Of a DNA stretch of 64,000 bases, positions 1 to 64,000 are shown in pieces (position 1 is the stretch's first letter; the number at the start of each line of letters is the position of its first letter). The position numbers were made by a program, and so were the translations under genes. Under the pieces are notes generated by a model. It did no database searches. It was not told the origin of the DNA and worked only from the letters and a program-made list of their open reading frames with translations. The stretch spans positions 258,910-322,909 of the forward strand of contig JACKHP010000002.1 of assembly GCA_020638905.1 (NCBI GenBank). Reading direction: 5' to 3'. The DNA comes from Planctomycetota bacterium (GTDB lineage Bacteria; Planctomycetota; B15-G4).

Positions 1-175
1 CGAGTGACGATGCGCGCCCGTCGTCGTGCGACGTCTCCGCGATCGCAGCCGACGGATCGATGCGGGCGCCCTCGTTCGGCTCCTGTGCGGCGAACGCGAC
101 CCACACGACCCAGGCCACGACCGCGCACGACGCGAGCACGACCCACACCACGCGCGACCGCGGCGAGTTCGACAT
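1..175 (-). CDS. hypothetical small membrane protein, N-terminal part only (runs off the window start)
   Basis: ATG at 175 on the minus strand opens MSNSPRSRVVWVVLASCAVVAWVVWVAFAAQEP..., which contains one clear hydrophobic helix. The frame stays open to position 1. No family recognised. Confidence 0.3.
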   Translation of the reverse strand, partial: MSNSPRSRVVWVVLASCAVVAWVVWVAFAAQEPNEGARIDPSAAIAETSHDDGRASSL

Positions 176-298
176 GGCGGGATCCCCTCGGCCCAGCTCC
201 TCGCGCGGACGCGGTCCACCATAGAACGTGGCGTGCGAGGTGTCGATCGGCGGCGTGGCGCGAGCCTCCGCGCGCCGGGAACGTCGGAACTGCGAGCG

Positions 299-1780
299 CT
301 AACCGATGCGCGCGCGCCAGGCGACGAGCTGCGCGCGTACGTTCTCCGGCGCCGTCCCGCCGATCGCCCGGCGCGCGGCCACCGCGGCATCGGACGTGAG
401 CGCCGCGCGCACCGACGGGTCGAGCGCCGGGTGCGCCGCGCGCAGGACGTCGTCGGGCAGCGCCACGAGATCGACGCCCCGCGACTCGGCCTCGCGCACG
501 AGGCGTCCCGTGGCTTCGTGGGCCTCGCGGAACGAGACGCCACGCACCACGAGCCAGTCGGCGATCTCGGTCGCGAGCAGGTAGCCGGACGGGTCGTCGA
601 CCGCGGCGCGCATGGCCGCTGCGTCGAAGCGCACGTCGGCCAGCATCGCGTCGGTCACCGCGAGCATCTGGCGCAGCGTGTCGTACGCGTCGAACAGCGC
701 GGGTTTGTCCTCCTGCAGATCCTTGTGATACCCGAGCGGCAGCCCGCGCTGGAGCTCGAGCAGCGCGGCGAGCGCGCTCGAGACGCGCACCGCCTTGGCG
801 CGCAGCAGCTCGGCGCCGTCGGGGTTGCGCTTCTGCGGCATGATCGAGCTGCCTGTCGAGACCGCGTCCCCCAGGCGCGCGAAGCCGTACTCGCGGCCGC
901 ACCACAGCACGAGATCGGCGCCGAGGCGCGAGAGCGTCGTGGCGCAGCAGGCCATCGCGAACGCGAGCTCGCACGCGTCGCGGCGCGACGAGACCGCCTC
1001 GAGACTGTTGGGCGAGGGTGCCTCGAAGCCCAGCTCGCGCGCCGTCATCTCGCGGTCGATGGGGAACGTCGTGCCCGTCCCCGCGCCGGCGCCGAGCGGG
1101 CACTCGCGCGGCGTGCGGGCCAGTCCGCGCGCGTCGCTCTCGAGCATCTCGACCCACGCCAGGAGCGCGTGGCCGAGCAGCACCGGCTGGGCCCGCTGAA
1201 GGTGCGTGTAGTACGGCAGGATCGCCTCGCCGTCCCGCGCCACGAGGTCGAGCAGCCGACGCTGGACGACGCGCACGTCCTCGACGAGCTCGAGGGACGC
1301 GTCGCGCAGCCACAGCCGCAAGTCGGTGGCCACCTGGTCGTTGCGGCTGCGCGCGGCGTGCAGGCGCTTGCCGTCGTCGCCCACGAGCTCGGTGAGCCGG
1401 CGCTCGACCGCCATGTGGACGTCCTCGTCGCCGGGGTGCTCGACGAAGCGGCCTTCGGCGAACTCGCGCTCGACGAGACCGAGCCCGCGCAGGATGTTCG
1501 CCACCGCGTCCTTGGGCAGGATGCCCGTGGCGCCCAGCATGCGCACGTGCGCGCGGCTGCCGGCGATGTCCTGCCTCCACAGACGGCGGTCGAAGGGCAG
1601 CGAGCGGTTGATCGCGTCGAGCGCGGGATGCACGCCGCCGGCGAAACGTCCGCGCAGCAACGCGGCGCCGTCGACCGACGCGTCGCGCGCACCGTCCGCG
1701 CCGGACGTCGCCGACCGACCCTCGGTCGTCGCCGGAGCCGCGTCGTCGCGCTCGGGCTGGCTCTCGTGCCCGTCGCTCAC
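299..1780 (-). CDS. argH: argininosuccinate lyase
   Basis: C-terminal 493 aa of ORF 299..2842. Fumarate-lyase signature GSSIMPQKRNPD, plus SRNDQVATDLRLW and THLQRAQP. The GTG at 1780 overlaps the stop of the upstream gene (GTGA). Confidence 0.95.
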   Translation of the reverse strand: MSDGHESQPERDDAAPATTEGRSATSGADGARDASVDGAALLRGRFAGGVHPALDAINRSLPFDRRLWRQDIAGSRAHVRMLGATGILPKDAVANILRGLGLVEREFAEGRFVEHPGDEDVHMAVERRLTELVGDDGKRLHAARSRNDQVATDLRLWLRDASLELVEDVRVVQRRLLDLVARDGEAILPYYTHLQRAQPVLLGHALLAWVEMLESDARGLARTPRECPLGAGAGTGTTFPIDREMTARELGFEAPSPNSLEAVSSRRDACELAFAMACCATTLSRLGADLVLWCGREYGFARLGDAVSTGSSIMPQKRNPDGAELLRAKAVRVSSALAALLELQRGLPLGYHKDLQEDKPALFDAYDTLRQMLAVTDAMLADVRFDAAAMRAAVDDPSGYLLATEIADWLVVRGVSFREAHEATGRLVREAESRGVDLVALPDDVLRAAHPALDPSVRAALTSDAAVAARRAIGGTAPENVRAQLVAWRARIG

Positions 1781-2940
1781 GACGCGGCCTCCGCCTCGGT
1801 CTCGTCCGACGCCTCTCCGGCGCCCGCCGCCTCGTGCACGCCGAGGAACCTGCGCGCGATGGCGTCGTAGGCGGTCACCGCGGCGTGCACCTGCTCGAGC
1901 GCGACCCACTCGTCGGGCGCGTGGCTGGCCTTGCTCGTCCCCGGACCCATGACCACGCCGGGGACGTGCCGCAGGTGGAAGAGGTCGGACACGCCGCCGA
2001 ACCCGCGCACGCGGCCGGTCGGGCTCGCGGCCTTCGCCACGCGCACGATCTCGGCGTCGACGCCGATGCGCACCGGGTGGAAGCGCTCGCTGTGCACGAC
2101 GACCTCGCTCTCGCGGCCCACGACACCGCGCAGCAACGCCAGCATGCGCTCGTTGTCGCAATCGGGCGTGGGACGTCCGTCGAGCTGCACGACGCACTCG
2201 CCGGGCAGCACGTTCGGACGCGTGCCGCCGTGCACGACGGTGCACTGCAGCGTGGGAGGCCCGAGCAGCCGGTCGCTCACGCCCAGGTCGAGCGCGTGGA
2301 TCGCGAGCACGTCGCGCGCCGCGAGGTCGACCGCGTTGCGTCCCTCCCACGGACGGGAGGCGTGGGCGCTGCGGCCGTGGGCGATCACCGACGCGCGCAG
2401 CAGGCCGCGCTGCCCGGGACACACGTCGAGTTCGGTCGGCTCGCCGACGACGCACGCGTCGACCGGCGGCAGCTCGTGCACGCAGGCCTCGATGCCCTCG
2501 CCGCCGGTCTCCTCGTCGCACACGAGCGCCAGCACGAGGCGTCCCGCGAAGGCTGCGGGATCGAGCGCGGCGGCCACGGCGGCCATCGCGGCGACGCTCG
2601 ACTTGGCGTCGTTGCTGCCGCGACCGAGCAGGCGTCCGTCGGCGATCTCGCCCGACCACGGGTCGTGCGTCCAGCCGGGGCCCACGGGGACGACGTCGAT
2701 GTGCGAGCAGAGCAGCAGTCCCCGTCGCGTGACCCCCGGAGGGGCGGACGCGGTGCCGACGACCTCGGCCAACACGTTGCGTCCCGAGACGGTCACCGAC
2801 ACCCCGCGCCCGCGCAGCCAGTCGGCCAGCGCGTCGCGGCACGTCTCCTCTTCACCCGACACCGAGGGGATGCGCACCATCTCTTGCAGCAGCTCGACCG
2901 CCGCCTGCCCGGAGGGTGCGCGCGACGACCGAACGCTCAC
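1777..2940 (-). CDS. argE: M20-family deacetylase (acetylornithine / acetylcitrulline deacetylase type)
   Basis: Motifs LLLCSHIDVVPVGPGW, GRGSNDAKSS and LVCDEETGGEG are typical of ArgE/DapE M20 peptidases. Lies between argB and argH. GTGA overlaps at both ends (2937-2940, 1777-1780). Confidence 0.8.
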   Translation of the reverse strand: MSVRSSRAPSGQAAVELLQEMVRIPSVSGEEETCRDALADWLRGRGVSVTVSGRNVLAEVVGTASAPPGVTRRGLLLCSHIDVVPVGPGWTHDPWSGEIADGRLLGRGSNDAKSSVAAMAAVAAALDPAAFAGRLVLALVCDEETGGEGIEACVHELPPVDACVVGEPTELDVCPGQRGLLRASVIAHGRSAHASRPWEGRNAVDLAARDVLAIHALDLGVSDRLLGPPTLQCTVVHGGTRPNVLPGECVVQLDGRPTPDCDNERMLALLRGVVGRESEVVVHSERFHPVRIGVDAEIVRVAKAASPTGRVRGFGGVSDLFHLRHVPGVVMGPGTSKASHAPDEWVALEQVHAAVTAYDAIARRFLGVHEAAGAGEASDETEAEAAS

Positions 2941-3923
2941 GCGACACCTCCCTCGGTCTGCTTGCGCTCGCGCTTGCGGGCGGCACGGGCATCGACCTTG
3001 CCGCCCGGCGGCGTGACCTCCGCCGGACGCGGCGCGTGCGCCTCGGTCGCGATCAGCGTCCCGCAACCGTCGCGCGTGAACAGCTCGAGCAGCATCGCGC
3101 CCTCGTCGAGCCCCGAGAGGATGTGCGCGCGCTCGACCCCGCCTTCGACGGCCTCGACGAGCGACATGACCTTCGGCTTCATTCCGCCGCGCACGACGCC
3201 GCTGGCCACCGCCTCGCGCGCCTGCACCGGGCTCAGGTACGGGATGAGCGTCGCCGGGTCGTTCGCGTCGACGAGCACGCCGGGCACGGTCGTGAGCGAG
3301 ATGAGCTTGTACGCGCCGAGCGCGCGGGCCAGCACCGACGAGACCGTGTCGGCGTTGATGTTGAGCACGTTGCCCTCCTCGTCGCTGGCGAGCGACGAGA
3401 TGACCGGCACGTAGCCGTTGTCCATGAGCAGCGAGAGCAGCCGCGGCTGGACGTCGACGACGTCGCCCACGTGTCCGTAGTCGACCATCGAGACGCGCCC
3501 GCTCTCGGAGTCGCGCACCTCGACCGGACTGCGGCGCACCGCGTGGATCACGTCGCCGTCGACGCCCGAGAGGCCGACCGCCGCCACGCCCTGGGCGCGC
3601 AGGGCCGAGAGGATGTCGAGGTTCACCTGTCCCGCGAAGACCATCTTGGCCACGTCGAGGGTCTCGCGGTCGGTCACGCGGCGTCCCTCGACCATGACCG
3701 GCTGCAGGCCGAGGCGCTTCGACATCTCGGTCGCCTGCGGACCGCCGCCGTGCACGATGCAGGCGCGGATGCCGACGTGCACCACGAGCGAGAGGTCCTG
3801 TGCGAGCGAACGCAGCGCGTCGTCCTGGGCTGCCAGCTCGCCGCCCAGCTTGATCACCATCGTGCGTCCCTTGTGCCGGCGGATGTAGGGCAGCGCCTGC
3901 TTGAGGATGCTGATGTGCTTCAT
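2937..3923 (-). CDS. argB: acetylglutamate kinase (monofunctional, no GNAT domain)
   Basis: MKHISILKQALPYIRRH..MVIKLGGE, IVHGGGPQ and VLNINADT are amino-acid-kinase motifs. The ATG at 3923 shares a base with the upstream stop (TGATG). Confidence 0.93.
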   Translation of the reverse strand: MKHISILKQALPYIRRHKGRTMVIKLGGELAAQDDALRSLAQDLSLVVHVGIRACIVHGGGPQATEMSKRLGLQPVMVEGRRVTDRETLDVAKMVFAGQVNLDILSALRAQGVAAVGLSGVDGDVIHAVRRSPVEVRDSESGRVSMVDYGHVGDVVDVQPRLLSLLMDNGYVPVISSLASDEEGNVLNINADTVSSVLARALGAYKLISLTTVPGVLVDANDPATLIPYLSPVQAREAVASGVVRGGMKPKVMSLVEAVEGGVERAHILSGLDEGAMLLELFTRDGCGTLIATEAHAPRPAEVTPPGGKVDARAARKRERKQTEGGVA

Positions 3924-4972
3924 CACGAGGGCTCCTGCGAGGCGGGGTCGACGCCGGCCGCGCGACAGAGTGTCGCACGCTGGACGTCGAGGCGCGCGGC
4001 TGCCTGCTCGAACACGAGCGAGCGCGGGCCGTCGAGCAACGCGTCCTCGACGACCACGTTGCGGCGCACCGGCAGGCAGTGCATGAAGAACGCGCGGTCG
4101 CCGCGCTGCAGGTCGCGTTCGCGCACCATCCACCCGGGACGCCGCACCGCGGCGGACGCCACCTCGGCAGGCTCGCCGTAGTGTCGCGCGCTGCCCCAGG
4201 CCTTGGCGTACACGACGCGCGCGCCCTCGAAGGCGGCCTCGCGGTCGTGCGTGACCGTGAACGTCCCGCCGCGCCGGGCGGCCGAGGCGCGGGCCGCGTC
4301 GAGCACGGCGTCGGGCAGTTCGAAGCCCTCGGGATGGGCCAGCACGACGTCGTGTCCCTCGCGCGCGAAGGCCTGCACGGCGGCCGCCGGCACGGCCATC
4401 GGCAGCGGACGCACGTGCGGCGCCCAGGTCACGACGACCTTGCAGCGCTCGCCGACCTGGCGACGCAACGTGAGCGCGTCGGCCAACGCCTGGTGCGGAT
4501 GGTCGAGCGCCGACTCGAGGTTCAGCAACGGGACGCCGGACGCGCGCGCCGCCGCCGCGAGCACCGGCTCGGCCAGGTCGTCGGCCGCGTCGCGCAGTCC
4601 CGCGAAGGCGCGCAGTCCGATGCCGTCGACCATGCGCGCGAGCACGCCCACGGCCTCGCGCAGGTGCTCGGCCGCGGCGCCGTCCATGACGACGCCGTCG
4701 CGGTGTTCGAGGGTCCAGCTGCCCTCGCCGGGCTGCAGCGGGACGGCGTGGGCACCGAGGTCGTGGCAGGCCACCTCGAACGCGGTGCGCGTGCGCAGCG
4801 ACGGCGCGAGGAAGAGCATCGCGAAGCGCAGGCCGGCCAGCAGCGGACGCCGTCCCCGGTCGCCCGCGAGCAACTCGGACGCCGCGAGCAGCGCGTCCCA
4901 GGCGGCGTCGTCGAGGTCGCGCTGGACGAGCAGCGAGCGCGCGGCGAGCGCCGCGTCGGTCGCCACCGTCAC
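3923..4972 (-). CDS. argF': N-acetylornithine (or N-succinylornithine) carbamoyltransferase-type transcarbamylase
   Basis: Motifs APSLRTRTAFE, LDHPHQALAD, VVYAKAWGS (in place of the OTCase DxxxSMG block) and HCLPVRRNV. As I remember it, this aligns along its length with Xanthomonas AOTCase. The start is uncertain. GTG 4972 is the first in-frame start that does not overlap argD. Confidence 0.8.
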   Translation of the reverse strand: MTVATDAALAARSLLVQRDLDDAAWDALLAASELLAGDRGRRPLLAGLRFAMLFLAPSLRTRTAFEVACHDLGAHAVPLQPGEGSWTLEHRDGVVMDGAAAEHLREAVGVLARMVDGIGLRAFAGLRDAADDLAEPVLAAAARASGVPLLNLESALDHPHQALADALTLRRQVGERCKVVVTWAPHVRPLPMAVPAAAVQAFAREGHDVVLAHPEGFELPDAVLDAARASAARRGGTFTVTHDREAAFEGARVVYAKAWGSARHYGEPAEVASAAVRRPGWMVRERDLQRGDRAFFMHCLPVRRNVVVEDALLDGPRSLVFEQAAARLDVQRATLCRAAGVDPASQEPS

Positions 4973-5121
4973 GCGCGGCGCGGGGCCGAGCCGCGCGCGG
5001 GTCGCGCCGACCGCCGGGTCTCCGCACGCCCTCCCACCCGCGCCGGGTGCGTCGCGCCCGCCGCTCGCAGCGCGCGTGGCGCGCTCGTCGGGCTGCGCAC
5101 CCGCCCCCCTCGTCGCGGCGC

Positions 5122-6402
5122 TCACGTGAGGATCGCCCGCAACGCGTCGACGAACAGGCCCGCCTCCTCGCGCTCCAGCACGAGCGGCGGCAGCAGGCGC
5201 ATCTGCGCCTTCGGCTTCGACGAGCCCACGAGGATGCCGGCCTCGCGCAACGCCGCGATCACCGGCTTCGCGTCGCGGTCGAGGTCGACGCCCAGCAGCA
5301 GGCCCCGTCCATGGACGGCCCGCACGCCCGGCACGCGCAGCAGCTCGTCGGTCAGCCACGCGCCCTGCGCGGCGGCGTTCGCGCACAGCCCTTCGTCGCG
5401 CAGGATGTCGGCGGTCGCGGCCAACGCCGCGCACGCGAGCGGTCCCCCGCCGAAGGTCGTGCCTTGTTCACCGCTGCCGATGCCGGCCGCGACGTCCTCG
5501 CGCACGAAGACCACGCCGGCGGGCACGCCGCCCGCGGCACCCTTGGCCGCCGTGATGAGGTCGGGGACGACACCCACGCCCTCGCCGAAGAACGGCGTCC
5601 CGGTGCGTCCGAAGCCGGTCTGCACCTCGTCGAACACGAGCAGCGCTCCCCGCGCGCCGCACGACTCGCGCAGGCGCTCGAAGTACCCCGGCGCCGCCAC
5701 CTGCACCCCGCCCATCGACGGGATCGGCTCGAGCAGCACCGCGGCCACGTCGTCACCGAGCGCGGCGTCGAGGGCCTCGACGTCGCCGTAGGGCACCCAC
5801 GTCGTGTCGTCGGTCGGCACCGGCCACGACGGGTCGAGGTATCCGGGCAGTCCGGTCACGGCGAGGCTGCCCAGCGTGCGTCCGTGGAAGCCCTCGCGCA
5901 TGGCGACGATCCGGCGACGGCCGGTGTGACGACGCGCGATCTTGAGCGCGGTCTCGTTCGCCTCGCTGCCGCTGTTGCAGAAGAAGACGCGCCGCAGTCC
6001 CTCGGGCGCGAGCGAGGCGACCTTCTCGGCAGCCTCGGCGCGTACGTCGCTGTAGACCGCGTTGCTGTAGAACAGCAGGCGCGCGGCCTGGTCCTGCACG
6101 GCCTGCACGAGGCGCGGATGACAGTGCCCCACCGACGCGACGCAGTGTCCTCCGTAGAGGTCGAGGAAGCGCCGGCCCTGCACGTCGGTGACCCAGCAGC
6201 CACGCCCCTCGACGAGCACCAGCGGGATCTTGGAGTAGGTCGCGAGCTGCCAGTGGTCCTCGCGCTGCATGAGCTCGTCGGCCAGGGCGGCGAGCGCCTC
6301 GGGCCGGGAATCGCGCGACGCGCCCGTCGCGTGTGACGCCCGCGCGCGATCCTGCGACGAATCGCGACCCGACGACGGACGATGCGATGCCGATGCGTCC
6401 AT
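5122..6402 (-). CDS. argD: acetylornithine aminotransferase (class III PLP aminotransferase)
   Basis: Motifs NSGSEANETALK, LVFDEVQTGFGRTG and LITAAKG (PLP lysine). The ATG at 6402 is preceded by GGAGGA. Confidence 0.9.
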   Translation of the reverse strand: MDASASHRPSSGRDSSQDRARASHATGASRDSRPEALAALADELMQREDHWQLATYSKIPLVLVEGRGCWVTDVQGRRFLDLYGGHCVASVGHCHPRLVQAVQDQAARLLFYSNAVYSDVRAEAAEKVASLAPEGLRRVFFCNSGSEANETALKIARRHTGRRRIVAMREGFHGRTLGSLAVTGLPGYLDPSWPVPTDDTTWVPYGDVEALDAALGDDVAAVLLEPIPSMGGVQVAAPGYFERLRESCGARGALLVFDEVQTGFGRTGTPFFGEGVGVVPDLITAAKGAAGGVPAGVVFVREDVAAGIGSGEQGTTFGGGPLACAALAATADILRDEGLCANAAAQGAWLTDELLRVPGVRAVHGRGLLLGVDLDRDAKPVIAALREAGILVGSSKPKAQMRLLPPLVLEREEAGLFVDALRAILT

Positions 6403-6416
6403 GGGGACGTCCTCCG

Positions 6417-7445
6417 TCACGGCCCGAGGGCCGCGTGGCGCAGTCCGGTCGTCTCGTCGAGACCGAACATGAGGTTCGCGTTCTGCACGGCCGTGCCGGC
6501 CATGCCCTTGACGAGGTTGTCGATCGTCACGAAGACGCACACCGTGCCCGTCCCCGCGACGGCGGCGACGTCGGCGAAGTTGCTGCCGGCCACGGCGCGC
6601 ACCTCGGGCGTGCCGGGCACGAGCCGCACGAAGACCTCGTCCTCGTAGGTCGAGCGCAGCACCTGCACGGCCTCGCGCTCGCGTCCGCGCTTGACCGGCA
6701 CGAAGGCGGTCACCGCGATGCCGCGCGAGAAGGGCGCCGAGTGCGGGACGAAGTCGACGCCGTCGAAGGCCGGCGCCACGCCGCGCAGGTGCTGTTCGAT
6801 CTCGGGCACGTGCTGGTGGTCGAGCGGCTTGTAGGCCTTGAAGCTCGCGAAGCGCTCGGGGTGGTGCGTGCCCTTGCCGGGAGCGCTGCCCGAGCCCGAA
6901 GACCCGGTCACGCTGGCCACCGCGGGACGTCCCGTGACCAGGCCCTCGCGCACGAGCGGCCAGAGCGCGAGCAACGTCGCGCTGGCATGGCAGCCGGGGT
7001 TCGCCACGAGCCGCGCGCCGCGCACGGCGCCGCGCGCGCCACACTCGGGCAGCCCGTAGACGGCCTTCTCGAGCGCCTCGGGATGAGCGTGCGCCTTGCC
7101 GTAGTGACGCGCGTACTCGTCGGCGTCGCGCAGGCGGTGGTCGCCCGAGAGGTCGATCACGCGCACGTCGGGATGACGCTCGAGCAACGGCCCGATCTCG
7201 GACGCGGCCACGCCGTGCGGCGTCGCGAACACGAGCAGGTCGTGCGTCTCCGCCAGGTCGTCGGCCGAGGCGTCGACGAACGACAGCTCGGTGAGCCCGC
7301 GCAGACCGGGATGCACGTCGACCACCGCGCCCTTGCTCGTGCGGCTCGTGACCGTCGCGATCTCGAGCTCGGGATGCAGCAGCGAGAGCCGCAGCAGCTC
7401 CATGCCGCCGTAGCCCGTGCCGCCGACGAGGGCGGTGCGGATCAT
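6417..7445 (-). CDS. argC: N-acetyl-gamma-glutamyl-phosphate reductase
   Basis: MIRTALVGGTGYGGMELLRL forms a Rossmann N-terminus, and the catalytic motif ANPGCHASA is present. The ATG at 7445 overlaps the stop of the upstream gene (ATGA). Confidence 0.93.
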   Translation of the reverse strand: MIRTALVGGTGYGGMELLRLSLLHPELEIATVTSRTSKGAVVDVHPGLRGLTELSFVDASADDLAETHDLLVFATPHGVAASEIGPLLERHPDVRVIDLSGDHRLRDADEYARHYGKAHAHPEALEKAVYGLPECGARGAVRGARLVANPGCHASATLLALWPLVREGLVTGRPAVASVTGSSGSGSAPGKGTHHPERFASFKAYKPLDHQHVPEIEQHLRGVAPAFDGVDFVPHSAPFSRGIAVTAFVPVKRGREREAVQVLRSTYEDEVFVRLVPGTPEVRAVAGSNFADVAAVAGTGTVCVFVTIDNLVKGMAGTAVQNANLMFGLDETTGLRHAALGP

Positions 7446-8602
7446 GCACCGCCCTCCGACGTCATCCCGCCGGACGCATCGCGTGCGCCACCCGTCGCCG
7501 CGTCGCGGGCGGTCGTCGGCGAGCCTTCGTCGCCGCGCAGGCGCGCGGTCGAGTCGGCTTCGCGCGCGGCCAGCACGCGTCCGAAGGTGGCGTCTTCGAC
7601 GAGGTCGGTGAGCAGCACGCCGTCGGTGCGCGCGTTCGCGGCCGCGATGCCGAGTTCGTCGCGCAGGTACGCCATGCCCACCGCGTTGTCGGTGGCCGGC
7701 CCGGCCACGACGTCGACCGTGAGCCCGCGTCGCGTGAACCACTCGACGCCGCCCCAGGCCGCCACGAGGTCGGTGGCGCACAGCACGTGCGACGCCACGA
7801 GGGCGGCGAATCCCTCGTCCTCGAGGATCGACGCCACGCCGTAGCTGCCGATGATGCCGTCGCCCATCTCGGCGATGATCACGTCGAGGTCGGGTGCCGC
7901 CTGGGCCGCCGCGCGCAGCACGTGCCGCGCCACGGGCGCCACGTCGGTCATGCCGGCGGTGCTGGGCAGGCCGACGTCCATGAAGCTGAGCACGATCTGG
8001 GCGCCGTGGTCGGCCATGTTGAGCGTGTCGCGCTGGGCGGCGACGCCGGTGAGCTTCACGCCGCCGACCGCGTAGCCGCGCGCGGTGAGGTGCGTCACGA
8101 GCTCGCACGCCGCCGACGTCTTGCCGGCGTTCATGCAGGTGCCCGAGATCGCGATCACCGGCGGCACCTCGACGTCGTCCGGGGGGACGGGCAGCGCGAA
8201 GTCGGCGATGTTCAGGCCGCGTCCGTTGCGCGTGGCCATGCCGAGCACCTCGACGCGCAGCGGGTGGCCGACGTCCTTGTTCTCGGAGACGGCCTCGCCC
8301 AGCACGCCGCCCAGGTTGAGGATGTGCAGCACGTCGCCGGCCTTGATCGACGTCGGGACGCGCCCGACGAAGCCGCGCAGGGCGTCGCGCCGTCCGAGGG
8401 CGCCCACGAGCACGTCGCCCTGGCTCACGTGCGCCATGCGTCCCGTGGTGAGCTCGATCACGTCGTAGACGCGCTTCTCCTCGAGCGCGCGCACCACGAG
8501 CACCTGGCCGCTCTTCGCCTCGACGAGGCGCGAGACCTCGACCTCGGGACCGAGTCCCACGCGCGAGACGACGCTGCCGACCTTGTGCGGACGGATCTTC
8601 AT
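7442..8602 (-). CDS. uncharacterised P-loop protein (GTxxxxGKT, BioD/DUF1611-like) embedded in the arg operon
   Basis: 386 codons, coupled at both ends (TGATG with argG at 8602, ATGA with argC at 7442-7445). Contains PVIAISGTCMNAGKTSAACELVTHLTARGYAVGGVKLTG, then IIAEMGDGIIGSYG. The N-terminal ~150 aa are beta-rich and I do not recognise them. Confidence 0.8.
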   Translation of the reverse strand: MKIRPHKVGSVVSRVGLGPEVEVSRLVEAKSGQVLVVRALEEKRVYDVIELTTGRMAHVSQGDVLVGALGRRDALRGFVGRVPTSIKAGDVLHILNLGGVLGEAVSENKDVGHPLRVEVLGMATRNGRGLNIADFALPVPPDDVEVPPVIAISGTCMNAGKTSAACELVTHLTARGYAVGGVKLTGVAAQRDTLNMADHGAQIVLSFMDVGLPSTAGMTDVAPVARHVLRAAAQAAPDLDVIIAEMGDGIIGSYGVASILEDEGFAALVASHVLCATDLVAAWGGVEWFTRRGLTVDVVAGPATDNAVGMAYLRDELGIAAANARTDGVLLTDLVEDATFGRVLAAREADSTARLRGDEGSPTTARDAATGGARDASGGMTSEGGA

Positions 8603-9954
8603 CAGGACTCTCCCTGCATCGAGGCGGAGGAGGACGGCGGGTTGCCCGGCGCGCGGCCGGACGGAGACGAGCGCGACGCGGAGGCGTCGGCGGAGGCGGC
8701 CGACGTCGCGCCGCCCTCGGCGGGCGAGCCCGCACCGGCGGACGCGGCGCGCTCGCGGGCCGCGAGGTCGCGACGTCCCGCGAGCACGGCCGGCATGGCG
8801 TGGATCTTGCCGAAGCCCGCGGCCTCGGCGCCGGTCCAGGCGGAGGCGCTCTCGCCGTAGACGGCGGTGGCGGCGTCCATGAGCGAGTGCGGAGAGCGCA
8901 CGCCGACGACCTCGGCCGTGCCGGCCGCGAGCCGCACGCGCGCTTCGCCCGCCACGAGCCGGTTGCTCGACTCGAGCAGCGCCTCGAGGTCGCGCAGCAC
9001 GGGATCGTGGTAGCAGCCTTCGTGCAGCAGCATGCCCCAGAAGTCGCCGGCCTGGCGCATCCAGTGCGCCTGCCACTTGGTGAGCACGAGCTTCGACAGC
9101 TCGCGGTGCGCCTTGACGAGCACGAGCGGACCGGGTGCCTCGAACACGACGCGTCCCTTGACGCCCAGGATCGTGTCGCCGAGGTGGATGCCGCGTCCGA
9201 AGCCGTGGGCTCCGGCGCGCGCATTGAGCGCGGCGACGAGTTCGGGGCCCGCGAGGCGCTCGCCGTCCAGCGAGACGGCGCGTCCCTGCTCGAAGCCGAG
9301 CACGAGTTCCTCGGGCGGGAGCGCGTTCGTCTCGGGGTTGGCCGTGGCCGCGTAGACAGACTCGGGCGGGACCGTCCAAGGGTCGTGGGTCTCGCGTCCG
9401 CCGATGGTCGTGCCGAACAGTCCCGCGTTGAGCGAGTAGCCGACGGTCGCGTCGGACACCGGGACTCCGCGCGCGACGAGCCAGTCGCGCTCGGCCTGGC
9501 GCGAGAGGTGCAGCTCGCGCACCGGCGCGAGGATCTGCAGGTCGGGCGCCAGCGCCGCGAGCGCCCCGTCGAAGCGGATCTGGTCGTTGCCGGCGCCGGT
9601 CGAGCCGTGGGCGATGGCCGTCGCGTGCACCTCGCGCGCCACGCGCACGACCGCCTCGGCCTGGGCCGTGCGCTCGGCCGCCACCGACACGGGATACACG
9701 CCGCCGCGCAGCACGTCGCCCATCACGAGGTACGACACGAAGCGGTCCCACACGACCTGACGCGCGTCGACGGTGTAGTGCTCGCTCGCGCCGCAGGCCA
9801 GCGCCCGCGCGCGGATGCCGTCGAGCCCGGCGGCGTCGAAGCCGCCCGTGTCGACGCACACGGTGACCACCTCGTGGCCGAGTTCGTGCACGAGCCAGCC
9901 GGCGCAGAACGAGGTGTCGAGGCCGCCCGAGAAGGCGAGGACCACGGTGCTCAT
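8602..9954 (-). CDS. argG: argininosuccinate synthase (with low-complexity Ala/Ser-rich C-terminal tail)
   Basis: MSTVVLAFSGGLDTS (PP-loop), AHGSTGAGNDQIRF and SLNAGLFG. ATG at 9954. The longer ORF start at 10020 falls in the AT-rich promoter patch. Confidence 0.93.
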   Translation of the reverse strand: MSTVVLAFSGGLDTSFCAGWLVHELGHEVVTVCVDTGGFDAAGLDGIRARALACGASEHYTVDARQVVWDRFVSYLVMGDVLRGGVYPVSVAAERTAQAEAVVRVAREVHATAIAHGSTGAGNDQIRFDGALAALAPDLQILAPVRELHLSRQAERDWLVARGVPVSDATVGYSLNAGLFGTTIGGRETHDPWTVPPESVYAATANPETNALPPEELVLGFEQGRAVSLDGERLAGPELVAALNARAGAHGFGRGIHLGDTILGVKGRVVFEAPGPLVLVKAHRELSKLVLTKWQAHWMRQAGDFWGMLLHEGCYHDPVLRDLEALLESSNRLVAGEARVRLAAGTAEVVGVRSPHSLMDAATAVYGESASAWTGAEAAGFGKIHAMPAVLAGRRDLAARERAASAGAGSPAEGGATSAASADASASRSSPSGRAPGNPPSSSASMQGES

Positions 9955-9984
9955 GGAGGAGGTCCGGCGGGGAGGCGATCTGCA

Positions 9985-10003
9985 TATGCGCATTATGCGC
10001 ATA
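9985..10003. promoter_or_regulatory. perfect 19-bp palindrome TATGCGCATTATGCGCATA, candidate operator of the arg operon
   Basis: Two tandem self-complementary ATGCGCAT octamers, 31-49 nt upstream of the argG ATG. They sit inside the only AT-rich stretch (about 9981-10030) between the arg operon and the next gene. The architecture resembles an ARG box but the sequence is different. Confidence 0.45.
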
Positions 10004-10339
10004 GCAAGTAAGTTATTCACATATACGACCGCGGGCGGCCGGGCCGCAAGAGCAATCCCGTGAAGTTCCGGCGGCGGGTGCGGGATGCGGGCGGCCCGCG
10101 CGACGCCGGGCGGGGGACGCGGAGCGGGTCGTCCGCCGCTCGGCGTCTTGCGCGACGGTCACCGGCGGTCGGGCGGGATCGCGATGCACGGCAGACCCAC
10201 GATACGTCCGCCGCGCACGGCGGACGGCGTCCGATTCGAACGAGCCGCGAGCACGACACGCCCGATCGGCTTCGAGATCCGGATCGGCTTCGGCGCGCGG
10301 CGGCTCGGCGGATCCGCGTCGTCCCACCCCGAACGAAAG

Positions 10340-10371
10340 AGGGCGGGGCCGTCGATCGACGGCCCCGCCCT
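10340..10371. terminator. perfect GC-rich palindromic hairpin (AGGGCGGGGCCGTCGA/TCGACGGCCCCGCCCT)
   Basis: The two arms are exact reverse complements. On the minus strand the hairpin is followed by TCTTTCGTTCGG. It lies about 210 nt downstream of the stop of the 10581..12971 gene. Confidence 0.4.
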
Positions 10372-10580
10372 TCGATGGAACGTCGAAACCCGGACAAGGG
10401 GGGGAGAGCCGGAGAGGTTCGACGCTCCACTCGAGCGCAGGGGTCACTCCGTGGAGTGCCATGCGACGGTCTGGATCCGCCACACGCGCCCGAAGATAGG
10501 CTCGCGTCCGTCGCGTTGCCGCTGACAAGTCCGTGAGTGGAGGGCACGCGCAGTGTCACTGCGCGAAACGCCTCATGGCC

Positions 10581-12971
10581 TCACGGAGTGAGCGCCTGCA
10601 AGCCGTTCGTCGCGGACAGTCCCGCCGCTGCCGCGGGGTCGCTGATCCAGACCTGGTGATAGGTGGCAAGGCCCGCGGGAAGTCCGGCCGGCCACACGAA
10701 CGAGAGCGTCGCCTTGCCCGTCGCGTCGATCGGGATGCCGCCGAGCACGAGATCGGGACTCGGCACGAGGACGCCCTGCTTGAAGGGCGCCGCGAGCTTG
10801 CCGAGACCGATCACGAGCCACGCGCTCGAGAGCGCCTTGGCGCGCTGGATCACGAGGGTCGTCGTCTCGCCGGCGGTGAGCCCGCCCTCTCCGGTCAGGC
10901 TCGGGATGCCCGAGGAGCCCGCAAGCCCGGAGCCGAGCGAGGTCCACGTGATGTCGACCGCGAAGTGGGAGACGAAGATCTGGTTCCAATCTTCGTCGTA
11001 CGCACCGGGCGTCGAGGGTTGGTCGGCCGACGCCGACTTGCCTCCGACGACGAAGTCTCCCCCGCCCAGTGTCGCCACGTCGAAGATGAAGCCCGCCGAG
11101 TTCGTCGACCCACCGATGAACGTGCAGTAGCTCAGCGTCGCGCCGTGGTTCGTCAGGACGGCCGCCCAGGGATCGCCGATCCCGCCGCTGAAGTCGCCGT
11201 CCAGCGCGCCGGGGGTCGTCGGGAAGTCCGGCGACCGGGTGTTGCCGCCCACGATGACCGTCCCCAGATCGTCAATCGCGATCGCGTACGGATCGTCGTG
11301 CTCGGAGCCGCCGAGGTAGGTGCCCCACTCGAGCGCGTCGAGGTTCGGCGAGAGCACCCCGACGTAGCCATCGGTCTGTCCGCCGTTGTAGGACTGGTCG
11401 TAGGCCCCGGGCGTTGTCGGCGGTGCCGACGGCCCGCCGTGACCGCAGAAGGCCACCTCGCCCAGGCCGGCGAGCGCGATGTCGAGCGGGGTGGTCTGGA
11501 GCAGCGTCGCGTTCGTGAACTGCGTGAGATCCGCGGAGATCCGGCCGACGAAGGGGGCGTCGCCAGGAGAGGTCCAGGGTCCCGGATCGTAGCCTCCCGG
11601 CGGGATCGGGTAGGTCGGCGACAGGAATCCCGCCACGACGAAGTCGCCCTCGGGACCCGGCCTGATCCGGTTGATCTCGTCACCTGCGGACACTCCCCCC
11701 AGGAACGTGGACGCGACGACTTGGTCCTGCGGCGCTCGGCTCGTGTCGACGAGGGTCACGACCGCGTCGAAGAACTGCGACTTGGTTTCTTGGATCACTG
11801 CCGACGTGACGGGGTAGTCTGCAGAGTTCGACTTGCCAGCAACGGCGATCAGTCCTGCGGCTGTGTAGAGCCCGCGATTGATGACGTCGGACCCGGCGGC
11901 GCCGAGGTAGGACAGGTAATCGAGTGCACCGGTCGAGAGGTCGAACTCGGCGATGAAGCCGTCATAGGCTCCGCCCGCGTAGGCCGGCTGCATCGCGTTG
12001 GGCGTGGTCGGCAGCGACACGATCTTGGTGTAGCCGATGATCGCCGCCTTGACCGTGCCCTCGACGGCCAGCCTGCCGGCGAGCGCGTTCGAAGAGTCGT
12101 CGTGGGTCAGATACGTTGAGTACAGAAGCGAGGCCCCGTCGGCCGAGAGTCTGGACAGGAAGGCACTGAACAGGCCGAGACCGGCGGTCGGAAAAGCCGC
12201 GTCGCGCGTCGTGGGGAAATCGAGCGACTGGGTGCCACCTGTCAGCAACACCGTGCCGTCCTCGAGCACTTCCAGATCGGTGAGAGTATCGGAAGCGCTC
12301 CCTCCCAGAAACGTCGACCATACGAGATCTCCCTCGAGCGTGAGGGGACTCTTGCCCCGCCAGCCGGGGACATCGACCGCCGGATTCTCATCCGTGTCCC
12401 GGACGGTGAAGGCCACCGGGTTTCCGTCGATTCGCGCCGAGCGGATCGACAAGCGGAGCGACCCGCTGCCGGCTTGGCACGACAGGCCGGCGTCCGAACA
12501 ACTCGTCGAAGACACGCCCTGCAACGCGATCGGCGTGCAACGCACACCTTCGATCGGGGTGCCGCGCCGCAGCGTGAAGCCGACACCGTTCGTGCCCGTC
12601 GTCAACCGGAGAACCGTGCCGTCGACCGAGACGGCCTCGATCGTGCTCGCTGATGGCACGGCCTCCATCCGCAGCGCGCCAGGCCCGTAGAGATTGACCG
12701 GAACGACCTCTCCGATCACGGTCACCGACTCGAGGCCGCTCGTCCCGAGCCCGACCCGCACGAGCCCCGGAACCTCGGCGTCCGACCACGCGAGCCAGAG
12801 TCCGTCGCGCCGGACCTGGATCGCACCGCCCCGCATGCCCGCGGCGGCGAGGAGGTCGTCGTCCCACTGACCGACGTTCTGCACGAACGTCCAGTGATCA
12901 GGCAGTTCGGTCTGGGACGGGGCGACCTGCGCGAGGGCGGCCACCAGGGTGACGACGACGAGGTACCACAT
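10581..12971 (-). CDS. secreted SBBP beta-propeller-repeat protein with a shared C-terminal module
   Basis: Signal peptide MWYLVVVTLVAALAQVAPSQ. N-terminal FVQNVGQWDDD block. Repeated units such as FLGGSASDTLTDLEVLEDGTVLLTGGTQSLDFPTT and YLGGSEHDDPYAIAIDDLGTVIVGGNTRSPDFPTTPGA. Confidence 0.85.
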   Translation of the reverse strand: MWYLVVVTLVAALAQVAPSQTELPDHWTFVQNVGQWDDDLLAAAGMRGGAIQVRRDGLWLAWSDAEVPGLVRVGLGTSGLESVTVIGEVVPVNLYGPGALRMEAVPSASTIEAVSVDGTVLRLTTGTNGVGFTLRRGTPIEGVRCTPIALQGVSSTSCSDAGLSCQAGSGSLRLSIRSARIDGNPVAFTVRDTDENPAVDVPGWRGKSPLTLEGDLVWSTFLGGSASDTLTDLEVLEDGTVLLTGGTQSLDFPTTRDAAFPTAGLGLFSAFLSRLSADGASLLYSTYLTHDDSSNALAGRLAVEGTVKAAIIGYTKIVSLPTTPNAMQPAYAGGAYDGFIAEFDLSTGALDYLSYLGAAGSDVINRGLYTAAGLIAVAGKSNSADYPVTSAVIQETKSQFFDAVVTLVDTSRAPQDQVVASTFLGGVSAGDEINRIRPGPEGDFVVAGFLSPTYPIPPGGYDPGPWTSPGDAPFVGRISADLTQFTNATLLQTTPLDIALAGLGEVAFCGHGGPSAPPTTPGAYDQSYNGGQTDGYVGVLSPNLDALEWGTYLGGSEHDDPYAIAIDDLGTVIVGGNTRSPDFPTTPGALDGDFSGGIGDPWAAVLTNHGATLSYCTFIGGSTNSAGFIFDVATLGGGDFVVGGKSASADQPSTPGAYDEDWNQIFVSHFAVDITWTSLGSGLAGSSGIPSLTGEGGLTAGETTTLVIQRAKALSSAWLVIGLGKLAAPFKQGVLVPSPDLVLGGIPIDATGKATLSFVWPAGLPAGLATYHQVWISDPAAAAGLSATNGLQALTP

Positions 12972-12980
12972 CAGAAGCGC

Positions 12981-13344
12981 TCACCCAGGAACACATAGTT
13001 GGGGGTCGATCCCGGCACCCGTACCCAGGAAGACCCAGAGCTCCCCACGCGTCTCCACCGAATCCGGCTCGTTGAGCCCGCCGACGACAAGATCGACGTA
13101 GCCATCGCTGTTCACGTCATGGCTCGTGATCTTCGAGCCGAAGTGATCGTTGGTCTTGCAGTCCGCGTCGTGCGCGGGATCCGCCACGCTCTCGCAGTCG
13201 AGCGGGAATCCGGTGGGTCCTGTGGGGTGCGGATCAGGATTGTCGAGCACGCAGTCCGCCTGACAGGCGTAGTACTCAGGGGGGGACCTGCGCGGATGTC
13301 GATGAGCACCACACGACGAGCATGGCCAGCGCCAACGGCTTCAC
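12981..13344 (-). pseudogene. small secreted FG-GAP/VCBS-type protein, frame broken at a G7/C7 homopolymer (or assembly error)
   Basis: GTG at 13344 follows GAGGAG and encodes the signal peptide VKPLALAMLVVWCSSTSAQVPP, then stops at TGA 13276-13278. The rest (..PEYYACQADCVLDNPDPH...DVNSDGYVDLVVGG...) continues in the +1 frame. Removing one G from the run at 13279-13285 joins the two parts. Confidence 0.6.
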
Positions 13345-13451
13345 GATCTCTTCTCCTCGAGGTCGGTGACTTCCCCAGTCACCCGGGCTGCCCGGTACGA
13401 GCAAGGCTATGCCCGTTCCGACGAACCGTCAAGCCAAGTGTCGGGCCTTCG

Positions 13452-13892
13452 TCAGGTCGCCCCGCCCACTCTGTAGAGCAGCACGTACACGAGCACGCCG
13501 GTGACCGAGACGTACAGCCACACGGGCAGCGTGATGCGCGCGACCTGCTTGTGGCGCGCGAGATCGCCGCGCAGCGCGGCGACGAGCAGCCAGACGATGA
13601 ACGGCACCATGAGTCCGGCCAGCACGACGTGCGGGATCAGGACCGCGAAGTAGAGCGTGCGCAGCCAGCCCTCGCCCTGGAACTTCACCGACTCGGTCGT
13701 GGCGTGGTACTGCAGGTACGAGACCAGGAAGACCGTCGAAACCGCGAACGCCGCGAGCATGAGACGCTTGTGCAGCGCCTCGTTGCGTCCGCCGCGGGCG
13801 ATCGGAGGCCAACCCCTGATCGCGCACCAACCCGCGGCGAGCAGCAGCGCCGCCGTGCCGTTCAGCAGCGCGTGCAGCGCGGGACGACTCAC
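13452..13892 (-). CDS. DUF420-family membrane protein (CtaM-like, cytochrome oxidase associated)
   Basis: 146-aa product with four hydrophobic helices (..LHALLNGTAALLLAAGW.., ..HKRLMLAAFAVSTVFLVSYL.., ..LIPHVVLAG..). GTGA overlap with the upstream SCO1 stop at 13889-13892. Confidence 0.7.
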   Translation of the reverse strand: MSRPALHALLNGTAALLLAAGWCAIRGWPPIARGGRNEALHKRLMLAAFAVSTVFLVSYLQYHATTESVKFQGEGWLRTLYFAVLIPHVVLAGLMVPFIVWLLVAALRGDLARHKQVARITLPVWLYVSVTGVLVYVLLYRVGGAT

Positions 13893-14779
13893 TGCGCCGC
13901 GAGCGCCGCGAGCTTCTGCGCGTCGTCCTTCAGCTCGCGCAGCTTGGCCTGGTCGTTGTACGCGTAGTATCCGCGCACGCGGCCCTCGGCGTCGACGAGC
14001 GCGAAGCGTCCGCTGTGGAACATGGGCGGCATGCCGGCCACCTCGGTGCCGCGGGCGTTGACCGGCAGCTTGAAGCCGCTGTCGGCCAGGCTCTGGATGC
14101 CGTCGGACGTCCCGGTGAGCAGCCGCCACTGTTCCTTGCCGGTGCCGTACCGCTTGCGGTAGCCGGCGAGCACGCCGGGTTCGTCGTACCCGGGGTCGAC
14201 GGTGATCGAGAGCAGCTTGGCGGCCAGTCCCTCGCGCGCGAGCTGCGCGAAGATCGACGACATCTCGGGACACGGACCCGAGCAGCGCGTGAAGATGAAG
14301 TCGACCACCCACACCTGGCCGCGCATGTCGGCCCGCGTGAACGCCTTGCCGTCGTCGTCCACGAGCTCGAAGTCGGGCAGCAGACCGTGGACGGGCAGTC
14401 CCGTGCCGTCGTCGACCTGCGCCGGACCTTCGTCGGCGCCGAAGAACGCCGCCAGCCGGGCGACCTCGGCGTCGTCGTCGTCTTCGTCCGCCTCGTCGTC
14501 GTCGTCCCGGGACGCGGCCTTCTGGGCGGCCGCGCCGTGCTCGCCGTCGGCCAGGATCGTGCCCGACGCCGCATCGTCGAGGTGCTCCTCGGGCAGCTCG
14601 CAGCACGCGGCGGGCGCGGCCGCGTCGTCGGCCCTGGCCTCGGAGGGCTCGGCCTTCGACGTGCAGCCGGCGAGCAGCGCCGCGAGCGCGAGCGCACCCG
14701 CGACGAGCGCCGGACGCGCGCCCGCGTCGGGACGCGCCGCGGGGCGCGTGGGACCAGTCGTGCGGGAGCGCGTGCTCAT
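13889..14779 (-). CDS. SCO1/SenC-family copper chaperone lipoprotein
   Basis: Lipobox LLAGC. Acidic linker DDDDEADEDDDD. Thioredoxin-fold block VWVVDFIFTRCSGPCPEM and LSITVDPGYDEP. ATGA overlap with the upstream gene at 14776-14779. Confidence 0.88.
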   Translation of the reverse strand: MSTRSRTTGPTRPAARPDAGARPALVAGALALAALLAGCTSKAEPSEARADDAAAPAACCELPEEHLDDAASGTILADGEHGAAAQKAASRDDDDEADEDDDDAEVARLAAFFGADEGPAQVDDGTGLPVHGLLPDFELVDDDGKAFTRADMRGQVWVVDFIFTRCSGPCPEMSSIFAQLAREGLAAKLLSITVDPGYDEPGVLAGYRKRYGTGKEQWRLLTGTSDGIQSLADSGFKLPVNARGTEVAGMPPMFHSGRFALVDAEGRVRGYYAYNDQAKLRELKDDAQKLAALAAQ

Positions 14780-16404
14780 CGTCCGTCCTCCTCGTGGGTT
14801 GCGGTCTCGGGATGTGCGCCGGACGCATCGCGTGCGGCGGCCAGCGCGCGCACGTCGTCGCGCAGCTCGGCGAGCTGCAGCGCGTCGGCCGGCTCGTACG
14901 TGCCGCGCACGCGACCCTCGCCGTCGACGAGCGCGAAGCGTCCGCTGTGGAAGAGCTGCGGCAGGCCCTCGACCTCGGGCGCCTCGCCCCCCACCGGCAG
15001 GCGGAAGCCGTCGCGCGCCAGGGCCGCGATGGCCTCGGGATCGCCGGTGAGCAGGCGCCACGCGTCGTCGTCGGCCAGCGCGCCGCCCTGCCGGGCGCGG
15101 TACGCGGCGAGCGTCGCGGCGTCGTCGTGCGCGGCGTCGACGGTGATCGAGAGCAGGCGTGCGGGCAGTCCCTCGCCCGCGAGTGCGGCGTAGGACTTCG
15201 CCATGTCGACGCACTGGCCGGCGCAGCGCGTGTAGATGAAGTCGACCAGCCACACGTCGCCCAGCATGTCGCCGCGCGTGAAGGGACGTCCGTCGTCGGC
15301 GGTCAGCGCGAACTCGGGCAGCTCGCCGTACGACGGCAGCCCGCTGCCGTCGGCGGGCTGCGGCAGGACGTGGTGCACCGCGTCCGCGAGCGGCGCCGCG
15401 CGTCGGGACGGCGTGGCGCACGCGGCACACGCCGCGTCGGTGTCGGCGTGCAGCGCGCCGGACGTCGTCGCGCCGTCCGCGCAGTGCTCGCACGCGACGC
15501 CCTCGTCGACGTCCGCGACGGCCGCCGCGGCGGGACGGCAGGCCACGTCGACGACGAGTGACGCCAGCACCAGCGGCAGGTAGAGCACCGACGCCACCAC
15601 CACGCGTCGCGCGCCGCGCCGGTCGGGTTGCCGGAAGAATCCCAGCGCGGAGACGAGGAACAGCAGCCCGAGGACGAGCGCCACGAAGCCGTACAGCGCG
15701 CGCGCCTGTCCCGCCAGCACGGGCAGCGCCGAGACGAGCACCACCGACATGACCTGCATCGGCATCGTCCAGCGCAGCATGCGGTCTTCGGGGTCGTCGC
15801 CGGACAGCATGCGCAGGCCGCCCCTGCTGTACTCGTCGCGGTACATCGACGCGATGGCGAAGAAGTGCGGGAGCTGCCAGAGGAAGATCAGGCCGAAGGC
15901 CGTCCAGGCCAGCAGTCCGGGGCCGGCGAGGGGCGCCGCGGCGGCCGCGCCCACCACGAGCGGCAGCGCCCCGGGGATCGCCCCGACCCACGTGTTCGTG
16001 GACGTGCGCCGCTTGAGCGGCGTGTAGATCGCGAGGTACGTGAGCGACGCGCAGGCCAGCAGCAGCGCGGCCATCCAGCCGGCGCCGGCGATCGCGACGG
16101 CCAGGCCCGCGACCAGCGCGGTCAGTCCGAAGCCGACGACCTGGGCCGACGTGAGCGCGCCGGTCACCAGCGGACGGTTCTTCGTGCGCTCCATGCGCGC
16201 GTCGGTGTCGCGCTCGAGCCAGTGGTTGAGCGCGGTGCCGGCGGCCGAGACGAGCAGCGTGCCGAGCAGCGCCCAGGGCAGCGCGCTCCAGTCGGCGGGA
16301 CGCTCGAGCGCGTAGCCCGCCGCGCACGTGACGAGCACGAGCAGCGCGATGCGCGGACGCAGCAGCGCGGCCAGTCCCTCGCGGTCGAGCGGCGCGGCGG
16401 CCAC
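14776..16404 (-). CDS. ctaB: protohaem IX farnesyltransferase (haem O synthase) fused to a C-terminal SCO1/SenC domain
   Basis: The N-terminal two thirds contain LNHWLERDTDARMERTKNRPL (UbiA-type) and multiple TM helices. A Cys-rich linker (CEHC, CAAC) follows, then VWLVDFIYTRCAGQCVDM and LSITVDAAHDD. The GTG at 16404 starts 2 nt after the ctaA stop. An alternative ATG lies at 16464. Confidence 0.85.
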   Translation of the reverse strand: MAAAPLDREGLAALLRPRIALLVLVTCAAGYALERPADWSALPWALLGTLLVSAAGTALNHWLERDTDARMERTKNRPLVTGALTSAQVVGFGLTALVAGLAVAIAGAGWMAALLLACASLTYLAIYTPLKRRTSTNTWVGAIPGALPLVVGAAAAAPLAGPGLLAWTAFGLIFLWQLPHFFAIASMYRDEYSRGGLRMLSGDDPEDRMLRWTMPMQVMSVVLVSALPVLAGQARALYGFVALVLGLLFLVSALGFFRQPDRRGARRVVVASVLYLPLVLASLVVDVACRPAAAAVADVDEGVACEHCADGATTSGALHADTDAACAACATPSRRAAPLADAVHHVLPQPADGSGLPSYGELPEFALTADDGRPFTRGDMLGDVWLVDFIYTRCAGQCVDMAKSYAALAGEGLPARLLSITVDAAHDDAATLAAYRARQGGALADDDAWRLLTGDPEAIAALARDGFRLPVGGEAPEVEGLPQLFHSGRFALVDGEGRVRGTYEPADALQLAELRDDVRALAAARDASGAHPETATHEEDGR

Positions 16405-16405
16405 G

Positions 16406-17368
16406 TCAGGCCGCCTCGCCCCACGGCGCGGGCGCCGGCTCGGGAACGCCCGGCCGTTCGTCACGCGGGACGCGCGCGCAGCGCAGCGAGAACAGGAACG
16501 CGGTGGCGAGCAGGGCGGCGCCGTTGGCCACGTGCAGCGACGTCACGATCGGCTGCTTGCCCGTCCACACGACGGACGCGCCGAGCACGCCCTGGACGAA
16601 CACGAGCCCCGCCAGCCACGACGCGTGGTCGAGCAGGTGCGGCAGCCGGCGCGGCACGATCAGCGCCGCGCGCCACACGAGCGCGAAGACGACGATCGCG
16701 AACGTGCGGTGCGCCATGTGGATCCACACCAGCCGGTCGACGTGCTCGGGAAGCAACGACCCGTCGGCCGACACGGGGAAGAACGGGACGGCCAGGCCGG
16801 CCTCGTTGTGTCGCATCCACGCGCCGAGCAGGAGCTGCACGAAGATCGCGGCGACCGCGACGAGCGCGGCCCGCAAGGCGCGGGTTCGCCCGGCGCGCAG
16901 CTCCGCGAAGCGCGCCGGCGCGTCGGCGAACTCGCGCGAGCAGGCGTACGCCAGCGCGGTCACCGTGCACAGGAAGACCTGCGCCAGCGTGCCGTGCGAG
17001 GCCGAGAGCCACGGCGGCAGCTTGTAGCGCACCGTGAGACCGCCCAGCAGGCCCTGCAGGCAGACGACGCCGACGGCCGTCCACGCGAGCCGACGCACCC
17101 ACGCCCGGGACTCGGTGCGTTGCGTCCACACGGCGAGCAGCACCGTGAGGAGGCCGATCGTGGCCGCGATCGTGCGGTGTCCGTGCTCGTAGAACACGCC
17201 GCCGACCATGTTCGGCCAGAGCTTGCCGTACGAGAGCGGCCAGTCGGGGACGGACAGTCCCGCCTCGCGGCTCTTGACCTCGGCGCCCGCGAACACGAGC
17301 AGCACCGTGAGCGCGGCGAGGGCCACGCCCGATCGACGTCGCGCGACGGACGGCGTGCTGCTCCTCAT
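16406..17368 (-). CDS. ctaA: haem A synthase (COX15/CtaA family)
   Basis: 319-aa polytopic membrane protein with paired His motifs FYEHGHRTIA and HMAHRTFA. It is adjacent to ctaB. Confidence 0.88.
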   Translation of the reverse strand: MRSSTPSVARRRSGVALAALTVLLVFAGAEVKSREAGLSVPDWPLSYGKLWPNMVGGVFYEHGHRTIAATIGLLTVLLAVWTQRTESRAWVRRLAWTAVGVVCLQGLLGGLTVRYKLPPWLSASHGTLAQVFLCTVTALAYACSREFADAPARFAELRAGRTRALRAALVAVAAIFVQLLLGAWMRHNEAGLAVPFFPVSADGSLLPEHVDRLVWIHMAHRTFAIVVFALVWRAALIVPRRLPHLLDHASWLAGLVFVQGVLGASVVWTGKQPIVTSLHVANGAALLATAFLFSLRCARVPRDERPGVPEPAPAPWGEAA

Positions 17369-17429
17369 GCGGGCTTGCGCCAGCGCGCGACGCGCATCGC
17401 GAGGGACGCGCGTCGCACGCCGCGACGGC

Positions 17430-18221
17430 TCACTTGCGCTCGAACGTGTGCTCGAGCTTGCCGTTGCCGCCCTCGACCTTCACCTTCTCGGTCGCCTCGC
17501 CGAGCACGCGGTGCCAGATCTTGACGGTGTACTCGCCGTCGGGCAGGCCCTCGGTCGAGAACGAGAAGCTGCCGTCGGCAGCGGTGGACGCGAAGAACGG
17601 GTGCTCCATCGAGAAGGCGTAGGTCATCATCCAGGGGTGCACGTCGCACTTGATCTGGATGGCCTCCTCGGCCTTCTTGAACTCCTTCTCGACCGACCCG
17701 CCCTTCGTCGGCATGGCGGTGTTGAACTCCTTGTTCGTGCGCGGCACCGCGTGGATGTTGTGCAGCGTGGCGTCGCTGTTGACGATCTTCAGCGTCTGCT
17801 TCTTCATGATGCCGAAGACCTGCGGGTGGTACGTGCAGCCCTCCTGGTCGAGCTCGACGGGCTCGTCGGGCGTCGCGTACTTGGCGTCGGGCGCGTCGGT
17901 CAGGAACACGAAGCAGTCGGCCAGACCGCCCTTGTCGTCGACGTCGATGTGCGTCCGGTGCAGCCCGTCGGGATGCAGGCCGGCGCAGACCGGGTCGGCG
18001 TTCAGGTCGACCGCGTCCTCCTTCGGACGCTCGCCCTTGAAGTGCACGACGCCCGCGACGCGACCGGCGGCCACGGGCGCGGCCTCCTTGGCGGGGACCG
18101 TGGACGTCGCCGGCTGGGCGGCGGGCGCGACGGGGGCGGCCGTGGGCTCGTCGGCGGCCAGGCTCATTCCGCCGATCACGACGGCGGCGAGGAAGGTGGA
18201 CACGGTGGTCTTGCGGAGCAT
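17430..18221 (-). CDS. secreted cupredoxin-like (type-1 copper site) protein with a carboxypeptidase-regulatory-like C-terminus
   Basis: Signal peptide starts at MLRKTTVSTFLAAVVIGGMSLA (ATG 18221). Candidate copper ligands are LHNIHA ... KCDVHPWMM (H, C-x2-H-x3-M). The C-terminus reads DGSFSFSTEGLPDGEYTVKIWH. Confidence 0.7.
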   Translation of the reverse strand: MLRKTTVSTFLAAVVIGGMSLAADEPTAAPVAPAAQPATSTVPAKEAAPVAAGRVAGVVHFKGERPKEDAVDLNADPVCAGLHPDGLHRTHIDVDDKGGLADCFVFLTDAPDAKYATPDEPVELDQEGCTYHPQVFGIMKKQTLKIVNSDATLHNIHAVPRTNKEFNTAMPTKGGSVEKEFKKAEEAIQIKCDVHPWMMTYAFSMEHPFFASTAADGSFSFSTEGLPDGEYTVKIWHRVLGEATEKVKVEGGNGKLEHTFERK

Positions 18222-18493
18222 GGGAGACCTCGCGGAGGACGGAAGGAGGGCCGCGCGACTTCGCGCGGAGCCTGTCTCCGGGTGCACACTTTTCGTCCCG
18301 GGGACGGTTGCGTCGGGTAGCCTACGAAAACCTGCGGACCGAGGGGAAGGGCATGACGGTCCGGTGAGGGGCCGGGCGCCGGGGGCCACCAGGCGCGGGC
18401 GGCCAATCCGCCCAGGATCCCGACCTCCAGGTGACGTGCGGCTCCGTCCGACGGATGATGCAGCCGCTCCTGGCCGCTCGAAGGAGGTCGCCC

Positions 18494-21400
18494 ATGCGCC
18501 GCCCGTCCGCCCCGACCGCCCTGCTCGTCCTGCTCGCGCTGTTCGCCTGCGTCTCCGACGCCGACGGACCGCGCTCGAGCCTCGGCCCGGCCCCCGGCGG
18601 CACGTCCTCCCCGTCGGCGCCCACCTCGGTCCCTGGGGGCTCTCCCGCCGACGGCCAGGGCGCCTCGGCCAATCCGGCCCCGCCCCCCAGCGCCGACCTG
18701 GCGGCGCTGCACGTCGAGCACGGCGCGCTCGCGTGGGGCGCCGCCCCCGCGACCTCCGGGGGCAGGCGGCGCGCGCTGCTCGTGGGCGCCGACCGCTACC
18801 GCGACGAACCGCTGCTCGACCTGGGCAAGGTCTCTCCGCTGCTCTCCGACCTGCGGGACACGCTGCTCGACGAGCGCCTGGGCTTCGACCGCGTCTCGCT
18901 CGTGACCGGCGACCGCGTGCATCCCGACATCGTGCAGGACGAGATCGCGTCGCTGACCGCCGACCTGTCCGGTCCCGACAACCACCTGCTCGTACTGTGG
19001 GTAGGCCACGGCTTCAACGACGGCAGCGGACGCGAGACGCTGCTCACCTACCGCAGCCGCGCCGAGACGACGTCGAGCGACCCGTCGGCGCTGCCCTACG
19101 ACCAGCTCGTGGGCTGGATCGCCCAGGCGCGCACGCGCGTCGACGACGCGGGCGGCGAGCTCACCACGTCGATGCTGCTCGACGCCTGTCGCCAGGACAG
19201 CCTCGGTTCGCCGGGACGCATCCGCGACCACGTGCCGGTGCTCGACGTCGAGGCCTTCTCGGCGCCGCTCGGCAGTCCGGCGCCCGGCGGAGCCACCACC
19301 GAGCCGCTCTGGACGCGCGCCCTGCAGCGCGCGCTGGCCGGCGCGCGCTCCGCCAAGGTCAGCCTGCTGCGCGCGCTCGAGAACGCGCGCGCCGAGGTCC
19401 TGCGGCAGTCCGGCGGACGGGTCGAGCCCGAGATCCCCACCGGCGCGCACGACGTGACGCTCGTCGACCACGACGACATCGCGCTCACCGTGCGCGTCGT
19501 CGATCGCTTCACCCAGGCCGAGATCGCGGGCGCGCAGGTGCGCCTCAACGCGCTCGAGCGCACGGCGCCGGCCACCTTCACCGGGCTCGCGCGCAGCCCC
19601 GAGGGCTACGCGCTCATGGTGCGCGCCGACGGCTACTTCTGGCGCGCCGAGACGATCCCGCTCGACCGCGCCCAGGCCGGCGGGACGCTCACCGTGCCGC
19701 TGGCGCCCGAGTTCGTGGCGCTCTCGGGTTCGGTGCGGCTCGAGGGCACGGGCGTGGCGCGCGTGGCGGTCACCGGCGGATTCCCCGGGCTGCGCGACGG
19801 TTGGCACGTCACGTCGACCGTCGTCGACGGCTCCGGCGCGTTCCTCCTCAAGGTGCCCGCGGTCACCGGCGAACGCGCCCTCGTGATCGACGTGAACGGA
19901 GAGGAGGCCCGGCGACGCACGTTCGACATGTCCACCATGCCCTCGTCGGTGGTCGACGTCGACGGGACGCGCGTGCGCGTGCTCGAGTTCGGCGCCAGCG
20001 TCGTCTCGGCGCGCGGCGCGGTCGAGGTCGGCGGCGGGACCCAGGCCGTCGTCGTGGGCGACCTGATCGACGTACGCTTCGACTTCGACTCGCTGGGCTC
20101 GTCCGACTTCACCGACCGCAACGGCTTCTCGTTCTACGGCACGGTGCACGTGTTCAGCGACCAGGGCGCGTACGGCAAGGCACGCCGCGACCTCGACACG
20201 CTGCTCGCGCAGGGACGCGTCGTGCCCGACGCCCGGGCACGCGCCGAGGAGCTGCGCCACGAGCTGCGCGTGGCCGACGCCATGAGCACGGCCTCCGACC
20301 TCCAGGAGACGGGCCGGCTCGACGAGGCCATCGAACAGCTCGACGTCCCCGGGCTGGTCGAGGACGGCCGCGTGCGCAGCGTGCTCGTCTCGTGGCTGCT
20401 GGCCAGCGCGCGCGGGCACCACGCCGAGCGGCGCTACGGCGACGCCGCGGCGCGCCTCGAGCGCGCGCGCGAACTCGATCCCGCGCAACCCGGTCTCGAC
20501 GACCAGCTCGCGCGCGTCCACGACGAGTGGATCGGGCACTTCTACGAGCAGGCGCTGGGCGACGGCTCGTGGGACAACGTCTCGGCGCTCGTGACGGTGC
20601 TGGCCGGCAAGGGCGTCCCCGGCGTGCAGTCGTGGCGCGAACGCATCGAACGCGAAGACATCACGCCCGCCTGCCGGCGCGCGTACACCGCCGCGCTCGA
20701 ACAGCTCGGCGCGGGCGCCCTCGAGGACGCGCTCGCGTCGTTCGAGACGGCGCTGGCGTCCGGCTGCAACGAGCAGTACCGCTCGCAGATCACCCCGCAG
20801 CTCGCCGCGCTGCGCAACCAGCTCTTCGACCGGCACGTGAAGGCCGGCGCCGAGCGCGAGGCGGCCGGCGCGCTCTCCGACGCGTTGGCCGAGTACGTCG
20901 CGGCCCACGCCCTCGACCGCGTGGTGACCGACCGCATCGCCAGCCTGCTCGCGGCGCCCGAGCTCCCGCACGACACCACGATCGACGAGCTGGCCGGCCG
21001 CTTCCGGGCCCAGGAGGACGACTGGGAGGGGCGTCGCACCGAGCGCCTGCTGGCCCTGGGCGACCTGCGCGACTACGCGCGTCTCGACGCGACGGGTGTG
21101 GACGCCGTGCGGCGCGCGGCCGAACAGCGCTGGCCCGACGTCTTCGCGCACCTGGCGTTCCTGCGCGTCGAGCGCTTCGCGTGCGGGAGCAACGCCTTCG
21201 CCGTGGCGATCTACCGCCACCCCCCGACGGGGCTCGAGTTCGTGCTGCTGCCCGGCGGGACGTTCCTCCGCGGCAGCGGACCCGACGAGCCGGCGCGCCG
21301 CGACCACGAGAGCTCGCCCACGTCCACCACCGTCACGCCGTTCCTGGCGGCACGCACCGAGGTCACCCGTGCGCAGTGGCGCGCCGTCATGGGCGACGAC

Positions 21401-23074
21401 CCGTCGTGGTTCTCCGAGGCGCCGCTCGACGCTCCCGTCGAGTCGATCACGCCGACCCGGGCGCGTGAGTTCTGCGCGCGCTCCGGCTTCGAGCTGCCGA
21501 CCGAGTTCCGCTGGGAGTTCGCCTGCCGCGCGGGCAGCACGACGCCGCTGCCGAGCGGACCGATCACGGTGCGCGGCGACAACGACTCGCCCGAGGTCGA
21601 TGCGCTGGCCTGGTTCGGCGGCAACAGCGGCGTCGACTACCCGGGCGGCTCCGACAGCTCGTCGTGGGTCGCGCAGATCCACCCGCACGCCTTCGCCGGG
21701 ACGCACGCCGTGGCCGGCAAGGCGCCCAACGCGTTCGGACTGTACGACGTGCTCGGCAACGTCTGGGAGCTGTGCTCGAACACCTGGGAGGGTGACATCG
21801 GCGTGTCGCGCGGCGGGTCGTGGTCTTCGATCGCCGGCGACTGTCGCGCAGCCAGCCGCAACGCCGTGCAGCCCGACGAGGCCGCGCGCACGGTGGGCTT
21901 CCGTCCCGTGATCGAGCTGCCGGGCGAGATCGACACGGCCGCGGCACGCACGCGCCTGATCCAGAACCTGCTCGAGCTCGACGAGAGCGACTCCGACGAC
22001 GTGAGCGGCGACGGCAAGGGAGTGTACGAGTCACTCGAGCTCGACGACGGCTCCGGCAAGGGAGCGGAAGGCGACGGCGGCAAGTCCGGCGGCCTGCTCT
22101 CGGGCAAGATCGACGCCGACGTCTGGCGCTGGATGGCCGACCAGAACGGACTCTTCGACCGCGCGCGCTACGCCGAGCTCGACCTCGAAGGCGTCGAGCG
22201 CGTCCGGCGACTGGCCGAGCGTCGCTGGCCCGCGGCGTTCACCGACCTCGAGCTCTCGGAGGTGCGCTGGGAGTCCGGCGGCGACGCGTCGCACTTCGTC
22301 GCGGTCTACACGCAGCCGTCCAGCGGACTCGAGTTCGTGCTCGTCCCCGGCGGGACGTACGAGATGGGCTCGCAGCCCGGCTCGCCGGGTCACTCGTCCG
22401 ACGAGGGTCCGGCGCACGAGGTCACGATCGCACCGATGCTCGTGGCGCGCACAGAGGTCACCCAGGGCCAGTGGACGCGTGCGATGGGTTCGAACCCGTC
22501 GTACTTCGGCGGCCTGGGCGACGACCGTCCCGTCGAGCACGTCTCGTGGGACGACGCACACGGATTCTGCGATCGATTCGACCTGTCGCTCCCCACCGAG
22601 GCCGAGTGGGAGTACCTCTGCCGCGCCGGCACGACGACGCCCACACCGTGGGGAGGGATCACCCAGCTCGGCGACCGCGACTCCGACGCGCTCGACCCGG
22701 TCGCCGTCTACGGCGGCAACAGCGGCGTCGACGATCCGGGCGGACTCGACAGCAGCGGCTGGACGGGCGTGGCCCACCCCAGCGCGCGGGCCGCCACGCA
22801 TCCGGTCGCCTCGAAACAGGCCAATGCGTTCGGTCTCTACGACGTGCTCGGCAACGTCTACGAGTGGTGCGAGGACGTCTACCGCGGCGACTACAGCGAC
22901 GCACCGGGCGATGGCGGTCCGGTGCTCGGCGACGACCCGGACAAGGTCGTGCGCGGCGGCGACTTCAGCTCGACCGTCTCGAACTGCCGCTCGACCGCAC
23001 GGGGCCGCATCGAGAAGGACACGCAGACCTGCTACGTCGGGTTCCGTCCGGTGCGGCGGCTCGGCACACGCTGA
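18494..23074 (+). CDS. 1526-aa lipoprotein: caspase-like (C14) peptidase + beta-sandwich/helical middle + two FGE-sulfatase (FGS) domains
   Basis: AAGGAGG lies 6 nt before ATG 18494. Lipobox LLALFAC. Caspase blocks RRALLVGADRY, LLVLWVGHG (His codon 19007-19009) and SMLLDACRQD (Cys codon 19187-19189). FGE-like blocks LEFVLLPGG..NAFGLYDVLGNVWE..RGGSW..VGFRPV (about 21232-21915) and LEFVLVPGG..NAFGLYDVLGNVYEW..RGGDF..VGFRPV (about 22328-23060). Confidence 0.85.
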   Translation: MRRPSAPTALLVLLALFACVSDADGPRSSLGPAPGGTSSPSAPTSVPGGSPADGQGASANPAPPPSADLAALHVEHGALAWGAAPATSGGRRRALLVGADRYRDEPLLDLGKVSPLLSDLRDTLLDERLGFDRVSLVTGDRVHPDIVQDEIASLTADLSGPDNHLLVLWVGHGFNDGSGRETLLTYRSRAETTSSDPSALPYDQLVGWIAQARTRVDDAGGELTTSMLLDACRQDSLGSPGRIRDHVPVLDVEAFSAPLGSPAPGGATTEPLWTRALQRALAGARSAKVSLLRALENARAEVLRQSGGRVEPEIPTGAHDVTLVDHDDIALTVRVVDRFTQAEIAGAQVRLNALERTAPATFTGLARSPEGYALMVRADGYFWRAETIPLDRAQAGGTLTVPLAPEFVALSGSVRLEGTGVARVAVTGGFPGLRDGWHVTSTVVDGSGAFLLKVPAVTGERALVIDVNGEEARRRTFDMSTMPSSVVDVDGTRVRVLEFGASVVSARGAVEVGGGTQAVVVGDLIDVRFDFDSLGSSDFTDRNGFSFYGTVHVFSDQGAYGKARRDLDTLLAQGRVVPDARARAEELRHELRVADAMSTASDLQETGRLDEAIEQLDVPGLVEDGRVRSVLVSWLLASARGHHAERRYGDAAARLERARELDPAQPGLDDQLARVHDEWIGHFYEQALGDGSWDNVSALVTVLAGKGVPGVQSWRERIEREDITPACRRAYTAALEQLGAGALEDALASFETALASGCNEQYRSQITPQLAALRNQLFDRHVKAGAEREAAGALSDALAEYVAAHALDRVVTDRIASLLAAPELPHDTTIDELAGRFRAQEDDWEGRRTERLLALGDLRDYARLDATGVDAVRRAAEQRWPDVFAHLAFLRVERFACGSNAFAVAIYRHPPTGLEFVLLPGGTFLRGSGPDEPARRDHESSPTSTTVTPFLAARTEVTRAQWRAVMGDDPSWFSEAPLDAPVESITPTRAREFCARSGFELPTEFRWEFACRAGSTTPLPSGPITVRGDNDSPEVDALAWFGGNSGVDYPGGSDSSSWVAQIHPHAFAGTHAVAGKAPNAFGLYDVLGNVWELCSNTWEGDIGVSRGGSWSSIAGDCRAASRNAVQPDEAARTVGFRPVIELPGEIDTAAARTRLIQNLLELDESDSDDVSGDGKGVYESLELDDGSGKGAEGDGGKSGGLLSGKIDADVWRWMADQNGLFDRARYAELDLEGVERVRRLAERRWPAAFTDLELSEVRWESGGDASHFVAVYTQPSSGLEFVLVPGGTYEMGSQPGSPGHSSDEGPAHEVTIAPMLVARTEVTQGQWTRAMGSNPSYFGGLGDDRPVEHVSWDDAHGFCDRFDLSLPTEAEWEYLCRAGTTTPTPWGGITQLGDRDSDALDPVAVYGGNSGVDDPGGLDSSGWTGVAHPSARAATHPVASKQANAFGLYDVLGNVYEWCEDVYRGDYSDAPGDGGPVLGDDPDKVVRGGDFSSTVSNCRSTARGRIEKDTQTCYVGFRPVRRLGTR

Positions 23075-23167
23075 CCGGCTCCGTCGCCGGACGAGCGAGG
23101 CACGGCACGCTCGCGTCCCGTGGGCGCGGCCGACGCGTACCGAGGCGCCGCGCTCCCCGAGACACGA

Positions 23168-23259
23168 CGAGCCCGGTGCACGCTCGCGCGTGCACCGGGC
23201 TCGGATTCCGCGGCGCCGACGCGAGGTCGGCGCCGCGGTCGGACGACTCGCGTCGTCCG
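23168..23259. terminator. three consecutive perfect GC-rich hairpins between convergent genes
   Basis: Hairpin 1 at 23168-23203 has a 16-bp stem (15-bp core GAGCCCGGTGCACGC/GCGTGCACCGGGCTC at 23169-23202 plus the C23168:G23203 pair). Hairpin 2 at 23208-23238 has a 13-bp stem (CCGCGGCGCCGAC/GTCGGCGCCGCGG). Hairpin 3 at 23240-23259 has an 8-bp stem and ends 1 nt from the groEL stop. Confidence 0.5.
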
Positions 23260-23260
23260 G

Positions 23261-24886
<1,626 letters not shown>

Positions 24887-24952
24887 GTGTCTCTCTTGTC
24901 TCGGGTTGGTTCGGGATGGATGTGCGGGTGGCGGGCGAGCGCGCGACGCGCG

Positions 24953-25270
24953 TCAGCCGACCACGGCGAGGATCTCGTCCTCACGCACGATCAGGTACTC
25001 GTTGCCACCGACCTCGATCTCGGTCCCGGCGTACGACGAGAAGATGATGCGGTCGCCGGCCTTGACCTGCATCTTGCGGCGGGTGCCGTCGTCGAGCACG
25101 CGTCCGTCGCCGACGGCGATCACGGTGCCCTCGCGCGGCTTCTCCTTGGCCGACTCGGGCAGCACGATGCCGCCCGCGGTGACCGACTCGGCCTCGAGGC
25201 GCTGCACGAGCACGTTGTCGCCCATCGGGGTGATGTTGACCTTGGTCGTCTTGGCGGTCTTCGTAGCCAT
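24953..25270 (-). CDS. groS: co-chaperonin GroES
   Basis: [54 protein letters not shown]... ATG at 25270. Lies 66 nt upstream of groEL. Confidence 0.95.
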
Positions 25271-25344
25271 TGCGATGAGACTCTCTTCCGTCGTGGGTTG
25301 GGATGGGTTGGGTCGCGGCGGCGACGCGCACTGCGCATCGCGCC

Positions 25345-25794
25345 TCAGGTGAGTCGCAGGTGTTCCTGGAGCAGGAGGCCGACGGCACGTTGCAGCCGGT
25401 CGGCGGAGATCGGCTTGTCGAGGAACGTGGTGCCGACCGACTCGCACGCCGCGCGCACGGCGCGCTCGGGATTGGCCGACATGAAGATGATGGGCAGCGC
25501 CCGGCGCGGGGTGTGGCGCGCGGGGCCCGACGGTCCGCCGATGAAGGCGCCGGCCAGGTATCGCTGGACGACCTCGACCCCGGTCATGTCGGGCATCTCG
25601 AAATCGAGGATCGAGAAGTCGACCGGTTCGCACAGGAGCTGGCGCAAGGCCTCGGCCCCGCACCCCGCGGTGAGCACCCGGAACCCGAACGGCGCCACGA
25701 GTTCGACGACCGAACCGCGCACGGCGACGTCGTCGTCGCCGATGAGCACGGTGAGGCGGCGGGTCTGGGGGCGAGTGGACACTGGCCGGGGCAT
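25345..25794 (-). CDS. stand-alone response-regulator receiver protein
   Basis: VLIGDDD.., [11 protein letters not shown] (phospho-acceptor Asp), FMSAN and LDKP. ATG at 25794. Ends 74 nt upstream of groES. Confidence 0.85.
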
Positions 25795-26103
25795 CCTGCG
25801 GGCGAACGGTCTCCGGCGCGCTCTGACAGCAAACCCAGTGCCAATGGCCGCCAGAGACCCCGGCGAGGGCCGGAGCGTCGGGATGACAGCTCCCCCGGAC
25901 CGGAGCGCGGACCCCGATCCGGCCCACGGCGCCGCCTCGAACGGGCTGCGCGCCTGCTCGCCATTCCCGCGAACTGCCGCGGCAGGGTGCGAGGCGAAGA
26001 CGAACCTCCCGCCGGATGGGGCCCTCGGGACGTGCGCCGCGGCGGTGCGCCTGCCAGAATGACCTGTCCTCCGCCGCGCTCCCGCCCCACCGACGGTGCC
26101 GAA

Positions 26104-26874
26104 ATGACAGCCTCGCGTCTCGATCGCCTGCGCCGGGCGCGGCTCTACCTCGTCGCGAGCGCCGACGGCCCCACCGCTCCCGCGCCGGGGACGCCGTTCT
26201 GGCGGGCGATCCGGGAGGCGGGCGAGGCCGGCGTCGGGGTCGTCCAGCTGCGGCTCAAGGGCTGTGCGATCGAGGCCCGGCGGGCGGCCCTCGCGCTGGC
26301 CCGCGGCCTGCTGCCGGACGACGTCCTGCTCGTCGTGAACGACGACCTCGCGGCGGTCTTCGGCCCGGACGGCACGCCGCTCGCGGACGGCCTGCACCTC
26401 GGCCGCGAGGACGCCGCCGCCCTCGCGGCGGCAGGCGCCCCCTCCGCCGCGCCCGGCGCCCCGTCCGCGGCGACGGACACCGGCTCCACCGCGCCGCCGT
26501 CGGCCGAGGCGATCGCCGCCGGGTTGCGGGCGGCGCGCTCCGCGCTGGGCGACGCGCTCCTGCTCGGGACGTCGACTCGCGCGCGCGACGAGATCGCGCG
26601 CGCGATCGCGGCCGGCGCCGACCACGTCGGCTTCGGCGCGATGGCGCCGACGTCCACGAAGGACGGCACGACGCGCGCCGACCCGGCCGAGCTCGCTGAA
26701 TGCGTGCGCGCCTTCCCCGCGCTGCCGATCTTCGCCATCGGCGGACTCTCGCCCGGGACGCTGCACCTCGTGCGCGATGCGGGCTGCACGCGCGCCGCGA
26801 TCGGCGCGGCCATCCTCGACGCGCGCGACGTCGGCGCGGCGACGCGCGCGTGCCTCGCCGCGCTCGACGCGTAG
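26104..26874 (+). CDS. thiE: thiamine-phosphate synthase (with an Ala/Pro-rich insertion)
   Basis: RLYLVAS.., [40 protein letters not shown] and FAIGGL. ATG at 26104. Confidence 0.8.
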
Positions 26875-26951
26875 CCGCGACGACGCGTCGTCGAAGGTCG
26901 TCCGCGCGCGGGCGCGTGTCGTCGCCGCATCCCGCGCGCGGAGCGGGCGCT

Positions 26952-28409
26952 TCAGCCGATGGTCATGGCGAGGCCCGCGGTCAGCGCGACGCCCCACGTC
27001 GCCGCGGGGTCGGCCACCGCGCCCTGCATGTACAGGCTCACGCCGCTGACGCCCGAGACCGGCAGCGGGAACGGGATGAGCTGCTCGCCCACGCCCGCCT
27101 CGCCCGGCGTGCCGCTCGTGGTGAACGGCACGGTGAGCAGGACGGGCGCGACGAGCAGGAGTCCACCCTTGAAGGGCAGCGCCGACGACGAGAAGCCGGC
27201 GAAGATCGCGGCCTGGCTGCCGCCGCGCGCGCCGCTCACGTGCACGAAGACGGTGGCACCCGGCTCGGGACAGCCGGTGCCCGCGAGCACCGGCTCGTAG
27301 CCGCCGCTGCCTGCGAGTCCCGTGTCGTACGCCTCGAAGGTGCCCGTGCACGCCGGCGCGTCGATCTCGACGAGCGTCGCGGTCTCGCCCGATCCGCCGG
27401 ACGCCCCCGTCGGCAGCGTCACGCCGAGCAGCGTGCCGGGTCCCGAGTCGCCGTCGGCGTAGAGGCGCAGGTCGTCCGCGAACGTGTCGAGCAGCGCGCA
27501 CTTCCCGAGCGCCGACGACCATGTGCCGCCGTTCGTCGCCGCGGCGCCGGTGTAGCCGCCGTTGCTCGCGAAGACCGAGATCGCGAGGGTCTGCGGATGG
27601 ATGCGCAGCGCGCGCGGCTCGGTGGCGTTGCTGTTCGTGTCGACGACGACGAGCAGGTCGCCGTCGGGCAGTTCGCTGATGCCGACGGGCGACTCGCCGC
27701 TCGACGAGACCTCGAACTCGGCGCAGTCGATGGGACCCACGGCGCGCGTGCCGTCTGCCGAGAGCGTGACGCGCTTCACGACGATGCCGGTGGAAATGCC
27801 GCCGCCGCACGCCGGCGAGCCCGATCCGGACACCATGACGAGCGAACGCGTGGCCTCGTGGAACGCGAGCAGTCGGTAGTCGACGAAGCCGCCGGGCTCG
27901 AACGTGAACGGCGCGGCGCCGCTCTCGTCGAGCAGCTCGTGGAGCAGGCCGTCGCCGAGCGTGTACCAGACGCGTCCGTTGACGAAGCCGCCGCCGGTGG
28001 CGCGTCCGTAGATCTTGCCGTCGGGCGCGGGAGTGATGCAGTGGAACGGCTGGCTCACGAGTCCGAGGTCGGTGAGCGAGCCGCCGTCGTCGCACAGCCA
28101 GAGATGGATCGGCTGGAACACGTCGACGATGCTCCCGACGAACACCACGCCGCCGCGGGTGCGGTCGTAGGCCAGCGACTGCGTCTGCTGCGGCGTCGTG
28201 AAGGTGTCGACGACCATCGCGCCCGTCCCGGTCGACGGGTCGTACTTCACGAGCGCGCCGGAGCTGCTGCTCGGCCCCTGGACGGTCGGGTCGAGCAGCC
28301 ACAGGTCTCCCACGTTCGGCGCCTGGCCGAGCGCCACGGACGACGGGACGACGAACGCCGCGGCGATCGACAGGGCGCGCAGCGAGGACAGCGACGGGGC
28401 GAAGGACAT
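26952..28409 (-). CDS. secreted hypothetical protein with a shared C-terminal module
   Basis: Signal peptide MSFAPSLSSLRALSIAAAFVVPSSVALGQAP. No recognised catalytic motif. The C-terminus (..ALPFKGGLLLVAP...YMQGAVADPAATWG..) is related to the C-termini of 10581.., 28608.. and 55999.. Confidence 0.75.
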   Translation of the reverse strand: MSFAPSLSSLRALSIAAAFVVPSSVALGQAPNVGDLWLLDPTVQGPSSSSGALVKYDPSTGTGAMVVDTFTTPQQTQSLAYDRTRGGVVFVGSIVDVFQPIHLWLCDDGGSLTDLGLVSQPFHCITPAPDGKIYGRATGGGFVNGRVWYTLGDGLLHELLDESGAAPFTFEPGGFVDYRLLAFHEATRSLVMVSGSGSPACGGGISTGIVVKRVTLSADGTRAVGPIDCAEFEVSSSGESPVGISELPDGDLLVVVDTNSNATEPRALRIHPQTLAISVFASNGGYTGAAATNGGTWSSALGKCALLDTFADDLRLYADGDSGPGTLLGVTLPTGASGGSGETATLVEIDAPACTGTFEAYDTGLAGSGGYEPVLAGTGCPEPGATVFVHVSGARGGSQAAIFAGFSSSALPFKGGLLLVAPVLLTVPFTTSGTPGEAGVGEQLIPFPLPVSGVSGVSLYMQGAVADPAATWGVALTAGLAMTIG

Positions 28410-28607
28410 GGCGATGGGGTCCCGGGAGGAGGTGGAGAGTCCCGTCCGCCGGGGGGAGCCTCGGTGCGGGCGGGACAGAGGTGATCCGGACGCGGGACCG
28501 GAGGTCCCGCGGGAATCCGGTCGTCCCGGGGCCGTGTCGGCGGAGATCGCCGCGCCGGGGCGAGACCGTCGCCACCACGGATTGAACGTCCTGCGCGGGA
28601 CACCGTC

Positions 28608-31192
28608 CTACGGGACGAACGCCTCGAGCGCGTTGCTCGCCCTGAAGCCCTGAGGTTGCGTCGCGTCGGGCATCCACGCCTGCCAGCAGGTGGGACGGCC
28701 CACGAGATGGGCGGGCCACCCGAACGCGAGGCTCGCCGAGCCCGCGGAATCGAGCGCGACGGGGAGGATGCGCGTCGGCGTCGGGACGAGCGTTCCGCCG
28801 AGGAACGGAGCATCGAGGCGCGACGCGCCCAGCACCAGGAACGCCGTGGTCCCCGGCGTACCGCGTGAGAGCCAGAGATGGGCGGCGTCGCCGGTCAGGC
28901 GCCCGCCGCGGGCCGCGAGGCGCGGGCGCTGGCCGTCGCCGCCGAACGAGCCGCCGAGCCCGACCCAGGGCTGCGTGGGACGGAGTGTGCGCACCTCGAG
29001 CTGACGCTGGACGGCGAACCCGAGCTGGCGGCGCGAGAGGCACGCGAGCTCGCGTCCCGGTGAGTGGCTGAACTCGCCGGCCACGACGCCTTGGTAGAAA
29101 TTCCACTCGGCGCTGTCGATCTCCGGCGATGTGGCCGAGCCGGGCAGGAACGCCGTCGCGGCGCTCCACGCGAGCACGTCCGGCAGGCCGTCACCATCGA
29201 GCTCGTCGACCACGACACCGCGCGCCTCGAAGCCGAGCGGGAACGTGGCCTTCACGACGAAGCCGCCCGCGTCGCCGCCGAGCAGCGTGAGGTCGTCGCC
29301 CGCGGTGATCACTTCGGGCCGTCCGTCACCGTTGCGATCGACCGTGGCGAGCAGGTCGGAGCCGGGTGGCACCGGCGAGTCGATCGGCGCGCCGAAGCCG
29401 CCCGCGCCGTCGCCGAGGCGCAGGCCAGCGTCGCGGCTCCGTCGTCGAGGGTGAGCAGGTCGAGCACGCCGTCGAGATCGAGGTCGTCCAGAACGAGGGC
29501 GACGAGGTTCGCGGGCGTCGCCGGCAGGGCGTCGAAGCTCGGGCCGACGGCGACCTGGAACCCGCCGCCGAAGGAGGTGTACGCCCCCGCGACGAGATCG
29601 AGCGACCCGTCGCCATCCACGTCGCCGAAGTCGAGGAGGTAGTCGGTCGCGTCGAGGGGAGCCACGAGCAGTGGCGCGAAGCTGCCGTCGCCCGCACCCG
29701 CGAGCACTTCGACCGCCGCCGGGTCGGACTGTTCACCCTGGAGCAGGGCGACGAGATCGAGCACGCCGTCGCCCGTCACGTCGACGAGAGCCTGGGCCGT
29801 CGACACGTCCAGTGGAAGCGCGGGCTGCGCGTTGAAGGTCCCGTCGGGCTGCGACAACCAGCGCCAGACCGAGGTGGCGAAGAGGCCAGGGCTCGTCACG
29901 GCGACGGGGTCGTCGAGTCCGTCGCCGTTCAGATCGCCGGCCAGCAGTGTCGCCCCGGACTGGTCGGACGGGATCTGCTCCGCCTCGAGCGGCAGGGCGC
30001 CATCGTCGCCGTCGGGCGGGACGTGGCGCAGGAGCACTCGGTATGGGTCGTTTGCGGCGGCGAGGAGATCGCGCCGAAGGACGACGAGTTCGGCGACACC
30101 GTCGCCGTCCACGTCGGCGCTGCGCGCGGCGGGCAGGGGAAGACCGGACGGCGCGACGCCGGCTACGCTGACCGAGAGGTCCCAAGGCTCGAAGGCGGCG
30201 CCGCCCACGCCGCGCAGGTACACCGTCGCGCCGGGCGCCACCAGCTGCACGTCGGGCAGGCCGTCAGCGGTGGCGTCGCCGACAAACACGAACCCGCCCT
30301 TCGAGGCATCGTCGGACGAGAGACCCGGCGCGAGAAGCGCGATCGGATCGGGCTCGAGCGAGCCGTTGCCGGCGAACACACCCACCGTCGTCGTGAAGCC
30401 CAGGAACACCGAGCCGGTGTTCCAGCCGACGACGAGGTCGACGTGATCGTCGTCCGTGACCTCGGCGGCAGCCAGGCCGCACACCCGCGCGTTGCCGGTG
30501 GGTGACGACCATTCGGGCGTGAACCTGCCCGCGCCGTCGCCTCCCAGGACGAAGACCTCTTTGAGCGTCCCCAGCACGACGTCGAGGGCACCGTCCTCGT
30601 CGAGGTCGACGAGCACCGGCCTGACGTCCGCGAGGACGGCCGACGGGTCGGGAAGAGAGCCTAGGCTCGGCCCGAACGTACCGTCGCCCACCCCGAGGAA
30701 CGCCTCGAGCCGGGGACCGATCACCCCGTTGGGATGGGCCAGCAGCAGGTCGACGTGCCCGTCGCCGTCGAGGTCGCCCACCGCGAGCGTGTTCGACTGC
30801 GGCTCCGCGAAGAAAGCCGGTTGCGGCGCAAGCGAGCCGTCGCCGGCGCCGAGCAGCACCTGCACCTCGCCCGTGACCACGGCGGTGACGACGACGTCGA
30901 GTCGTCCGTCGCCGTCGGCATCGAGACCCTCGACGTGCGCGGGCGCGAACGCCAGGTCGACGCTCGCGACCTGCGTCCCGTCGCCGCGGTGGACGACCAC
31001 ACGTCGCGAGCCCCCCAGGACCACGACGATCTCGGGGACACCGTCGCCTTCGAGATCGACGGTGGCGAGGTCCTTGGCGTCGGCGTCGACGACGAAGCTC
31101 GCGTGACCGAGGAGGGGATGATCTACGGCCTGCGACCGCGCGACGGATGACACGAGCACGACGCTGACCAGGACGGCGATGACGCACTTCAT
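28608..31192 (-). pseudogene. secreted FG-GAP/VCBS-repeat protein with a shared C-terminal module; apparent 1-nt frameshift near 29421-29428 (or assembly error)
   Basis: Signal peptide MKCVIAVLVSVVLVSSVARSQA. Many DxDGDGxxDxxV repeats. The N-terminal frame (ORF 29309..31192) degenerates after ..LLTLDDGAATLA. The repeat continues (LRLGDGAGGFGAPIDSPVPPGSDLLATVDRNGDGRPEV..) in the frame of ORF 28608..29372. Inserting one base restores a single 861-aa reading frame. Confidence 0.65.
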
Positions 31193-31422
31193 GCGGGCTC
31201 CCTCCGCTCTGCTTCTCTGCCGGAACCCGCCAATATCGCGTCAACGCGCCGGTGTGACGGAAACCGGCTGGGCATGTGCCAACATCATGGGCACCGCGCG
31301 CGACTGTGACACGGCGTCGAACGCGTCGCCGGCCGAGGAGCCGAGCGGCATCGGTCGATCGCGCATCCGGGCCCGTCAGAGCGTGCCGGGCCCGGTGAGC
31401 CGGGACCACGCCCCCGCGCCCC

Positions 31423-32970
31423 TCAGATGTAGCGGCTGACCGGGCCCATCGAGCGGCGGATGAGATCGAACGCCTGGAACTCGACGGGCGCCTTCCACAG
31501 GCGGCGACGCAGGCGCACGCCGGCCGACTTGCGCAGCAGCAGCGAGATCGGTCCCTTGCCGCCGGCGATGCCGTCGAACCAGGGCGCCATCTGCGTGAAG
31601 CGCGACCAGACCTTCTGCACCTCGGCCGGGATCGGCCCCCACCACGAGTTGAACTTGTAGTCGAAGAAGCGGCCCCACTGCTCGAAGTTCTCGGGCACGG
31701 GATAGCCGTTGTCGTCGATCGACGGCTGCCAGAACTCGCTGCCGGGGATCGGCCGGTACGGGAAGACCTCGACCGAGCAGCTCGGATACTTGGTCTTCAT
31801 CTCGGCGGCCTGGTGGATCGTGTCGTACATCGACTCGACCGGTTCACCGGGGTAGCCGATGATGTACGTGAGACCCGACTTGATGTCGAGCTGGTGCATG
31901 CGCGACATGGCCTCGTCGGTCATGCCTTCCTGGATGCGCTTGCGGATGAGCTGCTGCGTCTCCCAGGTGGCGGCCTCGGCGCCGAACCACATGAGGTGGT
32001 TGCCGGAACGCTTCATGAGATGCAGCGTGTCCCAGTCGTACTGGGTGATCTGCTTGATCTCGATCGTGCCGTTCCAGTTGATGTTCAGGCCCTTGTCGAG
32101 CAGCGCCTGGCAGAAGTCGACCATGCGCTTCTTGCTCACGCCGAAGTTGGCGTCCTGGAAGCGCAGCACGTCGAAGGGATCCTTGTCGTGGATCACCTTG
32201 AGGCGGTCGACGAGCACGTTCGCGTCGAGCGCGAGCCAGCGGCGTCCGGCGATCTCGGGGCTGCAGCAGAACGCGCACGGCTCGGGGCAGCCGAACGACG
32301 AGAAGTAGCTGAAGCCGCGGAACGGGCGGCCCTGCAGGTGGTGCGGCGGCGGCAGCCTGTTGCGCACGCGGTTGCCGAACTGCGCGGTGCGCTTCTGGAG
32401 CGCGTAGTACTTCTGCACGTCGATCAGGTGGAAGGACGGCTCGGGCAGCTTGTCGAGGTGCACGGCCTCGCGGTGCGGCGTCCAGAACACGGCGCCGTCC
32501 TTCTTGATCACGAGGCCTTCGACGGCAGACAGGTCGGCGCCGCGGCCCTCGGACTTCCAGGCGTCGAGCACGTCGACGAAGGCCAGCTCGCCCTGCCCGT
32601 GCACGACCGCGTCGCAGATGTCGCTCGCGAGGTACAGCTCGGGGATCGCCGACGGGAACCATCCGCCCCACACGATCGGCATCTTCGGGAAGCGCTCGCG
32701 CACCGCCATCGCGACCTTCGCGCCGTCCCAGACCTGGTAGCCGAGGATGCACGAGCTGCCGAACGCCATCGCGCCCTCGCACGCCGCGAGCACCTGCTCG
32801 AGGTAGTCGGGCTCGGTCATCGCGTCGATGATCACGACCTCGTAGCCGGCCAGCTCGGCGCCCGGCGCGATGTGCACGAGTTCGAGCGGCAGCAGGTCGG
32901 CCGAAGGCAGGTCGCCGATCTCGGGATCGACGCGCGACGGCAGGAAGAGGACGACTTTCGGCTTGTTCAC
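31423..32970 (-). CDS. B12-binding-domain radical SAM protein (class B rSAM)
   Basis: The N-terminal block VVLFLPS...GYEVVIIDA resembles a cobalamin-binding Rossmann domain. SSFGCPEPCAFCCS provides the CX3CX2C cluster. GTG start at 32970. Confidence 0.88.
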   Translation of the reverse strand: MNKPKVVLFLPSRVDPEIGDLPSADLLPLELVHIAPGAELAGYEVVIIDAMTEPDYLEQVLAACEGAMAFGSSCILGYQVWDGAKVAMAVRERFPKMPIVWGGWFPSAIPELYLASDICDAVVHGQGELAFVDVLDAWKSEGRGADLSAVEGLVIKKDGAVFWTPHREAVHLDKLPEPSFHLIDVQKYYALQKRTAQFGNRVRNRLPPPHHLQGRPFRGFSYFSSFGCPEPCAFCCSPEIAGRRWLALDANVLVDRLKVIHDKDPFDVLRFQDANFGVSKKRMVDFCQALLDKGLNINWNGTIEIKQITQYDWDTLHLMKRSGNHLMWFGAEAATWETQQLIRKRIQEGMTDEAMSRMHQLDIKSGLTYIIGYPGEPVESMYDTIHQAAEMKTKYPSCSVEVFPYRPIPGSEFWQPSIDDNGYPVPENFEQWGRFFDYKFNSWWGPIPAEVQKVWSRFTQMAPWFDGIAGGKGPISLLLRKSAGVRLRRRLWKAPVEFQAFDLIRRSMGPVSRYI

Positions 32971-33010
32971 GGTGTGGCTCTGGGATGCGTCGTGTACGTC
33001 GCGGCGCGGC

Positions 33011-33271
33011 TCAGCTCGGCGGGTCGCCCAACGCGGGCTCGCGGTTCCCCGACAGGATCGCGGCGACCTCGCCGTCCTCGGGGAAACGCTTCACCTGGCG
33101 CTTGCTGAAGATGAGCTTGCCGTTCTTCACCACCTCGAAGACGCCGCCGTCGCTGGGGACCAGCCGCAGCTCCTCGATCGCGCGCTTGTGCTTCTTGAGC
33201 AGCTCCTCCGCCAGACCGACGGCTCGAGGCTCGTAGTTTCACACCGCGCAGTAGGTGATCTCGATCTTCAC
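33011..33271 (-). CDS. SelW/Rdx-family selenoprotein (CxxU redox motif, in-frame TGA at 33239-33241)
   Basis: AGGAG lies 7 nt before GTG 33271. Translation: VKIEITYCAV-U-NYEPRAVGLAEELLKKHKRAIEELRLVPSDGGVFEVVKNGKLIFSKRQVKRFPEDGEVAAILSGNREPALGDPPS, with stop at 33011-33013. The blocks IxYC..(C/U), L.P...GG.FEV and FP match the Rdx fold pattern. The gene is absent from the ORF track because the TGA splits it. Confidence 0.7.
33205..33229 (-). promoter_or_regulatory. candidate bacterial SECIS hairpin
   Basis: RNA CCUCGAGCC-GUCGGUCU-GGCGGAGG starts 10 nt after the UGA. It has 3-bp and 4-bp helices separated by a small internal loop, and an 8-nt apical loop containing GGUCU (compare the GGUC apical element of E. 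coli fdhF SECIS, from memory). Confidence 0.35.
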
Positions 33272-33490
33272 ACGGGCGCTCCTGGGGGGGACGAAGGGCA
33301 GGTCATCTTATGCCGCTGCGCACGATCCCGCCACTCGGGCGAGGCGGTGCGCCGCCGCACGCGGGGGCGAGGACCGCGGGACGGACCGTCCCCCGCAGCG
33401 CTATCGGCCGCGGCGCGCGTGCCGGTGAAGCCCGATCGGAGGACCTGGGATGGTCCGTCGGGCGATCTCTTGCCTCGCGGATCGGGTGCG

Positions 33491-33610
33491 CGAAGCCGAA
33501 GCCGAAGCCGAAGCCGAAGCCGAAGCCGAAGCCGAAGCCGAAGCCGAAGCCGAAGCCGAAGCCGAAGCCGAAGCCGAAGCCGAAGCCGAAGCCGAAGCCG
33601 AAGCCGAAGC
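33491..33610. repeat. perfect hexanucleotide microsatellite (CGAAGC)x20
   Basis: 120 nt of uninterrupted cgaagc units, read directly from the sequence. Intergenic: downstream of the 33633..34262 gene and about 220 nt upstream of the selenoprotein start. Confidence 0.97.
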
Positions 33611-33632
33611 GCGCGGCTGCGGACGCCTCGCT

Positions 33633-34262
33633 TCAGACCCCGCGCGGCAGGACGTGGATCGCGACCACCGCGCCGGCCGTCCAGAGCACGGCGAGGAGCG
33701 CCTCGCGCAGTCCCTGGCGACGCAGGTCGGCGCGCGTCCAGCCCTTGTGGCGGGCGAGGGCGACGCGGATGTGCCAGGTGCGCCAGACGAAGAACGGCGT
33801 GAGCAGGATGCCGAGCAGCCAGCCCTCGCGGGCCGTGCCGCCGCCGGCGCAGGCGGCCGAAGGCGCGGCCACGACGAGCGCCGCCACCGCGAAGCACAGG
33901 GCGATCGGCGACATGAAGCCGTCGCGCTGCGCGAACCAGACCGCGGCGCCCGCGGGGAACGCGGCCACGAGCGCGTAGGCGAAGAAGTTCGGATCGCCTC
34001 CCGAGCGCAGCGCGAGCAACGGCGCGCCGGCCGCGAGCAGCAGTCCCCACGCGGCGCGCCGACGCCACGCCGGCCGCGGGTGCAGCGCGCCCGCGCTCGC
34101 GAGCAGGAAGATGCCCGCGTAGCCGAGTCCCGCGAAGAGCGCGGGGACGAAGCCTTGTCCCGCCACCGAGAGCGCGCCGGCCAGGATCGAGACCACGAGG
34201 TAGACCCACGCGCCGTGGGCCTTGGCCGGGTCGGGCATGGGACGGGAGAGCAGCGCGGACAT
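33633..34262 (-). CDS. polytopic membrane protein, YwiC-like
   Basis: 209 aa with about 6 hydrophobic helices. The N-terminal AKAHGAWVYLVVSILAG resembles the HGAW start of YwiC-like proteins (family assignment from memory). Confidence 0.5.
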   Translation of the reverse strand: MSALLSRPMPDPAKAHGAWVYLVVSILAGALSVAGQGFVPALFAGLGYAGIFLLASAGALHPRPAWRRRAAWGLLLAAGAPLLALRSGGDPNFFAYALVAAFPAGAAVWFAQRDGFMSPIALCFAVAALVVAAPSAACAGGGTAREGWLLGILLTPFFVWRTWHIRVALARHKGWTRADLRRQGLREALLAVLWTAGAVVAIHVLPRGV

Positions 34263-34329
34263 GCCGCGTATCGTCGCGCTCGGCGCGGAGCGAGGCCAGC
34301 CTCGTCCGGTGCCAGGCGTCAGGCCCGCG

Positions 34330-34692
34330 TCAGCCGACGAGTTCGCGCACGGTGTCGAGCAGCGTGTGGGCGTCGAACGGCTTGGGCAGCACGCGGGTCG
34401 CCCCCAGGACCGCGGCCATCTCGAGGTAGTGACCGCCCGAAGCGTGCGGGCTGCCGCTCACCGCGATGATGCGCACCGACGGCCGGGCCGCGACCAGCTT
34501 TCGGATGAGTTCGATGCCTTCGACGTCGGGCATGACGAGATCGCAGACCACGAGGTCGGGTGAGACCTCGCGGAAGCGCTCGAAGCCCAGTCGTCCGTCG
34601 CGCGCCTCGTGGACCTCGTAGGACGACTCGAGCACGCGTCGCATCGAACGGCGCGCGTCGTCGTCGTCGTCCACGAGCAAGATCGTCTTCAT
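34330..34692 (-). CDS. stand-alone response-regulator receiver protein
   Basis: MKTILLVDDDDD.., VVCDLVMPDVEG, IIAVSG and LPKPF. GGAGG lies 6 nt before ATG 34692. Confidence 0.88.
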   Translation of the reverse strand: MKTILLVDDDDDARRSMRRVLESSYEVHEARDGRLGFERFREVSPDLVVCDLVMPDVEGIELIRKLVAARPSVRIIAVSGSPHASGGHYLEMAAVLGATRVLPKPFDAHTLLDTVRELVG

Positions 34693-34857
34693 GCCTCGCC
34701 TCCACACGGAGTATCGACTCACCGCGCTGCGCTTCAAGCGTCGGTCGCGTGGGTTGACCGCAGTGATTCCAGAACCCGCGATCACGTGGAGACGCCCTTG
34801 CAGGCGAACGCCCACGGGTGTCTGCTGGTCTCCCGAGATCGGAACGGGAGCCTCCGG

Positions 34858-36525
34858 ATGTCCCCGGACGAGTCCTCCAACCTGCCGTGGATCGTACGGT
34901 CACGACGCCGCCTCGCGCTCGTGCTGCTGGTCGCGCTCGCGCTGCCCGTGGGCACGTTCACCGCGGCCGTCGAGATCCAGGCGCACGACACGCTCGAGGC
35001 CCAGGCCGTCGACGCCAACGGCAACTCGGCCCGGCTCGCGGCCGAGGTCGTCGACGCGCTCTTCGAGGGATTTCAGCGCTTCGTGGAGTCGCAGGCCGCG
35101 AGAGAGGCGCTGCACGGCGCGCTGCAGGCCGGCGACGCCGACGCCGTGCGCGAACTGCTGCACGCCTTCGTGGAGACGAACCCGGCCTTCGACCGCGTCT
35201 TCGTCACGTCCCCCGAGGGCGTCGAGCTCTACGACTGGCCGCACGACCCCCAGGTCATCGGCAAGAGCTTCGCCGACCGCGACTGGTACCGGGGCGTGTC
35301 GTCCCGCGGCGCGACCTACGTGTCCGAGGTCTACCGGCGCGCTGCCGCTCCGCGTTGGGACATCATCGCGGTGACGACGCCGATCGTCGGCGACGACGGC
35401 CTGCTCGGCTACCTCGTCGCGCAGTACACGATGCACGAACTCGCGCAGCGCCTCGCCGACAGCGCGCCGGGCGTGGACGGCGCAATCACGTTGGTCGACC
35501 AGCACGGGCACGCCGCCGTCGCGCGCGAGCGCTTCGACGAGGGTGACACGATCCATCCGCTGCCGGACGCGCTCGCGACGCGGCTGCTCTCGGGAGAGCA
35601 GGGCTCGTTCACCGACGCAGACCCCGCCGACGGACGCGAGCGCTTCGTCGGCTACGCGCCCGTGGAGTCGCTCGGCTGGGCGGTCATGGCCGCCCAGCCG
35701 GTCGACGTCGTGCTCGCGCCGGCCTACGCGCTGAAACGCGCGATCCTCACCATGGCCGTGCCGTGCGCGGCGCTCGTGTTCGTCGTCGCGTTCCTCGCCT
35801 TCGCGCACGTGCGTCGGCACCACATGGCCGCGCTCGCGCTCCAGGACCTCAAGGACCGCCTGACCGGCATGCTGGTCCACGACCTGCGCAGCCCGCTCAC
35901 CACGACGCGGCTCACGCTCGACATGCTGGCCGACGATCCGCAGCTCTCTTCCGACGCGCACGAGCAGTTGCGGCAGGCCGACGGGTCGTTGCAGCGTGTG
36001 CTCGCGCTCACCGACAACCTCGTCGACGTGATGCGCATGGAGGCCGGCGCGCTCGAGCTCCACCGCACGTCGATCGACGTGGCAGCCCTGGCGCGGCGCA
36101 CGGTCGACGCGTTCCGTCCGCTGGCGATGGCCGGGAACGTCGACCTCGGTGCGTCGGCGCCCTCGGCCCCGTACGAAGCCGAGGTCGACGGCTCGCTCGT
36201 GGCGCGCGTGCTCGAGAACCTCGTCTCGAACGCGATCAAGCACACGCCTCCCGGCGGACGGGTCGAGGTGCGAGTCGCGCCCCGTCCCGCGGGCGAATGC
36301 GAACTCGCCGTGACCGACACCGGCGAAGGCATCCCACCCGAGGAGATCCCGCGGTTGTTCCAGCGCTTCGGACGCGCGCGCGGACAGACCTTCCGCCAGG
36401 CGCGCGACGCGGGGCTCGGCCTCGTGTTCTGCCGCATGGCCGTCGAACTCCACGGCGGGACGATCGACGTGCGCAGCGCGCCGCGCGAGGGGAGCACGTT
36501 CCGGGTGCTGCTGCCCGTGCGCTGA
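34858..36525 (+). CDS. sensor histidine kinase (periplasmic Cache-like sensor, HisKA, HATPase_c)
   Basis: ATG 34858. TM helix LALVLLVALALPVG. H-box LVHDLRSPLTT, N-box LVSNAIKHTP, then DTGEGIPPEE and GLGLVFCR. Divergent from the receiver gene at 34692. Confidence 0.88.
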   Translation: MSPDESSNLPWIVRSRRRLALVLLVALALPVGTFTAAVEIQAHDTLEAQAVDANGNSARLAAEVVDALFEGFQRFVESQAAREALHGALQAGDADAVRELLHAFVETNPAFDRVFVTSPEGVELYDWPHDPQVIGKSFADRDWYRGVSSRGATYVSEVYRRAAAPRWDIIAVTTPIVGDDGLLGYLVAQYTMHELAQRLADSAPGVDGAITLVDQHGHAAVARERFDEGDTIHPLPDALATRLLSGEQGSFTDADPADGRERFVGYAPVESLGWAVMAAQPVDVVLAPAYALKRAILTMAVPCAALVFVVAFLAFAHVRRHHMAALALQDLKDRLTGMLVHDLRSPLTTTRLTLDMLADDPQLSSDAHEQLRQADGSLQRVLALTDNLVDVMRMEAGALELHRTSIDVAALARRTVDAFRPLAMAGNVDLGASAPSAPYEAEVDGSLVARVLENLVSNAIKHTPPGGRVEVRVAPRPAGECELAVTDTGEGIPPEEIPRLFQRFGRARGQTFRQARDAGLGLVFCRMAVELHGGTIDVRSAPREGSTFRVLLPVR

Positions 36526-36584
36526 GGGCCCGGCGTCGGGCACGATCACGATCGGCTCCCCCGGAGCCTGCGAACGCCGGGCCC
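36526..36584. terminator. nested GC-rich hairpin directly after the kinase stop, between convergent genes
   Basis: Outer stem GGGCCCGGCGT/ACGCCGGGCCC (36526-36536 pairs with 36574-36584). Inner stem GGCTCC/GGAGCC (36554-36568). Confidence 0.4.
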
Positions 36585-36611
36585 GCGTGTCGACCGCGTC
36601 CCGCCGACGCG

Positions 36612-37694
36612 TCAAGGGAACGCGACGGGGAAGTGGTTGTCCTCGTAGGTGTTGTCGCCGGCGCCGGACGTGTCGAACAGGTCGAAGAAGACGCTCTTCG
36701 TGGCGCGGTTGCCGATCAGCACGTGCCCCACGCCCTCGACCTCGAAGCCGTCGTCGCCGGCGTGCGAGACGCGGTTGTCCTCGACGAGGCAGCCGTCGCA
36801 CTCGAGGTCGATGCCGTCGCTGCCGGGGGACGTGATGCGGTTGCGCAGGAAGTTGCAGCCGTCGGCCTGGCTGAGCAGGCCGTCGAGTCCGGGCTTCACG
36901 AAGCGGTTGTCCTCGAACGTGTGCGCCGAACCCGCGGCGGCGGCCGCATGGCCGGACGCGTATCGCACGACGTTGCGCTCGAAGTGCTGTCCCGTGCCGT
37001 AGGCGAGCAGTCCGTCGTCGCCGCACGCGAGCACGCGGTTGCGCACGAAGACGTCGTCGGACCCCTGTCCCACCGAGTCGACCTGCAGGCCGTCGTCGCC
37101 GCAGGCGCGCACCGTCGTGCGCTCGACGCGGTTGCCGTCGCCGTGCACGATCACGCCGTCCCCGGCGGGGTGGTCGACGAGGCAGCGCAGCACGAGCGAG
37201 TCGTGCACCGCGGGACCGAGTCCGGCCGCGAGACTGATGCCGTCGGCGCCCGCGTCGTCGACACGGCAGCGCTCGATCACGACGCCCGTGGCGTCGTCGA
37301 CGCGGATGCCGTCGTCGCCGCTGCGCGTCACCCGGCAGCGGAAGAGCGTCACGTCGCTGCAGCCGTCGACGAGCACGCCGCGCAGGCCGGCGTCCTCGAC
37401 GCGCAGCTTCTCGAGCCGCACGCCCGTCGAGTCGACGACGACGATGCCGTCGTCGAACGCCCCGGGACGCACGACGACCTTGCCCTTGGCGCGCAGCGTG
37501 ACGTCGACGAGGCCGTCGAGCACGAGCGACTCGACGTAGGTCCCCGACTTGACCACGATCGTGGTGCCGGGCGTGGCGAGATCGATCGCCGCCTGGATCG
37601 TGGGCATGCCGGGCCCCGGCACGACGAGGATCTGCGATGCGTCCGGCGCTGCAGCCGGGAGGACGGAGAGCAGGGCGAGGGCGAGGACGTTCAC
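36612..37694 (-). CDS. secreted right-handed parallel beta-helix repeat protein (pectin-lyase fold, NosD-like)
   Basis: GTG 37694. Signal VNVLALALLSVLPAAAP. About 12 repeats of the type ..N.V..C.V...GDDGI.V... Confidence 0.75.
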   Translation of the reverse strand: MNVLALALLSVLPAAAPDASQILVVPGPGMPTIQAAIDLATPGTTIVVKSGTYVESLVLDGLVDVTLRAKGKVVVRPGAFDDGIVVVDSTGVRLEKLRVEDAGLRGVLVDGCSDVTLFRCRVTRSGDDGIRVDDATGVVIERCRVDDAGADGISLAAGLGPAVHDSLVLRCLVDHPAGDGVIVHGDGNRVERTTVRACGDDGLQVDSVGQGSDDVFVRNRVLACGDDGLLAYGTGQHFERNVVRYASGHAAAAAGSAHTFEDNRFVKPGLDGLLSQADGCNFLRNRITSPGSDGIDLECDGCLVEDNRVSHAGDDGFEVEGVGHVLIGNRATKSVFFDLFDTSGAGDNTYEDNHFPVAFP

Positions 37695-37931
37695 GGTCGG
37701 ACTCCGGATGCGGGGCGGGTGGGAGGCGAAGGCGTGCAGATCCGGATCGGCGGCGGAAGGTCTCACGTCCACCGCGGGCCTTCGGGTCGCGTGGACGCCG
37801 ACGTCCTCGCGCGGTGCGCGCCTTGCGCCTCGCGCGGCTGGACCGGATGATCCGCGGTTCCGCCCGCGAGGCGTCGCCGCGCCATCCGCCGGACGCCGCG
37901 CGTCGCCGTCCCCCACCCCGCTCGAACCGCC

Positions 37932-39767
37932 ATGATCTCCGTCCAGGGCCTCAGCAAGTCGTACGGCGAGCAGGTGCTCTTCGACGACGCGTCGTTCGTG
38001 ATGACGCCCGGCGAGCGGCTGGGACTCATCGGCCGCAACGGCTACGGCAAGTCGACGCTGTTCCGCATCCTGCTCGGCGAGGAGCACGAGGACGACGGCA
38101 GCATCGTGCTGCCCAAGCAGTACAGGATCGGGCATCTCAGCCAGCACCTGCGCTTCGACGAGCCGACCATCCTCGACGAGGTCTGCAAGGGGCTGAAGCA
38201 CCGTGAGCACGAGGCGTACCGCGCCGAAGCCGCGCTCATGGGCCTGGGCTTCACGCGCGACGACCTGCTGCGCCACGCGCACCACTTCTCGGGCGGGTAC
38301 CAGATCCGCGTCAACCTCGCGCGCGTGCTCGTCGAGGAGCCGAACCTGCTGCTGCTCGACGAGCCCACGAACTACCTCGACATCACCTCGGTGCGCTGGC
38401 TCACGCGCTTCCTGCGCGGCTGGCCGAACGAGATGATCCTGATCACCCACGACCGGGCCTTCATGGACTCGGTCTGCACGCACACGATGCTCGTGCACCG
38501 CAGCAAGCTGCGGCGCATGGAGGGCACGGTCGACAAGCTGCTCGAACAGGTCGCGACCGAAGAAGAGGTGTACGAGAACACGCGCCAGAACGAGGAGAAG
38601 AAGCGCAGGCAAGACGAACGCTTCATCGAACGCTTCCGCGCCAAGGCCTCGAAGGCGACGCTCGTCAAGTCGCGCCAGAAGCTGCTCGACAAGCGCGGCC
38701 GCATGGACGAGCTCGAGACCGAGCGCGACCTCGACTTCCGCTTCAACCCCGCGCCGTTCCACGCGACGGTGATGATGTCCGTCGACGACCTCGCGTTCGG
38801 CTTCGACGACGGTCCGCCGCTCATGGAGGGGCTCTCGTTCGCGCTCGAGAAGGGCGACCGCGTCGCGATCATCGGTCCCAACGGCAAGGGCAAGACGACG
38901 CTGCTCAACCTGCTCGCGGGCGAGCTGCAGCCGCGCGCCGGCACGATCAAGCTCAACCCGAACACGCAGATCGCGTACTTCGGCCAGACGAACATCGACC
39001 GGCTGCATCCGCAGAACACGGTCGAGGAGGAGATCCTGGCCGTGCAGCCCGACAACTCGCGCACCGTCGTGCGCACGCTGGCGGGCATGCTCATGTTCTC
39101 GGGCGACGCGGCGCTGAAGACGGTCTCGGTGCTGTCCGGCGGCGAACGCAGCCGCGTGCTGCTGGGCAAGCTGCTGGTCAGTCCCGCGAACCTGCTGCTG
39201 CTCGACGAGCCCACGAACCACCTCGACATGCCGTCGATCGAGGCGCTGCTCGACGCGGTCGACGCCTTCCCCGGCGCGGTGCTGCTCGTGACGCACAGCG
39301 AGATGATCCTCGAGCGGCTCGCCACGCGGCTGGTCGTGTTCGACGGCGGCAAGGCCACGCTCTTCGAGAGCGGCTACCGCGACTTCCTCGAGCGCGTCGG
39401 CTGGCGGAGCGAGTCCGACGAGGCGCCGCGCAAGCCGTCCGGCGGGCCGAAGCCCGTGGGAAAAGACCTGCGCAAGGCGCGCGCCGAGATCGTGGCCGCG
39501 CGCACCAAGGCCACCGCGGCGCTGAAGACGAAGGTCGACGTGATCGAGGCACGCATCGAGCGCCTCGAGCGCCAGATCGACGAACTCGACGAGGAGATGT
39601 CCGAGGCCGCCGCCGAGGGCCGCGCCGGCGACATCGGCAAGCTGGCCGCCGACGCGAAGAAGAAGCGCCTCGCCCTCGACGCCGACTGGGAACTGCTCGA
39701 GCGCGCGCAGGACGAACTCGACGTCGCGCGCGCCGAGTGGGACATCAAGCTGGGCGAGCTCGAGTAG
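37932..39767 (+). CDS. ABC-F family ATPase (two ABC cassettes, no TM domain)
   Basis: Walker A motifs GRNGYGKST and GPNGKGKTT. Signatures FSGGYQIR and LSGGERSR. Charged linker and C-terminal coiled coil. Confidence 0.92.
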   Translation: MISVQGLSKSYGEQVLFDDASFVMTPGERLGLIGRNGYGKSTLFRILLGEEHEDDGSIVLPKQYRIGHLSQHLRFDEPTILDEVCKGLKHREHEAYRAEAALMGLGFTRDDLLRHAHHFSGGYQIRVNLARVLVEEPNLLLLDEPTNYLDITSVRWLTRFLRGWPNEMILITHDRAFMDSVCTHTMLVHRSKLRRMEGTVDKLLEQVATEEEVYENTRQNEEKKRRQDERFIERFRAKASKATLVKSRQKLLDKRGRMDELETERDLDFRFNPAPFHATVMMSVDDLAFGFDDGPPLMEGLSFALEKGDRVAIIGPNGKGKTTLLNLLAGELQPRAGTIKLNPNTQIAYFGQTNIDRLHPQNTVEEEILAVQPDNSRTVVRTLAGMLMFSGDAALKTVSVLSGGERSRVLLGKLLVSPANLLLLDEPTNHLDMPSIEALLDAVDAFPGAVLLVTHSEMILERLATRLVVFDGGKATLFESGYRDFLERVGWRSESDEAPRKPSGGPKPVGKDLRKARAEIVAARTKATAALKTKVDVIEARIERLERQIDELDEEMSEAAAEGRAGDIGKLAADAKKKRLALDADWELLERAQDELDVARAEWDIKLGELE

Positions 39768-39787
39768 GCCGGCGCCGGACCCGCCGG

Positions 39788-40027
39788 TCAGCGCGCGCCG
39801 CGTTCCCGCCGGCGCAGGTCGGCGAGGTAGAGCCGCTCGACCTTGGTGCGCGCCCACGGCGTCCGGCGCAGGAACTTGAGCGTCGAGGCGATGCTCGGGT
39901 CGACCTTGAAGCAGCGGATGTCGATGCGCGCGGCGAGGTCGTCCCAGCCGCGGCGCTCGACGAGCTCGGTCACGAGCGCCTCGAGCGTTATGCCGTGCAG
40001 CGGGTTCTTCGGTTGCTCGTCGCTCAT
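39788..40027 (-). CDS. VF530/DUF2132-family small protein
   Basis: NPLHGITLEALVTELVERRGWDDLAARIDIRCFKVDPSIASTLKFLRRTPWARTKVERLYL matches my memory of the DUF2132 pattern. Lies 7 nt downstream of dbpA. Confidence 0.7.
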   Translation of the reverse strand: MSDEQPKNPLHGITLEALVTELVERRGWDDLAARIDIRCFKVDPSIASTLKFLRRTPWARTKVERLYLADLRRRERGAR

Positions 40028-40034
40028 GCGGACC

Positions 40035-41456
<1,422 letters not shown>

Positions 41457-41458
41457 CG

Positions 41459-43531
41459 TCAGCCGCCCCGCACCAGCTCGAGGAACTCGGCCTCGGTCAT
41501 GACCTGCACGCCCAGCTCGTTGGCCTTCTTGAGCTTGCTGCCGGGCTTGTCGCCCACCACGAGCACGTCGAGGTTGCTGCTCACGCCGGACAGCAGCTTG
41601 CCGCCGTGGGCCTTCACGAGCTCGTTCGCCTCGCGTCGCGAGAGCTCGGCGAGCGCGCCGGTGAACAGGAAGCTGCGTCCCGCGAGGACGCCCTCGCCGG
41701 CGCGCGCGACGACCGGCGCGGTCGGCGCGAGACCGAGCGCGAGCATGCGGTCGACGTCGGCCTGCTCGCGCTCGTCGGCCAGCCACCCGAGCAGGCTCTC
41801 GGCCACCGCGGGACCGATGGCGGCGACGTCTTGCAGCGCGTCGGCGGTCACGGCGCGCAGTGCGTCGAGCGACGTCCAGCGGTCGGCCACGAGCGCGGCG
41901 ACGGTCTCGCCCACGTGGCGGATGCCGAGCGCGTAGAGGAAGCGCGCGAAGCTGCGCGTCTTCGCCGCCTCGACGCCGTCGAGCACGTTCTGCGCCGAGA
42001 GCTCGCCCATGCGCGGCAGCGCGGCGAGCGCCTCCTTCTCGAGCGCGAACACGTCGGACAGGCGCCGGACGAGCCCCGTCTCGCACAGCGACTCGATGAG
42101 CTTCGATCCCATGCCCTCGATGTCGAGCGCGCCGCGCGAGACGAAGTGCTCGAGCCGCCGCTTGAACACCGCCGGACAGAGCGGGTTCGGGCAGCGCACG
42201 ACGACCTCTTCTTCGTCGTCGACGACGGGCGTCCCGCACACCGGGCAACGCTCCGGCATCGCGAACGGCTCGCCGTCGCCCGCCTCGGTGACCGCCACGA
42301 TCTTGGGGATCACGTCGCCCGCACGCTCGACGAGCACGCGCGCACCGACCTTCACGCCCAGGCGCTCGATCTCGTCCTTGTTGTGCAGCGTCACGTTCTC
42401 GACCGTCACGCCGCCCACGTACACGGGACGGATGACGGCCTTCGGCGTGAGCGCTCCGGTGCGTCCGACCTGGATCTCGATGCGCTCGACCACCGACGTG
42501 ACCTGCTGCGCCGGGAACTTGAACGCGATCGCCCAGCGCGGCGACTTGCTGCGCACGCCGAGGCGCCTCTGGAGCGCGAAGTCGTCGACCTTGATGACCG
42601 TCCCGTCGACGTCGAAGGGCAGCCCGTTGCGCTTCGCCTGCAGCGCATCGTAGTGCGCGAGGACGCTCTCGATGTCGCCCAGCGTGGCGAGCTCGCCCGA
42701 CGTCGGCAGTCCCCACGACGCGATCGTCGCGATCGCCTCGCCGTGGCTCGTCGCAGCGAAGCCCTCGGTGGCGCCGAAGCCGTACGCGACGAAGTCGAGC
42801 GGACGCTTCCGCACCTGCTGCGGGTCGAGCATCTTGAGCGTGCCCGACGCGAGGTTGCGCGGGTTCACGAACGGTTCCTCGCCGGCCGAATCGCGCTCGG
42901 CGTTCACCGCGCGGAAGCTGGCGTGGGTCATGATCACCTCGCCGCGCACCTCGAGCAGCGCCGGCGGCTTCTTCGTCTTCAGCCTGCGTGGCACCGACCG
43001 GATCGTGACCACGTTGTGCGTCACGTCGTCGCCGACCTTCCCGTCGCCGCGGGTCACGGCGCGCACGAGCTCACCCTGCTCGTAGACGATCTCGAGCGCC
43101 ACGCCGTCGAGCTTGGGCTCGATCGAGAATCGCAGCGGGTCGTCGCCGCCCAGGTACGCGGTGATCGACTCGAGCCATTCGAGCACCTCCTCGCGCGAGT
43201 AGGTGTTCGCGAGCGAGAGCATCGGCTGGCGATGCTCGACCGACACGAGGCCCTCGACGGGACGGCCGCCCACGCGTTGCGTCGGCGAGTCGGGCGACAG
43301 CAGCTCGGGATGCGCCGTCTCGACCGCCGCGAGCTCGCGCACGAGCGCGTCGTACTCGGCGTCGGAGATCTCCGGCGCGTCCTTCGCGTAGTAGAGGTCG
43401 TCGTGGCGCCGGATCTGCCGCGTGAGCTCGTCGACGCGGGCGCGCGCACGCTCGAGATCGTCGGACGACGGAGCCTCGGCCTCCGGTTGCTGCGCGGACC
43501 TGCCCGACCTGGACGCCTTCGACTTCGCCAT
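41459..43531 (-). CDS. ligA: NAD-dependent DNA ligase
   Basis: Adenylation motif IEPKLDGVAL. Zn-finger CPVCGTPVV..VRCPNPLCPA. HhH repeats. BRCT C-terminus (FLFTGAL...). ATG 43531, with an alternative GTG at 43540. Confidence 0.95.
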   Translation of the reverse strand: MAKSKASRSGRSAQQPEAEAPSSDDLERARARVDELTRQIRRHDDLYYAKDAPEISDAEYDALVRELAAVETAHPELLSPDSPTQRVGGRPVEGLVSVEHRQPMLSLANTYSREEVLEWLESITAYLGGDDPLRFSIEPKLDGVALEIVYEQGELVRAVTRGDGKVGDDVTHNVVTIRSVPRRLKTKKPPALLEVRGEVIMTHASFRAVNAERDSAGEEPFVNPRNLASGTLKMLDPQQVRKRPLDFVAYGFGATEGFAATSHGEAIATIASWGLPTSGELATLGDIESVLAHYDALQAKRNGLPFDVDGTVIKVDDFALQRRLGVRSKSPRWAIAFKFPAQQVTSVVERIEIQVGRTGALTPKAVIRPVYVGGVTVENVTLHNKDEIERLGVKVGARVLVERAGDVIPKIVAVTEAGDGEPFAMPERCPVCGTPVVDDEEEVVVRCPNPLCPAVFKRRLEHFVSRGALDIEGMGSKLIESLCETGLVRRLSDVFALEKEALAALPRMGELSAQNVLDGVEAAKTRSFARFLYALGIRHVGETVAALVADRWTSLDALRAVTADALQDVAAIGPAVAESLLGWLADEREQADVDRMLALGLAPTAPVVARAGEGVLAGRSFLFTGALAELSRREANELVKAHGGKLLSGVSSNLDVLVVGDKPGSKLKKANELGVQVMTEAEFLELVRGG

Positions 43532-43585
43532 GCCGCACACGATACCGGTCCGCCCGCGCGCGGGCGACGGGGGCGGGCCGGTGCG

Positions 43586-44065
43586 TCAGCCCTCGTCGCT
43601 CACCGTCATGAGCGGCGGGACGGTCGCGGTCACGATCCAACGGTGCTCGGCGACCTCGTTGCGCGGCACGACGGTGTACGTCGTCGAGCGATCGAGGGCC
43701 TCGACGTCCGTGATCCACAGGGACACGAAGCGCACGCGTCCGTCGGCCGAGGTGAGCCCGCCGGTTCCGGTCACGGCCTGGACCGGCGGATGGCCGGGCG
43801 CCTGGAGGGTGAACCGGCGGTCGGCCGCCGCGGTGAACGCCTTGAGCGCGGGGAAGCCGTCCCACTCGGCGACGTGGGCGAGCAACAGCACGCGCTCGCC
43901 GTCGAAGTGGCGGCGCAGGCCGGGTTGCAGGCGCGCGTCGTCGGACCAGACGAGCTCGTCGAGGGTCAGGCGCGCGGCGGCGACCGGCTCCGTCGCAGAC
44001 GGCGAGGACGCCGCGGGCGCGCTGCACCCCAGCGCGAGCAGGCAGGCGGCGAGCAGGAACTTCAT
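43586..44065 (-). CDS. hypothetical lipoprotein
   Basis: ATG 44065. MKFLLAACLLALGCSA contains a lipobox. No recognised domain. Confidence 0.65.
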   Translation of the reverse strand: MKFLLAACLLALGCSAPAASSPSATEPVAAARLTLDELVWSDDARLQPGLRRHFDGERVLLLAHVAEWDGFPALKAFTAAADRRFTLQAPGHPPVQAVTGTGGLTSADGRVRFVSLWITDVEALDRSTTYTVVPRNEVAEHRWIVTATVPPLMTVSDEG

Positions 44066-44192
44066 CGCGAGGGCTCCCGTTGCTGGACACGGCAGGCGTC
44101 CGGTCAGCCTATCCCGCGATCGGGCGGCGGTCACTTCGGAGCGGTGGGCGCACCCGCTTGCGCCTCGCAGAGCGCCGCGGCGGAGCGAGACC

Positions 44193-45419
44193 TCAGACGT
44201 CCCCCAACCACATCGCGTCGCCGTAGCTGAACAGGCGGAAGCCGGCAGCCACCGCGTGCGCGTAGGCGCGTCGGATCGTCTCGGCGCCGGCGAAGGCCGA
44301 GACGAGCACGAGCAACGTCGAGCGCGGCTGGTGGAAGTTCGTGAGCAGCGCGTCGACCGCGCGGAAGCGGTAGCCGGGTCGGATGAAGAGCCGCGTCGCG
44401 CCGGGCCCAGCGTGCAGCGTCCGTCCGTCGTCGGAGACGGCCGATTCGAGCGCGCGCACGCTCGTCGTTCCGACGGCGATCACGCGTCCTCCGCGGGCGC
44501 GCGTCGCCGCGTAGGCCTCGGCCACCGCGTCGGGGATCGCGTAGCGCTCCTCGTGCATGACGTGCTCGTCGAGCGTCTCGCCGCGCATCGGACGGAACGT
44601 GCCCTCTCCCACGTCGAGCCGCAGCCGCGCGACCTCGACGCCGCGCGCCCGGGCCGCGTCGAGCAGCGCCGGCGTGAGGTGCAGTCCCGCGGTGGGCGCG
44701 GCGGCCGCGGTGCCGAGGGGCGCTCCGGCCTCGCCGAACGCGTCCGGGTTCGCGCCGACGGGGTCGCGGGACGCACCCTCGCCGCCCGCCGCGGTCGGGC
44801 CGCGCGCGAACGTCGTCTGGTAGCGCTCGCGATCGAGGACGTCGCGCGGGTCGCCGTCCTCGGCACGCTCGATGTACGGCGGCAGCGGCATGCGTCCCGC
44901 GTCCGCCATGAGCGCGGGTACGTCGCGTCCGCGGACGACGGCGACGGCGAAGCGTCCCTCGCCGAGCACCGCCTCGACGCGCCACGTGTCGCCCTGGACG
45001 TCGAGCGTCTCGCCGGCGCCGATCGTCCCGCGCGTGCCGAGCAGCACCGTGGCGGCGCGCGCCGTCGCCGCGAGCACGAGCACCGAGACCTTGCCGCCCG
45101 TCGCAGTCCGGTGCGCCGCGAGCCGCGCCGGTGGCACCCAGGTCTCGTTGAGCACGAGCAGGTCGCCCGCACGCAGCACGCCGAGCAGATCGGGGATGCG
45201 CCCCTCGCGCAGGCCCGACGACGCCTCCGCGCCCGCCTCGGCGCTCGCATCCCCGCCGCCGCGCCCCTGCTCTCCGGCGTCGGTGTCGGCTCGCGCGCCG
45301 TCGGCGAACCCGCGCCGGACGAACAGCAGCCGAGCCTGCTCGCGCCGCGGCGCCGGCACCTGCGCCACCGCCTCGGGCGGGTGCTCGAAGTCGTACGACG
45401 CCACGCGCGAGGGATCCAT
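44193..45419 (-). CDS. queA: S-adenosylmethionine:tRNA ribosyltransferase-isomerase (with low-complexity insertions)
   Basis: YDFEHPPEAVAQ, LLVLNETWV, MPLPPYI, TAGLHLT and LLTNFHQPRSTLL. ATG 45419. Confidence 0.88.
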   Translation of the reverse strand: MDPSRVASYDFEHPPEAVAQVPAPRREQARLLFVRRGFADGARADTDAGEQGRGGGDASAEAGAEASSGLREGRIPDLLGVLRAGDLLVLNETWVPPARLAAHRTATGGKVSVLVLAATARAATVLLGTRGTIGAGETLDVQGDTWRVEAVLGEGRFAVAVVRGRDVPALMADAGRMPLPPYIERAEDGDPRDVLDRERYQTTFARGPTAAGGEGASRDPVGANPDAFGEAGAPLGTAAAAPTAGLHLTPALLDAARARGVEVARLRLDVGEGTFRPMRGETLDEHVMHEERYAIPDAVAEAYAATRARGGRVIAVGTTSVRALESAVSDDGRTLHAGPGATRLFIRPGYRFRAVDALLTNFHQPRSTLLVLVSAFAGAETIRRAYAHAVAAGFRLFSYGDAMWLGDV

Positions 45420-45491
45420 CGCTGACAGGATACGGACGGCCGTCGAACACGCACGCCCGCACCCGCGTGCCCGAACCCGAACCCGAACAAA

Positions 45492-45528
45492 GACGGGACC
45501 CCGCGGCCGTTCGCCGCGGGGTCCCGTC
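45492..45528 (-). terminator. rho-independent-type terminator
   Basis: Perfect 16-bp stem GACGGGACCCCGCGGC/GCCGCGGGGTCCCGTC with a 5-nt loop. On the minus strand it is followed by TTTGTTCGGG. Lies 200 nt downstream of the 45729..46322 gene. Confidence 0.6.
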
Positions 45529-45728
45529 ACCTCACCTCTTCGCGTGACGAACCATGCTGTGCGTCACTCCGGATCGCCGGGGTCCCGCCCGGCGCTCGGA
45601 TCGCTGACGCCCGGGGCGCTGCGGGATAACATCCCGTGCATCCATCCGCGGACGATCGCTCCGATCGGCGGACTCGACGACTGCGGTCGCCACGATCGGC
45701 GGCTCGTGCCCCCTCGCGCCGCGCCGAC

Positions 45729-46322
45729 TCATCCGTGGACGTCGGCGAGCAGGCGCTCGGCCACGCGGTTCGCCTCGCGCTCGCAACCCACGCGCACGAG
45801 CTGGCCGAGCCACGCCAGCCCCACGTCGAGGCCGTGCGGATCGAGCCGTGCGGCGAGTTCGAGGGCCTGCCCGGGCCGCTCCTCGCGCCCGAACGCCAGC
45901 ACGGCACGCGCCGCCAGCCACGTCGACGTCGGACAACCGGACGCGGTGCGCAGCCATGCCTCGGCGCGCAGCAGGTGCAGGCGCTCGACGTCGCGACGCC
46001 TCTCGGCCGGCGGACGCGGGTCCCGGCCGCGGCTCACGGCGAGCAGGTCGCGCGCCAGGCGCGCCGCGAGTTCGCCCGCCAGCGCGAGCCGCGCGCGGCG
46101 TTCGAGTTCGCGCGGCGGGACGCGCAGGTCGCGCGGCGCGACGTGCGCGTCGAGCCAGCGCCGCACGAGCGCCAGCTCGTCGACGAAGGCATCGCACTCG
46201 TCGCAGCCGCGCACGTGGCGCGCGAACTCCCGTCCACGCGCCCGCAGCCGCTCGCCCACCGCGAGCCGGCACAGCGCGTGCCTGACCTCGACGCAGGACG
46301 GACCCGTACGCACTTCATCCAT
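45729..46322 (-). CDS. zf-HC2 (anti-sigma-factor-like) protein
   Basis: ATG 46322. N-terminal C..(x)..H-x3-C-x2-C pattern (CVEVRHALCRL...ARHVRGCDECDAF), which is typical of putative-zinc-finger anti-sigma N-termini. No sigma factor gene is adjacent. Confidence 0.5.
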   Translation of the reverse strand: MDEVRTGPSCVEVRHALCRLAVGERLRARGREFARHVRGCDECDAFVDELALVRRWLDAHVAPRDLRVPPRELERRARLALAGELAARLARDLLAVSRGRDPRPPAERRRDVERLHLLRAEAWLRTASGCPTSTWLAARAVLAFGREERPGQALELAARLDPHGLDVGLAWLGQLVRVGCEREANRVAERLLADVHG

Positions 46323-46729
46323 GGTGCTCTGCTCCCTGGTGCTCGCCGTCGCCCTGCGACGGACGCGTCTGCCGGCGCCCGCCGAGATCGCGCCGGGGTC
46401 GACGCACCACTTGGCCCATGACCCGCACCGCGGCCCCGCGGCACGTCGTCGTCCGGTGAACGACCCCGTTGCAACCGGCGGCTGATGCCCGACGCGCACA
46501 CGGGATCACGCCGCAGCCAAGCGGGACGTTCGCCCCACGCGCGACGGACGGGCTCCCGGCGGCGCTGCGACGGGCATTGTGCGCTCGACAAGATCGTCGT
46601 CGACGCGGGCCTGCGGAGGCCCCGCCCGCCTGTCCGTCGGCGGGTCGCTCGGCTATCATCCGGCCGTCGGCCGCGCCCTGGAGCGCTTCGCTCCCCCATC
46701 GCTTCGCGCGGCACCGCAGGAGACCCCCG

Positions 46730-47620
46730 ATGTCCGAGTCCGCCACTCCCATCCGCCTCAAGACCGGCCTCGCCGAGATGCTCAAGGGCGGCGTGATCAT
46801 GGACGTGACCACCGTCGAGCAGGCGCAGATCGCCGAGGCCTCGGGTGCGTGCGCGGTCATGGCGCTCGAGCGCGTGCCGTCCGACATCCGGCGCGACGGC
46901 GGCGTGGCGCGCATGGCGCGCATCGACATCATCGAGTCGATCATGAAGACCGTCTCGATCCCGGTCATGGCCAAGGCGCGCATCGGACACTTCGCCGAGG
47001 CGCGCGTCCTGCAGCAGCTCGGCGTCGACTACATCGACGAGTCCGAGGTGCTCACGCCGGCCGACGACAAGCACCACATCGACAAGCACGCGTTCGACGT
47101 GCCGTTCGTGTGCGGCGCGCGCAACCTGGGCGAGGCGCTGCGGCGCGTCGGCGAGGGCGCGGCGATGATCCGTACGAAGGGCGAGGCCGGCTCGGGCAAC
47201 ATCGTCGAGGCCGTGCGCCACATGCGCCAGGTCGTGGGCGACATCCGCCGTCTCACGGTGCTCGGCGAGGAAGAGCTCATGGCCCAGGCCAAGGAACTGG
47301 GCGCGCCGTACGAGCTCGTGCGCATCGTGGCGCGCGACGGCAGGCTGCCCGTCCCGAACTTCGCCGCGGGCGGCGTGGCCACGCCGGCCGACGCGTCGCT
47401 CATGATGTCGCTCGGTGCCGAGGCGGTCTTCGTCGGCTCGGGCATCTTCAAGAGCGAGGATCCCGAGACGTTCGCCAAGGCGATCGTGCAGGCCACCACG
47501 CACTGGGACGACCCCGAGCGCGTGCTCGACGCCTGCCGCCAGGTCGTCAAGGCGCCGATGGTCGGCCTCGACCTCGACAAGCTCGACCCGAGCGAGATGC
47601 TCCAGACCCGGGGCTGGTAG
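46730..47620 (+). CDS. pdxS: pyridoxal 5'-phosphate synthase, lyase subunit
   Basis: [38 protein letters not shown] and [17 protein letters not shown] lies 7 nt before ATG 46730. Confidence 0.96.
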
Positions 47621-47622
47621 CC

Positions 47623-48275
47623 GTGGCGGCGGTCGACGAGGCGCGGCGCATCGTGGACGGCGGGCCCGCACCACGCTCGCGGGACGGCGAGCGCTCACGG
47701 TCGCAGCTCGTGGTGGGCGTGCTCGCGGTGCAGGGCGACAGCGAGGCGCACGCGCGCTCGGTGCGCGCGCTCGGACACGTCCCGCGCTTCGTGAAGCGTC
47801 GCGAGCACCTGCAGGGATGCGACGCGCTGCTGCTGCCGGGCGGCGAGTCGACCACGATGCTCAAGTTCCTGCGGGCCGAGGGGCTCGACGCGGCCATCGT
47901 CGACTTCTGCGCGTCGGGGCGTCCCGTCTTCGGGACGTGCGCGGGCGCGATCCTGCTCGCGACGCGCGTGACCGGTCCCGAGCAGCCCTCGCTGGGAGTG
48001 CTCGACGTGACCGTCGAGCGCAACGCCTACGGACGCCAGCTCGATTCGTTCGTGGCGCACGCTGCGGACGACGCGGGCGACCTCGCCGGCATCGAGCTCG
48101 TGTTCATCCGCGCGCCGATCGTGCGCGAGGCCGGACCCGACGTCGAGGTCGTGCTCGAGCACGGCGGACTGCCGGTGCTCGTACGCCACGGCAACGTCTG
48201 GGCGGCCACGTTCCATCCCGAGATGACCGACGACGCGCGGCTGCTCGCGCGCGTGCTCGCGGACGCGCGCCCCTC

Positions 48276-48279
<4 letters not shown>
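47623..48279 (+). CDS. pdxT: pyridoxal 5'-phosphate synthase, glutaminase subunit
   Basis: VGVLAVQGD, LLLPGGESTT, FGTCAG and TFHPE. GTG 47623 lies 2 nt after the pdxS stop. The true start may be about 30 codons further in. Confidence 0.9.
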
Positions 48280-49046
<767 letters not shown>

Positions 49047-49147
49047 CCGAGTCCGCGGTGCCCGCGCGATTTGGGCACCGCTCGACGGCCGGCACCCCGC
49101 CGCGCCCTCGCCACCGTCGACGAGCACGCTCTTGATAGAGTGGTGCG

Positions 49148-49810
49148 GTGAACGATCTCGTCGGCAGGTCCCCGCTCTTCCCGTTGCCCTTCGGGGCCCT
49201 GCTGCCGGGACAACTCCTCCCGCTCCACGTCTTCGAGCCGCGCTACCGGCGCATGCTCGAGGTCGTGCGCAAGGGCGACCGCATGATCGCCATGGCGACC
49301 CTCGCCACGGGCTGGCCGGTCGAGGCGCTCGGCAACCCGCCGATCCATCCCGTGGTCGGCATCGGCCGGCTCGTGAAGGACAAGCTCAACGCCGACGGCA
49401 CGAGCGACATCGTGCTGCACGGCATCGTGCGCGGCGAGATCACGGCCGAGGCCGGCGGCGAACCCTACCGTCAGGCGCTCGTGCGCCTGCACCCCGACGA
49501 CGAAGACCACCCGGCCATCGCGTACCGCCTGCGGCGCGCGCTGCTCGAGGGGCTCAGCGAGCGGCTGGGCGGCAAGCTCGTGTGCGACGTGACGACGGGG
49601 TTCCAGCCGGGAGGCCTGGTCGATCGCATCGCCGTCGGACTCGACCTCGACCCCGAACAACGCGTCGAACTCATGCAGGCCATCGCACCCGAGAAGCGCG
49701 TGCACCTGCTGATCGAGGTCCTGGGCGAGCGTCGGCACCGCCAGAAGCTGTTCGCCCTCGTGCCCAAGCTCGCCGAATTCTCGCTCTCGCTCCAGGACAG
49801 CAAGACATGA
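49148..49810 (+). CDS. LON N-terminal substrate-binding (PUA-like) domain protein, no ATPase or protease domain
   Basis: SPLFPLPFGALLPGQLLPLHVFEPRYRRML... matches the Lon N-domain start. 220 aa. Confidence 0.8.
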   Translation: MNDLVGRSPLFPLPFGALLPGQLLPLHVFEPRYRRMLEVVRKGDRMIAMATLATGWPVEALGNPPIHPVVGIGRLVKDKLNADGTSDIVLHGIVRGEITAEAGGEPYRQALVRLHPDDEDHPAIAYRLRRALLEGLSERLGGKLVCDVTTGFQPGGLVDRIAVGLDLDPEQRVELMQAIAPEKRVHLLIEVLGERRHRQKLFALVPKLAEFSLSLQDSKT

Positions 49811-52800
49811 AGACCGCCTTCTCCGCGCTCTTCGGCGCCGTCGGAAGCACCCTCGCGCAACCCCGGCTGGTGTTCCTGCTGTGGCTCGTGAACGCGGCCG
49901 TCGCGCTCGTCCTCGTCGCGCCGCTCTTCGACGCGATCGACACGACGGTGGCGCACAACCCGCTGGCGTCCACGGCGCTCACGTCCTTCGACGACGAGGT
50001 GCTGGTCGACTTCGAGAACACGCACGCCCCGACGCTCGACGCCACGCTGCGCGGCGTGCGCACGGCCGCGCTGCCGTTCGTGCTGCTCTCGTCGATCCTG
50101 GCCATGGGCGTGCTCACGCAGCTCACGTCGCGACGAGGCGGCCCCGGCCTGCTGGCCGGCTGCGGACGCCACGGACATCGCGCCTTCTGGCTGCTCGCCA
50201 CCACGCTGCTCGCGCTGTGGGGCCTCTCGTTCGGCAGCGACGCGCTCTCGGGCTGGATCACCCGCTCGTTCACCGAGGGCGTGCGCGACGCGTCCGCCGG
50301 GTTGCTGGGCTGGACGATGACGGCGAGGTCGGCGCTCGTCGTGCTGGCGGCCGGGGCGCTGCTCACCGCGCATCGCGTGGCGCGTCTGCGCGTCGTGCTG
50401 GGCGGCGAACGCTTCGTCCCGCTCACGTGGCTGCGCGCGCTGGCGTCGGTGCTGCGTCACCCGCTCGCGGTGGGGACGGCCTCGATCCTGTCGCTCTTGC
50501 CGCTTCTGCTCGTGGGCTGGGCGCACCTCGTGGCGTCCGACGCGCTGCTGGCGAACGACGGATGGCTGCCGGGCGTGCGCCTCGAGTGGCGCATGCTGCT
50601 GCTGTTCCAGGTGACGCTGCTGCTCGTGCAGGCCGCGCTCGTCTACCGTGCCGCGGTCGACGTGCGCCTGTGGCCGCTGCTGCGTCCGTCCGACGGCGCG
50701 CCCGTCGACCCGATCGGCCCGTCCGACGTCGACCCGCTCGGACAGGGCGTGGCCGCGGCGGGTGGTGCGGCGCTGCTGTTCGTGGTCGCATCCGCGGGCG
50801 TGCTGCTCGCGTTCCGCGGAGAGACCCCGGCCGACGCCGCGACCGCCGCGCCCGCGCTGCCGGTCGCGACGACCGCCGCCCCCGCGCCGCCCGCCACGCT
50901 CGCGGCGGCCTCCGCCGAGCCCGCGGTTGCCGCACCCCTCGCGCAGGACGCCTCCGCGCCGCCTCCCCCGGCACGACCCGCCGCCCTCGACGCGCCCGCG
51001 TTCGTGCCGGCCGCGACGCCGCGGCGTCCCGAGCTGCGCAATCGCTACGCGATGGACGTGACCCTCGACCTCGCCGGGCACACGGCCGACGCGCGCCAGC
51101 GCGCGACCTTCGTGAACACCACCGACGCGCCCGTCCCCGACCTGTGGATGCACCTCTACGCGGCGGCGTTCTCCAACGACCGGACGATCTACATGCGCGA
51201 GTCCGCGCTGCTCGGACGCAACGGCGACGCGGTCGCCGAGCGCGGCGAGGCCGACGGCGGCGGCATCGAGATCCGCTCGGTGCGGCTCGAGGGCGCCGAG
51301 CTGGGCGACGCGGTCAGCATCGCCGGCGACGAGCGCGACGTGGGCGACGGACGCGATGCGTCGCTCATGCACGTGCGGCTGCCCGCGCCCGTCCCGCCCG
51401 GCGGACAGGTGACGCTCGAGATCGACTTCACCACGCGCTTCCCGCGCACCGTGGCGCGCATGGGGATGACCGGACTGCACCTCGACGGCATGCAGTGGTT
51501 CCCGAAGTTCTGTGCGCACGACGCGGGCGGCTGGCGGAACCGTCCCTTCTGGAGCACCGGCGAGTTCTTCGCCGACTTCGGCAGCTACGACGTGACGTTC
51601 ACCTGGCCGACGACGATCGACGAGCACCCGGTCGAGCTCGAGGCCACCGGCGTCCCGCACGAGCTGGTGGCGCGCGGCGACGGCATGCAGACGCGGCGCT
51701 ACCTCGCCACCGACGTGCACGACTTCGCGTTCACCGCCGACCCCGCGTTCCAGCGCATCGAGCGCGAGTGGACGGCGCCCGACGGCCGCAAGATCCCCGT
51801 GGTCTACCTGTGCCAGCCGTACGCGCTGCCGAAGGCCGACCTCGTGCTCGACGTCGTGCTGACGTGCCTCGACCGCTCCGCCGAGTGGTGGATGCCGTAC
51901 CCGTGGCCGCGCCTCGTGATCGACGGCCTGCCCTTCGGCCAGGGCGGCGGCATGGAGTACCCCATGCTGTTCACGATCAGCCAGAACCAGCCCAACCACC
52001 TCGCGTCGCTCGTCGACCTCTCCGAAGACCCGGCAGGCGTCACGGCGCACGAGTTCGGGCACCAGTACTGGTACGGCGTCATGGCCAGCGACGAGGTCGA
52101 CGAGGCCTGGCTCGACGAGGGCATCAACACCTGGTCGACGAACCGCTTCATGGACGCCTGGCGTCCGTCGCCCGGACGTGTCGGCGCACTCACGTTCCTG
52201 CGTCGCGACCTGGCCTGCGGCGTGGCGAACGGGTCGTTCTTCGGCTCGGGATGGCTCGACCCGGCGCAGGTCGTGGGATGGAGCGAGAGTCCGTTCCGCT
52301 CGTCGCGCAGCCTGCTGGGCTTCGGCTTCCCCGGCGTGCGGTCGCTGGCGCTCGACGACATGGGTGTCGACCGCGTCGCCTGGGAGAAGGCGCGCTACGC
52401 CGACGTCGCGAAGGTGCGTCCGCTCTCGGCACCCTCGCGCGACTTCACGCGCGGCTACGGCCCGATCGTCTACAGCAAGACCGGGCTCGCGATGGCGACG
52501 CTCGAGCGTCACCTCGGCCGCGACGGCATGGACCGCCTCATGCGCCGCTACGTCGAGTCGTTCGCCTTCCGGCACCCCACCGCCGACGACTTCCTCTCGC
52601 TCGTCGAGGCCGAGGGCGGACGTCCTGCGCGCACGCTCTTCGAGCAGCTCGTGCGGACGAACGGCACCGTCGACTTCGCCGTCGAGGAGGTGCGCAGCGT
52701 CGAGCAGGCTCCGCTGGTCGGCTTCCGTCCACAGCGGCACCCGGGCGACCCGTTCGACTTCGTGGCCGCCGAGGAGAAGCCCGCGCGTCCGTCGCGCCCG

Positions 52801-53331
52801 TTCTGGGAGCGCTGGTGGGGCGCGGTGTTCGAGACGCCCTTCCCGGGACACCGCGCGTCCGACGACGCCGTCGTGGACGCAGCCCACGCCGACGGATCCG
52901 GCGCGCCGCCGATCCCCGGCGAGGGCGACGCGACACGGGGCGACGACGCGATCGCGGACGACGCCGGCGCGAACGCCGACGCGAACGCCGACGCCGCGAC
53001 GCACGCCGCGCCGCCGTTGTGGATCTCGCGCTACGTCGTGCGCCAGAAGGGCGAGATCGAAGCGCCGGTCGAGATCGAGGCGCGCTTCGCCGACGGGTCC
53101 GTCCAGCGCGAGACCTGGGACGGACGCGGCGGGTACCACATCGTGCGCCACGAGTCCTCTGCGCCCATGGTGTCCGTCGTGGTCGATCCCGAGCGCCGCT
53201 TCGCCCTCGACCTCGACCGCAACGACAACGGCTGGCAGTCCGACGACGGCACGCGCACCGCACGCACCCTCGACGCGTTCGTCCACTTCGTGACGCAGTG
53301 CGACCTGGCCGGCTGGCAGCTGCTCTTCTGA
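49807..53331 (+). CDS. membrane-anchored M1-family (gluzincin) metallopeptidase
   Basis: ATGA overlap with the upstream stop at 49807-49810. The N-terminal ~330 aa are polytopic TM, followed by an Ala/Pro linker. Zinc site VTAHEFGHQYWYG...EAWLDEG (HExxH at 52048-52062 plus a downstream Glu). Confidence 0.8.
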   Translation: MKTAFSALFGAVGSTLAQPRLVFLLWLVNAAVALVLVAPLFDAIDTTVAHNPLASTALTSFDDEVLVDFENTHAPTLDATLRGVRTAALPFVLLSSILAMGVLTQLTSRRGGPGLLAGCGRHGHRAFWLLATTLLALWGLSFGSDALSGWITRSFTEGVRDASAGLLGWTMTARSALVVLAAGALLTAHRVARLRVVLGGERFVPLTWLRALASVLRHPLAVGTASILSLLPLLLVGWAHLVASDALLANDGWLPGVRLEWRMLLLFQVTLLLVQAALVYRAAVDVRLWPLLRPSDGAPVDPIGPSDVDPLGQGVAAAGGAALLFVVASAGVLLAFRGETPADAATAAPALPVATTAAPAPPATLAAASAEPAVAAPLAQDASAPPPPARPAALDAPAFVPAATPRRPELRNRYAMDVTLDLAGHTADARQRATFVNTTDAPVPDLWMHLYAAAFSNDRTIYMRESALLGRNGDAVAERGEADGGGIEIRSVRLEGAELGDAVSIAGDERDVGDGRDASLMHVRLPAPVPPGGQVTLEIDFTTRFPRTVARMGMTGLHLDGMQWFPKFCAHDAGGWRNRPFWSTGEFFADFGSYDVTFTWPTTIDEHPVELEATGVPHELVARGDGMQTRRYLATDVHDFAFTADPAFQRIEREWTAPDGRKIPVVYLCQPYALPKADLVLDVVLTCLDRSAEWWMPYPWPRLVIDGLPFGQGGGMEYPMLFTISQNQPNHLASLVDLSEDPAGVTAHEFGHQYWYGVMASDEVDEAWLDEGINTWSTNRFMDAWRPSPGRVGALTFLRRDLACGVANGSFFGSGWLDPAQVVGWSESPFRSSRSLLGFGFPGVRSLALDDMGVDRVAWEKARYADVAKVRPLSAPSRDFTRGYGPIVYSKTGLAMATLERHLGRDGMDRLMRRYVESFAFRHPTADDFLSLVEAEGGRPARTLFEQLVRTNGTVDFAVEEVRSVEQAPLVGFRPQRHPGDPFDFVAAEEKPARPSRPFWERWWGAVFETPFPGHRASDDAVVDAAHADGSGAPPIPGEGDATRGDDAIADDAGANADANADAATHAAPPLWISRYVVRQKGEIEAPVEIEARFADGSVQRETWDGRGGYHIVRHESSAPMVSVVVDPERRFALDLDRNDNGWQSDDGTRTARTLDAFVHFVTQCDLAGWQLLF

Positions 53332-53347
53332 GCGCGGGACGCGCGCC

Positions 53348-54904
53348 TCAGTAGCAACCCACCTGCATCGAGTCCCTGCGGCCACCGGCCACCCGTCCGG
53401 TGGCCACGTATCCGATCTGGCGCAGGCGTTCGGCGGTCACGTCGCTCACCGCGTCGAGGTCGAACGGCTTCTGGTGATCGGGGTCGGCCAGGAAGTCCCG
53501 CAACGCCGCCACGTGCCCGCGGAACTCGGGCGGCAGGCGCTCGGGCGCGCTCACGGCACCCACGTCGAGGTCGGCCAGCAGGTCGACCTGCTCGTGCGGA
53601 TCGGCCTGCAGGTCGTAGCCCTCGAGGCACGCGATCTCGAAGCCGCGCCCCGGCGCGACGTCGTACGGCGACTTGCGCGGGTGCGTCCCCTGCGGGTTGT
53701 AGACGAGCTTGTAGCGGGCGTCGACGACGCAGGTGATGAGGTCCTGCCACTCGATGAACGCGTACGGCGCGGGCGCCTGCTCGGTCTCGCCGCGCAGCAG
53801 GGGTGCCAGGGAATGGCCTTCGAGCGAGTCGTCGCCGGGCACGCCGAGCAGGTCGAGCACCGTGGGCACGATGTCGACGTTCTGCACGTGCGCCGGCACG
53901 CGCCGTCCGGCGGGCAGGCCAGGCCCCTCGATCACCAGCGGGATGCGCACCACGCCGTCGTAGACCGACGCGCCGTGATAGAAGTACCGGTTGTGGTCGA
54001 ACAGCTCCTCGCCGTGGTCGGCGGTGAGGACGACGTACGTCGAGTCGAGCTCGCCGAGCTGCTCGAGCTGAGCCAGCAGCCGCCCCACGCGCCGATCGGT
54101 GCCGGCCACTCCGCCGTCGTACAGTCCGAGGATGCGCTGCAACTCGGTCGCCGGCACGGGTCGGTCGCCGAGCGTGATCTGCCCCAGGAACTGCTCGAGC
54201 GAGGCCGACGAGTCGGGGCCCGGCGCGACGATCGCCTCGGGCACGCCGTCGGTGGGTCCGAAGTGCTGGTCCTCTGGCTGCGGGTTGTACGGCTTGTGGA
54301 CGTCGTAGAAGTGCACCCACATCGCGAACGGCCGCGTGCGGTCGACGCCCTGCAGGTAATCGCTCGCCGCCTTCTCGACGCGGTCGTCCCACACGTGCTG
54401 GAAGCGGCTCTCCATGCGCGCCTCGAGCACGCGCCGTCCGGCGTAGCCGTCGGACTTCACGTCGGCGCCGCGCGCCACCCAGGACTCGACCGGATCGTCG
54501 ACCTCGAAGTTCGCGATGAACACGCCGGTCTGCCAGCCCGCGTCGTGCAGCCGCTCGAAGAGCGTCGCGTGCTCGTGCGCCAGCGGATACCCGTTCTCGC
54601 GCAGCCCCGTGGTGATCGGGTACTTGCCCGTGATCATGGCCGAGATCGACGGGTGGGTCTGGCCGCGCGCCGCGAAGGCCGTCTCGAACAGCACCCCACG
54701 CTCGGCCAGCCCGTCGATCGACGGCGAGGGAGACGAGTTCCAGTCGTCGTTGCCGTACGTGCCCAGGCGATCGGCACGCAACGTGTCGATCGAGAGCAGC
54801 ACCAGGTTGTAGTCGGTGGGAGGCACCCCCGGAGACTTCGCCCCCTCCCCGCACGACGTGGCGAGCAGCAGTCCGGATGCGAGGGCGAGCAACGGACGTC
54901 CCAT
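53348..54904 (-). CDS. sulfatase-fold (alkaline-phosphatase superfamily) lipoprotein with Thr in place of the FGly-forming Cys/Ser
   Basis: ATG 54904. Lipobox LLLATSC. LVLLSIDTLRADRLG, then GQTHPSISAMITGKYP where canonical sulfatases have C/S-x-P-S-R-x4-TG. Also LTADHGEE. Confidence 0.85.
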   Translation of the reverse strand: MGRPLLALASGLLLATSCGEGAKSPGVPPTDYNLVLLSIDTLRADRLGTYGNDDWNSSPSPSIDGLAERGVLFETAFAARGQTHPSISAMITGKYPITTGLRENGYPLAHEHATLFERLHDAGWQTGVFIANFEVDDPVESWVARGADVKSDGYAGRRVLEARMESRFQHVWDDRVEKAASDYLQGVDRTRPFAMWVHFYDVHKPYNPQPEDQHFGPTDGVPEAIVAPGPDSSASLEQFLGQITLGDRPVPATELQRILGLYDGGVAGTDRRVGRLLAQLEQLGELDSTYVVLTADHGEELFDHNRYFYHGASVYDGVVRIPLVIEGPGLPAGRRVPAHVQNVDIVPTVLDLLGVPGDDSLEGHSLAPLLRGETEQAPAPYAFIEWQDLITCVVDARYKLVYNPQGTHPRKSPYDVAPGRGFEIACLEGYDLQADPHEQVDLLADLDVGAVSAPERLPPEFRGHVAALRDFLADPDHQKPFDLDAVSDVTAERLRQIGYVATGRVAGGRRDSMQVGCY

Positions 54905-55450
54905 GGACGGACTCCGCGGAAGTTGGGGGCGCACGACGCGGCGAGCATGGCACAGACGCACGCGAGGGGCGAGGGTGTTGGACGAGCCTCGTGCGCGGCC
55001 CGGCGACGTGCTCGGGTTCCAGCGCCCGGCTCCGGTCCTCGGGGACGCCGCCTGCGGCGACGCCCCTGCGGAGGTCGCCGGGCACTGGACCCTGCGCGCG
55101 TCTTGGTCCGCGCATGCGGAGTCGGGTGAGGGAATGAGCGTCGGCGGATGACGTCGTCGAGCACGGGGTGCGGCGCTTGGGGCAGCATCGAGTGCGGTCG
55201 GCGGATCACGCGCGGTGGGCGCGCCCGCAGGGGCGGGGCTCGCGGTCGACGGGGGCTCGAACAGTCCTCGCGGCCCTGCGGGCCGCTGCGGAACTCGCCC
55301 CCGCCGACGGCAAGATCCTCGGGGCGCGCGAGGGGAGCGCGTCGAGAGAACGAAGCGACGCGCTCGCTGCGCGAGCGACGCCGCGGCGGAGTACGTGGGT
55401 GCGCGTTGCTGCGACTCGCTGCGCTCGTCGCTCGGGGGGCTGAGCGTTCG

Positions 55451-55528
55451 TCGGGTTCGGTATCGGCTGCGACTGCGGAGTCGGCTTCGGCTTCGGCTTC
55501 GGCTTCGGCTTCGGCTTCGGGTTCGGCT
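55451..55528. repeat. hexanucleotide array (TCGGCT and variants), the reverse-complement relative of the 33491-33610 array
   Basis: Thirteen hexamer units: tcgggt tcggta tcggct gcgact gcggag, then six perfect tcggct (55481-55516), then tcgggt tcggct. Intergenic. Confidence 0.9.
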
Positions 55529-55885
55529 ACTCGAGCTCGCGCAACATTCGCGACGACGCCTCACTCGATGCGCGTGATGGCGCGCTCCGAGGCACATGCC
55601 CAGCGCGCTGCGAGTTCCGCAGCCGCCGCAGGCGGCGAGGACTGTCCGAAGCTGCGCGCTGCTGCGTGACGATCGTCAGCGGGCGCGCACGCAACGCCCC
55701 GAAGCGCCGCGCGTGCGACGTGGGCGCCGCGTCACGCCGCCACTTTGCTCGCGTCCGCCGAGCCGTTCATCCTTTCATCTCGCGAAGGGAGCGCCGCGCG
55801 AGCAGCGGCGGGCGATGTGGGACGGAGGCCAGGTGTTCCCCCACCTGGCCGCAGTCCCACGTCGCCCGACGCGTCGCGCACTCGG

Positions 55886-55925
55886 CCGACCTTGCAGCCC
55901 CACCGCCCGACCTTGCAGCCCCACC
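55886..55925. repeat. direct repeat CCGACCTTGCAGCCCCACC x2 (21-nt period)
   Basis: Identical 19-mers at 55886-55904 and 55907-55925, read from the sequence. They lie immediately next to the terminator hairpin of the peroxidase gene. Confidence 0.8.
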
Positions 55926-55935
55926 CCCCAAATGC

Positions 55936-55971
55936 GTACGGGCGCCGCGACCGAGGTCGCGACGCCCGTAC
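55936..55971 (-). terminator. terminator hairpin downstream of the peroxidase gene
   Basis: GTACGGGCGCCGCGACC..GGTCGCGACGCCCGTAC forms 16 of 17 pairs. On the minus strand it is followed by GCATTTGGGG. Lies 28 nt after the stop at 55999. Confidence 0.6.
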
Positions 55972-55998
55972 CGACTCGGAGGGGAGTGTCGGATCAGA

Positions 55999-57681
55999 TC
56001 AGAGGATCGTGATCGCGACGCCCTCGGTGCCGTACACGCCGCCCGTGGCGAGGGCCGTCGGGTCGGCGATGAACCACTGCCCGTAGACCAGGAAGCCCGA
56101 GAGGACCGGGTTCTTCGGGATGGGCAGGTTGTACGTCGCGATGCCGTCGGCGTCCGTCGTCATGGCAGCGGTCAGCAAGATCGTGCCGAGATCGACGTTG
56201 ACGGGCACCGGGAAACGCGGATCCGGGTAGGGCGTGCCGGCCGGGTCGTCGTCGAACGCGAAGACCAGCACCGCGCCCGTGTTCGGGACCGCATCGCTCA
56301 CGCCGAGCAGGAAGTCGCCGTTGCCGAGGTTCGCCGGGTGCGTGTCGATGACCTGGGCGAAGCCTCCGTTGCCGTCGGCGCTCGCCACGCCGTAGGTCGT
56401 GTTGAGCGGGGGCAGCTCGCTGTGCAGCGTCGGACGGTTGAACGGGAACGTCCCGGCCTCGACGCGCGGGTCGGTCAGGCCTTCCTCGATGAAGAAGATC
56501 AGCGCGTCCTTCTCGTCCTGGGTCAGGTCGAGCACGAGCAGGTTCGGGTCGAGGTTGCCGTCGTCGAAGTCGCCGCCACGGCTGTAGAAGTCGATCAGGT
56601 CCGGCACCGAAGCCGCCGCACCGTTGTGGAAGAGCGGAGTGCGCAGCTTGGCGTTGCGGATGTTCGGCGTCTTGAAGCGGCCCATGTCGGCCGGGTCGCC
56701 GGTGACGTCGAAGCGACCGTGGTCTTCGGCATCGGGACGGACACCGACGTTGTGGAAGTCGTTGTCCATCGTGAAGGGCAGCACGTGGCAGGCCGCGCAG
56801 TTCGCGTTGCCCTGGAACAGCTCGAAGCCCGCCTGCATCTTCGGGTCGTAGCCGGTGAAGTCCTGGATCTCACCCTTCAGGAAGGCGTCGAGGACCGTCT
56901 CGTCGGAGATCAAGGTGCGCTCGTAGTTGCCGATGGCGAACATGACGCGCTTCGACGTGATGGTCGGGTCGCCGTAGACCGCCTCGAACATGTCGGGGTA
57001 GGTCGGGTTGTCGGCCAGGAAGTCGAGCATCTCGGCCGGCAGGTTGGTGGCCAGGGCCATCGGGGTCACGTCGGCCAGCTTGGCGGTGATCGCGTCCCAG
57101 GTGCGGTTCACGCCGCCCATCTCGACGTCGGACACGGGCGGACCCGCGGCCTGGCTCTCCAGCGCGCCGAGGTAGCCGATCTCGACAAGACCGCTCTGCG
57201 GATCGGTGTAGGCCTCGGTGGCGCGACCGTCCCAGAAGAGCTGGTTGAAGTACGGCGCGTTGATCGCCGTGGGCGCCTTGCGGTTGGTGGACTGCACTCC
57301 CGAACCGAAGATGTCGGAGTGCACGAACTGTCCGGCCGCCGCGTCCTGGCGCACGATGCCGCGCGAACCCGCGATGTCGTCGTCGGTGCCGAAGATGCCG
57401 TCGGGACCCGGGTGCGGCTTGTTCACCGCGCGCGGATCGGCGCCGCCCGCTTCATGGATGTGGCAGGTGCCGCAGGCCATGGTGTTGTCGGTGCTGATCT
57501 GCTCTTCCCAGAACAGGAACTTACCGAGCACGTCCTGGTCGGTGAGCATCGGGTTCTCGAAGGGGAACTCCGGCGGGTTGGGCATCGGAGTGTCGGCCTG
57601 CGCGAGAACCGCGGGAGCCATGGTGGCCGCGAAGCACGCCATGGCGGCGACGGGCAGGAAGCGAGGGCGATTGGAAGCCAT
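55999..57681 (-). CDS. di-haem cytochrome c peroxidase / MauG-family protein with an added shared C-terminal module
   Basis: ATG 57681. Signal MASNRPRFLPVAAMACFAATMAPAVLAQA. Haem motifs CGTCH and CAACH. FWDGRA, and PNIRNAKLRTPLFHNGA. The last ~130 aa are unrelated to CCP. Confidence 0.88.
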   Translation of the reverse strand: MASNRPRFLPVAAMACFAATMAPAVLAQADTPMPNPPEFPFENPMLTDQDVLGKFLFWEEQISTDNTMACGTCHIHEAGGADPRAVNKPHPGPDGIFGTDDDIAGSRGIVRQDAAAGQFVHSDIFGSGVQSTNRKAPTAINAPYFNQLFWDGRATEAYTDPQSGLVEIGYLGALESQAAGPPVSDVEMGGVNRTWDAITAKLADVTPMALATNLPAEMLDFLADNPTYPDMFEAVYGDPTITSKRVMFAIGNYERTLISDETVLDAFLKGEIQDFTGYDPKMQAGFELFQGNANCAACHVLPFTMDNDFHNVGVRPDAEDHGRFDVTGDPADMGRFKTPNIRNAKLRTPLFHNGAAASVPDLIDFYSRGGDFDDGNLDPNLLVLDLTQDEKDALIFFIEEGLTDPRVEAGTFPFNRPTLHSELPPLNTTYGVASADGNGGFAQVIDTHPANLGNGDFLLGVSDAVPNTGAVLVFAFDDDPAGTPYPDPRFPVPVNVDLGTILLTAAMTTDADGIATYNLPIPKNPVLSGFLVYGQWFIADPTALATGGVYGTEGVAITIL

Positions 57682-57817
57682 GCGGACCTCAGTGGTGCGG
57701 GCGGGAACGTTGGGGAGAAGGAGGACTGCGCGTCGGCTGCGGCCGCGTCCACGGCTTCCGATCCGACACGTATCGGAGAAGTCTACTCTGAGATGTTTTG
57801 AACTGTCAATGCATGGA

Positions 57818-57859
57818 GCGCTTACGTAACATGTTGCCACACAAGTGTTTACGAAGCGC
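57818..57859. promoter_or_regulatory. imperfect inverted repeat in an AT-rich divergent promoter region
   Basis: GCGCTTACGTAACA-N14-TGTTTACGAAGCGC. The left arm contains the overlapping perfect palindromes TTACGTAA and AACATGTT. Lies between the peroxidase start (57681) and the methyltransferase start (57959). Confidence 0.35.
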
Positions 57860-57958
57860 CATGAGACTTGCCGTGAATATCGCTGCATCAGCAGACCTGA
57901 AAATCGCCAGGGCCTGGACAAAGCCCCTGGAGGGTTTCGACCGCTCGGAGAGCGAGGC

Positions 57959-58792
57959 ATGAGCATACCCCCTTCCGTGCGGTCGGTCTGGGCGCGTGCC
58001 GCCGACGGCTGGACGCGACACGCCGAGCGCATCGCCACCATGACCCGTCCGGCCACCGAAGCCCTGCTCGAGGCGCTGGCCCCCGGCGCCGGCGAACACC
58101 TGCTCGACGTGGCCGCCGGCACCGGCGATCCGTCCCTGGAGCTCGCGCTGCGCGTGGCGCCCGACGGCCGCGTCGTGTCGGTCGACGGCTCGGCCGACAT
58201 GCTCTCGGGCCTGCTCGCGCGCGCCGCGGGACGTCCAGTGCGCGCGGCCGCCGCGGCGGCCGAGTCGTTGCCCTTCGCGGACGCGACCTTCGGCGGACTC
58301 ACGTGCCGATTCGGTGCGATGTTCTTCGACGACCCGCGCGCGGGACTGTCCGAGATGCGACGCGTGTTGCGTCCCGGCGGACGCGCCGTGCTCGTCGTCT
58401 GGGGACGCAAGGACAGGAACCCGTACTTCACGCTCTGCACGCGCGCGCTCGCGGCCGCGGGCGTGGCGGTTCCCGATCCCCCGCCGGGCACACGCACGGT
58501 GTTCGAGTTCGCGGACGTCGAGTCGCTGCTCGGTCACGCGCGCGAGGCGGGGTTCTCCGAGCCGACCTCGGTGACCGTCCCCTTCGCGCTGCGGCTCCCG
58601 GGGGTGAGCGCCTCCGGGTTGCTCGACGCCCAACGCGAGATCTCGGGACGCATCGCCGAGCTGGCCGCCGACCTCTCCGACGACGTGCTCGAAGCCGCAC
58701 GCGCGTGGCTCGGCGAGCAGGCCGCGACGTTCGAACGCGACGACGGCCTGCACCTGCCGGCCGAGTGCCACGTGCTGCGCGCCGCGCGCTGA
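57959..58792 (+). CDS. class I SAM-dependent methyltransferase
   Basis: ATG 57959 follows GGAGAGCGAGG. Motif I LLDVAAGTGD. Also RVLRPGGRAVLVVW. Confidence 0.85.
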   Translation: MSIPPSVRSVWARAADGWTRHAERIATMTRPATEALLEALAPGAGEHLLDVAAGTGDPSLELALRVAPDGRVVSVDGSADMLSGLLARAAGRPVRAAAAAAESLPFADATFGGLTCRFGAMFFDDPRAGLSEMRRVLRPGGRAVLVVWGRKDRNPYFTLCTRALAAAGVAVPDPPPGTRTVFEFADVESLLGHAREAGFSEPTSVTVPFALRLPGVSASGLLDAQREISGRIAELAADLSDDVLEAARAWLGEQAATFERDDGLHLPAECHVLRAAR

Positions 58793-58883
58793 ACGCTCCG
58801 CAGGAGGACGCACGCCATCCCGTGCGGCCCGCGGGCGACCCGCCCACGCACCGCCCGGGCGCACGCGGCGGCGCAGGCGGCGA

Positions 58884-59789
58884 CTACCAGCGGTCGGCGA
58901 GGGCCACGCGGTGCGCGGCTTCGTCCTCGGGCACCGACGGGCTGCACTCGAGGCCCACGAAGCCGCGGTAGCCGAGCTCGAAGAGCTGGCGCAGCACGCG
59001 CGGGTAGTGGATCTCGCCGGTGCCCGGCTCGTGGCGACCGGGCGTGTCGGCGAGTTGCACGTAGGCGATCTGGTCGAAGCCGTCACGCAGCCGTCCGCAC
59101 AGGTCTCCCTCGCTGACCTGCATGTGGTAGAGGTCCCACATGATCTTCACGCGCGGCGAAGCGACCGCGCGGCAGATGGCGAGCGCCGGCGGGCTGCCGT
59201 ACAGGCAGTGGCCCTTGTGGTCGACGCGGATGTTCATCGGCTCGAGCGCCAGCGTCACGCCGGCGTCCTCGGCGACGGGGGCGGCCAGGCGCAGGCCGTC
59301 GACGATGTGCGCGTGCATCTCGGCCTGCGTCATGCCGGGCTGGTCGTCGCCTCCCACCACGGTCATGACCTCGGCGCCGAGCCGGTGCGCGACGTCACAC
59401 CCCTGCTTGATCGCCTCGACGAACGCCGTGTGGTTCGCCGGATCGTTGAGCCCCGGACGGAAGCCCCACGCGGTGAACTGCCCCACCGCCAGTCCGTGCT
59501 CGCGGCAGCGCCGCCCGATGTCGTCGAGGTCCTTCCCCTGCCAGGGCCAGAACTCGACGGCCGGGAAGCCCAGCGCCGCGGCGCGCTCGATGCGCTCGCC
59601 GAAGGGCAGCGCGCCGTACCACATCTCGAGGTTGAGCGCGAAGCGCGTGTGCGGCGTGCGTCCCGGCAGGCCGTCGGCGGACGCGTCGTCGTCGGACACC
59701 GCACGCGCCGCCGCGAACGGCGGCACCGAGGCCGCGCCGAGCGCGGCGAGACCGGAGGCCAGCAGATGACGACGGGACGGGCGGGTCAT
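58884..59789 (-). CDS. Tat-exported xylose-isomerase-like TIM-barrel protein (hydroxypyruvate-isomerase family)
   Basis: ATG 59789. Twin-arginine signal MTRPSRRHLLASGLAALGAA. AAALGFPAVEFW, LALEPMN and GFVGLEC. Confidence 0.78.
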   Translation of the reverse strand: MTRPSRRHLLASGLAALGAASVPPFAAARAVSDDDASADGLPGRTPHTRFALNLEMWYGALPFGERIERAAALGFPAVEFWPWQGKDLDDIGRRCREHGLAVGQFTAWGFRPGLNDPANHTAFVEAIKQGCDVAHRLGAEVMTVVGGDDQPGMTQAEMHAHIVDGLRLAAPVAEDAGVTLALEPMNIRVDHKGHCLYGSPPALAICRAVASPRVKIMWDLYHMQVSEGDLCGRLRDGFDQIAYVQLADTPGRHEPGTGEIHYPRVLRQLFELGYRGFVGLECSPSVPEDEAAHRVALADRW

Positions 59790-59839
59790 GGCGGCACCTC
59801 GGCGGGAGGCGACCGTCGTACCACAGCCTCCGTGCGTCG

Positions 59840-60979
59840 TCAGCCGTCGCCTCCTCCGTCCGCGGCGGGTGCGCCGCCGACCGCGGGCGATCCGACGAGC
59901 AGGCCGGCCAGCTCGGCCAGGTCGATCACGAGCGGCACGCGCGGGTCGTTGCTGTTGAGGGTGACCTTCGGGACGTTCAGGTTGCCGGCCGCCTCGAGCG
60001 CGAGCCAGATGCGTCCGCCGCGGGTGTTCAGGATCTCGTTGCGCAACTGGTCGCGCAGCGCCTGGGCGCGGTCGATGGCGAGCTGTCCCTCGGCCTCGAG
60101 CGAGACCTTCTCGGCGTCGCCCTCGGCCTTGACCCGGCTCTCGTAGGTCATCGTCTCGGCCCGGATGCCCGCGATGGTGACCTCGTACTCGCTCTCGAGC
60201 TCCTGGAGCTTCTTGTCCCACTGCGCGCTCTTGGCCTTGATCGCCGCGCCGATCTGCTGCTCGATCGAGTTGGTGACCTGCTCCTGCTCGGCCTGCAGCG
60301 CCAGCGCCCCGTCGAGCAGCGCCTGCTGCGTGAGCAGCTGCTTGGCCTGCAGCTTCGCCTCGTAGTCCGGCGGGAACGCCACACGCCGGATGAGCAGCGA
60401 CTCGGCCACGACGTGGAACCCGGCCAGCTCGTCGTTCAGCATCGGCAGCACCTCGGCGGTGCGCTTGAGGCGCTTGTCGGTGTCCTGCAGGTCCTCGCTG
60501 CTGAGCTGGCTCAGCTGGGCGCGCAGCACGTTCTCGACGGTCGACTTGACGCGCTCGTAGTAGCTGGAGCGCAGTCCGAGGTCGACGATCATCCAGGCCT
60601 CGCCCTCCTTGATGCGGAACGGCACCGTCACGTCGATCGTCGTCTGGTTGTTGTCCTTCGTGCGCAGCTCCATCGGCGGATAGAAGCGCGTCGTCTCGGC
60701 ACCGCGCTCGGTCAGGCTGCCGATCACGTCGCCTCCCGAGACGGGCTTCGACTCGCAGAAGTGCAGGAAGTGCGTGCGCCGCGGGAGGAAGTTCCAGCGG
60801 TGGACGCCGGTGATGCCCCAGTAGGTGCCGGTGGTGAAGTCGTGCTTCGTGAGGCCTCCGCCCCCGAGCAGCGCCTGGCGCACGCCGATGTCCATCGGCT
60901 TGACGCGCACGAAGAGCGCGACCGAGAGCACGGCGAACGCGACCACCAGTCCGGCGACGACTCCGATCGTGCGCGACAC
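59840..60979 (-). CDS. SPFH/band-7 domain membrane protein
   Basis: GTG 60979 lies 1 nt after the upstream stop. N-terminal TM helix. SPFH core (..TKDNNQTTIDVTVPFRI..) followed by a long coiled coil. Confidence 0.85.
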   Translation of the reverse strand: MSRTIGVVAGLVVAFAVLSVALFVRVKPMDIGVRQALLGGGGLTKHDFTTGTYWGITGVHRWNFLPRRTHFLHFCESKPVSGGDVIGSLTERGAETTRFYPPMELRTKDNNQTTIDVTVPFRIKEGEAWMIVDLGLRSSYYERVKSTVENVLRAQLSQLSSEDLQDTDKRLKRTAEVLPMLNDELAGFHVVAESLLIRRVAFPPDYEAKLQAKQLLTQQALLDGALALQAEQEQVTNSIEQQIGAAIKAKSAQWDKKLQELESEYEVTIAGIRAETMTYESRVKAEGDAEKVSLEAEGQLAIDRAQALRDQLRNEILNTRGGRIWLALEAAGNLNVPKVTLNSNDPRVPLVIDLAELAGLLVGSPAVGGAPAADGGGDG

Positions 60980-60980
60980 G

Positions 60981-62126
60981 TCAGTTCCCTCCCGATCCGG
61001 CGGCGGCGGCGGCCGCGGTCTCGACCTCGAGGCGCGCGGGCGTGGCGTCCCGCGTGTACGGGACGAGCGTGAACTCGACGTCGCCGAGCCGCTCGGCCAG
61101 CCGCTCGCGCACCAGGACCTCTCCCTGCGCCTCGAGCGCCTCGGTGATGGCCTTCAGTCCCTCGGACTCCTTGAGCGCCTTCTCGCGAGCGGCGCGCGCC
61201 TGTTCGGTCATCGCCGCGAGCGACGCCTGCCCCTCGCCCACGAGCCGCGTCTTGTACGCGTCGGCCGAGCGCTGGACGCGCACCTGGTCCTGCTCGGCGG
61301 CGATCCGCTCGGCCTCGAGCGTGCCCTTGAGCGTCTCGTACGCGACGGCCTTCTCCGACTCGATCTCGGCCAGCCGCCGCTCGCGCTCCTGGACGAGCTG
61401 CTCGGCGCGCGCCTTGATGCGCTCGACCTCCTGGTTGGCCACCTTGCGATCCTCGATCGCCTGCTCGTACTCCGGGTCGAACTTCGGCTTGGGCGTGATG
61501 ATCTGGACGACGTCGATCCCGTGCGGGAGGAGGGCATCATTGAGCCGCTGCCGCGCCGCGAGCGTGGCCTCGTTGTAGTTCGTGGGATCGGCCACCTCGG
61601 ACGCCGAGAAGCGGCCGAACTCGTCGCGCAGGATCGAGCGCGCGAAGGCGCGCACCCAGTCCTGCTTGAACGACTCGCTGCTGCCCGAGTCGCTCAGGAC
61701 GAGGTCGCTCTCCCCCGGCTGGATCTCGTACTGGATGCGGACCTCGTCGAACCAGAAGTTGCTGCCGTCGTTGGCACGCACCGTGAGCTTCGACACGTGG
61801 TTCGAGTCGATGTCGCGATCGCCCGACATGACGAACTCCTGGATGCTCTTGTCGAACAGGAAGGCCTGTTCGACGAACGGGGCGAAGAACCGGTACCCGG
61901 GGTCGCGCACGATCTCCGCGTGGCCCGAGAGGTAGTTCACGACGACCGCGACCTGCGTGTCCTTGACCTCGACGAAACCGCCCTGCCCGGTGACCATCAC
62001 GATCACGAAGCCCGCCAGCAGGACGACGACGGCGCAGCCCATGAGCACGCGCGACCTGCGCCCGGGGCCACCGCCGGGTGGACGGCTCCTCGCGAACTCG
62101 CGCTCGAAGTCCTCGGACGTGGTCAT
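60981..62126 (-). CDS. SPFH/band-7 domain membrane protein (paralogue, upstream partner)
   Basis: ATG 62126 follows GGGAG. TM helix LMGCAVVVLLAGFVIVMV. SPFH core (..TVRANDGSNFWFDEVRIQYEI..) and coiled coil. Confidence 0.85.
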   Translation of the reverse strand: MTTSEDFEREFARSRPPGGGPGRRSRVLMGCAVVVLLAGFVIVMVTGQGGFVEVKDTQVAVVVNYLSGHAEIVRDPGYRFFAPFVEQAFLFDKSIQEFVMSGDRDIDSNHVSKLTVRANDGSNFWFDEVRIQYEIQPGESDLVLSDSGSSESFKQDWVRAFARSILRDEFGRFSASEVADPTNYNEATLAARQRLNDALLPHGIDVVQIITPKPKFDPEYEQAIEDRKVANQEVERIKARAEQLVQERERRLAEIESEKAVAYETLKGTLEAERIAAEQDQVRVQRSADAYKTRLVGEGQASLAAMTEQARAAREKALKESEGLKAITEALEAQGEVLVRERLAERLGDVEFTLVPYTRDATPARLEVETAAAAAAGSGGN

Positions 62127-62306
62127 GGCTCGCTCCCGTGCAGGGTGTCCAGCGCGGGACGTCGACGACGCGCTGCCGGCACGCCCCCCCGCGCGGCGCC
62201 CTTGTTGTGGATCGCCTCGGACGATTGCACCAAGCCCGGACGCCGTGTGCACGCGCGTTCCGCGCGCCGCGTCGAAGCTCCCCGGCCTGCGAGCGCCGAG
62301 CGACCG

Positions 62307-63971
<1,665 letters not shown>

Positions 63972-64000
63972 GGCGGGGTCCTGTGCAGCGATCGGGGGAC

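Follow-up and report, generated by a model that had tools for sequence, protein, structure and literature searches.

How does arginine synthesis start in a bacterium whose arginine operon encodes every step of the pathway except the N-acylation of glutamate? This question is raised by an operon on the minus strand of the window, the 64-kb stretch of planctomycete DNA analysed here, in which the genes are ordered argG-X-argC-argD-argF'-argB-argE-argH. X is, in our judgement, the best candidate for the starter enzyme of arginine synthesis where the usual one is absent. The features of the operon are given below; the neighbours of X were assigned by NCBIfam models.

9985..10003, no strand: two abutting copies of the 10-bp palindrome TATGCGCATA, candidate operator, in an AT-rich patch approximately 30 nt upstream of the argG ATG
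8602..9954, minus strand: argG (argininosuccinate synthase); TIGR00032, 295 bits (above cut-off); the stop and the X ATG share one base
7442..8602, minus strand: gene X, 386 aa, uncharacterised two-domain protein, candidate N-acyl(succinyl)-L-glutamate-forming enzyme (ORF, translation, GC3, homologues)
6417..7445, minus strand: argC; TIGR01850, 342 bits; its ATG overlaps the stop of X
5122..6420, minus strand: argD (N-acylornithine aminotransferase; NCBIfam), with its start at GTG 6420 (4-nt overlap with argC) or ATG 6402
3923..4972, minus strand: argF' (N-acylornithine carbamoyltransferase), Ala at the Glu92-equivalent; NF003384, 344 bits against a cut-off of 288
2937..3923, minus strand: argB (N-acylglutamate kinase), 328 aa, without a GNAT domain; TIGR00761, 234 bits
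1777..2940, minus strand: ArgE/DapE-type M20 deacylase, presumed N-acylcitrulline deacylase; TIGR01910, 176 bits, below the cut-off of 217.6 and hence a family-level assignment
299..1780, minus strand: argH (argininosuccinate lyase); TIGR00838, 475 bits

Neither a GNAT domain nor ArgJ was found in the operon or among the approximately 38 other confident genes of the window, and a tblastn search with the GNAT half of E. coli ArgA gave no match in the window or in 80 related loci of approximately 20 kb each. ArgA models matched the ArgB of the window over the kinase part only. An earlier, sequence-only reading of this DNA had described an operon without ArgA, ArgJ or GNAT, an ArgB that is a plain kinase, and a gene translationally coupled within an operon that lacks the first step only. 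These descriptions were borne out by the NCBIfam assignments, the ArgA tblastn and the gene junctions. The route through acylornithine carbamoyltransferase has no ornithine intermediate, so that N-acylglutamate must be made de novo in stoichiometric amounts. Many lineages that are abundant and mostly uncultured, among them the Planctomycetota, Blastocatellia, Chloroflexia and Gemmatimonadota, are apparently without the first arginine enzyme. Because this enzyme appears to be missing, genome-based metabolic models call such lineages arginine auxotrophs or leave a gap.

Inspection of the ORF and its junctions confirmed that a 386-codon gene lies between argG and argC with both junctions overlapping. 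The ATG of X (8602-8600) has the A at 8602 in common with the argG stop TGA (8604-8602), and its own stop TGA (7444-7442) lies within an ATGA in which the argC ATG occupies 7445-7443. Of the other six junctions of the operon, five are readable as overlaps of 1 or 4 nt, and only argD and argF' are separated by a gap. X is a true gene rather than a chance ORF, because its frame has a strong coding signature (GC3 of 0.94 versus GC2 of 0.50) and more than 3,700 homologues were found in databases. These homologues are from at least seven phyla, are all named "hypothetical" and are nearly always surrounded by arg genes. At E<1e-30 the family comprised at least 263 clusters (clustering at 50% identity), and the best matches to X were 65-73% identical to it. 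Pfam and NCBIfam scans of X returned no family above threshold and only weak matches to P-loop families of the MobB/BioD type.

The palindrome upstream of argG has only two matches in the 64 kb, compared with 0.13 expected, and similar paired palindromes were present upstream of argG in loci L001-L005, L009-L011, L022, L030 and L035. No argR was found in the window with an Acidobacteriota ArgR as the query.

Linkage of X to arg genes, which had been put forward for a survey, was conserved across phyla. X was adjoined by argG in 72 of 80 GTDB loci, and the other arg genes in its vicinity were argC (57 loci), argD (53), argB (45), argF' (42), argH (36) and argE (32). The linkage was also seen in Acidobacteriota, Chloroflexota and an archaeal MAG. 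In one Chloroflexota locus carA and carB share the operon with X, and X was rejected as the source of carbamoyl phosphate. Some relatives were located outside arg contexts, one bears a response-regulator receiver domain, and relatives on Bacillus and Priestia plasmids are found in clusters with PEP-mutase, ATP-grasp, carbamoyltransferase and M20 genes. In one homologue, P0164, X is fused to an ArgB-type amino-acid-kinase domain. An exact-sequence look-up found the fusion ORF intact on four contigs from four JGI metagenome assemblies, and upstream extension of P0164 restored the full N-domain, giving a protein of 673 aa; a metagenome scan found no further X-ArgB fusions. The operon gap, the conserved linkage and the fusion together make X a candidate for the acylation of glutamate, and we consider it fairly probable that X makes the N-acylglutamate.

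The nature of the acyl group was addressed through ArgF'. In an alignment to the X. campestris AOTCase structures (PDB 3l02/3l05/3l06/3kzc), the ArgF' of the window has Ala at the equivalent of Glu92. Among 43 ArgF' neighbours of X, this position was Ala in 34, Gln in three, Ser in two, and Pro, Val, Ile and Thr in one each, with Glu in 0 of 43. The E92A/S/P/V switch was demonstrated specifically for succinylornithine, according to the account of Shi et al. 2007 given in bioRxiv 10.1101/2024.10.14.618325. Alanine here is the succinyl-type signature; it points to N-succinylated rather than N-acetylated pathway intermediates and makes succinyl, not acetyl, the probable acyl group. An L-glutamate-acetylating role had been suggested for X from its sequence; as regards acylation of glutamate X is indeed a strong candidate, in view of the gap, the linkage and the fusion, but the ArgF' Ala92 makes succinyl the probable acyl group.

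The suggestion that this arg gene was undescribed did not hold, as the idea of a P-loop first enzyme is already in the literature as a computational prediction and is not new. In Appendix 2 of GapMind 2026 (bioRxiv 10.1101/2024.10.14.618325), a P-loop protein encoded in arg clusters, with ACG33_RS14135 as the candidate, is predicted to act as an alternative N-succinylglutamate synthase. Homologues of that candidate never co-occur with ArgA homologues, and it has a Foldseek match to DgcN (PDB 7XRJ) at E = 1.4e-7 (bioRxiv 10.1101/2024.10.14.618325). Like X, it is a hypothetical protein nearly always located within clusters of argB, C, D, F', E, G and H (and argR), it is a remote P-loop relative of DgcN, and it is proposed as an ArgA replacement. 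Position 92 of the neighbouring ArgF' is in both cases overwhelmingly A/P/S/V, with rare I/T/Q and never E: GapMind 2026 gives 90% and 97% plus two Gln (bioRxiv 10.1101/2024.10.14.618325), and the counterpart counts for X were A/P/S/V in 38 of 43, I/T in two and Q in three. ACG33_RS14135 (A0A127FCT3, Steroidobacter) was not among the matches listed in the X protein searches or in the 80 GTDB loci; X and ACG33_RS14135 appear to be of the same family on the strength of matching signatures rather than of a sequence comparison. The GapMind case is purely computational, assumes a DgcN-like acyl-CoA transferase, and does not include the ArgB fusion, the dethiobiotin synthetase (DTBS) catalytic set or the unmatched N-domain. 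Independent support and a sharper, testable mechanism are added here, through the fusion to ArgB, the wide spread of the family, a replicated ArgF' signature, the mapping of catalytic residues and the unmatched N-domain.

The product of X is divided as follows.

8165..8602, minus strand: N-terminal all-beta domain, residues 1-146, presumed substrate-binding (AlphaFold model, pLDDT 93.8)
7568..8164, minus strand: P-loop domain (SIMIBI, dethiobiotin-synthetase-like), residues 147-345 (Foldseek, PDB profile, hhalign)
8117..8143, minus strand: Walker A, G154-T-C-M-N-A-G-K161-T162, aligning with BioD G8..K15-T16
8054..8056, minus strand: K183, equivalent of dethiobiotin synthetase K37 (hhalign mapping)
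8029-8027 and 7870-7868, minus strand: D192 and E245, the rest of the DTBS-type catalytic set (hhalign mapping)
7445..7567, minus strand: C-terminal tail, residues 346-386, low-complexity and non-conserved (alignment; pLDDT <50 for residues 361-386)

The peptides PVIAISGTCMNAGKTSAACELVTHLTARGYAVGGVKLTG, IIAEMGDGIIGSYG and HVLCATD, picked out in the sequence-only reading, were all found in the translation. Its description of a SIMIBI/BioD-type P-loop protein with a GTxxxxGK[TS] Walker A and a beta-rich N-domain of about 150 aa agreed with the sequence, Foldseek and hhalign results and with the AlphaFold models, in which residues 1 to approximately 146 are all-beta. The N-domain has near-invariant residues (G32, E50, R72, P83 and G99), and a Foldseek search of the PDB gave no match to it (best E = 0.64). 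The C-terminal tail is absent from most homologues, which are of approximately 346 aa. Sequence-profile searches of the PDB with two X alignments returned only FtsY, DTBS, MobB and SRP54, with FtsY and DTBS at 6e-5. hhalign of X against E. coli BioD gave 82.5% probability over 102 columns, a relatedness at superfamily level only.

In this alignment K161/T162, K183, D192 and E245 of X are paired with K15/T16, K37, D54 and E115 of BioD. We take BioD K37 to be the second catalytic lysine, after strand 2, and D54 and E115 to be acidic Mg ligands. Conservation across 63 diverse members was close to complete for the P-loop (G160 and K161 in 63/63, T162 in 61/63) and for the remainder of the set (K183 in 63/63, D192 in 60/63 with Glu in the other three, E245 in 62/63). 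The set is also kept in the X-ArgB fusion and in the plasmid homologues.

A P-loop fold in which the NTPase residues are intact is also compatible with an NTPase that is regulatory or has no catalytic role, which counts against a role for X as the acylating enzyme. X might be an accessory factor: it could serve the M20 deacylase or ArgG as a metallochaperone or in assembly, or sense nucleotides as a regulatory subunit, with the first step carried out by an unlinked enzyme. The top Foldseek matches of the full-length AlphaFold model (pLDDT 79.5) are GTPases, namely SRP54, FtsY and the Ni-chaperone HypB at E of approximately 1e-6, generic SIMIBI NTPases among the best 50 of 187 matches with E<=1e-3. 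In approximately 20 Planctomycetota loci argG and X form an isolated pair, so that X could have an ArgG-related role, and the receiver domain of one relative would suit a regulatory function. Against this, the sequence downstream of the X P-loop holds no [NT]KxD guanine-specificity motif (neither NKxD nor TKxD), and the idea of X as a GTPase was rejected. X is present in clusters without an M20 gene, for example in Gemmatimonadota and Chloroflexota loci, and was therefore rejected as a dedicated chaperone for that deacylase. The Lys37 equivalent K183 is typical of DTBS-like ligases and not of chaperone GTPases, the fusion partner ArgB would consume the product of X, and mutual exclusion with ArgA was reported by GapMind. 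We regard an accessory role as improbable.

The sequence-only reading had linked X to DUF1611 and DgcN, partly through blocks resembling EGQGS and LCH. With DUF1611 membership taken to require a score above the PF07755 gathering cut-off (25 bits) across the greater part of the 201-position model, it was not supported. In the Pfam scan X had no PF07755 match even at E<=10. Sub-threshold matches were found in 40 of 63 relatives (best E = 2.3e-4); in the 16 relatives and plasmid homologues scanned individually, they were limited to profile positions of approximately 3-68, the Walker A region, and never reached the 'EGQGS' or 'LCH' blocks. Residues 1-146 had no Pfam match to DUF1611_N, and Foldseek found the modelled N-domain unlike the solved DUF1611 N-domains. 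Profile searches of PDB sequences gave no solved DUF1611 structure at E<=10, and 7XRJ was not among the best 50 of 187 Foldseek matches (all E<=5.2e-5) of the model with pLDDT 79.5. Some distant relatives are named 'DUF1611 domain-containing protein' by PGAP; a tblastn search of plasmids for canonical DUF1611 found only X-like proteins, which carried this label yet were below the Pfam threshold. X was thus rejected as a DUF1611 member, there being no PF07755 match and no PDB match to the N-domain.

X nevertheless shares features with DgcN (PF07755 plus DUF1611_N, PDB 7XRJ). Like X, DgcN has two domains in approximately 340 aa, a GTxxxxGK[TS] Walker A in a SIMIBI-type P-loop domain at the C-terminal end, and glutamate as the acyl acceptor (known for DgcN, proposed for X); unlike in DgcN, the substrate of X would be L- and not D-glutamate and the acyl group probably succinyl. 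To our knowledge, no other characterised glutamate N-acyltransferase has a P-loop fold, and DgcN reportedly uses acetyl-CoA (work attributed to Yu et al.). By analogy, X might make N-succinyl-L-glutamate as an acyl-CoA-dependent transferase, with the P-loop domain accommodating the nucleotide moiety of succinyl-CoA. All of the context evidence, from the gap in the pathway and the conserved linkage to the fusion with ArgB and the signature in ArgF', applies equally to such a transferase, and acyl-CoA is the donor for the known ArgA enzymes. Both GapMind 2026 (bioRxiv 10.1101/2024.10.14.618325) and the sequence-only account take this view, and the Foldseek match of the GapMind candidate to 7XRJ, the sub-threshold PF07755 matches and the PGAP labels also argue for it. 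It is weakened by the confinement of those matches to the Walker A region below threshold, by the searches that did not return DUF1611 structures or 7XRJ, by the N-domain without a solved counterpart, and by the strict conservation of the Lys37 equivalent and both Mg ligands, which a transferase would not obviously need. We hold it to be a serious possibility, though somewhat unlikely.

A mechanism dependent on ATP is slightly favoured over succinyl-CoA transfer. In the proposed reaction, Mg-ATP would be bound by the C-terminal dethiobiotin-synthetase-like domain, and the K161/T162-K183-D192-E245 set would phosphorylate a free carboxylate, that of succinate, to an acyl phosphate. Glutamate would be held by the all-beta N-domain, with its invariant R72 and near-invariant E50, and the alpha-amino group of this glutamate would attack the acyl phosphate to give the amide, ADP and Pi. 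The resulting N-succinyl-L-glutamate would be passed in turn to ArgB, ArgC, ArgD, the succinyl-type ArgF', the M20 deacylase, ArgG and ArgH. This would make X a succinate:glutamate ligase driven by ATP, with a logic analogous to that of PurT versus PurN, or of formyl-THF synthetase. We know of no such ligase. That X starts the arginine pathway in this way is put forward tentatively, at less than even likelihood; the gene, its coupling, the gap in the pathway, the linkage, the fusion, the fold class and the conserved residues are observed, whereas the reaction itself, its acyl donor and a need for ATP are what we infer.

The same catalytic set would fit any ligation of a carboxylate to an amine, and X might instead perform a different ATP-dependent step, such as ArgJ-like recycling or re-acylation, or the addition of another protecting group (gamma-glutamyl or another dicarboxylate). 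Position 92 of ArgF' indicates only an acyl group that is not acetyl-like, and the plasmid clusters of the Bacillus and Priestia relatives suggest a wider use of substrates. The operon already encodes a dedicated enzyme for each remaining step, however, and the E92A/S/P/V switch was demonstrated specifically for succinylornithine in the account of Shi et al. 2007 given by GapMind 2026. A different step seems very improbable.

In its broadest form, the proposal is that X joins succinate (or another dicarboxylate) to L-glutamate with Mg-ATP and without CoA, and that it combines a dethiobiotin-synthetase-like P-loop domain with a beta domain not seen before. X would provide a fourth non-homologous start of arginine biosynthesis, and phosphonate-type natural-product clusters would have recruited paralogues as 'protecting-group' enzymes for N-acylation. 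This combination is doubtful as a whole. If true, the fourth start would join GNAT-type ArgA, ArgJ and LysW/ArgX, and would serve Planctomycetota, Acidobacteriota, Chloroflexota, Gemmatimonadota and further groups. If X is the first enzyme by whatever mechanism, the gap would close for thousands of genomes and an unannotated family of at least 263 clusters would gain a function; if it is an ATP-dependent ligase, it would represent a new way for enzymes to protect an amino group during amino-acid biosynthesis.

Among known systems, BioD and the DTBS-like amidoligases (CobB/CobQ and the synthetase domain of CTP synthase) share with X the type of Walker A and the equivalents of K15/T16, K37, D54 and E115, and DTBS-like ligases are, together with FtsY, its best PDB matches at sequence level. 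By analogy, DTBS chemistry, in which an amine attacks an ATP-activated carboxylate or carbamate, would supply exactly the missing N-acylation. Unlike BioD, X scores 13.4 bits on TIGR00347 against a cut-off of 83.3, aligns over approximately 100 residues, carries an extra 146-residue beta domain and would have different substrates; CbiA and AAA_26 Pfam matches were sub-threshold only. Classical ArgA (kinase-like plus GNAT, the short GNAT-only forms and the Bacteroides GNAT-type N-succinylglutamate synthase) and ArgJ have the same product and pathway position as those predicted for X, and the kinase fusion of P0164 mirrors the architecture of ArgA and of bifunctional ArgA/B. Unlike these enzymes, to which it is unrelated in both sequence and structure, X has neither a GNAT nor an ArgJ fold by Pfam and NCBIfam matching, and would be a non-homologous replacement. 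ArgX/LysX, which add glutamate or aminoadipate onto LysW, differ from X in their ATP-grasp fold and their need for the LysW carrier, for which there is no gene here, whereas the ArgF' of the X operon acts on a small-molecule acylornithine. Like the proposed X, they protect an alpha-amino group in an ATP-dependent manner via an acyl phosphate, and they set a precedent for starting arginine synthesis without CoA.

The gene studied here, X, is an unnamed gene between argG and argC in the arginine operon of the window. It proved to be real at the position proposed in the sequence-only reading, and every peptide quoted there was found in its translation. As described, its ATG has the A at 8602 in common with the argG stop (TGATG), and its TGA and the argC ATG at 7445 share ATGA. 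The coding signature was strong (GC3 0.94, GC2 0.50, in a genome of 72% G+C). X and its neighbours were assigned as follows.

8602 to 7442, minus strand: X, open reading frame and translation of 386 residues
Neighbours of X: argG, argC and argD, by NCBIfam assignment
Neighbour of X: argF' (acylornithine carbamoyltransferase), NCBIfam 344 bits, above the cut-off of 288
Neighbour of X: argB, 328 aa, NCBIfam; ArgA models match the kinase part only
Neighbour of X: M20 deacylase of ArgE/DapE type, NCBIfam
Neighbour of X: argH, NCBIfam

Overlaps of 1 or 4 nt were readable at five of the six remaining operon junctions. From these junctions and the NCBIfam assignments, the operon order is therefore argG-X-argC-argD-argF'-argB-argE-argH, and glutamate N-acylation is the sole pathway step without an enzyme in the operon. 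The claim that the operon lacks ArgA, ArgJ and any GNAT domain was confirmed, ArgB being a kinase only. Neither ArgJ nor GNAT was present among approximately 38 other confident genes within the 64-kb window, and tblastn with the GNAT portion of E. coli ArgA matched nothing in either the window or 80 related loci. The C-termini of ArgG (approximately residues 400-450), X (346-386), ArgB (approximately 295-328) and ArgE were non-conserved Ala/Gly/Arg/Ser-rich tails, absent from homologues in other genomes, and the overlapping stop/start junctions were carried within these tails.

Within an AT-rich patch approximately 30 nt before the argG ATG (window 9985-10003; context 9980-10029), two copies of a perfect 10-bp palindrome, TATGCGCATA, abut each other, one of them carrying 1 mismatch. 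They were the sole matches in the 64-kb window, for which 0.13 were expected. Paired TATG[CT]GCATA-like palindromes were also observed upstream of argG in loci L001-L005, L009-L011, L022, L030 and L035, which carry X relatives. The pair is a candidate operator, and its sequence is unlike that of the classical ARG box of TGAAT type. A search of the window for argR gave no hit. Elsewhere in the window, the following genes form a compact cytochrome-oxidase assembly cluster with an unusual fusion.

13452-13877: DUF420, flanking the fusion
13889-14707: SCO1/SenC gene, flanking the fusion
14776-16407, minus strand: one open reading frame with a UbiA-family prenyltransferase domain (heme O synthase-like) and a C-terminal SCO1/SenC domain
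16406-17326: COX15/CtaA, flanking the fusion

The window also encodes a 1,553-aa protein with two domains of FGE-sulfatase (SUMF1-like) type and long stretches without a Pfam match (18413-23074, plus strand), and a sulfatase (53348-54871).

The best alignment of the window ArgF' was to the E92A mutant of Xanthomonas N-acetylornithine carbamoyltransferase; the residue at position 92 is Ala in the window protein too. Among 43 ArgF' proteins adjoining X homologues, position 92 was Ala in 34, Gln in three, Ser in two, and Pro, Val, Ile or Thr in one each, and was never Glu. The GapMind 2026 preprint (bioRxiv 10.1101/2024.10.14.618325) cites Shi et al. 2007 for the finding that replacement of Glu92 by A/P/S/V switches this enzyme to N-succinylornithine. 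The arginine pathway of the window would therefore most likely be the succinyl variant, and the acetyl donor suggested from the sequence was not supported. In E. coli, ArgB-E work on acetylated compounds, and Bacteroides thetaiotaomicron has an argA of succinyl type, BT3761. The same preprint predicted an alternative ArgA, the Steroidobacter protein ACG33_RS14135, which was never found to co-occur with ArgA homologues and has a weak Foldseek similarity (E = 1.4e-7) to DgcN, the D-glutamate N-acetyltransferase of DUF1611 (PDB 7XRJ). Position 92 of the neighbouring ArgF' was reported there as A/P/S/V in 90% (97% with I/T), with two Gln. The counts near X reproduce this distribution, rare Gln included, and since these independent counts match, X very probably belongs to the same family as the Steroidobacter protein. 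The description of X as a new arg gene must be revised, as a protein of this kind had already been proposed, as a prediction.

No Pfam or NCBIfam family was above threshold for X, and its weak P-loop matches (MobB, 18.9 bits) included TIGR mobB and bioD far under their cut-offs. A word-indexed search recovered more than 3,700 homologues at E<=1e-3, the best 120 of which (65-100% identity) were all "hypothetical" and without a Pfam domain. When representatives at 50% identity were searched exhaustively, the number of clusters was 1,684 at a threshold of E<=1e-3, 1,143 when this was lowered to E<=1e-10, and 263 at E<=1e-30. Members with named sources were from Planctomycetota, Chloroflexota, Acidobacteriota (Blastocatellia), Gemmatimonadota, Wallbacteria, Cloacimonadota, Limnocylindrales and one archaeal MAG. 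The usual length is approximately 346 residues, and the final 40 or so residues of the window protein are a non-conserved, low-complexity tail. One divergent member from a JGI metagenome (P0263, 519 aa) has a response-regulator receiver domain at its N-terminus, which suggests that activity is controlled by phosphorylation in some lineages.

The survey of genomic context covered 80 loci, all from species representatives in GTDB. Linkage of X to arg genes was conserved, in other phyla too, with argG directly upstream in 72 of the 80. The genes downstream were argC (57), argD (53), argB (45), argF' (42), argH (36) and argE (32), counts in which many absences are explained by contig ends. The linkage persists through large rearrangements: the order was argR-argG-X-argC...argD-argF-argB...argH in an Acidobacteriota MAG, argG-X-argF-argH-carA-carB in a Chloroflexota MAG, argG-argH-X-argC-argD-argF in an archaeal MAG and X-argC-argD-argB-argG-argH in Gemmatimonadota. 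In approximately 20 Planctomycetota loci the argG-X pair stood alone. In each of the seven such loci that were checked (L006, L007, L017, L020, L021, L029 and L036), a divergent tRNA-Arg(ACG) gene (for example, 8501-8577 in L007) preceded argG at a distance of approximately 200 nt.

Relatives with 27-29% identity were harboured by plasmids of Priestia megaterium (L089, NZ_CP085446.1, 7899-8960) and Bacillus paranthracis (L090, NZ_CP116206.1, 7863-8891), and retained the catalytic set considered below. Their neighbours encode a PEP mutase, a two-subunit TPP decarboxylase, ATP-grasp ligases and an ornithine/aspartate carbamoyltransferase homologue, with an M20 peptidase also present in the Priestia cluster. 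These look like phosphonate natural-product clusters reusing the acylate-carbamoylate-deacylate logic. An X-like subgroup on Sulfitobacter and Paracoccus plasmids (L088, L091, L092), with Gln in place of E50, lies outside the arg context, between genes for an alpha/beta hydrolase and an ABC transporter; PGAP names in this subgroup were inconsistent and Pfam thresholds failed.

One family member, P0164, consists of X and an amino-acid-kinase domain for which the best family is argB. The gene (L094, 7848-9881; also L095, L096 and L097) is internal and intact on four contigs of JGI metagenome assemblies differing by 0-1 nucleotides, and in-frame upstream reading from a corrected start restores a complete N-domain, giving a 673-residue X-ArgB. 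It is monocistronic, and adjoins and diverges from an arginase-family gene. The architecture resembles the kinase-plus-acyltransferase arrangement of classical ArgA and of bifunctional ArgA/B. Of the new arguments for X making the substrate of ArgB, this fusion is the strongest; being known from one population only, it supports the case without deciding it.

The full-length AlphaFold model of X (pLDDT 79.5) is all-beta in its N-terminal part and alpha/beta in its C-terminal part. In a Foldseek search of the PDB, matches were confined to the C-terminal domain and were with P-loop NTPases of the SIMIBI class, among them SRP54, FtsY and HypB (E ~1e-6, TM ~0.35). The predicted fold of this domain was upheld. 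DgcN (7XRJ) was not among the 50 matches listed. The N-domain modelled alone with a deeper alignment (pLDDT 93.8) had a best match among solved structures of only E = 0.64. The proposed DUF1611 membership was not supported. X itself did not match PF07755; 40 of 63 diverse relatives matched it only under the gathering score, as often as they matched MobB (50/63) and CbiA (45/63). In the relatives scanned individually, the PF07755 alignment covered only positions ~3-68 (Walker A strand and helix), and never the DUF1611 blocks named in the sequence-only reading. In profile searches of all PDB sequences, FtsY and dethiobiotin synthetase (DTBS) were matched at 6e-5, and DUF1611 entries were missing even with the limit set at E<=10. 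Distant plasmid relatives in cultured bacteria, named "DUF1611 domain-containing protein" or, in one case, "dethiobiotin synthase" by PGAP, scored 16-22 bits against a cut-off of 25, and so the sequences place the relation of X to DgcN at superfamily level only. Succinyl-CoA transfer, after the DgcN analogy favoured by the preprint and the sequence-only reading, would be slightly less probable than the ATP-dependent route considered below.

Profile-sequence comparison of the X family with E. coli BioD (82.5% probability, 102 columns) aligned K161/T162 with K15/T16, K183 with K37, D192 with D54 and E245 with E115. In dethiobiotin synthetase, K15 is established as the P-loop lysine, K37 as a second lysine stabilising the phosphorylated carbamate, and D54 and E115 as the two Mg ligands. 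Among 63 members with 24-52% identity to X, K161 and K183 were kept in all, T162 in 61, D192 in 60 (Glu in the remaining three) and E245 in 62; the set was also retained in the X-ArgB fusion and the plasmid relatives. The outstanding conserved polar residues of the N-domain were R72 (61 Arg, 2 Lys) and E50 (58/63). This pattern is what an enzyme with Mg-NTP-dependent phosphoryl transfer to an oxyanion would be expected to keep. An accessory NTPase role, with which the HypB/SRP structural matches and the isolated argG-X pairs are consistent, is improbable, as it fits poorly with K183, the X-ArgB fusion and the X clusters without an M20 gene.

The proposal that X is the missing first-step enzyme is well supported by context, though not in the form of an acetyl-donor-dependent DUF1611 protein. 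Taken together, the gap in the pathway, linkage to arg genes, the X-ArgB fusion, conservation like that of an enzyme and the exclusion of ArgA described in the preprint indicate that X probably forms the N-acylglutamate feeding ArgB. X remains a good candidate to fill a gap that is widespread in arginine biosynthesis. As to mechanism, an ATP-dependent ligase is tentatively and slightly favoured over succinyl-CoA transfer, because the DTBS catalytic set is strictly conserved and because none of the tests run placed X closer to DgcN than to SIMIBI NTPases in general. Such a ligase would join free succinate to glutamate via succinyl phosphate, and X might then be a mechanistically new, CoA-independent starter enzyme. 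The chemistry would be of the DTBS/CobQ/CTP synthase type, with functional precedents in PurT and formyl-THF synthetase.

Follow-up and report, generated by a model that had tools for sequence, protein, structure and literature searches.

Four otherwise unrelated secreted proteins encoded in the window, the 64-kb stretch of a Planctomycetota genome analysed here, carry at their C-termini members of one domain family. This domain, which we refer to as the tag domain, recurs 155 times in the 4.37-Mb source MAG (73% complete, Phycisphaerales-like). We favour, with about even confidence, the view that it is a shared localisation or tethering module and not an export signal.

A preliminary description of the sequence had noticed a common pattern at the four C-termini. 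We found that this pattern belongs to one homologous segment of about 115-125 aa, encoded in minus-strand ORFs (Table 1). A leave-out HMM built from 114 other copies of the same genome, with the window's four excluded, recovers the copies of the SBBP protein (E = 1e-36; all E-values are genome-wide), the FG-GAP protein (E = 3.6e-28), the 485-aa protein without a Pfam family (E = 1e-20) and the peroxidase (E = 5.7e-5), while the same model gives no match at E<=10 to any of 31,558 shuffled C-termini. The positions reported earlier agree with the core domains to about 30 nt, and a stop codon follows directly after each core. The earlier motif describes a real shared pattern but begins too late, the domain starting about 6 residues further upstream at W-x-(D/N)-L-G. 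The peroxidase copy, rightly singled out as more divergent, lacks the PFKGG motif but still has TD..G and Q.(W/F)..DP, and it aligns with the family profile over 75 columns (hhalign probability 84%, E = 8e-6). These results confirm the four C-termini as members of one domain family.

Table 1. Tag domains and the genes that carry them in the window.
Feature	Position	Strand	Remarks
Tag domain, C-terminus of SBBP/DUF7948-type beta-propeller protein	10581..10931, core 10584-10931	minus	115 aa + stop; leave-out HMM
W-x-x-L-G lead-in of the SBBP protein's tag domain	reaches ~10949	minus	
Exported SBBP-repeat protein, whole gene, 796 aa, N-terminus MWYLVVVTLVAALAQVAPSQ	10581..12971	minus	homologues carry DUF7948 + SBBP
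Tag domain, ~125 aa, with middle-loop insertion, on 485-aa exported protein	26952..27329, core 26955-27329	minus	leave-out HMM
Gene of 485-aa exported protein without Pfam family	26952-28409	minus	
Tag domain, 114 aa, C-terminus of FG-GAP repeat protein	28608..28952, core 28611-28952	minus	leave-out HMM
FG-GAP repeat gene, signal peptide MKCVIAVLVSVVLVSSVARSQ	28608..31192	minus	two overlapping ORFs: 29309-31192 + 28608-29732
Divergent tag domain, ~126 aa, C-terminus of MauG/MbnH-like di-haem peroxidase	55999..56382, core 56002-56382	minus	leave-out HMM + hhalign
MauG/MbnH-like di-haem peroxidase gene, signal peptide MASNRPRFLPVAAMACFAATMAPAVLAQ	55999-57720	minus	

The ORF pair of the FG-GAP protein is one frameshifted gene, and the frameshift reflects an assembly error or marks a pseudogene. 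A GC3 frame plot puts the change of coding frame near 29,445-29,470, and the FG-GAP repeats run through the junction.

The 155 copies were obtained by iterating the HMM on the six-frame ORFs of the whole genome. The domain ends within 15 residues of the stop codon in 146 of them, and the same extreme C-terminal placement is seen for 94 of 99 copies in other MAGs and for all of the 150 best public matches. Each protein has one copy, and tandem copies are absent from the 155. The tail beyond the profile is 3 residues long in 88 of 118 copies, and Pro is the final residue in 86 of 118 (73%). A C-terminal bias of 94-95% with a constant 3-residue tail is not required of a pure binding module and therefore counts against a tether. 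Together with the single copy and the terminal Pro, it argues for a different explanation, possible in our view though doubtful, in which the domain is the export signal of a novel outer-membrane translocation (perhaps also attachment) pathway, analogous to the T9SS CTD and non-homologous to it. A secretin-based system might read such a signal; the genome encodes at least 4 secretins, and secretin-based systems handle folded proteins.

The domain is found on a wide range of passengers. The passengers of the 140 copies present in a crude gene set group into 81 families, including 60 singletons, and a signal-peptide-like N-terminus is present on at least 122 of 146 tagged proteins, with an enrichment of Gln at position +1 after the signal-peptide site. 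The suggestion, made from four proteins, that otherwise unrelated proteins with signal peptides share one domain is sustained for at least 81 unrelated families. Among public sequences, 84 full-length members carry 43 different Pfam families that are typical of surface or secreted proteins, and the public passengers include FG-GAP, SBBP/DUF7948, PKD, beta-helix, GSDH, NHL, reprolysin, C25 peptidase, PA-IL lectin and cadherin-like proteins. We found the domain in 56 of 301 Planctomycetota genomes, spread across many families of the phylum, and in 8,731 sequence clusters of public data. It is carried by one Phycisphaerales-like order of uncultured Planctomycetota and sporadically by further planctomycete lineages.

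The family has the consensus GLAG..G.P.L.G.G.L..G....L.L..A.P...A.LVLG.S.L.APFKGG.LVP.PD....G.PTD..G.....F.WP.G.PSG.....Q.WI.D...P.GF.ASN.L...TP. The AlphaFold model of the domain (pLDDT 94.5) is all-beta with 10 strands, and a Foldseek search of the PDB returns only generic Ig-like sandwiches (best E 1.7e-3, TM <=0.58), which places the predicted structure in the Ig-like/E-set beta-sandwich fold class with no assigned family. Neither Pfam nor NCBIfam matches the tails, whether the four full proteins (E<=0.1) or 57 isolated domains (E<=10) are searched; a PDB sequence search with the family profile returned nothing at E<=10, and literature searches gave no account of a planctomycete domain of this kind. 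A domain whose Ig-like fold is generic and shows no recognisable active site, and for which partner searches come back empty, could be a structural cap that was spread by domain shuffling and serves folding, solubility or protease resistance with no role in localisation. We consider this very improbable, because Q92 is invariant and the PFKGG loop near-invariant in a set of over 100 paralogues whose identity is otherwise only about 45%, because the domain is retained across many families of the phylum, and because its position is strictly terminal and its copy single, whereas Ig spacers of the generic sort tend to be internal and to occur as repeats.

The pattern of conservation suggests that K50, Q92, D97, S/T107-N108, W79 and W94 would suit a putative binding site. 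Such a site might serve a lectin- or CBM-like adhesion domain directed at an external polymer, for example a marine polysaccharide, a particle or a prey surface, and not at the cell's own envelope. The CBM-like size of the beta-sandwich with its conserved aromatic and polar residues, the tolerance of either terminus, as for CBMs, and the lectin-like and adhesin-like passengers are all consistent with this possibility. We nevertheless judge it improbable, since the domain matches no CBM or lectin model and has no specific structural neighbour, is always present in exactly one copy and never in tandem, and would have to direct 155 proteins of unrelated function, a di-haem peroxidase and an MBL hydrolase among them, to one external target. 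Membership of a described CBM or lectin family is rejected for lack of a Pfam match and because most passengers are something other than carbohydrate-active enzymes: the 25 commonest passenger families of the 84 full-length public members contain neither a glycoside hydrolase nor a lyase family.

Next we compared the domain with known C-terminal tags. In other phyla, proteins homologous to the SBBP passenger of the window bear Por_Secre_tail, FlgD_ig or Dockerin_1 at their very C-terminus, and on this passenger the tag domain occupies the slot of T9SS CTDs and dockerins. That homologous passengers elsewhere bear T9SS CTDs supports an export signal, as do the resemblance of cargo number and types to T9SS cargo sets and the enrichment of Gln at +1, which is also seen in Bacteroidota. 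Like the T9SS CTD, the tag domain is, according to its model, a small Ig-like beta-sandwich found in single copy, and in nearly all cases at the extreme C-terminus, on Sec-exported proteins. It is borne by tens to hundreds of cargo proteins per genome that belong to similar cargo classes, and the Gln enrichment at +1 is shared as well. On the other hand, it is longer (about 115 versus about 80 aa), ends in T-P where the T9SS CTD ends in a basic residue, and is also N-terminal in conserved families.

Membership of the T9SS itself is rejected. The comparison covered the CTD models PF18962/TIGR04183 and, for type B, TIGR04131, and we found no HMM or profile similarity; as a control, the Por_Secre_tail Pfam model does match the tails of the SBBP homologues from other phyla. 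An hhalign comparison of the 57-sequence profile with 7 Por_Secre_tail/FlgD_ig tails gave a probability of 1% over 12 columns, and the top 50 Foldseek matches are free of T9SS CTD structures. SprA (TIGR04189) has no match in the source MAG, itself 73% complete, and, among 42 genomes from the order, none that exceeds the cut-off, although the model also finds none in 14 control genomes; PorV (NF033710) is likewise without a match in the same 73%-complete MAG. The lack of matches to SprA and PorV in the genome, and to SprA in these 42 genomes, weighs against an export signal.

The domain also differs from the tails of the PEP-CTERM, LPXTG, GlyGly-CTERM and MYXO-CTERM types, with which it shares the role of a C-terminal tag on many exported proteins of one lineage: the PEP-CTERM-type tails consist of a short motif, a transmembrane helix and a basic tail, whereas the tag, a folded domain that is soluble, has no hydrophobic helix. 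PEP-CTERM commonly occurs in other Planctomycetota; a pattern search of the source genome found no PEP-CTERM-like tails. This search and the Pfam and NCBIfam scans uphold the earlier impression that no known sorting motif is matched.

Furthermore, we found a conserved minority of proteins with a canonical N-terminal copy of the tag, which is new here. Copies of this kind immediately follow the signal peptide of an MBL-fold hydrolase in the source genome and at 5 loci of other MAGs (E 1e-34 to 1e-39), and four FG-GAP proteins share the N-terminal arrangement. The preliminary description had named internal copies as evidence against a terminal tag; they exist in this small conserved minority of MBL-fold hydrolases and FG-GAP proteins. 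The N-terminal copies retain the closing T-P motif, which is there internal, indicating that the terminal Pro is a domain boundary and not a free-carboxylate signal. Because these copies are canonical, a free C-terminus is dispensable, which favours a folded binding or tethering module and argues against an export signal. The tag domain is therefore a position-tolerant folded module. The earlier idea of a sorting or anchoring tag holds as far as a shared terminal domain in the slot of known tags is concerned, but given the N-terminal copies a strict T9SS-like sorting signal is not established.

A machinery that reads the domain as a folded unit would account for function at the N-terminus as well. 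We tentatively entertain, without considering it probable, a novel cargo-sorting pathway of one order of uncultured Planctomycetota and of patches elsewhere in the phylum, in which the domain would mark 100-300 Sec-exported proteins per genome for outer-membrane crossing or attachment, the reader being unrelated to the T9SS and to exosortases and possibly a secretin system.

Searches for a partner gave little. As had been noted from the sequence, the 64-kb window holds no sortase- or exosortase-type partner. We found no conserved neighbour gene around the 155 loci of the source genome, around 79 loci of 15 other MAGs or around 12 loci of few-copy genomes, a result that counts against the tether as well as against an export signal. 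A neighbour family that seemed to be shared at the 12 few-copy loci turned out to reflect the tag itself together with FG-GAP repeats. Within 2 genes on either side of the 140 tagged genes of the source genome, Ser/Thr kinases (17/42, p value = 2e-4) with ECF sigma factors are the only enriched neighbours, a neighbourhood more suggestive of regulation than of sorting.

Three candidate partners failed the test of co-occurrence over the 301 genomes, which further lowers the case for an export signal. Peptidase_C25, considered as a PorU analogue, is present in 39 of 56 domain-positive and 131 of 245 domain-negative genomes and absent from the source genome. The MBL part of the tagged hydrolase is found only in domain-positive genomes (0/245 of the domain-negative ones) but in just 14 of the 56, and is therefore cargo and not machinery. 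A 1650-aa orphan lipoprotein is confined to the genome's own family among the Planctomycetota genomes surveyed. The outer-membrane candidates retrieved by a C-terminal aromatic signature proved ordinary, namely a TonB-dependent receptor, an alginate-export porin and BNR proteins, and a glutaminyl cyclase of type PF05096 was not found in the source genome at its 73% completeness.

Under the favoured explanation of a tether, the cargo would be exported by Sec, with signal peptidase I usually leaving Gln at +1. The folded domain would then bind one partner shared by all cargo and located in the cell envelope or extracellular matrix, which may be a glycan, a polymer or an abundant receptor protein, and binding would keep enzymes, proteases and beta-propeller and adhesin-like proteins together at a single site. 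In favour of this view we count the size of the family and its usual position, the variety of exported passengers, the predicted fold, the slot shared with known localisation modules, the N-terminal copies and the conserved polar and aromatic residues. We infer both the binding by the domain and the localisation of the cargo through it. This mode of action would resemble that of dockerin or SLH modules more than that of a linear signal. Like the dockerin (PF00404), the tag domain is a non-catalytic module on many unrelated secreted proteins, mostly C-terminal with the N-terminus tolerated, and by analogy we propose the binding of a common partner. It differs in its predicted all-beta sandwich, the dockerin being a Ca-binding helical pair, and in having no Pfam match, and we know of no cohesin-like scaffold in these tag-bearing bacteria. 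With SLH it has in common a place as terminal module at either end of exported proteins and, as a proposal, non-covalent tethering to an envelope polymer, although there is no sequence similarity and the fold class is different.

How Planctomycetota place proteins on and beyond their unusual envelope is largely unexplained, and the tag domain, which labels about 1 gene in 20 in these genomes and has no Pfam, NCBIfam or PDB entry despite its 8,731 clusters, is a concrete handle for finding the partner. A model of the domain would annotate thousands of 'hypothetical' tails and, for a lineage that is widespread in marine and wastewater settings, define both the exported and the surface proteome. 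Should the partner prove to be a transport machine, it would represent a new system of secretion or attachment; should it prove to be an envelope polymer, the domain would represent a new kind of tether at the cell surface and might be useful as a display tag.

Some of the passengers, namely the di-haem peroxidase, a PQQ-type dehydrogenase and the MBL hydrolase, are typically periplasmic. With such passengers, a tether at the cell surface and one in the periplasm or at the peptidoglycan would both be compatible.

The preliminary description held that four window proteins share one C-terminal pattern, and this was confirmed. An HMM built from the four window tails and iterated to convergence on all six-frame ORFs found 155 copies of this ~115-residue Ig-like domain, hereafter the tag domain, in the genome, a MAG of 4.37 Mb with 72.5% G+C, 73% completeness and 0% contamination, on which the window spans C12:258910-322909. 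A leave-out profile made from 114 other copies, with the window's four excluded, recovered the tails of the SBBP-type protein (E = 1e-36), the FG-GAP protein (E = 3.6e-28), the unknown protein (E = 1e-20) and the peroxidase (E = 5.7e-5), and when the C-termini of all 31,558 ORFs were shuffled, none matched at E <= 10. The peroxidase tail is missing the PFKGG motif and aligns to the family with an hhalign probability of 84% (E = 8e-6); by sequence, it is a divergent member. The FG-GAP gene is read as two overlapping minus-strand ORFs (29309-31192 and 28608-29732). Because the coding frame switches near 29,445-29,470 by GC3 and the FG-GAP repeat runs through the junction, we infer a single ~870-aa gene with a frameshift, pointing to misassembly of the MAG or to a pseudogene.

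Features carrying the tag domain or a module resembling it (window positions, unless a contig, C, of this genome, G000, or a locus of another MAG, L, is named)
Feature	Location	Strand	Signal peptide	Remark
SBBP-type propeller protein, 796 aa	10581-12971	minus	12900-12971	homologous C-terminal segment
485-aa protein without Pfam family	26952-28409	minus	28330-28409	homologous C-terminal segment
FG-GAP protein gene	28608-31192	minus	31130-31192	homologous C-terminal segment
MauG/MbnH-like di-haem peroxidase	55999-57720	minus	57640-57720	homologous C-terminal segment
Signal peptide, tag domain, MBL-fold metallohydrolase	C33:19901-21418 (outside the window); L016, L019, L021, L024, L050			conserved exported protein
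Six-member C-terminal-module family	C1:137628-138911, C3:49065-50366, C6:11186-12490, C12:133124-134662, C1:320670-321953, C47:33220-34509			

The consensus of the tag domain is (W.DLG)GLAG..G.P.L.G.G.L..G....L.L..A.P...A.LVLG.S.L.APFKGG.LVP.PD....G.PTD..G.....F.WP.G.PSG.....Q.WI.D...P.GF.ASN.L...TP, in which Q92 is invariant and G4, P9, L11, G15, P48, F49, K50, G52, G71, D97 and G103 are nearly so, among paralogues otherwise merely ~45% identical. Exactly three residues follow the profile end in 88 of 118 copies, Pro is the final residue in 86 of the 118, and no low-complexity linker was seen before the domain. A confident AlphaFold2 model from a 57-sequence alignment is all-beta with ten strands (pLDDT 94.5, pTM 0.86), for which Foldseek against the PDB returned generic Ig-like sandwiches alone (best E 1.7e-3, TM <= 0.58).

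Identity with a known tag (T9SS CTD, PEP-CTERM or LPXTG type) was rejected, in line with the earlier claim that the pattern fits no known sorting motif. T9SS CTD HMMs did not match the domain, and the family profile, aligned by hhalign with seven genuine T9SS tails, gave a probability of 1%. A pattern search found no PEP-CTERM-like tails in the genome, and the domain contains neither an LPXTG-type motif nor a hydrophobic helix. SprA and PorV were not found in this 73%-complete genome; SprA was over cut-off in 0 of 42 genomes of the order, with a model that had no positive control among 14 control genomes. Pfam-A (2025), NCBIfam 20.0 and PDB sequences hold no model or relative of the domain, and we found no description of it in the literature. 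It is certainly not a known module.

Each tagged protein has a single copy, and 146 of the 155 copies end no more than 15 residues before the stop (135 within 5 residues). The tag domain is the sole large C-terminal module shared within this genome; six proteins of ~430-510 aa end in another module (...LP..GK.GVF.LG.P..GP...Q..., F last), whose motif layout suggests a distant variant or relative. A simple heuristic detected a signal-peptide-like N-terminus in at least 122 of 146, its misses including evident signal peptides that lack a basic residue, as well as fragmentary genes and the gene with the frameshift. These signal peptides typically end in A-x-A followed by Q, and Gln is the first polar residue past the hydrophobic core in 43 of 84 tagged versus 105 of 526 other signal-peptide-like proteins (p = 6e-9), an enrichment at +1 reminiscent of the 'Q-rule' of Bacteroidota (pyroglutamate N-termini); the genome, at 73% completeness, yielded no glutaminyl cyclase of the PF05096 type.

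With the tag masked, 140 tagged genes of a crude gene set fell into 81 families of passengers (the remaining protein part), with 60 singletons, and 61 of the 140 have a second tagged gene within two genes. Across 84 full-length public tagged members we counted 43 Pfam families, including FG-GAP, DUF7948/SBBP, PKD, beta-helix, GSDH, NHL, RCC1, reprolysin, Peptidase_C25, PA-IL lectin and cadherin-like; such a repertoire is typical of surface or secreted proteins, and carbohydrate-active enzymes do not dominate it. The window's SBBP passenger has thousands of homologues, and in other phyla their extreme C-terminus is Por_Secre_tail (for example residues 729-809 of 812, 514-588 of 591 and 698-775 of 778), FlgD_ig or Dockerin_1 (1219-1277 of 1283 and 1201-1259 of 1265). 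The tag domain thus fills, on comparable proteins, the slot of known localisation modules.

With a C-terminal bias of 94-95%, the reading of the domain as a T9SS-like export signal stays alive. However, eight copies in the genome are not C-terminal, and the signal peptide of four FG-GAP/VCBS proteins, like that of one MBL-fold hydrolase (HxHxDH motif HTHAHGDH, Pfam Lactamase_B match), is directly followed by a canonical copy. The hydrolase is the sole well-conserved family with an N-terminal tag: of the 99 tagged ORFs that are complete in loci of other MAGs, five are its orthologues with the same arrangement (domain E 1e-34 to 1e-39). The MBL part alone occurs in 14 of 56 tag-positive and 0 of 245 tag-negative Planctomycetota genomes of the phylum sample; in G146 and G022 it lies directly downstream of a tag match. 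In these proteins the N-terminal copy keeps the closing ..T-P, with a Pro-rich linker after it; the Pro that is usually terminal therefore marks where the domain itself ends. The conservation of N-terminal copies indicates selection where C-terminal signalling is impossible, and mainly for this reason we favour a folded module for binding or tethering, tolerant of position, over an export signal, which we consider unlikely. Our preferred reading, held at even odds, is a putative tether; binding of an external substrate is more improbable still than export. The 'sorting or anchoring tag' proposed earlier is partly supported: the domain is certainly a shared terminal module of exported proteins.

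No recurrent neighbour partner emerged in this genome, in 79 loci of 15 MAGs or in 12 loci of few-copy genomes. The only enriched neighbours were Ser/Thr protein kinase genes (17 of a 42-member family within two genes of a tagged gene, background 17%, p = 2e-4), often paired with ECF sigma factors (for example C12:63339-66392, C47:49878-52739 and C22:29101-29739). This points to regulation, and a kinase/sigma system of their own may control many of the tagged proteins. As readers of the tag, three candidates failed on co-occurrence: Peptidase_C25 (39 of 56 positive and 131 of 245 negative genomes; missing here and from three tag-rich relatives in the same family), the MBL hydrolase (just 14 of 56 positive genomes) and a ~1650-aa orphan lipoprotein family confined to the window's own family (8 of 8 sampled genomes, elsewhere none among 301 Planctomycetota genomes). 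The latter has three paralogues here with Gly-rich stretches and without a Pfam match (C34:204013-217962, C44:39026-44071), two of which flank a 1382-aa orphan gene. Candidate outer-membrane proteins were all ordinary. At least four secretin genes are present, so channels for folded proteins exist; none could be linked to the tag domain.

Searching 1.84 billion representative proteins with the profile gave 8,731 matches at E <= 1e-3, of which 748 reached E <= 1e-30, the domain ending within 7 residues of the protein end in 150 of 150 among the matches listed. Scanning named genomes for PFKGGVLVP confirmed 139 matches, spread over 15 MAGs; almost all carry the label Planctomycetota or Phycisphaerales. 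Across the phylum, 56 of 301 sampled genomes were positive, including 16 of 16 in the window's own order (at least 15 matches each in all but one), with the other positive families scattered. Matches in few-hit genomes are weaker, and these lineages probably carry divergent relatives. Canonical copies also occur in MAGs labelled Pseudohongiellaceae (eight loci: L005, L012, L021, L040, L045, L054, L059, L063; JBLIMM01...), Polyangiaceae and Acidimicrobiales (L029, L066), bins that probably are mislabelled or include planctomycete contigs.

Within the window, the intergenic stretch upstream of a sulfatase-like gene (~55,460-55,540) reads RSRSRSRS... in one frame, indicating a short run of tandem hexanucleotides; contig C24 has a similar GIGIGI/GFGFGF-coding repeat upstream of 11.7 kb.

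Follow-up and report, generated by a model that had tools for sequence, protein, structure and literature searches.

The gene at positions 18494-23074 of the 64 kb stretch of DNA analyzed here (the window) encodes a 1526-residue protein that we read, with a probability of about 0.5, as an extracytoplasmic, lipid-anchored clan CD cysteine protease that would be targeted by lectin-like modules. Its features are listed in Table 1. From the N-terminus they comprise a lipoprotein signal and a tether, a putative protease head with an intact His/Cys dyad, a β-sandwich and a helical region, and two tandem modules of the FGE-sulfatase (FGE) fold.

Table 1 Features of the caspase-FGE gene and its product (positions in the window).
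Feature	Position	Strand	Basis
Whole gene	18494..23074	+	1526 codons and stop codon; translation, GC3 0.94, identical product in NCBI and Logan
Shine-Dalgarno sequence GAAGGAGG	18480..18487	+	Read from sequence; 6 nt 5' of ATG; strong
Lipoprotein signal peptide, residues 1-19	18494..18550	+	Lipobox L-F-A-C meets PROSITE rule
Predicted lipidated residue Cys19	18548-18550	+	Lipobox rule
Pro/Ala/Ser/Gly-rich low-complexity tether, residues 20-90	18551..18763	+	P, A, S or G at 50 of 71 residues
Putative caspase/paracaspase-fold domain (clan CD, C14-like), residues 92-316	18767..19441	+	AlphaFold, Foldseek, family profile
Predicted catalytic His172 (GHG motif)	19007..19009	+	Conserved 63/65; aligns to MALT1 H415 and metacaspase GHG
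Predicted catalytic Cys232 (DACR motif)	19187..19189	+	Conserved 64/65; aligns to MALT1 C464
β-Sandwich region, residues 329-530	19478..20083	+	Models; two CarboxypepD_reg-like sandwiches and further strands; conserved His438
Helical repeat region, TPR-like, about 16 helices, residues 542-852	20117..21049	+	Model, weak Foldseek matches
FGE module 1 (C-type-lectin fold) with helix/β-hairpin N-terminal extension, residues 853-1150	21050..21943	+	PF03781; Foldseek PvdO, TvpA, FGE; motif RGGSWSSIAGDC
Ser1112, module 1, in place of first catalytic Cys	21827-21829	+	Motif table
Cys1117, module 1, second Cys kept	21842-21844	+	Motif table
Acidic Gly-rich linker between modules, residues 1151-1217	21944..22144	+	Translation; sits between two repeat units
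FGE module 2, tandem duplicate of module 1, residues 1218-1526	22145..23071	+	PF03781 at residues 1280-1521
Ser1493, module 2, in place of first catalytic Cys	22970-22972	+	Alignment to T. curvata FGE
Cys1498, module 2, second Cys kept	22985-22987	+	Alignment to T. curvata FGE

A continuous gene with a lipoprotein signal

The gene is real and continuous. Its reading frame is free of internal stops, the third-position GC content is usual for real genes of this window (72% GC), and a strong ribosome-binding site precedes the ATG. A second, separately recorded contig calls an identical product, which NCBI lists as a Myxococcales MAG protein, so it is unlikely that two genes were artificially joined, and the single gene of the preliminary description stands. 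We rejected an alternative GTG start at 18431, which lacks a Shine-Dalgarno sequence, would make the Cys residue 40, and is used by neither of the public gene calls, both of which begin at the ATG. A consensus scan found neither a promoter nor a terminator, which is unsurprising at 72% GC.

The N-terminus (ALLVLLALFA-C19), whose n-region contains Arg2 and Arg3, obeys the PROSITE lipoprotein rule (PS51257/PS00013), confirming the lipobox noticed earlier, and lipidation at Cys19 is predicted from this sequence.

A caspase-like head with an intact His/Cys dyad

Pfam alone recognizes just the FGE domains of this protein, and the caspase assignment therefore rests on the family profile, on homologues that match PF00656 (Peptidase_C14), and on AlphaFold and Foldseek. 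These lines of evidence bear out the caspase-like fold proposed in the preliminary description, but not a direct Peptidase_C14 assignment by HMMER: PF00656 gave no match even at E ≤ 10, whether the query was the whole protein or isolated segments. A sequence search of the PDB with the N-terminal domain alone likewise returned no matches. The direct library matches of the query, to the NCBIfam caspase model NF047832 and to the PADLOC caspase model, are both below cutoff. Among the relatives, 20 of 42 match PF00656 (best E 2e-15), and P0009, the homologue closest to the query, reaches 23.9 bits (cutoff 21.4 bits).

The AlphaFold model of the head has a pLDDT of 87.4, and a Foldseek search with it retrieved MALT1 (E 3e-13) as well as caspases 7, 3, 8, 9, and 11, with target TM values of up to 0.75. 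The family profile matches metacaspases 9, 4, and 1 at about 1e-6, and its GHG motif aligns to that of the metacaspases. The two residues of the dyad lie exactly where they had been placed before, each aligned to its MALT1 counterpart (Table 1), and the GHG and DACR motifs hardly vary among 65 relatives. Asp230, two residues before Cys232, is conserved in 61 of the 65, aligns to MALT1 D462, and is a putative S1-pocket residue. Comparison of the head with the single sequence of MALT1 by hhalign gave a probability of just 32%. A full MALT1-type S1 pocket was rejected, since only D230 has an equivalent (D462) and neither D365 nor E500 has a counterpart. The models and alignments support the assignment of residues 92-316 as a putative protease of caspase/paracaspase fold in which the dyad is intact.

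β-Sandwiches and helical repeats

The region following the head had been described as carboxypeptidase-regulatory-like β-sandwiches and TPR-like helices. Only the models, which contain two β-sandwiches and paired helices, and the 8 of 42 relatives that match CarboxypepD_reg (PF13620) support this description; neither Pfam family is significant on the query, where PF13620 has no match and the TPR models reach E 0.016 or weaker, all below cutoff. Over the sandwiches, the family profile matches 3g3l and, in a TonB-linked receptor chain (9gbc), the N-terminal part. The paired helices are confidently modelled, with a block-mean pLDDT of about 86-96 over residues 531-820 that falls to about 80 by residue 830 and to about 58 near residues 841-860; their Foldseek matches to CTPR, SPINDLY, and OGT TPRs are weak (E 2.5e-4 to 1e-3, low TM). 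The helical region is kept in 33 relatives. Matches of residues 583-661 to Csx1 and CARF-HEPN in PADLOC (E about 2e-4) were dismissed as noise from this helical region.

Two FGE-fold modules with a broken cysteine pair

The two FGE-sulfatase domains noted previously are confirmed by PF03781, which scores 244.7 bits over two stretches. The modules are 47% identical to each other (BLASTP E 8e-89), and the corresponding repeats in the DNA have a spacing of 1095 nt. We rejected the possibility of a target of a diversity-generating system (DGR) of the TvpA/Mtd type: the repeats are two old internal copies with 71-72% DNA identity, without a template repeat, and the annotated genes of the 64 kb window include no DGR reverse transcriptase.

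The catalytic Cys pair of FGE, which binds copper, corresponds to C336 and C341 of the human enzyme in a CxxxxC motif. Alignment to T. curvata FGE places Ser1112 and Ser1493 at the first of these positions, in agreement with the earlier observation that the first Cys is absent from both modules. Of 25 motif matches within the family, one has Cys at the first position and 10 have it at the second, and the pair occurs in none. Because the copper-binding pair is broken in both modules, they cannot be formylglycine-generating, as the preliminary description had suspected. Their nearest solved relatives are the ligand-binding TvpA (PDB 2y3c), which is the best match by sequence (E 2.9e-22), and PvdO, which is the best match by Foldseek. 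We infer that they are C-type-lectin-like binding modules with a targeting role.

A family with a constant head and exchangeable tails

An exhaustive search showed that at least 83 clusters (50% identity) share the exported caspase-like head; all members of this family are MAG proteins from uncultured Planctomycetota and Myxococcales. A lipobox is present in 38 of the 83 clusters and a hydrophobic N-terminus in 57, and most members without a lipobox have signal-like N-termini. The C-terminal FGE module occurs in 35 clusters, and others carry Sel1, β-helix, RCC1, PPC, or PEGA tails; two paralogues with different tails co-occur in the same MAGs. A protease head that stays constant while the tail is swapped would be expected if a single protease chassis were combined with interchangeable targeting domains.

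These numbers correct the view that an exported, lipid-anchored form is unusual, since it is no one-off, and an unrelated exported caspase-FGE protein (P0092) exists besides. Only the duplication of the FGE module is rare within the family (the query and P0019). Other searches were narrower in yield: a scan of a genome collection with tighter alignment gave two loci only, both in one Planctomycetota MAG, and a word-index homology search returned only FGE-domain neighbours for the full-length query, no match for the N-terminus (the query itself included), and only two marginal matches for the profile. The protein is best read as an exported variant of the known caspase-FGE architecture, real and moderately novel.

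Gene neighbourhood

The window is a stretch of housekeeping chromosome, with groEL, ctaA/ctaB, argG, ligA, and queA. In the close relatives P0010, P0012, and P0017, a conserved lipoprotein gene lies upstream and is translationally coupled. A partner of this kind in the window was rejected, as neither tblastn nor an HMM found a homologue in the 64 kb; the lack of the partner that close relatives possess counts against our main reading. We also rejected a link to a sulfatase, the sole sulfatase gene of the window being 30 kb away.

Proposed function and alternatives

According to our main reading, the protein would be exported by the Sec pathway and then lipidated at Cys19, and the tether of about 70 residues would keep the protease head, with His172 and Cys232, off the membrane. 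The β-sandwiches and TPR-like helices would serve as spacer, scaffold, or regulatory elements, and the two FGE-fold modules would bring the protease to a protein or glycan target in the periplasm or at the cell surface. Cleavage would probably occur after Arg or Lys rather than Asp, because Asp230 matches the S1-pocket Asp of MALT1, unlike the Gln found in true caspases; this P1 specificity is uncertain, as just one of the three S1-pocket acids of MALT1 is matched.

An envelope sensor-effector of conflict or immunity is an alternative that we regard as unlikely. Here the FGE/CLec modules would sense a molecule of an invader or competitor, e.g. a phage receptor-binding protein, at the surface or in the periplasm, and the protease released by this binding would cut targets in the envelope, with abortive infection or an alarm as the outcome. 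The protein would then be the counterpart, outside the cytoplasm and without an NTPase, of caspase/FGS conflict systems. The pairing of caspase and FGE-sulfatase (FGS) domains is indeed a recurring theme, as the preliminary description had stated and the literature confirms (PMC3501461, PMC7159879): FGS domains and caspase-like peptidases recur in predicted conflict systems (PMC7159879; bioRxiv 10.1101/2023.09.22.558884), and a periplasmic location has been predicted for some CLec sensors (bioRxiv 10.1101/2023.09.22.558884). The constant head, variable tail, and several paralogues per genome resemble immune receptor families, TvpA, the solved FGE-fold protein nearest in sequence, is diversified by a DGR, and among NCBIfam caspase models the EACC1-associated type (NF047832) matches best. 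That match, however, scores 43.5 bits against a cutoff of 140 bits and covers no more than the N-terminal half of the model; similarly, the PADLOC caspase model reaches E 1e-4, below its cutoff, and PADLOC gave no significant system match for the locus. No NTPase (STAND, MoxR, or GTPase), vWA, EAD, or TIR domain was found in the protein by Pfam and NCBIfam or among its neighbours in the window, in line with the earlier remark that an NTPase is lacking. Across nine related loci no defence genes recur, and NTPase, vWA, and EAD genes are likewise not adjacent there. Added to the housekeeping character of the window and the lack of a DGR reverse transcriptase or template repeat, this leaves nothing in the gene neighbourhoods of the query or its relatives that points to the conflict or cell-death setting suggested at first.

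A further proposal, to which we give little credence, is a previously unrecognized class of envelope proteases for surveillance. The β-sandwich and TPR-like regions would inhibit the lipid-anchored, caspase-like protease until an interchangeable lectin-like tail, here the two FGE-fold copies, binds a foreign molecule at the surface or in the periplasm, whereupon envelope substrates would be cleaved. The substrate could be the translationally coupled lipoprotein of the close relatives, and the outcome could be a signal or a kill.

It is equally improbable that the protein lacks proteolytic activity and is a structural or scaffold lipoprotein in the envelope, comparable to PorK/GldK and GldJ of type IX secretion and gliding, with a caspase-like domain that only binds. 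Such a role would suit a lipoprotein with a TPR-like scaffold whose close relatives have a coupled lipoprotein partner; the FGE fold is similar to that of GldK/PorK and GldJ, and PorK cryo-EM chains are among the PDB matches. The conservation of the dyad (63/65 and 64/65), together with its flanking motifs, argues instead for catalysis, the scores for GldK (TIGR03525; 111 bits against a cutoff of 350) and GldJ (45 against 458) are far too low, and no T9SS genes were found near the gene.

Least probable of all, and very unlikely in our view, is a bifunctional protein whose FGE modules act on an envelope substrate as PvdO-like oxidases or dehydrogenases or as other enzymes of the SUMF1/EgtB/PvdO type: PvdO-type proteins of the FGE fold are annotated as enzymes, so that by analogy the modules may have a non-FGE catalytic role, PvdO is the best match in NCBIfam as in Foldseek, the database name is "formylglycine-generating enzyme family protein", combined proteolysis and formylglycine modification has been speculated for metacaspase-FGE fusions (PMC3501461), and a sulfatase gene is present in the window, but the Cys pair is lost as described above, the scores are far below the cutoffs (PvdO 128.9 against 500 bits, EgtB 79 against 360 bits, and SenA and OvoA likewise), the sulfatase gene is not adjacent, and no pyoverdine or ergothioneine genes are among those annotated in the window.

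Significance

Caspase-FGE-sulfatase fusions are among the commonest prokaryotic metacaspase architectures and were catalogued in 2012 without an assigned function (PMC3501461). The locus described here defines a coherent exported subfamily, with an intact protease dyad and non-FGE, lectin-like tails, which shifts at least some of the caspase-FGE question from the cytoplasm and from "programmed cell death" towards proteolysis in the envelope or at the surface. Should the surveillance proposal be true, the family would parallel caspase-based immune sensors, but outside the cytoplasm and without an NTPase. The analysis names residues for biochemical testing (H172, C232, D230, S1112, and S1493) and corrects a misleading database name.

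Comparison with known systems

The lipoproteins PorK/GldK and GldJ and the periplasmic PvdO resemble the query in being exported or lipid-anchored with a non-FGE version of the FGE-sulfatase fold, but they have no protease domain and their models score the query far below cutoff. The FGS/CLec domains of conflict systems (Kaur et al. 2020, PMC7159879) and TvpA share with it an "architectural syntax" in which a non-catalytic FGE-fold module lies C-terminal to other domains; in contrast to those systems and to DGR targets, the query locus is without MoxR/vWA, STAND NTPase, EAD, reverse transcriptase, and template repeat.

For the head, the best structural match is the paracaspase MALT1 (caspase and Ig3), in which the similarity reaches into the following β-sandwich. 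The LLDMCRK of MALT1 corresponds to LLDACRQ in the query, and H415, C464, and D462 align to H172, C232, and D230. MALT1 differs in being a eukaryotic cytoplasmic signalling protease with about 13-20% identity and entirely different N- and C-terminal domains, and the query has nothing that clearly corresponds to its D365 and E500.

The nearest precedent in overall architecture is found in the orthocaspase/metacaspase-FGE fusions, which likewise consist of an N-terminal C14-type, p20-like His/Cys domain followed by a C-terminal FGE-sulfatase domain (PMC3501461). In the 2012 survey by Asplund-Samuelsson et al., 33 of 671 prokaryotic metacaspases had an FGE-sulfatase domain, and N-terminal hydrophobic segments, possibly signal peptides, were also noted (PMC3501461). 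Compared with those proteins, the query is too divergent for PF00656 and carries a lipobox and a tether, and it has two β-sandwiches and a TPR-like region of about 300 residues before an FGE module that is itself duplicated.

The gene and its product

At ~72% GC across the window, long spurious ORFs are plentiful, and ORFs of more than 1100 codons in two other frames overlap the gene for the 1526-aa product. The frame named by the preliminary description is the coding one, with a GC3 of 0.94 and GC by codon position in the order 3 > 1 > 2, and its ATG at 18494 is preceded by the ribosome-site motif GAAGGAGG with a spacer of 6 nt. The unchanged product is on record in NCBI ('MAG: formylglycine-generating enzyme family protein [Myxococcales bacterium]') and the same call is made on a Logan contig recorded separately, so the possibility raised earlier that two genes had been artificially joined is unlikely.

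To retrieve relatives, residues 86-900 of the query were searched exhaustively with HMMER against 1.84 billion representatives; 83 proteins were returned at E<=1e-3, 27 of them at E<=1e-30. The lipobox of the preliminary description is borne out, as MRRPSAPTALLVLLALFA-C19 matches the PROSITE lipoprotein rule, and the query is probably lipidated at Cys19. Pro, Ala, Ser or Gly make up 50 of the 71 residues that follow; lipoproteins often carry flexible tethers of this type. Export signals are established at the N-terminus of nearly all 83 relatives, with the lipobox rule matched in 38 and a strongly hydrophobic N-terminal stretch in 57.

Positions of features in the query protein, in the window and in related loci
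Feature	Position	Strand	Remark
Caspase-FGE gene	18494-23074	+	1526 aa
H172	19007-19009	+	dyad His
C232	19187-19189	+	dyad Cys
β-sandwiches	residues 329-403, 407-478		first model
His438	19805-19807	+	GYH motif, second β-sandwich; kept in 57/65; far from dyad in sequence
~16 paired helices	residues 542-884		second model; then helix and β-hairpin into FGE fold
FGE module 1	residues 853-1150		tandem duplicate of module 2
FGE module 2	residues 1218-1526		tandem duplicate of module 1
263-aa protein	17433-18221	-	signal-like N-terminus; only a weak CarboxypepD_reg-like match (E 0.016); also adjoins the gene on a second contig (L001)
Direct DNA repeats	13905-14421, 14837-15362		73% identical, ~935 nt apart
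CGAAGC array	33491-33622		~22 perfect tandem copies; intergenic, directly 3' of membrane-protein ORF 33633-34262(-)
1495-aa ORF	48844-53328	+	beside sulfatase; only partial Peptidase_M1 match
Sulfatase	53351-55675	-	PF00884, E 2e-42; not adjacent to the FGE-like gene
Upstream lipoprotein of three relatives	L004:6677-7948, L007:3597-5033, L008:5634-7004		pairwise E 3e-9 to 3e-26; weak TPR hints

The caspase-like head

Direct caspase signals in the query are only sub-threshold, with 43.5 bits (cutoff 140) for the NCBIfam model NF047832 ('caspase, EACC1-associated type') and E 1e-4 for the PADLOC caspase model. Pfam gave no Peptidase_C14 match, even when the N-terminal segment was scanned by itself at E<=10, and taken alone would have argued against a caspase fold; a PDB sequence search with the same segment was empty. 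Independent support was therefore needed for the claim of a caspase core.

PF00656 is matched directly by 20 of the 42 relatives scanned (best E 2e-15), and the closest homologue of the query, P0009, scores over its gathering threshold. When 65 sequences were aligned over the shared N-terminal ~390 residues, G171-H172-G173 proved to be conserved in 65, 63 and 60 of them, and D230-A231-C232-R233 in 61, 60, 64 and 57, at the same His and Cys coordinates as described before. An AlphaFold2 model of residues 86-480 (15 family rows; mean pLDDT 87.4) has the caspase order of strands and helices, with the His after β3 and the Cys after β4; two β-sandwiches come next. Compared with the PDB by Foldseek, this model matches the MALT1 paracaspase (caspase plus Ig3; E 3e-13) and then dozens of chains of caspases 7, 3, 8, 9 and 11 (target TM as high as 0.75). 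The family profile also matches plant and yeast metacaspases at ~1e-6 with the GHG motifs aligned, and a profile alignment to MALT1 places H172, C232 and D230 on its H415, C464 and D462, for which a sequence identical to the PDB chains was used. Neither a failure of the fold nor a misalignment of the dyad was found, and we regard the caspase fold and the conservation of its dyad as established.

MALT1 D462 is among the residues assigned to the S1 pocket of that protease; caspases carry Gln here. Because the D-x-C motif of the query matches this residue, the one of three MALT1 pocket acids that is matched, a preference for Arg/Lys is predicted.

The middle region and the FGE-fold modules

CarboxypepD_reg was matched in the β-sandwich region of 8 of the 42 relatives, and the family profile also reaches 3g3l and an N-terminal portion of the TonB-linked receptor chain 9gbc. 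A second model, of residues 481-1150 (mean pLDDT 77.9), covers the helical part, where block means are ~86-96 over most of the length and drop near the C-terminal end. Foldseek matches of this part to TPR superhelices are weak (E 2.5e-4 to 1e-3) and Pfam TPR matches on the query are all sub-threshold; the label 'TPR-like' is reasonable but not proven.

On the query, Pfam reports two FGE-sulfatase domains (PF03781, E 1.6e-72) and nothing else. Over 305 residues the modules share 47% identity (E 8e-89); their DNA is 71-72% identical, with a spacing of 1095 nt and a ~60-residue extension before the Pfam domain in each repeat unit. In module 2, GGDF-S-S1493-TVSN-C1498 aligns opposite GGSF-L-C-HESY-C of the T. 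curvata enzyme, and module 1 carries GGSW-S-S1112-IAGD-C1117. Both modules have thus lost the first Cys of the copper-binding pair, as had been noted previously, and among 25 motif matches across the family the first position is Cys in one and the second in 10. Judged from these motifs, the modules are not formylglycine-generating enzymes. Among solved structures, their nearest relatives are PvdO and the ligand-binding, DGR-diversified TvpA (E 2.9e-22); the query scores far under every cutoff of the NCBIfam equivalogs PvdO, GldK, EgtB, SenA and GldJ.

Family and genomic context

A C-terminal FGE module is found in 34 relatives as well as the query, and among these only P0019 shares its duplication. 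Tails vary between relatives, the others being Sel1, right-handed β-helix, RCC1, PPC, PEGA or TPR. All relatives with a name come from MAGs of Planctomycetota and Myxococcales, where they are annotated as 'hypothetical' or as 'SUMF1/EgtB/PvdO family' proteins. At least two MAGs contain two family paralogues each, L002 and L003 in the first and P0011 and P0071 in the second; a further pair, P0017 and P0035, comes from one sequencing sample. Together with the differing tails, these pairs suggest a constant protease head on which tails are swapped. An unrelated 628-aa metagenomic protein, P0092, combines PF00656 and PF03781 with a signal-like start and FSGHS and LDCC motifs, so exported caspase-FGE fusions arose more than once.

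In the window this is a solitary gene on the + strand. Upstream, on the opposite strand, lie the divergent 263-aa secreted protein, which has no family assignment, and ctaA, ctaB-SCO1 and DUF420 genes; the direct repeats fall within two neighbouring genes of this haem A/cytochrome oxidase assembly cluster, DUF420 and UbiA-SCO1, and probably reflect a duplicated domain. A convergent groEL follows downstream, and further genes of the window are argG, ligA, queA, those for a histidine kinase and an ABC-F protein and, 30 kb off, a sulfatase. Three close relatives (P0010, P0012 and P0017) have in common a homologous, co-directional upstream lipoprotein of 420-480 aa that belongs to no Pfam family and may serve as partner, substrate or inhibitor; in two of these loci its gene and the caspase gene overlap by 4 nt. 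No homologue of it was found in the window, and in two more distant relatives the equivalent position is taken by non-homologous lipoproteins.

Proposed function

The most economical reading, with a probability of about 0.5, is a clan-CD cysteine protease anchored to the envelope, whose binding tails are interchangeable. Lipidation of Cys19 would fix the protease to the envelope, the FGE-fold modules may target it, by analogy with TvpA-type C-type-lectin folds, and cleavage would preferentially follow Arg/Lys. The constant head, variable tails and multiple paralogues would also suit a periplasmic or surface conflict sensor-effector, but this lacks contextual support, with no NTPase, MoxR/vWA, TIR, reverse transcriptase or template repeat in the window and no recurrent defence genes across nine related loci, and we consider it unlikely. 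A non-proteolytic scaffold of the PorK/GldK type is somewhat less probable still, given the near-invariant His/Cys dyad. That an FGE-fold module is enzymatic, of a non-FGE type, is very improbable.

Comparison with known systems

The preliminary description was correct in its observation and largely right in its interpretation; the protein is not unique, given the 83 relatives, and the domain pairing is not new. Metacaspase-FGE-sulfatase fusions were catalogued in 2012 as 33 of 671 prokaryotic metacaspases, FGE-sulfatase being their fifth most common partner domain, and that survey pointed to possible signal peptides and assigned no function (PMC3501461). Both domain types, FGS and caspase-like peptidase, also recur in predicted NTP-dependent conflict systems and DGR targets (PMC7159879; bioRxiv 10.1101/2023.09.22.558884), whose defining features the query lacks, having no NTPase, EAD or DGR; it likewise falls outside FGE proper, PvdO and GldK by the membership tests of each. 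In the literature, incompletely covered by our search, we found no description of this exported caspase-FGE subfamily. We regard the query as a new form, exported and lipid-anchored, of the known caspase-homologue-plus-FGE architecture; it has β-sandwich and TPR-like domains in addition, and its binding module is duplicated, which is rare.

Follow-up and report, generated by a model that had tools for sequence, protein, structure and literature searches.

The SelW-like proteins of bacteria belong to the most common selenoproteins of prokaryotes, and no partner or function is known for any of them. There are also many class-B radical SAM enzymes whose substrate is unknown. One paper in which SelW and radical SAM both appear (PMC1976440) is, to judge by its title and wording, a selenoproteome survey, and probably does not report a link between the two. 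The bacterial SelW-like selenoproteins (Rdx; PF10262, TIGR02174 and NF041051) have been described from bacterial genomes and from metagenomes of the Sargasso Sea and of GOS (PMC1794560, PMC1088965, PMC2398784). The Rdx protein encoded in the window, the 64,000-nucleotide stretch of planctomycete DNA analysed here, is like these proteins in its small size (72-86 aa), its N-terminal CxxU motif and its HMM scores, as well as in that Sec is the usual form and Cys homologues are few. Nothing essential differs, the C-terminal tail in the GTDB family considered below (f1) being slightly longer.

The SelW/Rdx-family selenoprotein gene lies at 33011..33271 on the minus strand and consists of 86 codons plus the stop, with a CAVU redox motif when translated with TGA as U. 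It starts with a GTG at 33271 and ends with the stop codon at 33013-33011, and a Shine-Dalgarno-like AGGAG (33279..33283, minus strand), read directly from the letters, is located 7 nt 5' of the GTG. The product scored 71.9 bits (4.9e-20) against Pfam Rdx PF10262 (cut-off 22.6), 58.4 bits against TIGR02174 (cut-off 34.2) and 95.4 bits against NCBIfam NF041051 (cut-off 88). With profile scores above the curated cut-offs, the gene is a member of the Rdx/SelW-like family. The Y-C-A-V-U-N-Y motif, which provides the CxxU redox site expected after the first beta-strand, was kept in all 15 Rdx loci linked to clade A, the radical SAM clade of the window, as well as at roughly 100 other loci from planctomycetes, and a C-terminal tail, ...ILTGN(K/Q)xPV(L/V), is common to the f1 Rdx proteins. 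The 361-nt intergenic region upstream of the gene (33272..33632, minus strand), presumably its promoter region, contains a perfect (CGAAGC)x20 microsatellite at 33491-33610, and a consensus scan of this region found no sigma-70 consensus.

Codon 11 of the gene is an in-frame TGA (33239..33241, minus strand), predicted to be read as Sec, with conserved codons on both sides. The TGA and its flanking codons were conserved in 15/15 clade-A Rdx loci, and codon 11 was TGA in 14/14 syntenic Rdx orthologues. In addition, SelD and SelB were both found above cut-offs in the window's genome, and SelD has an in-frame TGA of its own. A candidate SECIS hairpin with a 6-bp stem and a 5-nt loop (33211..33227, minus strand) begins 12 nt after the UGA. 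When this hairpin was specified by hand, 86.7% of the cells were paired over 15 orthologues, whereas slid controls reached at most 57%; the covariation was not significant, the single-sequence fold was no better than those of shuffles (z = +1.1), and the RNAalifold consensus for the region was weak. A tRNA-Sec was absent from the 45 tRNAs found by ARAGORN in the assembly, which is 72.7% complete, and the sole above-threshold match to Rfam RF01852 was rejected, as it is the tRNA-Ser(UGA).

The radical SAM gene (rSAM) extends from its GTG at 32970 to 31423 (31423..32970, minus strand) and encodes 515 aa with a class-B architecture. The cobalamin-binding N-domain and the CPEPCAFC cluster that an earlier note on this DNA had ascribed to it are borne out: a B12-binding domain covers residues 25-134 (32569..32898, minus strand; PF02310, 1.6e-13), PF04055 covers residues 225-387 (2.6e-9), and the CxxxCxxC motif C228-PEP-C232-AF-C235 is followed by C236 (32266..32289, minus strand). 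C228, C232 and C235 were invariant across 130/130 members of the rSAM family, while C236 varied in no member of clades A and B and was found in 95% of clade C. The conserved cysteines outside the cluster are C64, C119, C236, C287 and C398, none of which, as a possible Rdx target, is specific to clade A relative to clade B.

The AlphaFold model of the enzyme (pLDDT 86) matched solved class-B structures with a Foldseek probability of 1.0, and its nearest folds were AprD4, MgmA, TsrM, TokK, CysS and OxsB (TM 0.60-0.69). The enzyme shares with these six the N-terminal Rossmann-type B12-binding domain, the radical SAM partial TIM barrel and the CxxxCxxC motif; it differs from the solved class-B enzymes in an identity of only 14-18%, in the restriction of its subfamily to Planctomycetota and in the usual occurrence of that subfamily as tandem paralogue pairs. 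By its domains, its CxxxCxxC motif and its predicted fold, the window rSAM is thus assigned to the class-B cobalamin-type radical SAM enzymes. AprD4 has a B12 domain and no cobalamin. No NCBIfam equivalog reached its cut-off for the window rSAM, the best scores being at most 97 bits against cut-offs of 360-750. Identities as BchE (96.6 vs 481), HpnJ (83.3 vs 578) and PhpK (74.4 vs 600) were rejected, as were HpnR and the other named class-B equivalogs, whose scores also fell below cut-offs. The flanks of clades A, B and C gave no substrate hint: those of clade A hold housekeeping genes and a receiver gene (queA, ligA, groEL, a receiver), those of clade B HflK/C-like or MCP genes, and those of clade C genes whose products could not be annotated, a weak match to DUF1570 being all that turned up. 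No small redox gene was found upstream of the clade-B rSAM genes.

A 40-nt spacer (32971..33010, minus strand) lies between the stop codon of Rdx and the GTG of the rSAM gene on the same strand, at the coordinates given in the earlier note, which had also seen no convincing terminator hairpin there. Two methods agree with the latter observation: no terminator-like site came up on the minus strand when the spacer was scanned for a consensus, and RNAfold found no hairpin with a U-run in the window gap or in 14 orthologous gaps. The gaps of the orthologues measure 22-87 nt, and such short, terminator-free gaps are as expected for one transcription unit. It is therefore plausible that Rdx and rSAM form a bicistronic, co-transcribed unit, a reading based solely on the absence of terminator-like sites. 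Operon partners are often related in function.

The earlier note had proposed to look for conservation of this neighbourhood among rSAM orthologues, and such conservation was found within family f1. In 15/16 genomes of this family, which span 13 genera, Rdx lies directly upstream of the orthologous rSAM on the same strand and is always in the Sec form, and both genes are retained in 16/16. Of the 17 rows in clade A of the rSAM tree (SH-aLRT 99), 15 are genes linked to Rdx, one (L017) is unlinked and one is a tandem duplicate, and no Rdx-linked gene occurs in sister clade B or in clades C1 and C2. The genomes that carry the sister clade, from families f3 and f86, contain no Rdx; in f3, pairs of clade-B rSAM genes were found in 9/12 genomes and Rdx in 0/12. 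The distribution on the rSAM tree shows that the linkage has a single evolutionary origin, within clade A, and adjacency in independent lineages was found neither on this tree nor among Rdx loci outside the order, where any B12-rSAM match within 5 kb on either side was seen at 1/100 loci, about the chance level.

In the phylum as a whole, Rdx was found in 156/401 Planctomycetota genomes (about 40%), 135 of them without the rSAM family, and the rSAM family in 33/401, 12 of them without Rdx, so that the two do not co-occur obligately and each is often found without the other. Families f2 and f5 have Rdx and lack this rSAM family, and in f9 both occur and are never adjacent. Clustering of the ORFs at 108 Rdx loci gave no recurrent neighbour of Rdx: the families that came out were either promiscuous (ABC ATPases, Ser/Thr kinases) or antisense shadow ORFs. 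In f5, efflux genes (OEP/HlyD) follow Rdx, and in f2 its neighbours are genes for a sulfatase, a nitrilase or rubrerythrin. In genome G009, a second, divergent Rdx with a CHSU motif adjoins a different, 704-aa B12-rSAM in divergent orientation. This arrangement is not kept in the congener G007 and was treated as chance rather than as a second true linkage; the window's genome has an orthologue of the 704-aa enzyme without the CHSU-type Rdx.

For the genes around the pair, ligA (41462..43441, minus strand; tblastn, 62% identical to its counterpart at locus L018) and queA (44205..45407, minus strand; tblastn) belong to the family's conserved block queA-ligA-Rdx-rSAM. In most related genomes ligA is directly 5' of Rdx, immediately adjoining it in 11/16 f1 genomes, whereas it is about 8 kb away in the window's genome; the queA-ligA order is also conserved. 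The background synteny of queA and ligA is almost as strong as the Rdx-rSAM pairing. At least five genomes (the window's and those of L015, L019, L020 and L023) have undergone insertion or rearrangement in the interval from ligA to Rdx, as against one split of Rdx from rSAM; the pair has thus been slightly steadier than the genes that flank it. The split occurred in genome G013, where Rdx is kept with queA-ligA, the rSAM has been relocated beside a divergent GT2 gene, and both genes are intact.

Upstream of the pair, the receiver gene and the divergent sensor kinase reported in the earlier note were confirmed, while the label 'YwiC-like' for the 209-aa membrane protein found no Pfam or NCBIfam support (best Pfam match DUF3792, E = 0.037). 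The membrane protein, the receiver and the kinase sit in the 8-kb stretch between ligA and Rdx, a stretch absent from the relatives examined, and the 'regulated membrane-associated redox module' suggested from them is not supported.

A pair that arose once and was kept in one family looks more like inherited gene order than like a dedicated system. We therefore favour, with a probability of about 0.6, the reading that the Rdx-rSAM adjacency is gene order from one ancestral event, vertically inherited, in a real, probable bicistronic unit. In the ancestor of f1, a clade-A rSAM copy would have landed just downstream of an ordinary SelW-like gene, within what is now the block queA-ligA-Rdx-rSAM, and the order of the block would then have been passed on vertically in the family. 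Rdx would be a general CxxU thiol/selenol oxidoreductase, like that in about 40% of Planctomycetota. Reduction of the [4Fe-4S] cluster or of cob(II)alamin requires one electron at roughly -450 to -600 mV, and a CxxU protein, with its two-electron chemistry, is a poor candidate for this role. By analogy with its class peers, the rSAM would most likely obtain low-potential electrons via a flavodoxin/ferredoxin system, not from Rdx. The steadiness of the pair relative to its flanks, the short gaps, the retention of both genes throughout f1 and the adjacency in G009 count against inherited gene order.

A functional partnership, in which Rdx has come within f1 to serve the clade-A rSAM as a dedicated thiol/selenol oxidoreductase, appears unlikely, though it is the strongest of the alternatives. 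Rdx would then reduce a turnover disulfide or sulfenate on the enzyme, substrate or product, not the Fe-S cluster, or would protect or repair rSAM cysteines. Some class III ribonucleotide reductases use thioredoxin for such a two-electron reduction of a turnover disulfide, which a CxxU partner could supply likewise; the Rdx/rSAM case differs from thioredoxin-dependent radical enzymes in that co-occurrence is limited to one family. Such a partnership would fit the same-strand adjacency across 13 genera, always with Sec, the short gaps free of terminators, the survival of the window pair through flank insertions on both sides, and the conserved non-cluster cysteines. However, the clade-B relatives (61-69% identity) have the same cysteines in genomes without Rdx, and the 15 cases are not independent, given their single origin. 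Moreover, the genes are uncoupled in G013, the flanking housekeeping genes are about as well conserved, and no clear specialisation sets the f1 Rdx apart from the rest of its phylum-wide family. The possible 'dedicated redox partner system' of the earlier note is thus not supported, in view of the single origin, the lack of Rdx in the genomes of the nearest rSAM clades, the split in G013 and the lineage-specific Rdx neighbours elsewhere.

Alternatively, the rSAM may modify Rdx, for example by methylating a residue or the conserved C-terminal tail, in a layout that would mirror a RiPP precursor and its maturase or those class-B enzymes that modify proteins, the MCR methylases for example. Precursor and maturase genes classically stand in this way, with a small ORF directly 5' of the class-B rSAM gene, MgmA, a protein glutamine methylase, is among the closest folds, and the tail is conserved; but Rdx is a folded, conserved enzyme domain that occurs without such an rSAM in 135/401 sampled genomes, has neither a leader/core architecture nor a hypervariable core as expected of a RiPP precursor, and is missing, like any small ORF, upstream of the paralogous rSAM clades, which makes this reading highly improbable. 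That the two genes share position only, the rSAM having its own promoter inside or after Rdx, is improbable to a lesser degree. The rSAM GTG is not preceded by a Shine-Dalgarno-like motif, no translational coupling spans the 40-nt gap, and the G013 rSAM would be expressed from another context, whereas promoter-like and terminator-like consensus sequences are absent in and around the gap and the orthologue gaps go down to 22 nt. Compared with inherited gene order, recruitment of the f1 SelW-like protein as a dedicated selenol/thiol partner, or even a protein substrate, of the rSAM is a doubtful prospect.

A true conserved partnership would make the questions of SelW function and of class-B rSAM substrates testable, and would offer a first way into the function of SelW-like proteins in bacteria as well as the first radical SAM system that depends on a selenoprotein. 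As a juxtaposition that arose once and was inherited within one uncultured family, the pairing is only a weak lead. Overall, the analysis speaks clearly against a general Rdx-rSAM link, and it yields a corrected annotation, in which a hidden Sec gene is restored, as well as a delimited Planctomycetota-specific subfamily of class-B radical SAM enzymes with tandem paralogues.

The Rdx gene (33271..33011, − strand) starts at the GTG codon at 33271, with AGGAG 7 nt upstream, and comprises a frame of 86 codons up to the stop codon at 33013-33011. An in-frame TGA occupies codon 11 (33241-33239), and the translation begins MKIEITYCAVU NYEPRA. The product, with TGA read as U, matched the Pfam Rdx family at 71.9 bits (cut-off, 22.6); the gene also exceeded the cut-offs of NCBIfam TIGR02174 (58.4 versus 34.2 bits) and of the equivalog NF041051, 'SelT/SelW/SelH family (seleno)protein' (95.4 versus 88 bits). 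The TGA was found at the same codon in 14/14 syntenic orthologues of other genomes, flanked on both sides by conserved codons (YCA[VK]-TGA-NYEP[RQ]A). In addition, a 6-bp hairpin starting 12 nt past the UGA was 87% paired in 15 orthologues, whereas slid controls reached at most 57%; the covariation was not significant, and single-sequence folding of this region was uninformative. We accept the gene as that of a selenoprotein. SelW-like selenoproteins of bacteria form a long-known family whose function is unknown (PMC1794560; PMC1088965; PMC2398784).

The window's genome encodes SelB (C6:50341-51429; 296 bits, cut-off 242) and, outside the window, SelD (C34:332-1258; 338 bits). The SelD gene has an in-frame TGA of its own, indicating that selenophosphate synthetase is itself a selenoprotein in this genome. 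Neither ARAGORN nor Rfam detected tRNA-Sec in the 72.7%-complete assembly, where the sole above-threshold Rfam match was a tRNA-Ser(UGA).

The radical SAM (rSAM) gene, which starts 40 nt downstream of Rdx (GTG 32970 to 31423, −), encodes 515 aa with a B12-binding domain (residues 25-134, PF02310), a radical SAM domain (residues 225-387, PF04055) and the cluster motif C228-x3-C232-x2-C235. All NCBIfam equivalogs scored far below cut-off, the best being BchE (96.6/481), HpnJ (83/578) and PhpK (74/600). The AlphaFold model (pLDDT 86, pTM 0.86) was about equidistant from the solved cobalamin-domain enzymes AprD4, MgmA, TsrM, TokK, CysS and OxsB (TM 0.60-0.69, 14-18% identity), and a PDB sequence search agreed with this comparison. 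Homologues were found only in MAGs of Planctomycetota and in a single isolate, Rohdeia mirabilis: 379 loci with relatives turned up in a scan that took one genome from each GTDB species, and the family occurred in 33 of the 401 genomes of an even phylum sample, spread over four GTDB families. The enzyme thus belongs to an uncharacterised subfamily with class-B architecture.

The tree and the loci L024-L087 showed that this family usually occurs as tandem paralogues, in C1-C2 or B1-B2 pairs, the latter sometimes followed by a clade-C copy; three at times stand in a row (examples are L024:1196-4305, L037:4399-7512 and G024:C119:53567-58245). Clade A, to which the window's gene belongs, is usually single copy. 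Successive modifications of one substrate would be a natural guess for the tandem paralogues; the neighbours of the family gave no hint of a substrate, and Rdx itself is most improbable as the substrate of the window's enzyme.

The earlier note had described Rdx and rSAM as a pair, likely co-transcribed and possibly a dedicated redox partner system. The placement of Rdx 40 nt from a class-B-type rSAM gene on the same strand was right in every coordinate, and the adjacency holds within the orthologue clade. In 14 of the 15 clade-A loci of the species-representative collection (74-83% identity), Rdx, in every case the Sec form, preceded the rSAM gene by 22-87 nt in the same orientation. Among 42 genomes of the window's order, the window's own family (f1) carried Rdx in 16/16 and an adjoining clade-A rSAM gene in 15/16, across 13 genera. 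No hairpin followed by a U-run was found in the Rdx-rSAM gaps of the window or its orthologues, in agreement with the note, which saw no convincing terminator hairpin between the two. Separate transcription units are quite unlikely.

Two further observations concern clade-A and related rSAM loci. The clade-A rSAM gene of G012 (C7:185176-186798) aligned in two pieces (residues 1-160, 71% identity; residues 160-515, 85%) with a gap of ~75 nt, for which either an insertion or a local fault in assembly or reading frame may account; Rdx still adjoins the gene. Two contigs with planctomycete-type rSAM loci, L014 (JBLIMM010000230.1, with a complete ligA-Rdx-rSAM block) and L076 (JBLFXY010000112.1), came from MAGs that bear the labels Pseudohongiellaceae and Glaciecola, likely through binning contamination.

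Throughout f1, the pair lies within a block, queA-ligA-Rdx-rSAM ... receiver-groES/EL, in which ligA immediately adjoins Rdx in 11/16 genomes and queA adjoins ligA in most. The block is still recognisable in the window (queA, 44205-45407; ligA, 41462-43441, ~8 kb from Rdx; groEL, 23264-24925), where FG-GAP genes, not found at this position in the relatives' loci, part rSAM from the receiver and groESL. This receiver-only response regulator (25345-25900, −), upstream of groES/groEL (23264-25270, −), has homologues (cluster c24) in 7/15 clade-A loci, and sits between rSAM and groEL in L009 and L022; its occurrence in relatives indicates that the ancestral block included it. The Rdx-rSAM pairing is only a little stronger than this background synteny, from which no one would infer a ligA-Rdx partnership.

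A regulated membrane-associated redox module had also been proposed. The receiver protein (34330..34815, −) and the dCache/HisKA/HATPase sensor kinase (+) upstream of the pair were confirmed, but the 209-aa membrane protein called YwiC-like had no YwiC match, nor any significant family match in Pfam or NCBIfam. The 8 kb between ligA and Rdx contain all three genes. When the membrane protein and the receiver were used as tblastn queries, no other f1 locus had a counterpart beside the pair. These results indicate that the three genes are no part of a conserved module. The 361-nt intergenic region between the membrane protein gene and Rdx holds a perfect (CGAAGC)x20 microsatellite (33491-33610, 100% matches), which begins 22 nt past the stop of the former and is possibly a contingency or assembly-prone locus; the membrane protein-Rdx junction was in none of the fetched relatives.

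All Rdx-linked rSAM genes fell in clade A (support 99) and none in the sister clade B or the C clades, indicating that the 15 cases all go back by inheritance to a single event. In family f3, clade-B pairs were present in 9/12 genomes and Rdx in 0/12, and the f86 relatives (63-65% identity) belong to genomes without Rdx. The clade-B genes have no small redox gene upstream in place of Rdx, and a comparison of clades A and B revealed no cysteine peculiar to clade A. The Rdx gene was found in 156 of the 401 sampled Planctomycetota genomes, with one in-frame TGA in nearly all those listed, and 135 of the 156 lack the rSAM family. Families f2 and f5 have Rdx and no member of this rSAM family; f9 has both, never adjacent. 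A panel of 11 diverse B12-rSAM proteins was searched against the 5 kb on either side of 100 Rdx genes outside the window's order; a match at one locus, L176, was about the chance expectation.

The neighbours of Rdx vary by lineage: in f2 it stands by genes for a sulfatase, nitrilase or rubrerythrin, in f5 by OEP/HlyD efflux genes, and phylum-wide it has no recurring partner. In four of five fetched f5 loci (L093-L095, L097; L096 was not resolved, and L093 ends ahead of the second gene), two ~610-690-aa genes follow Rdx directly in the same orientation (for example L094:1933-6220). Those of L094 match, in Pfam, an outer-membrane efflux protein (OEP) and an HlyD-type membrane-fusion protein, so that the same selenoprotein has another conserved context in f5. 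Rdx also abuts a ~560-630-aa frame of an ABC-type ATPase cluster in eight loci outside the order (L120, L127, L155, L156, L160, L169, L175, L186). G009 and G007 each have a second, divergent Rdx selenoprotein (MDIRIQYCHSU..., CHSU motif). That of G009 (L098:6018-6248, +) lies divergently beside a 704-aa B12-rSAM gene (L098:3745-5859, −). This adjacency was rejected as a further link and taken as coincidence, because it is absent in the congener G007 (CHSU-type Rdx at L099:6069-6299) and the window's genome has an orthologue of that rSAM without that Rdx.

A genuine thiol/selenol partnership restricted to f1 would agree with the pair being more stable than its flanks: ligA and Rdx have insertions or rearrangements between them in at least five f1 genomes, the window's among these, and Rdx and rSAM are split in only one. 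The untouched 40-nt junction in the window is likewise what transcription as one unit would lead one to expect, and genes that share an operon are often related. However, the linkage has one origin, the f3 and f86 relatives live without Rdx, and in G013 (L017) Rdx remains with queA-ligA while rSAM lies on another contig beside a GT2 gene, both intact. A CxxU protein of the thioredoxin fold carries out thiol/selenol exchange, a two-electron reaction, at roughly -200 to -300 mV; [4Fe-4S]2+ and cob(II)alamin are reduced by one-electron donors that must lie near -450 to -600 mV, normally flavodoxin or ferredoxin. Such a partnership is thus doubtful. The earlier interpretation is partly supported: the genes and their adjacency stand, but a dedicated partnership is not established, given the single origin, the occurrence of each gene without the other, the background synteny, the G013 split and the redox chemistry.

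Overall, the genomic comparisons favour, with a probability of about 0.6, a common SelW-like selenoprotein gene and a clade-specific class-B rSAM gene that are probably co-transcribed and whose juxtaposition would be historically contingent.
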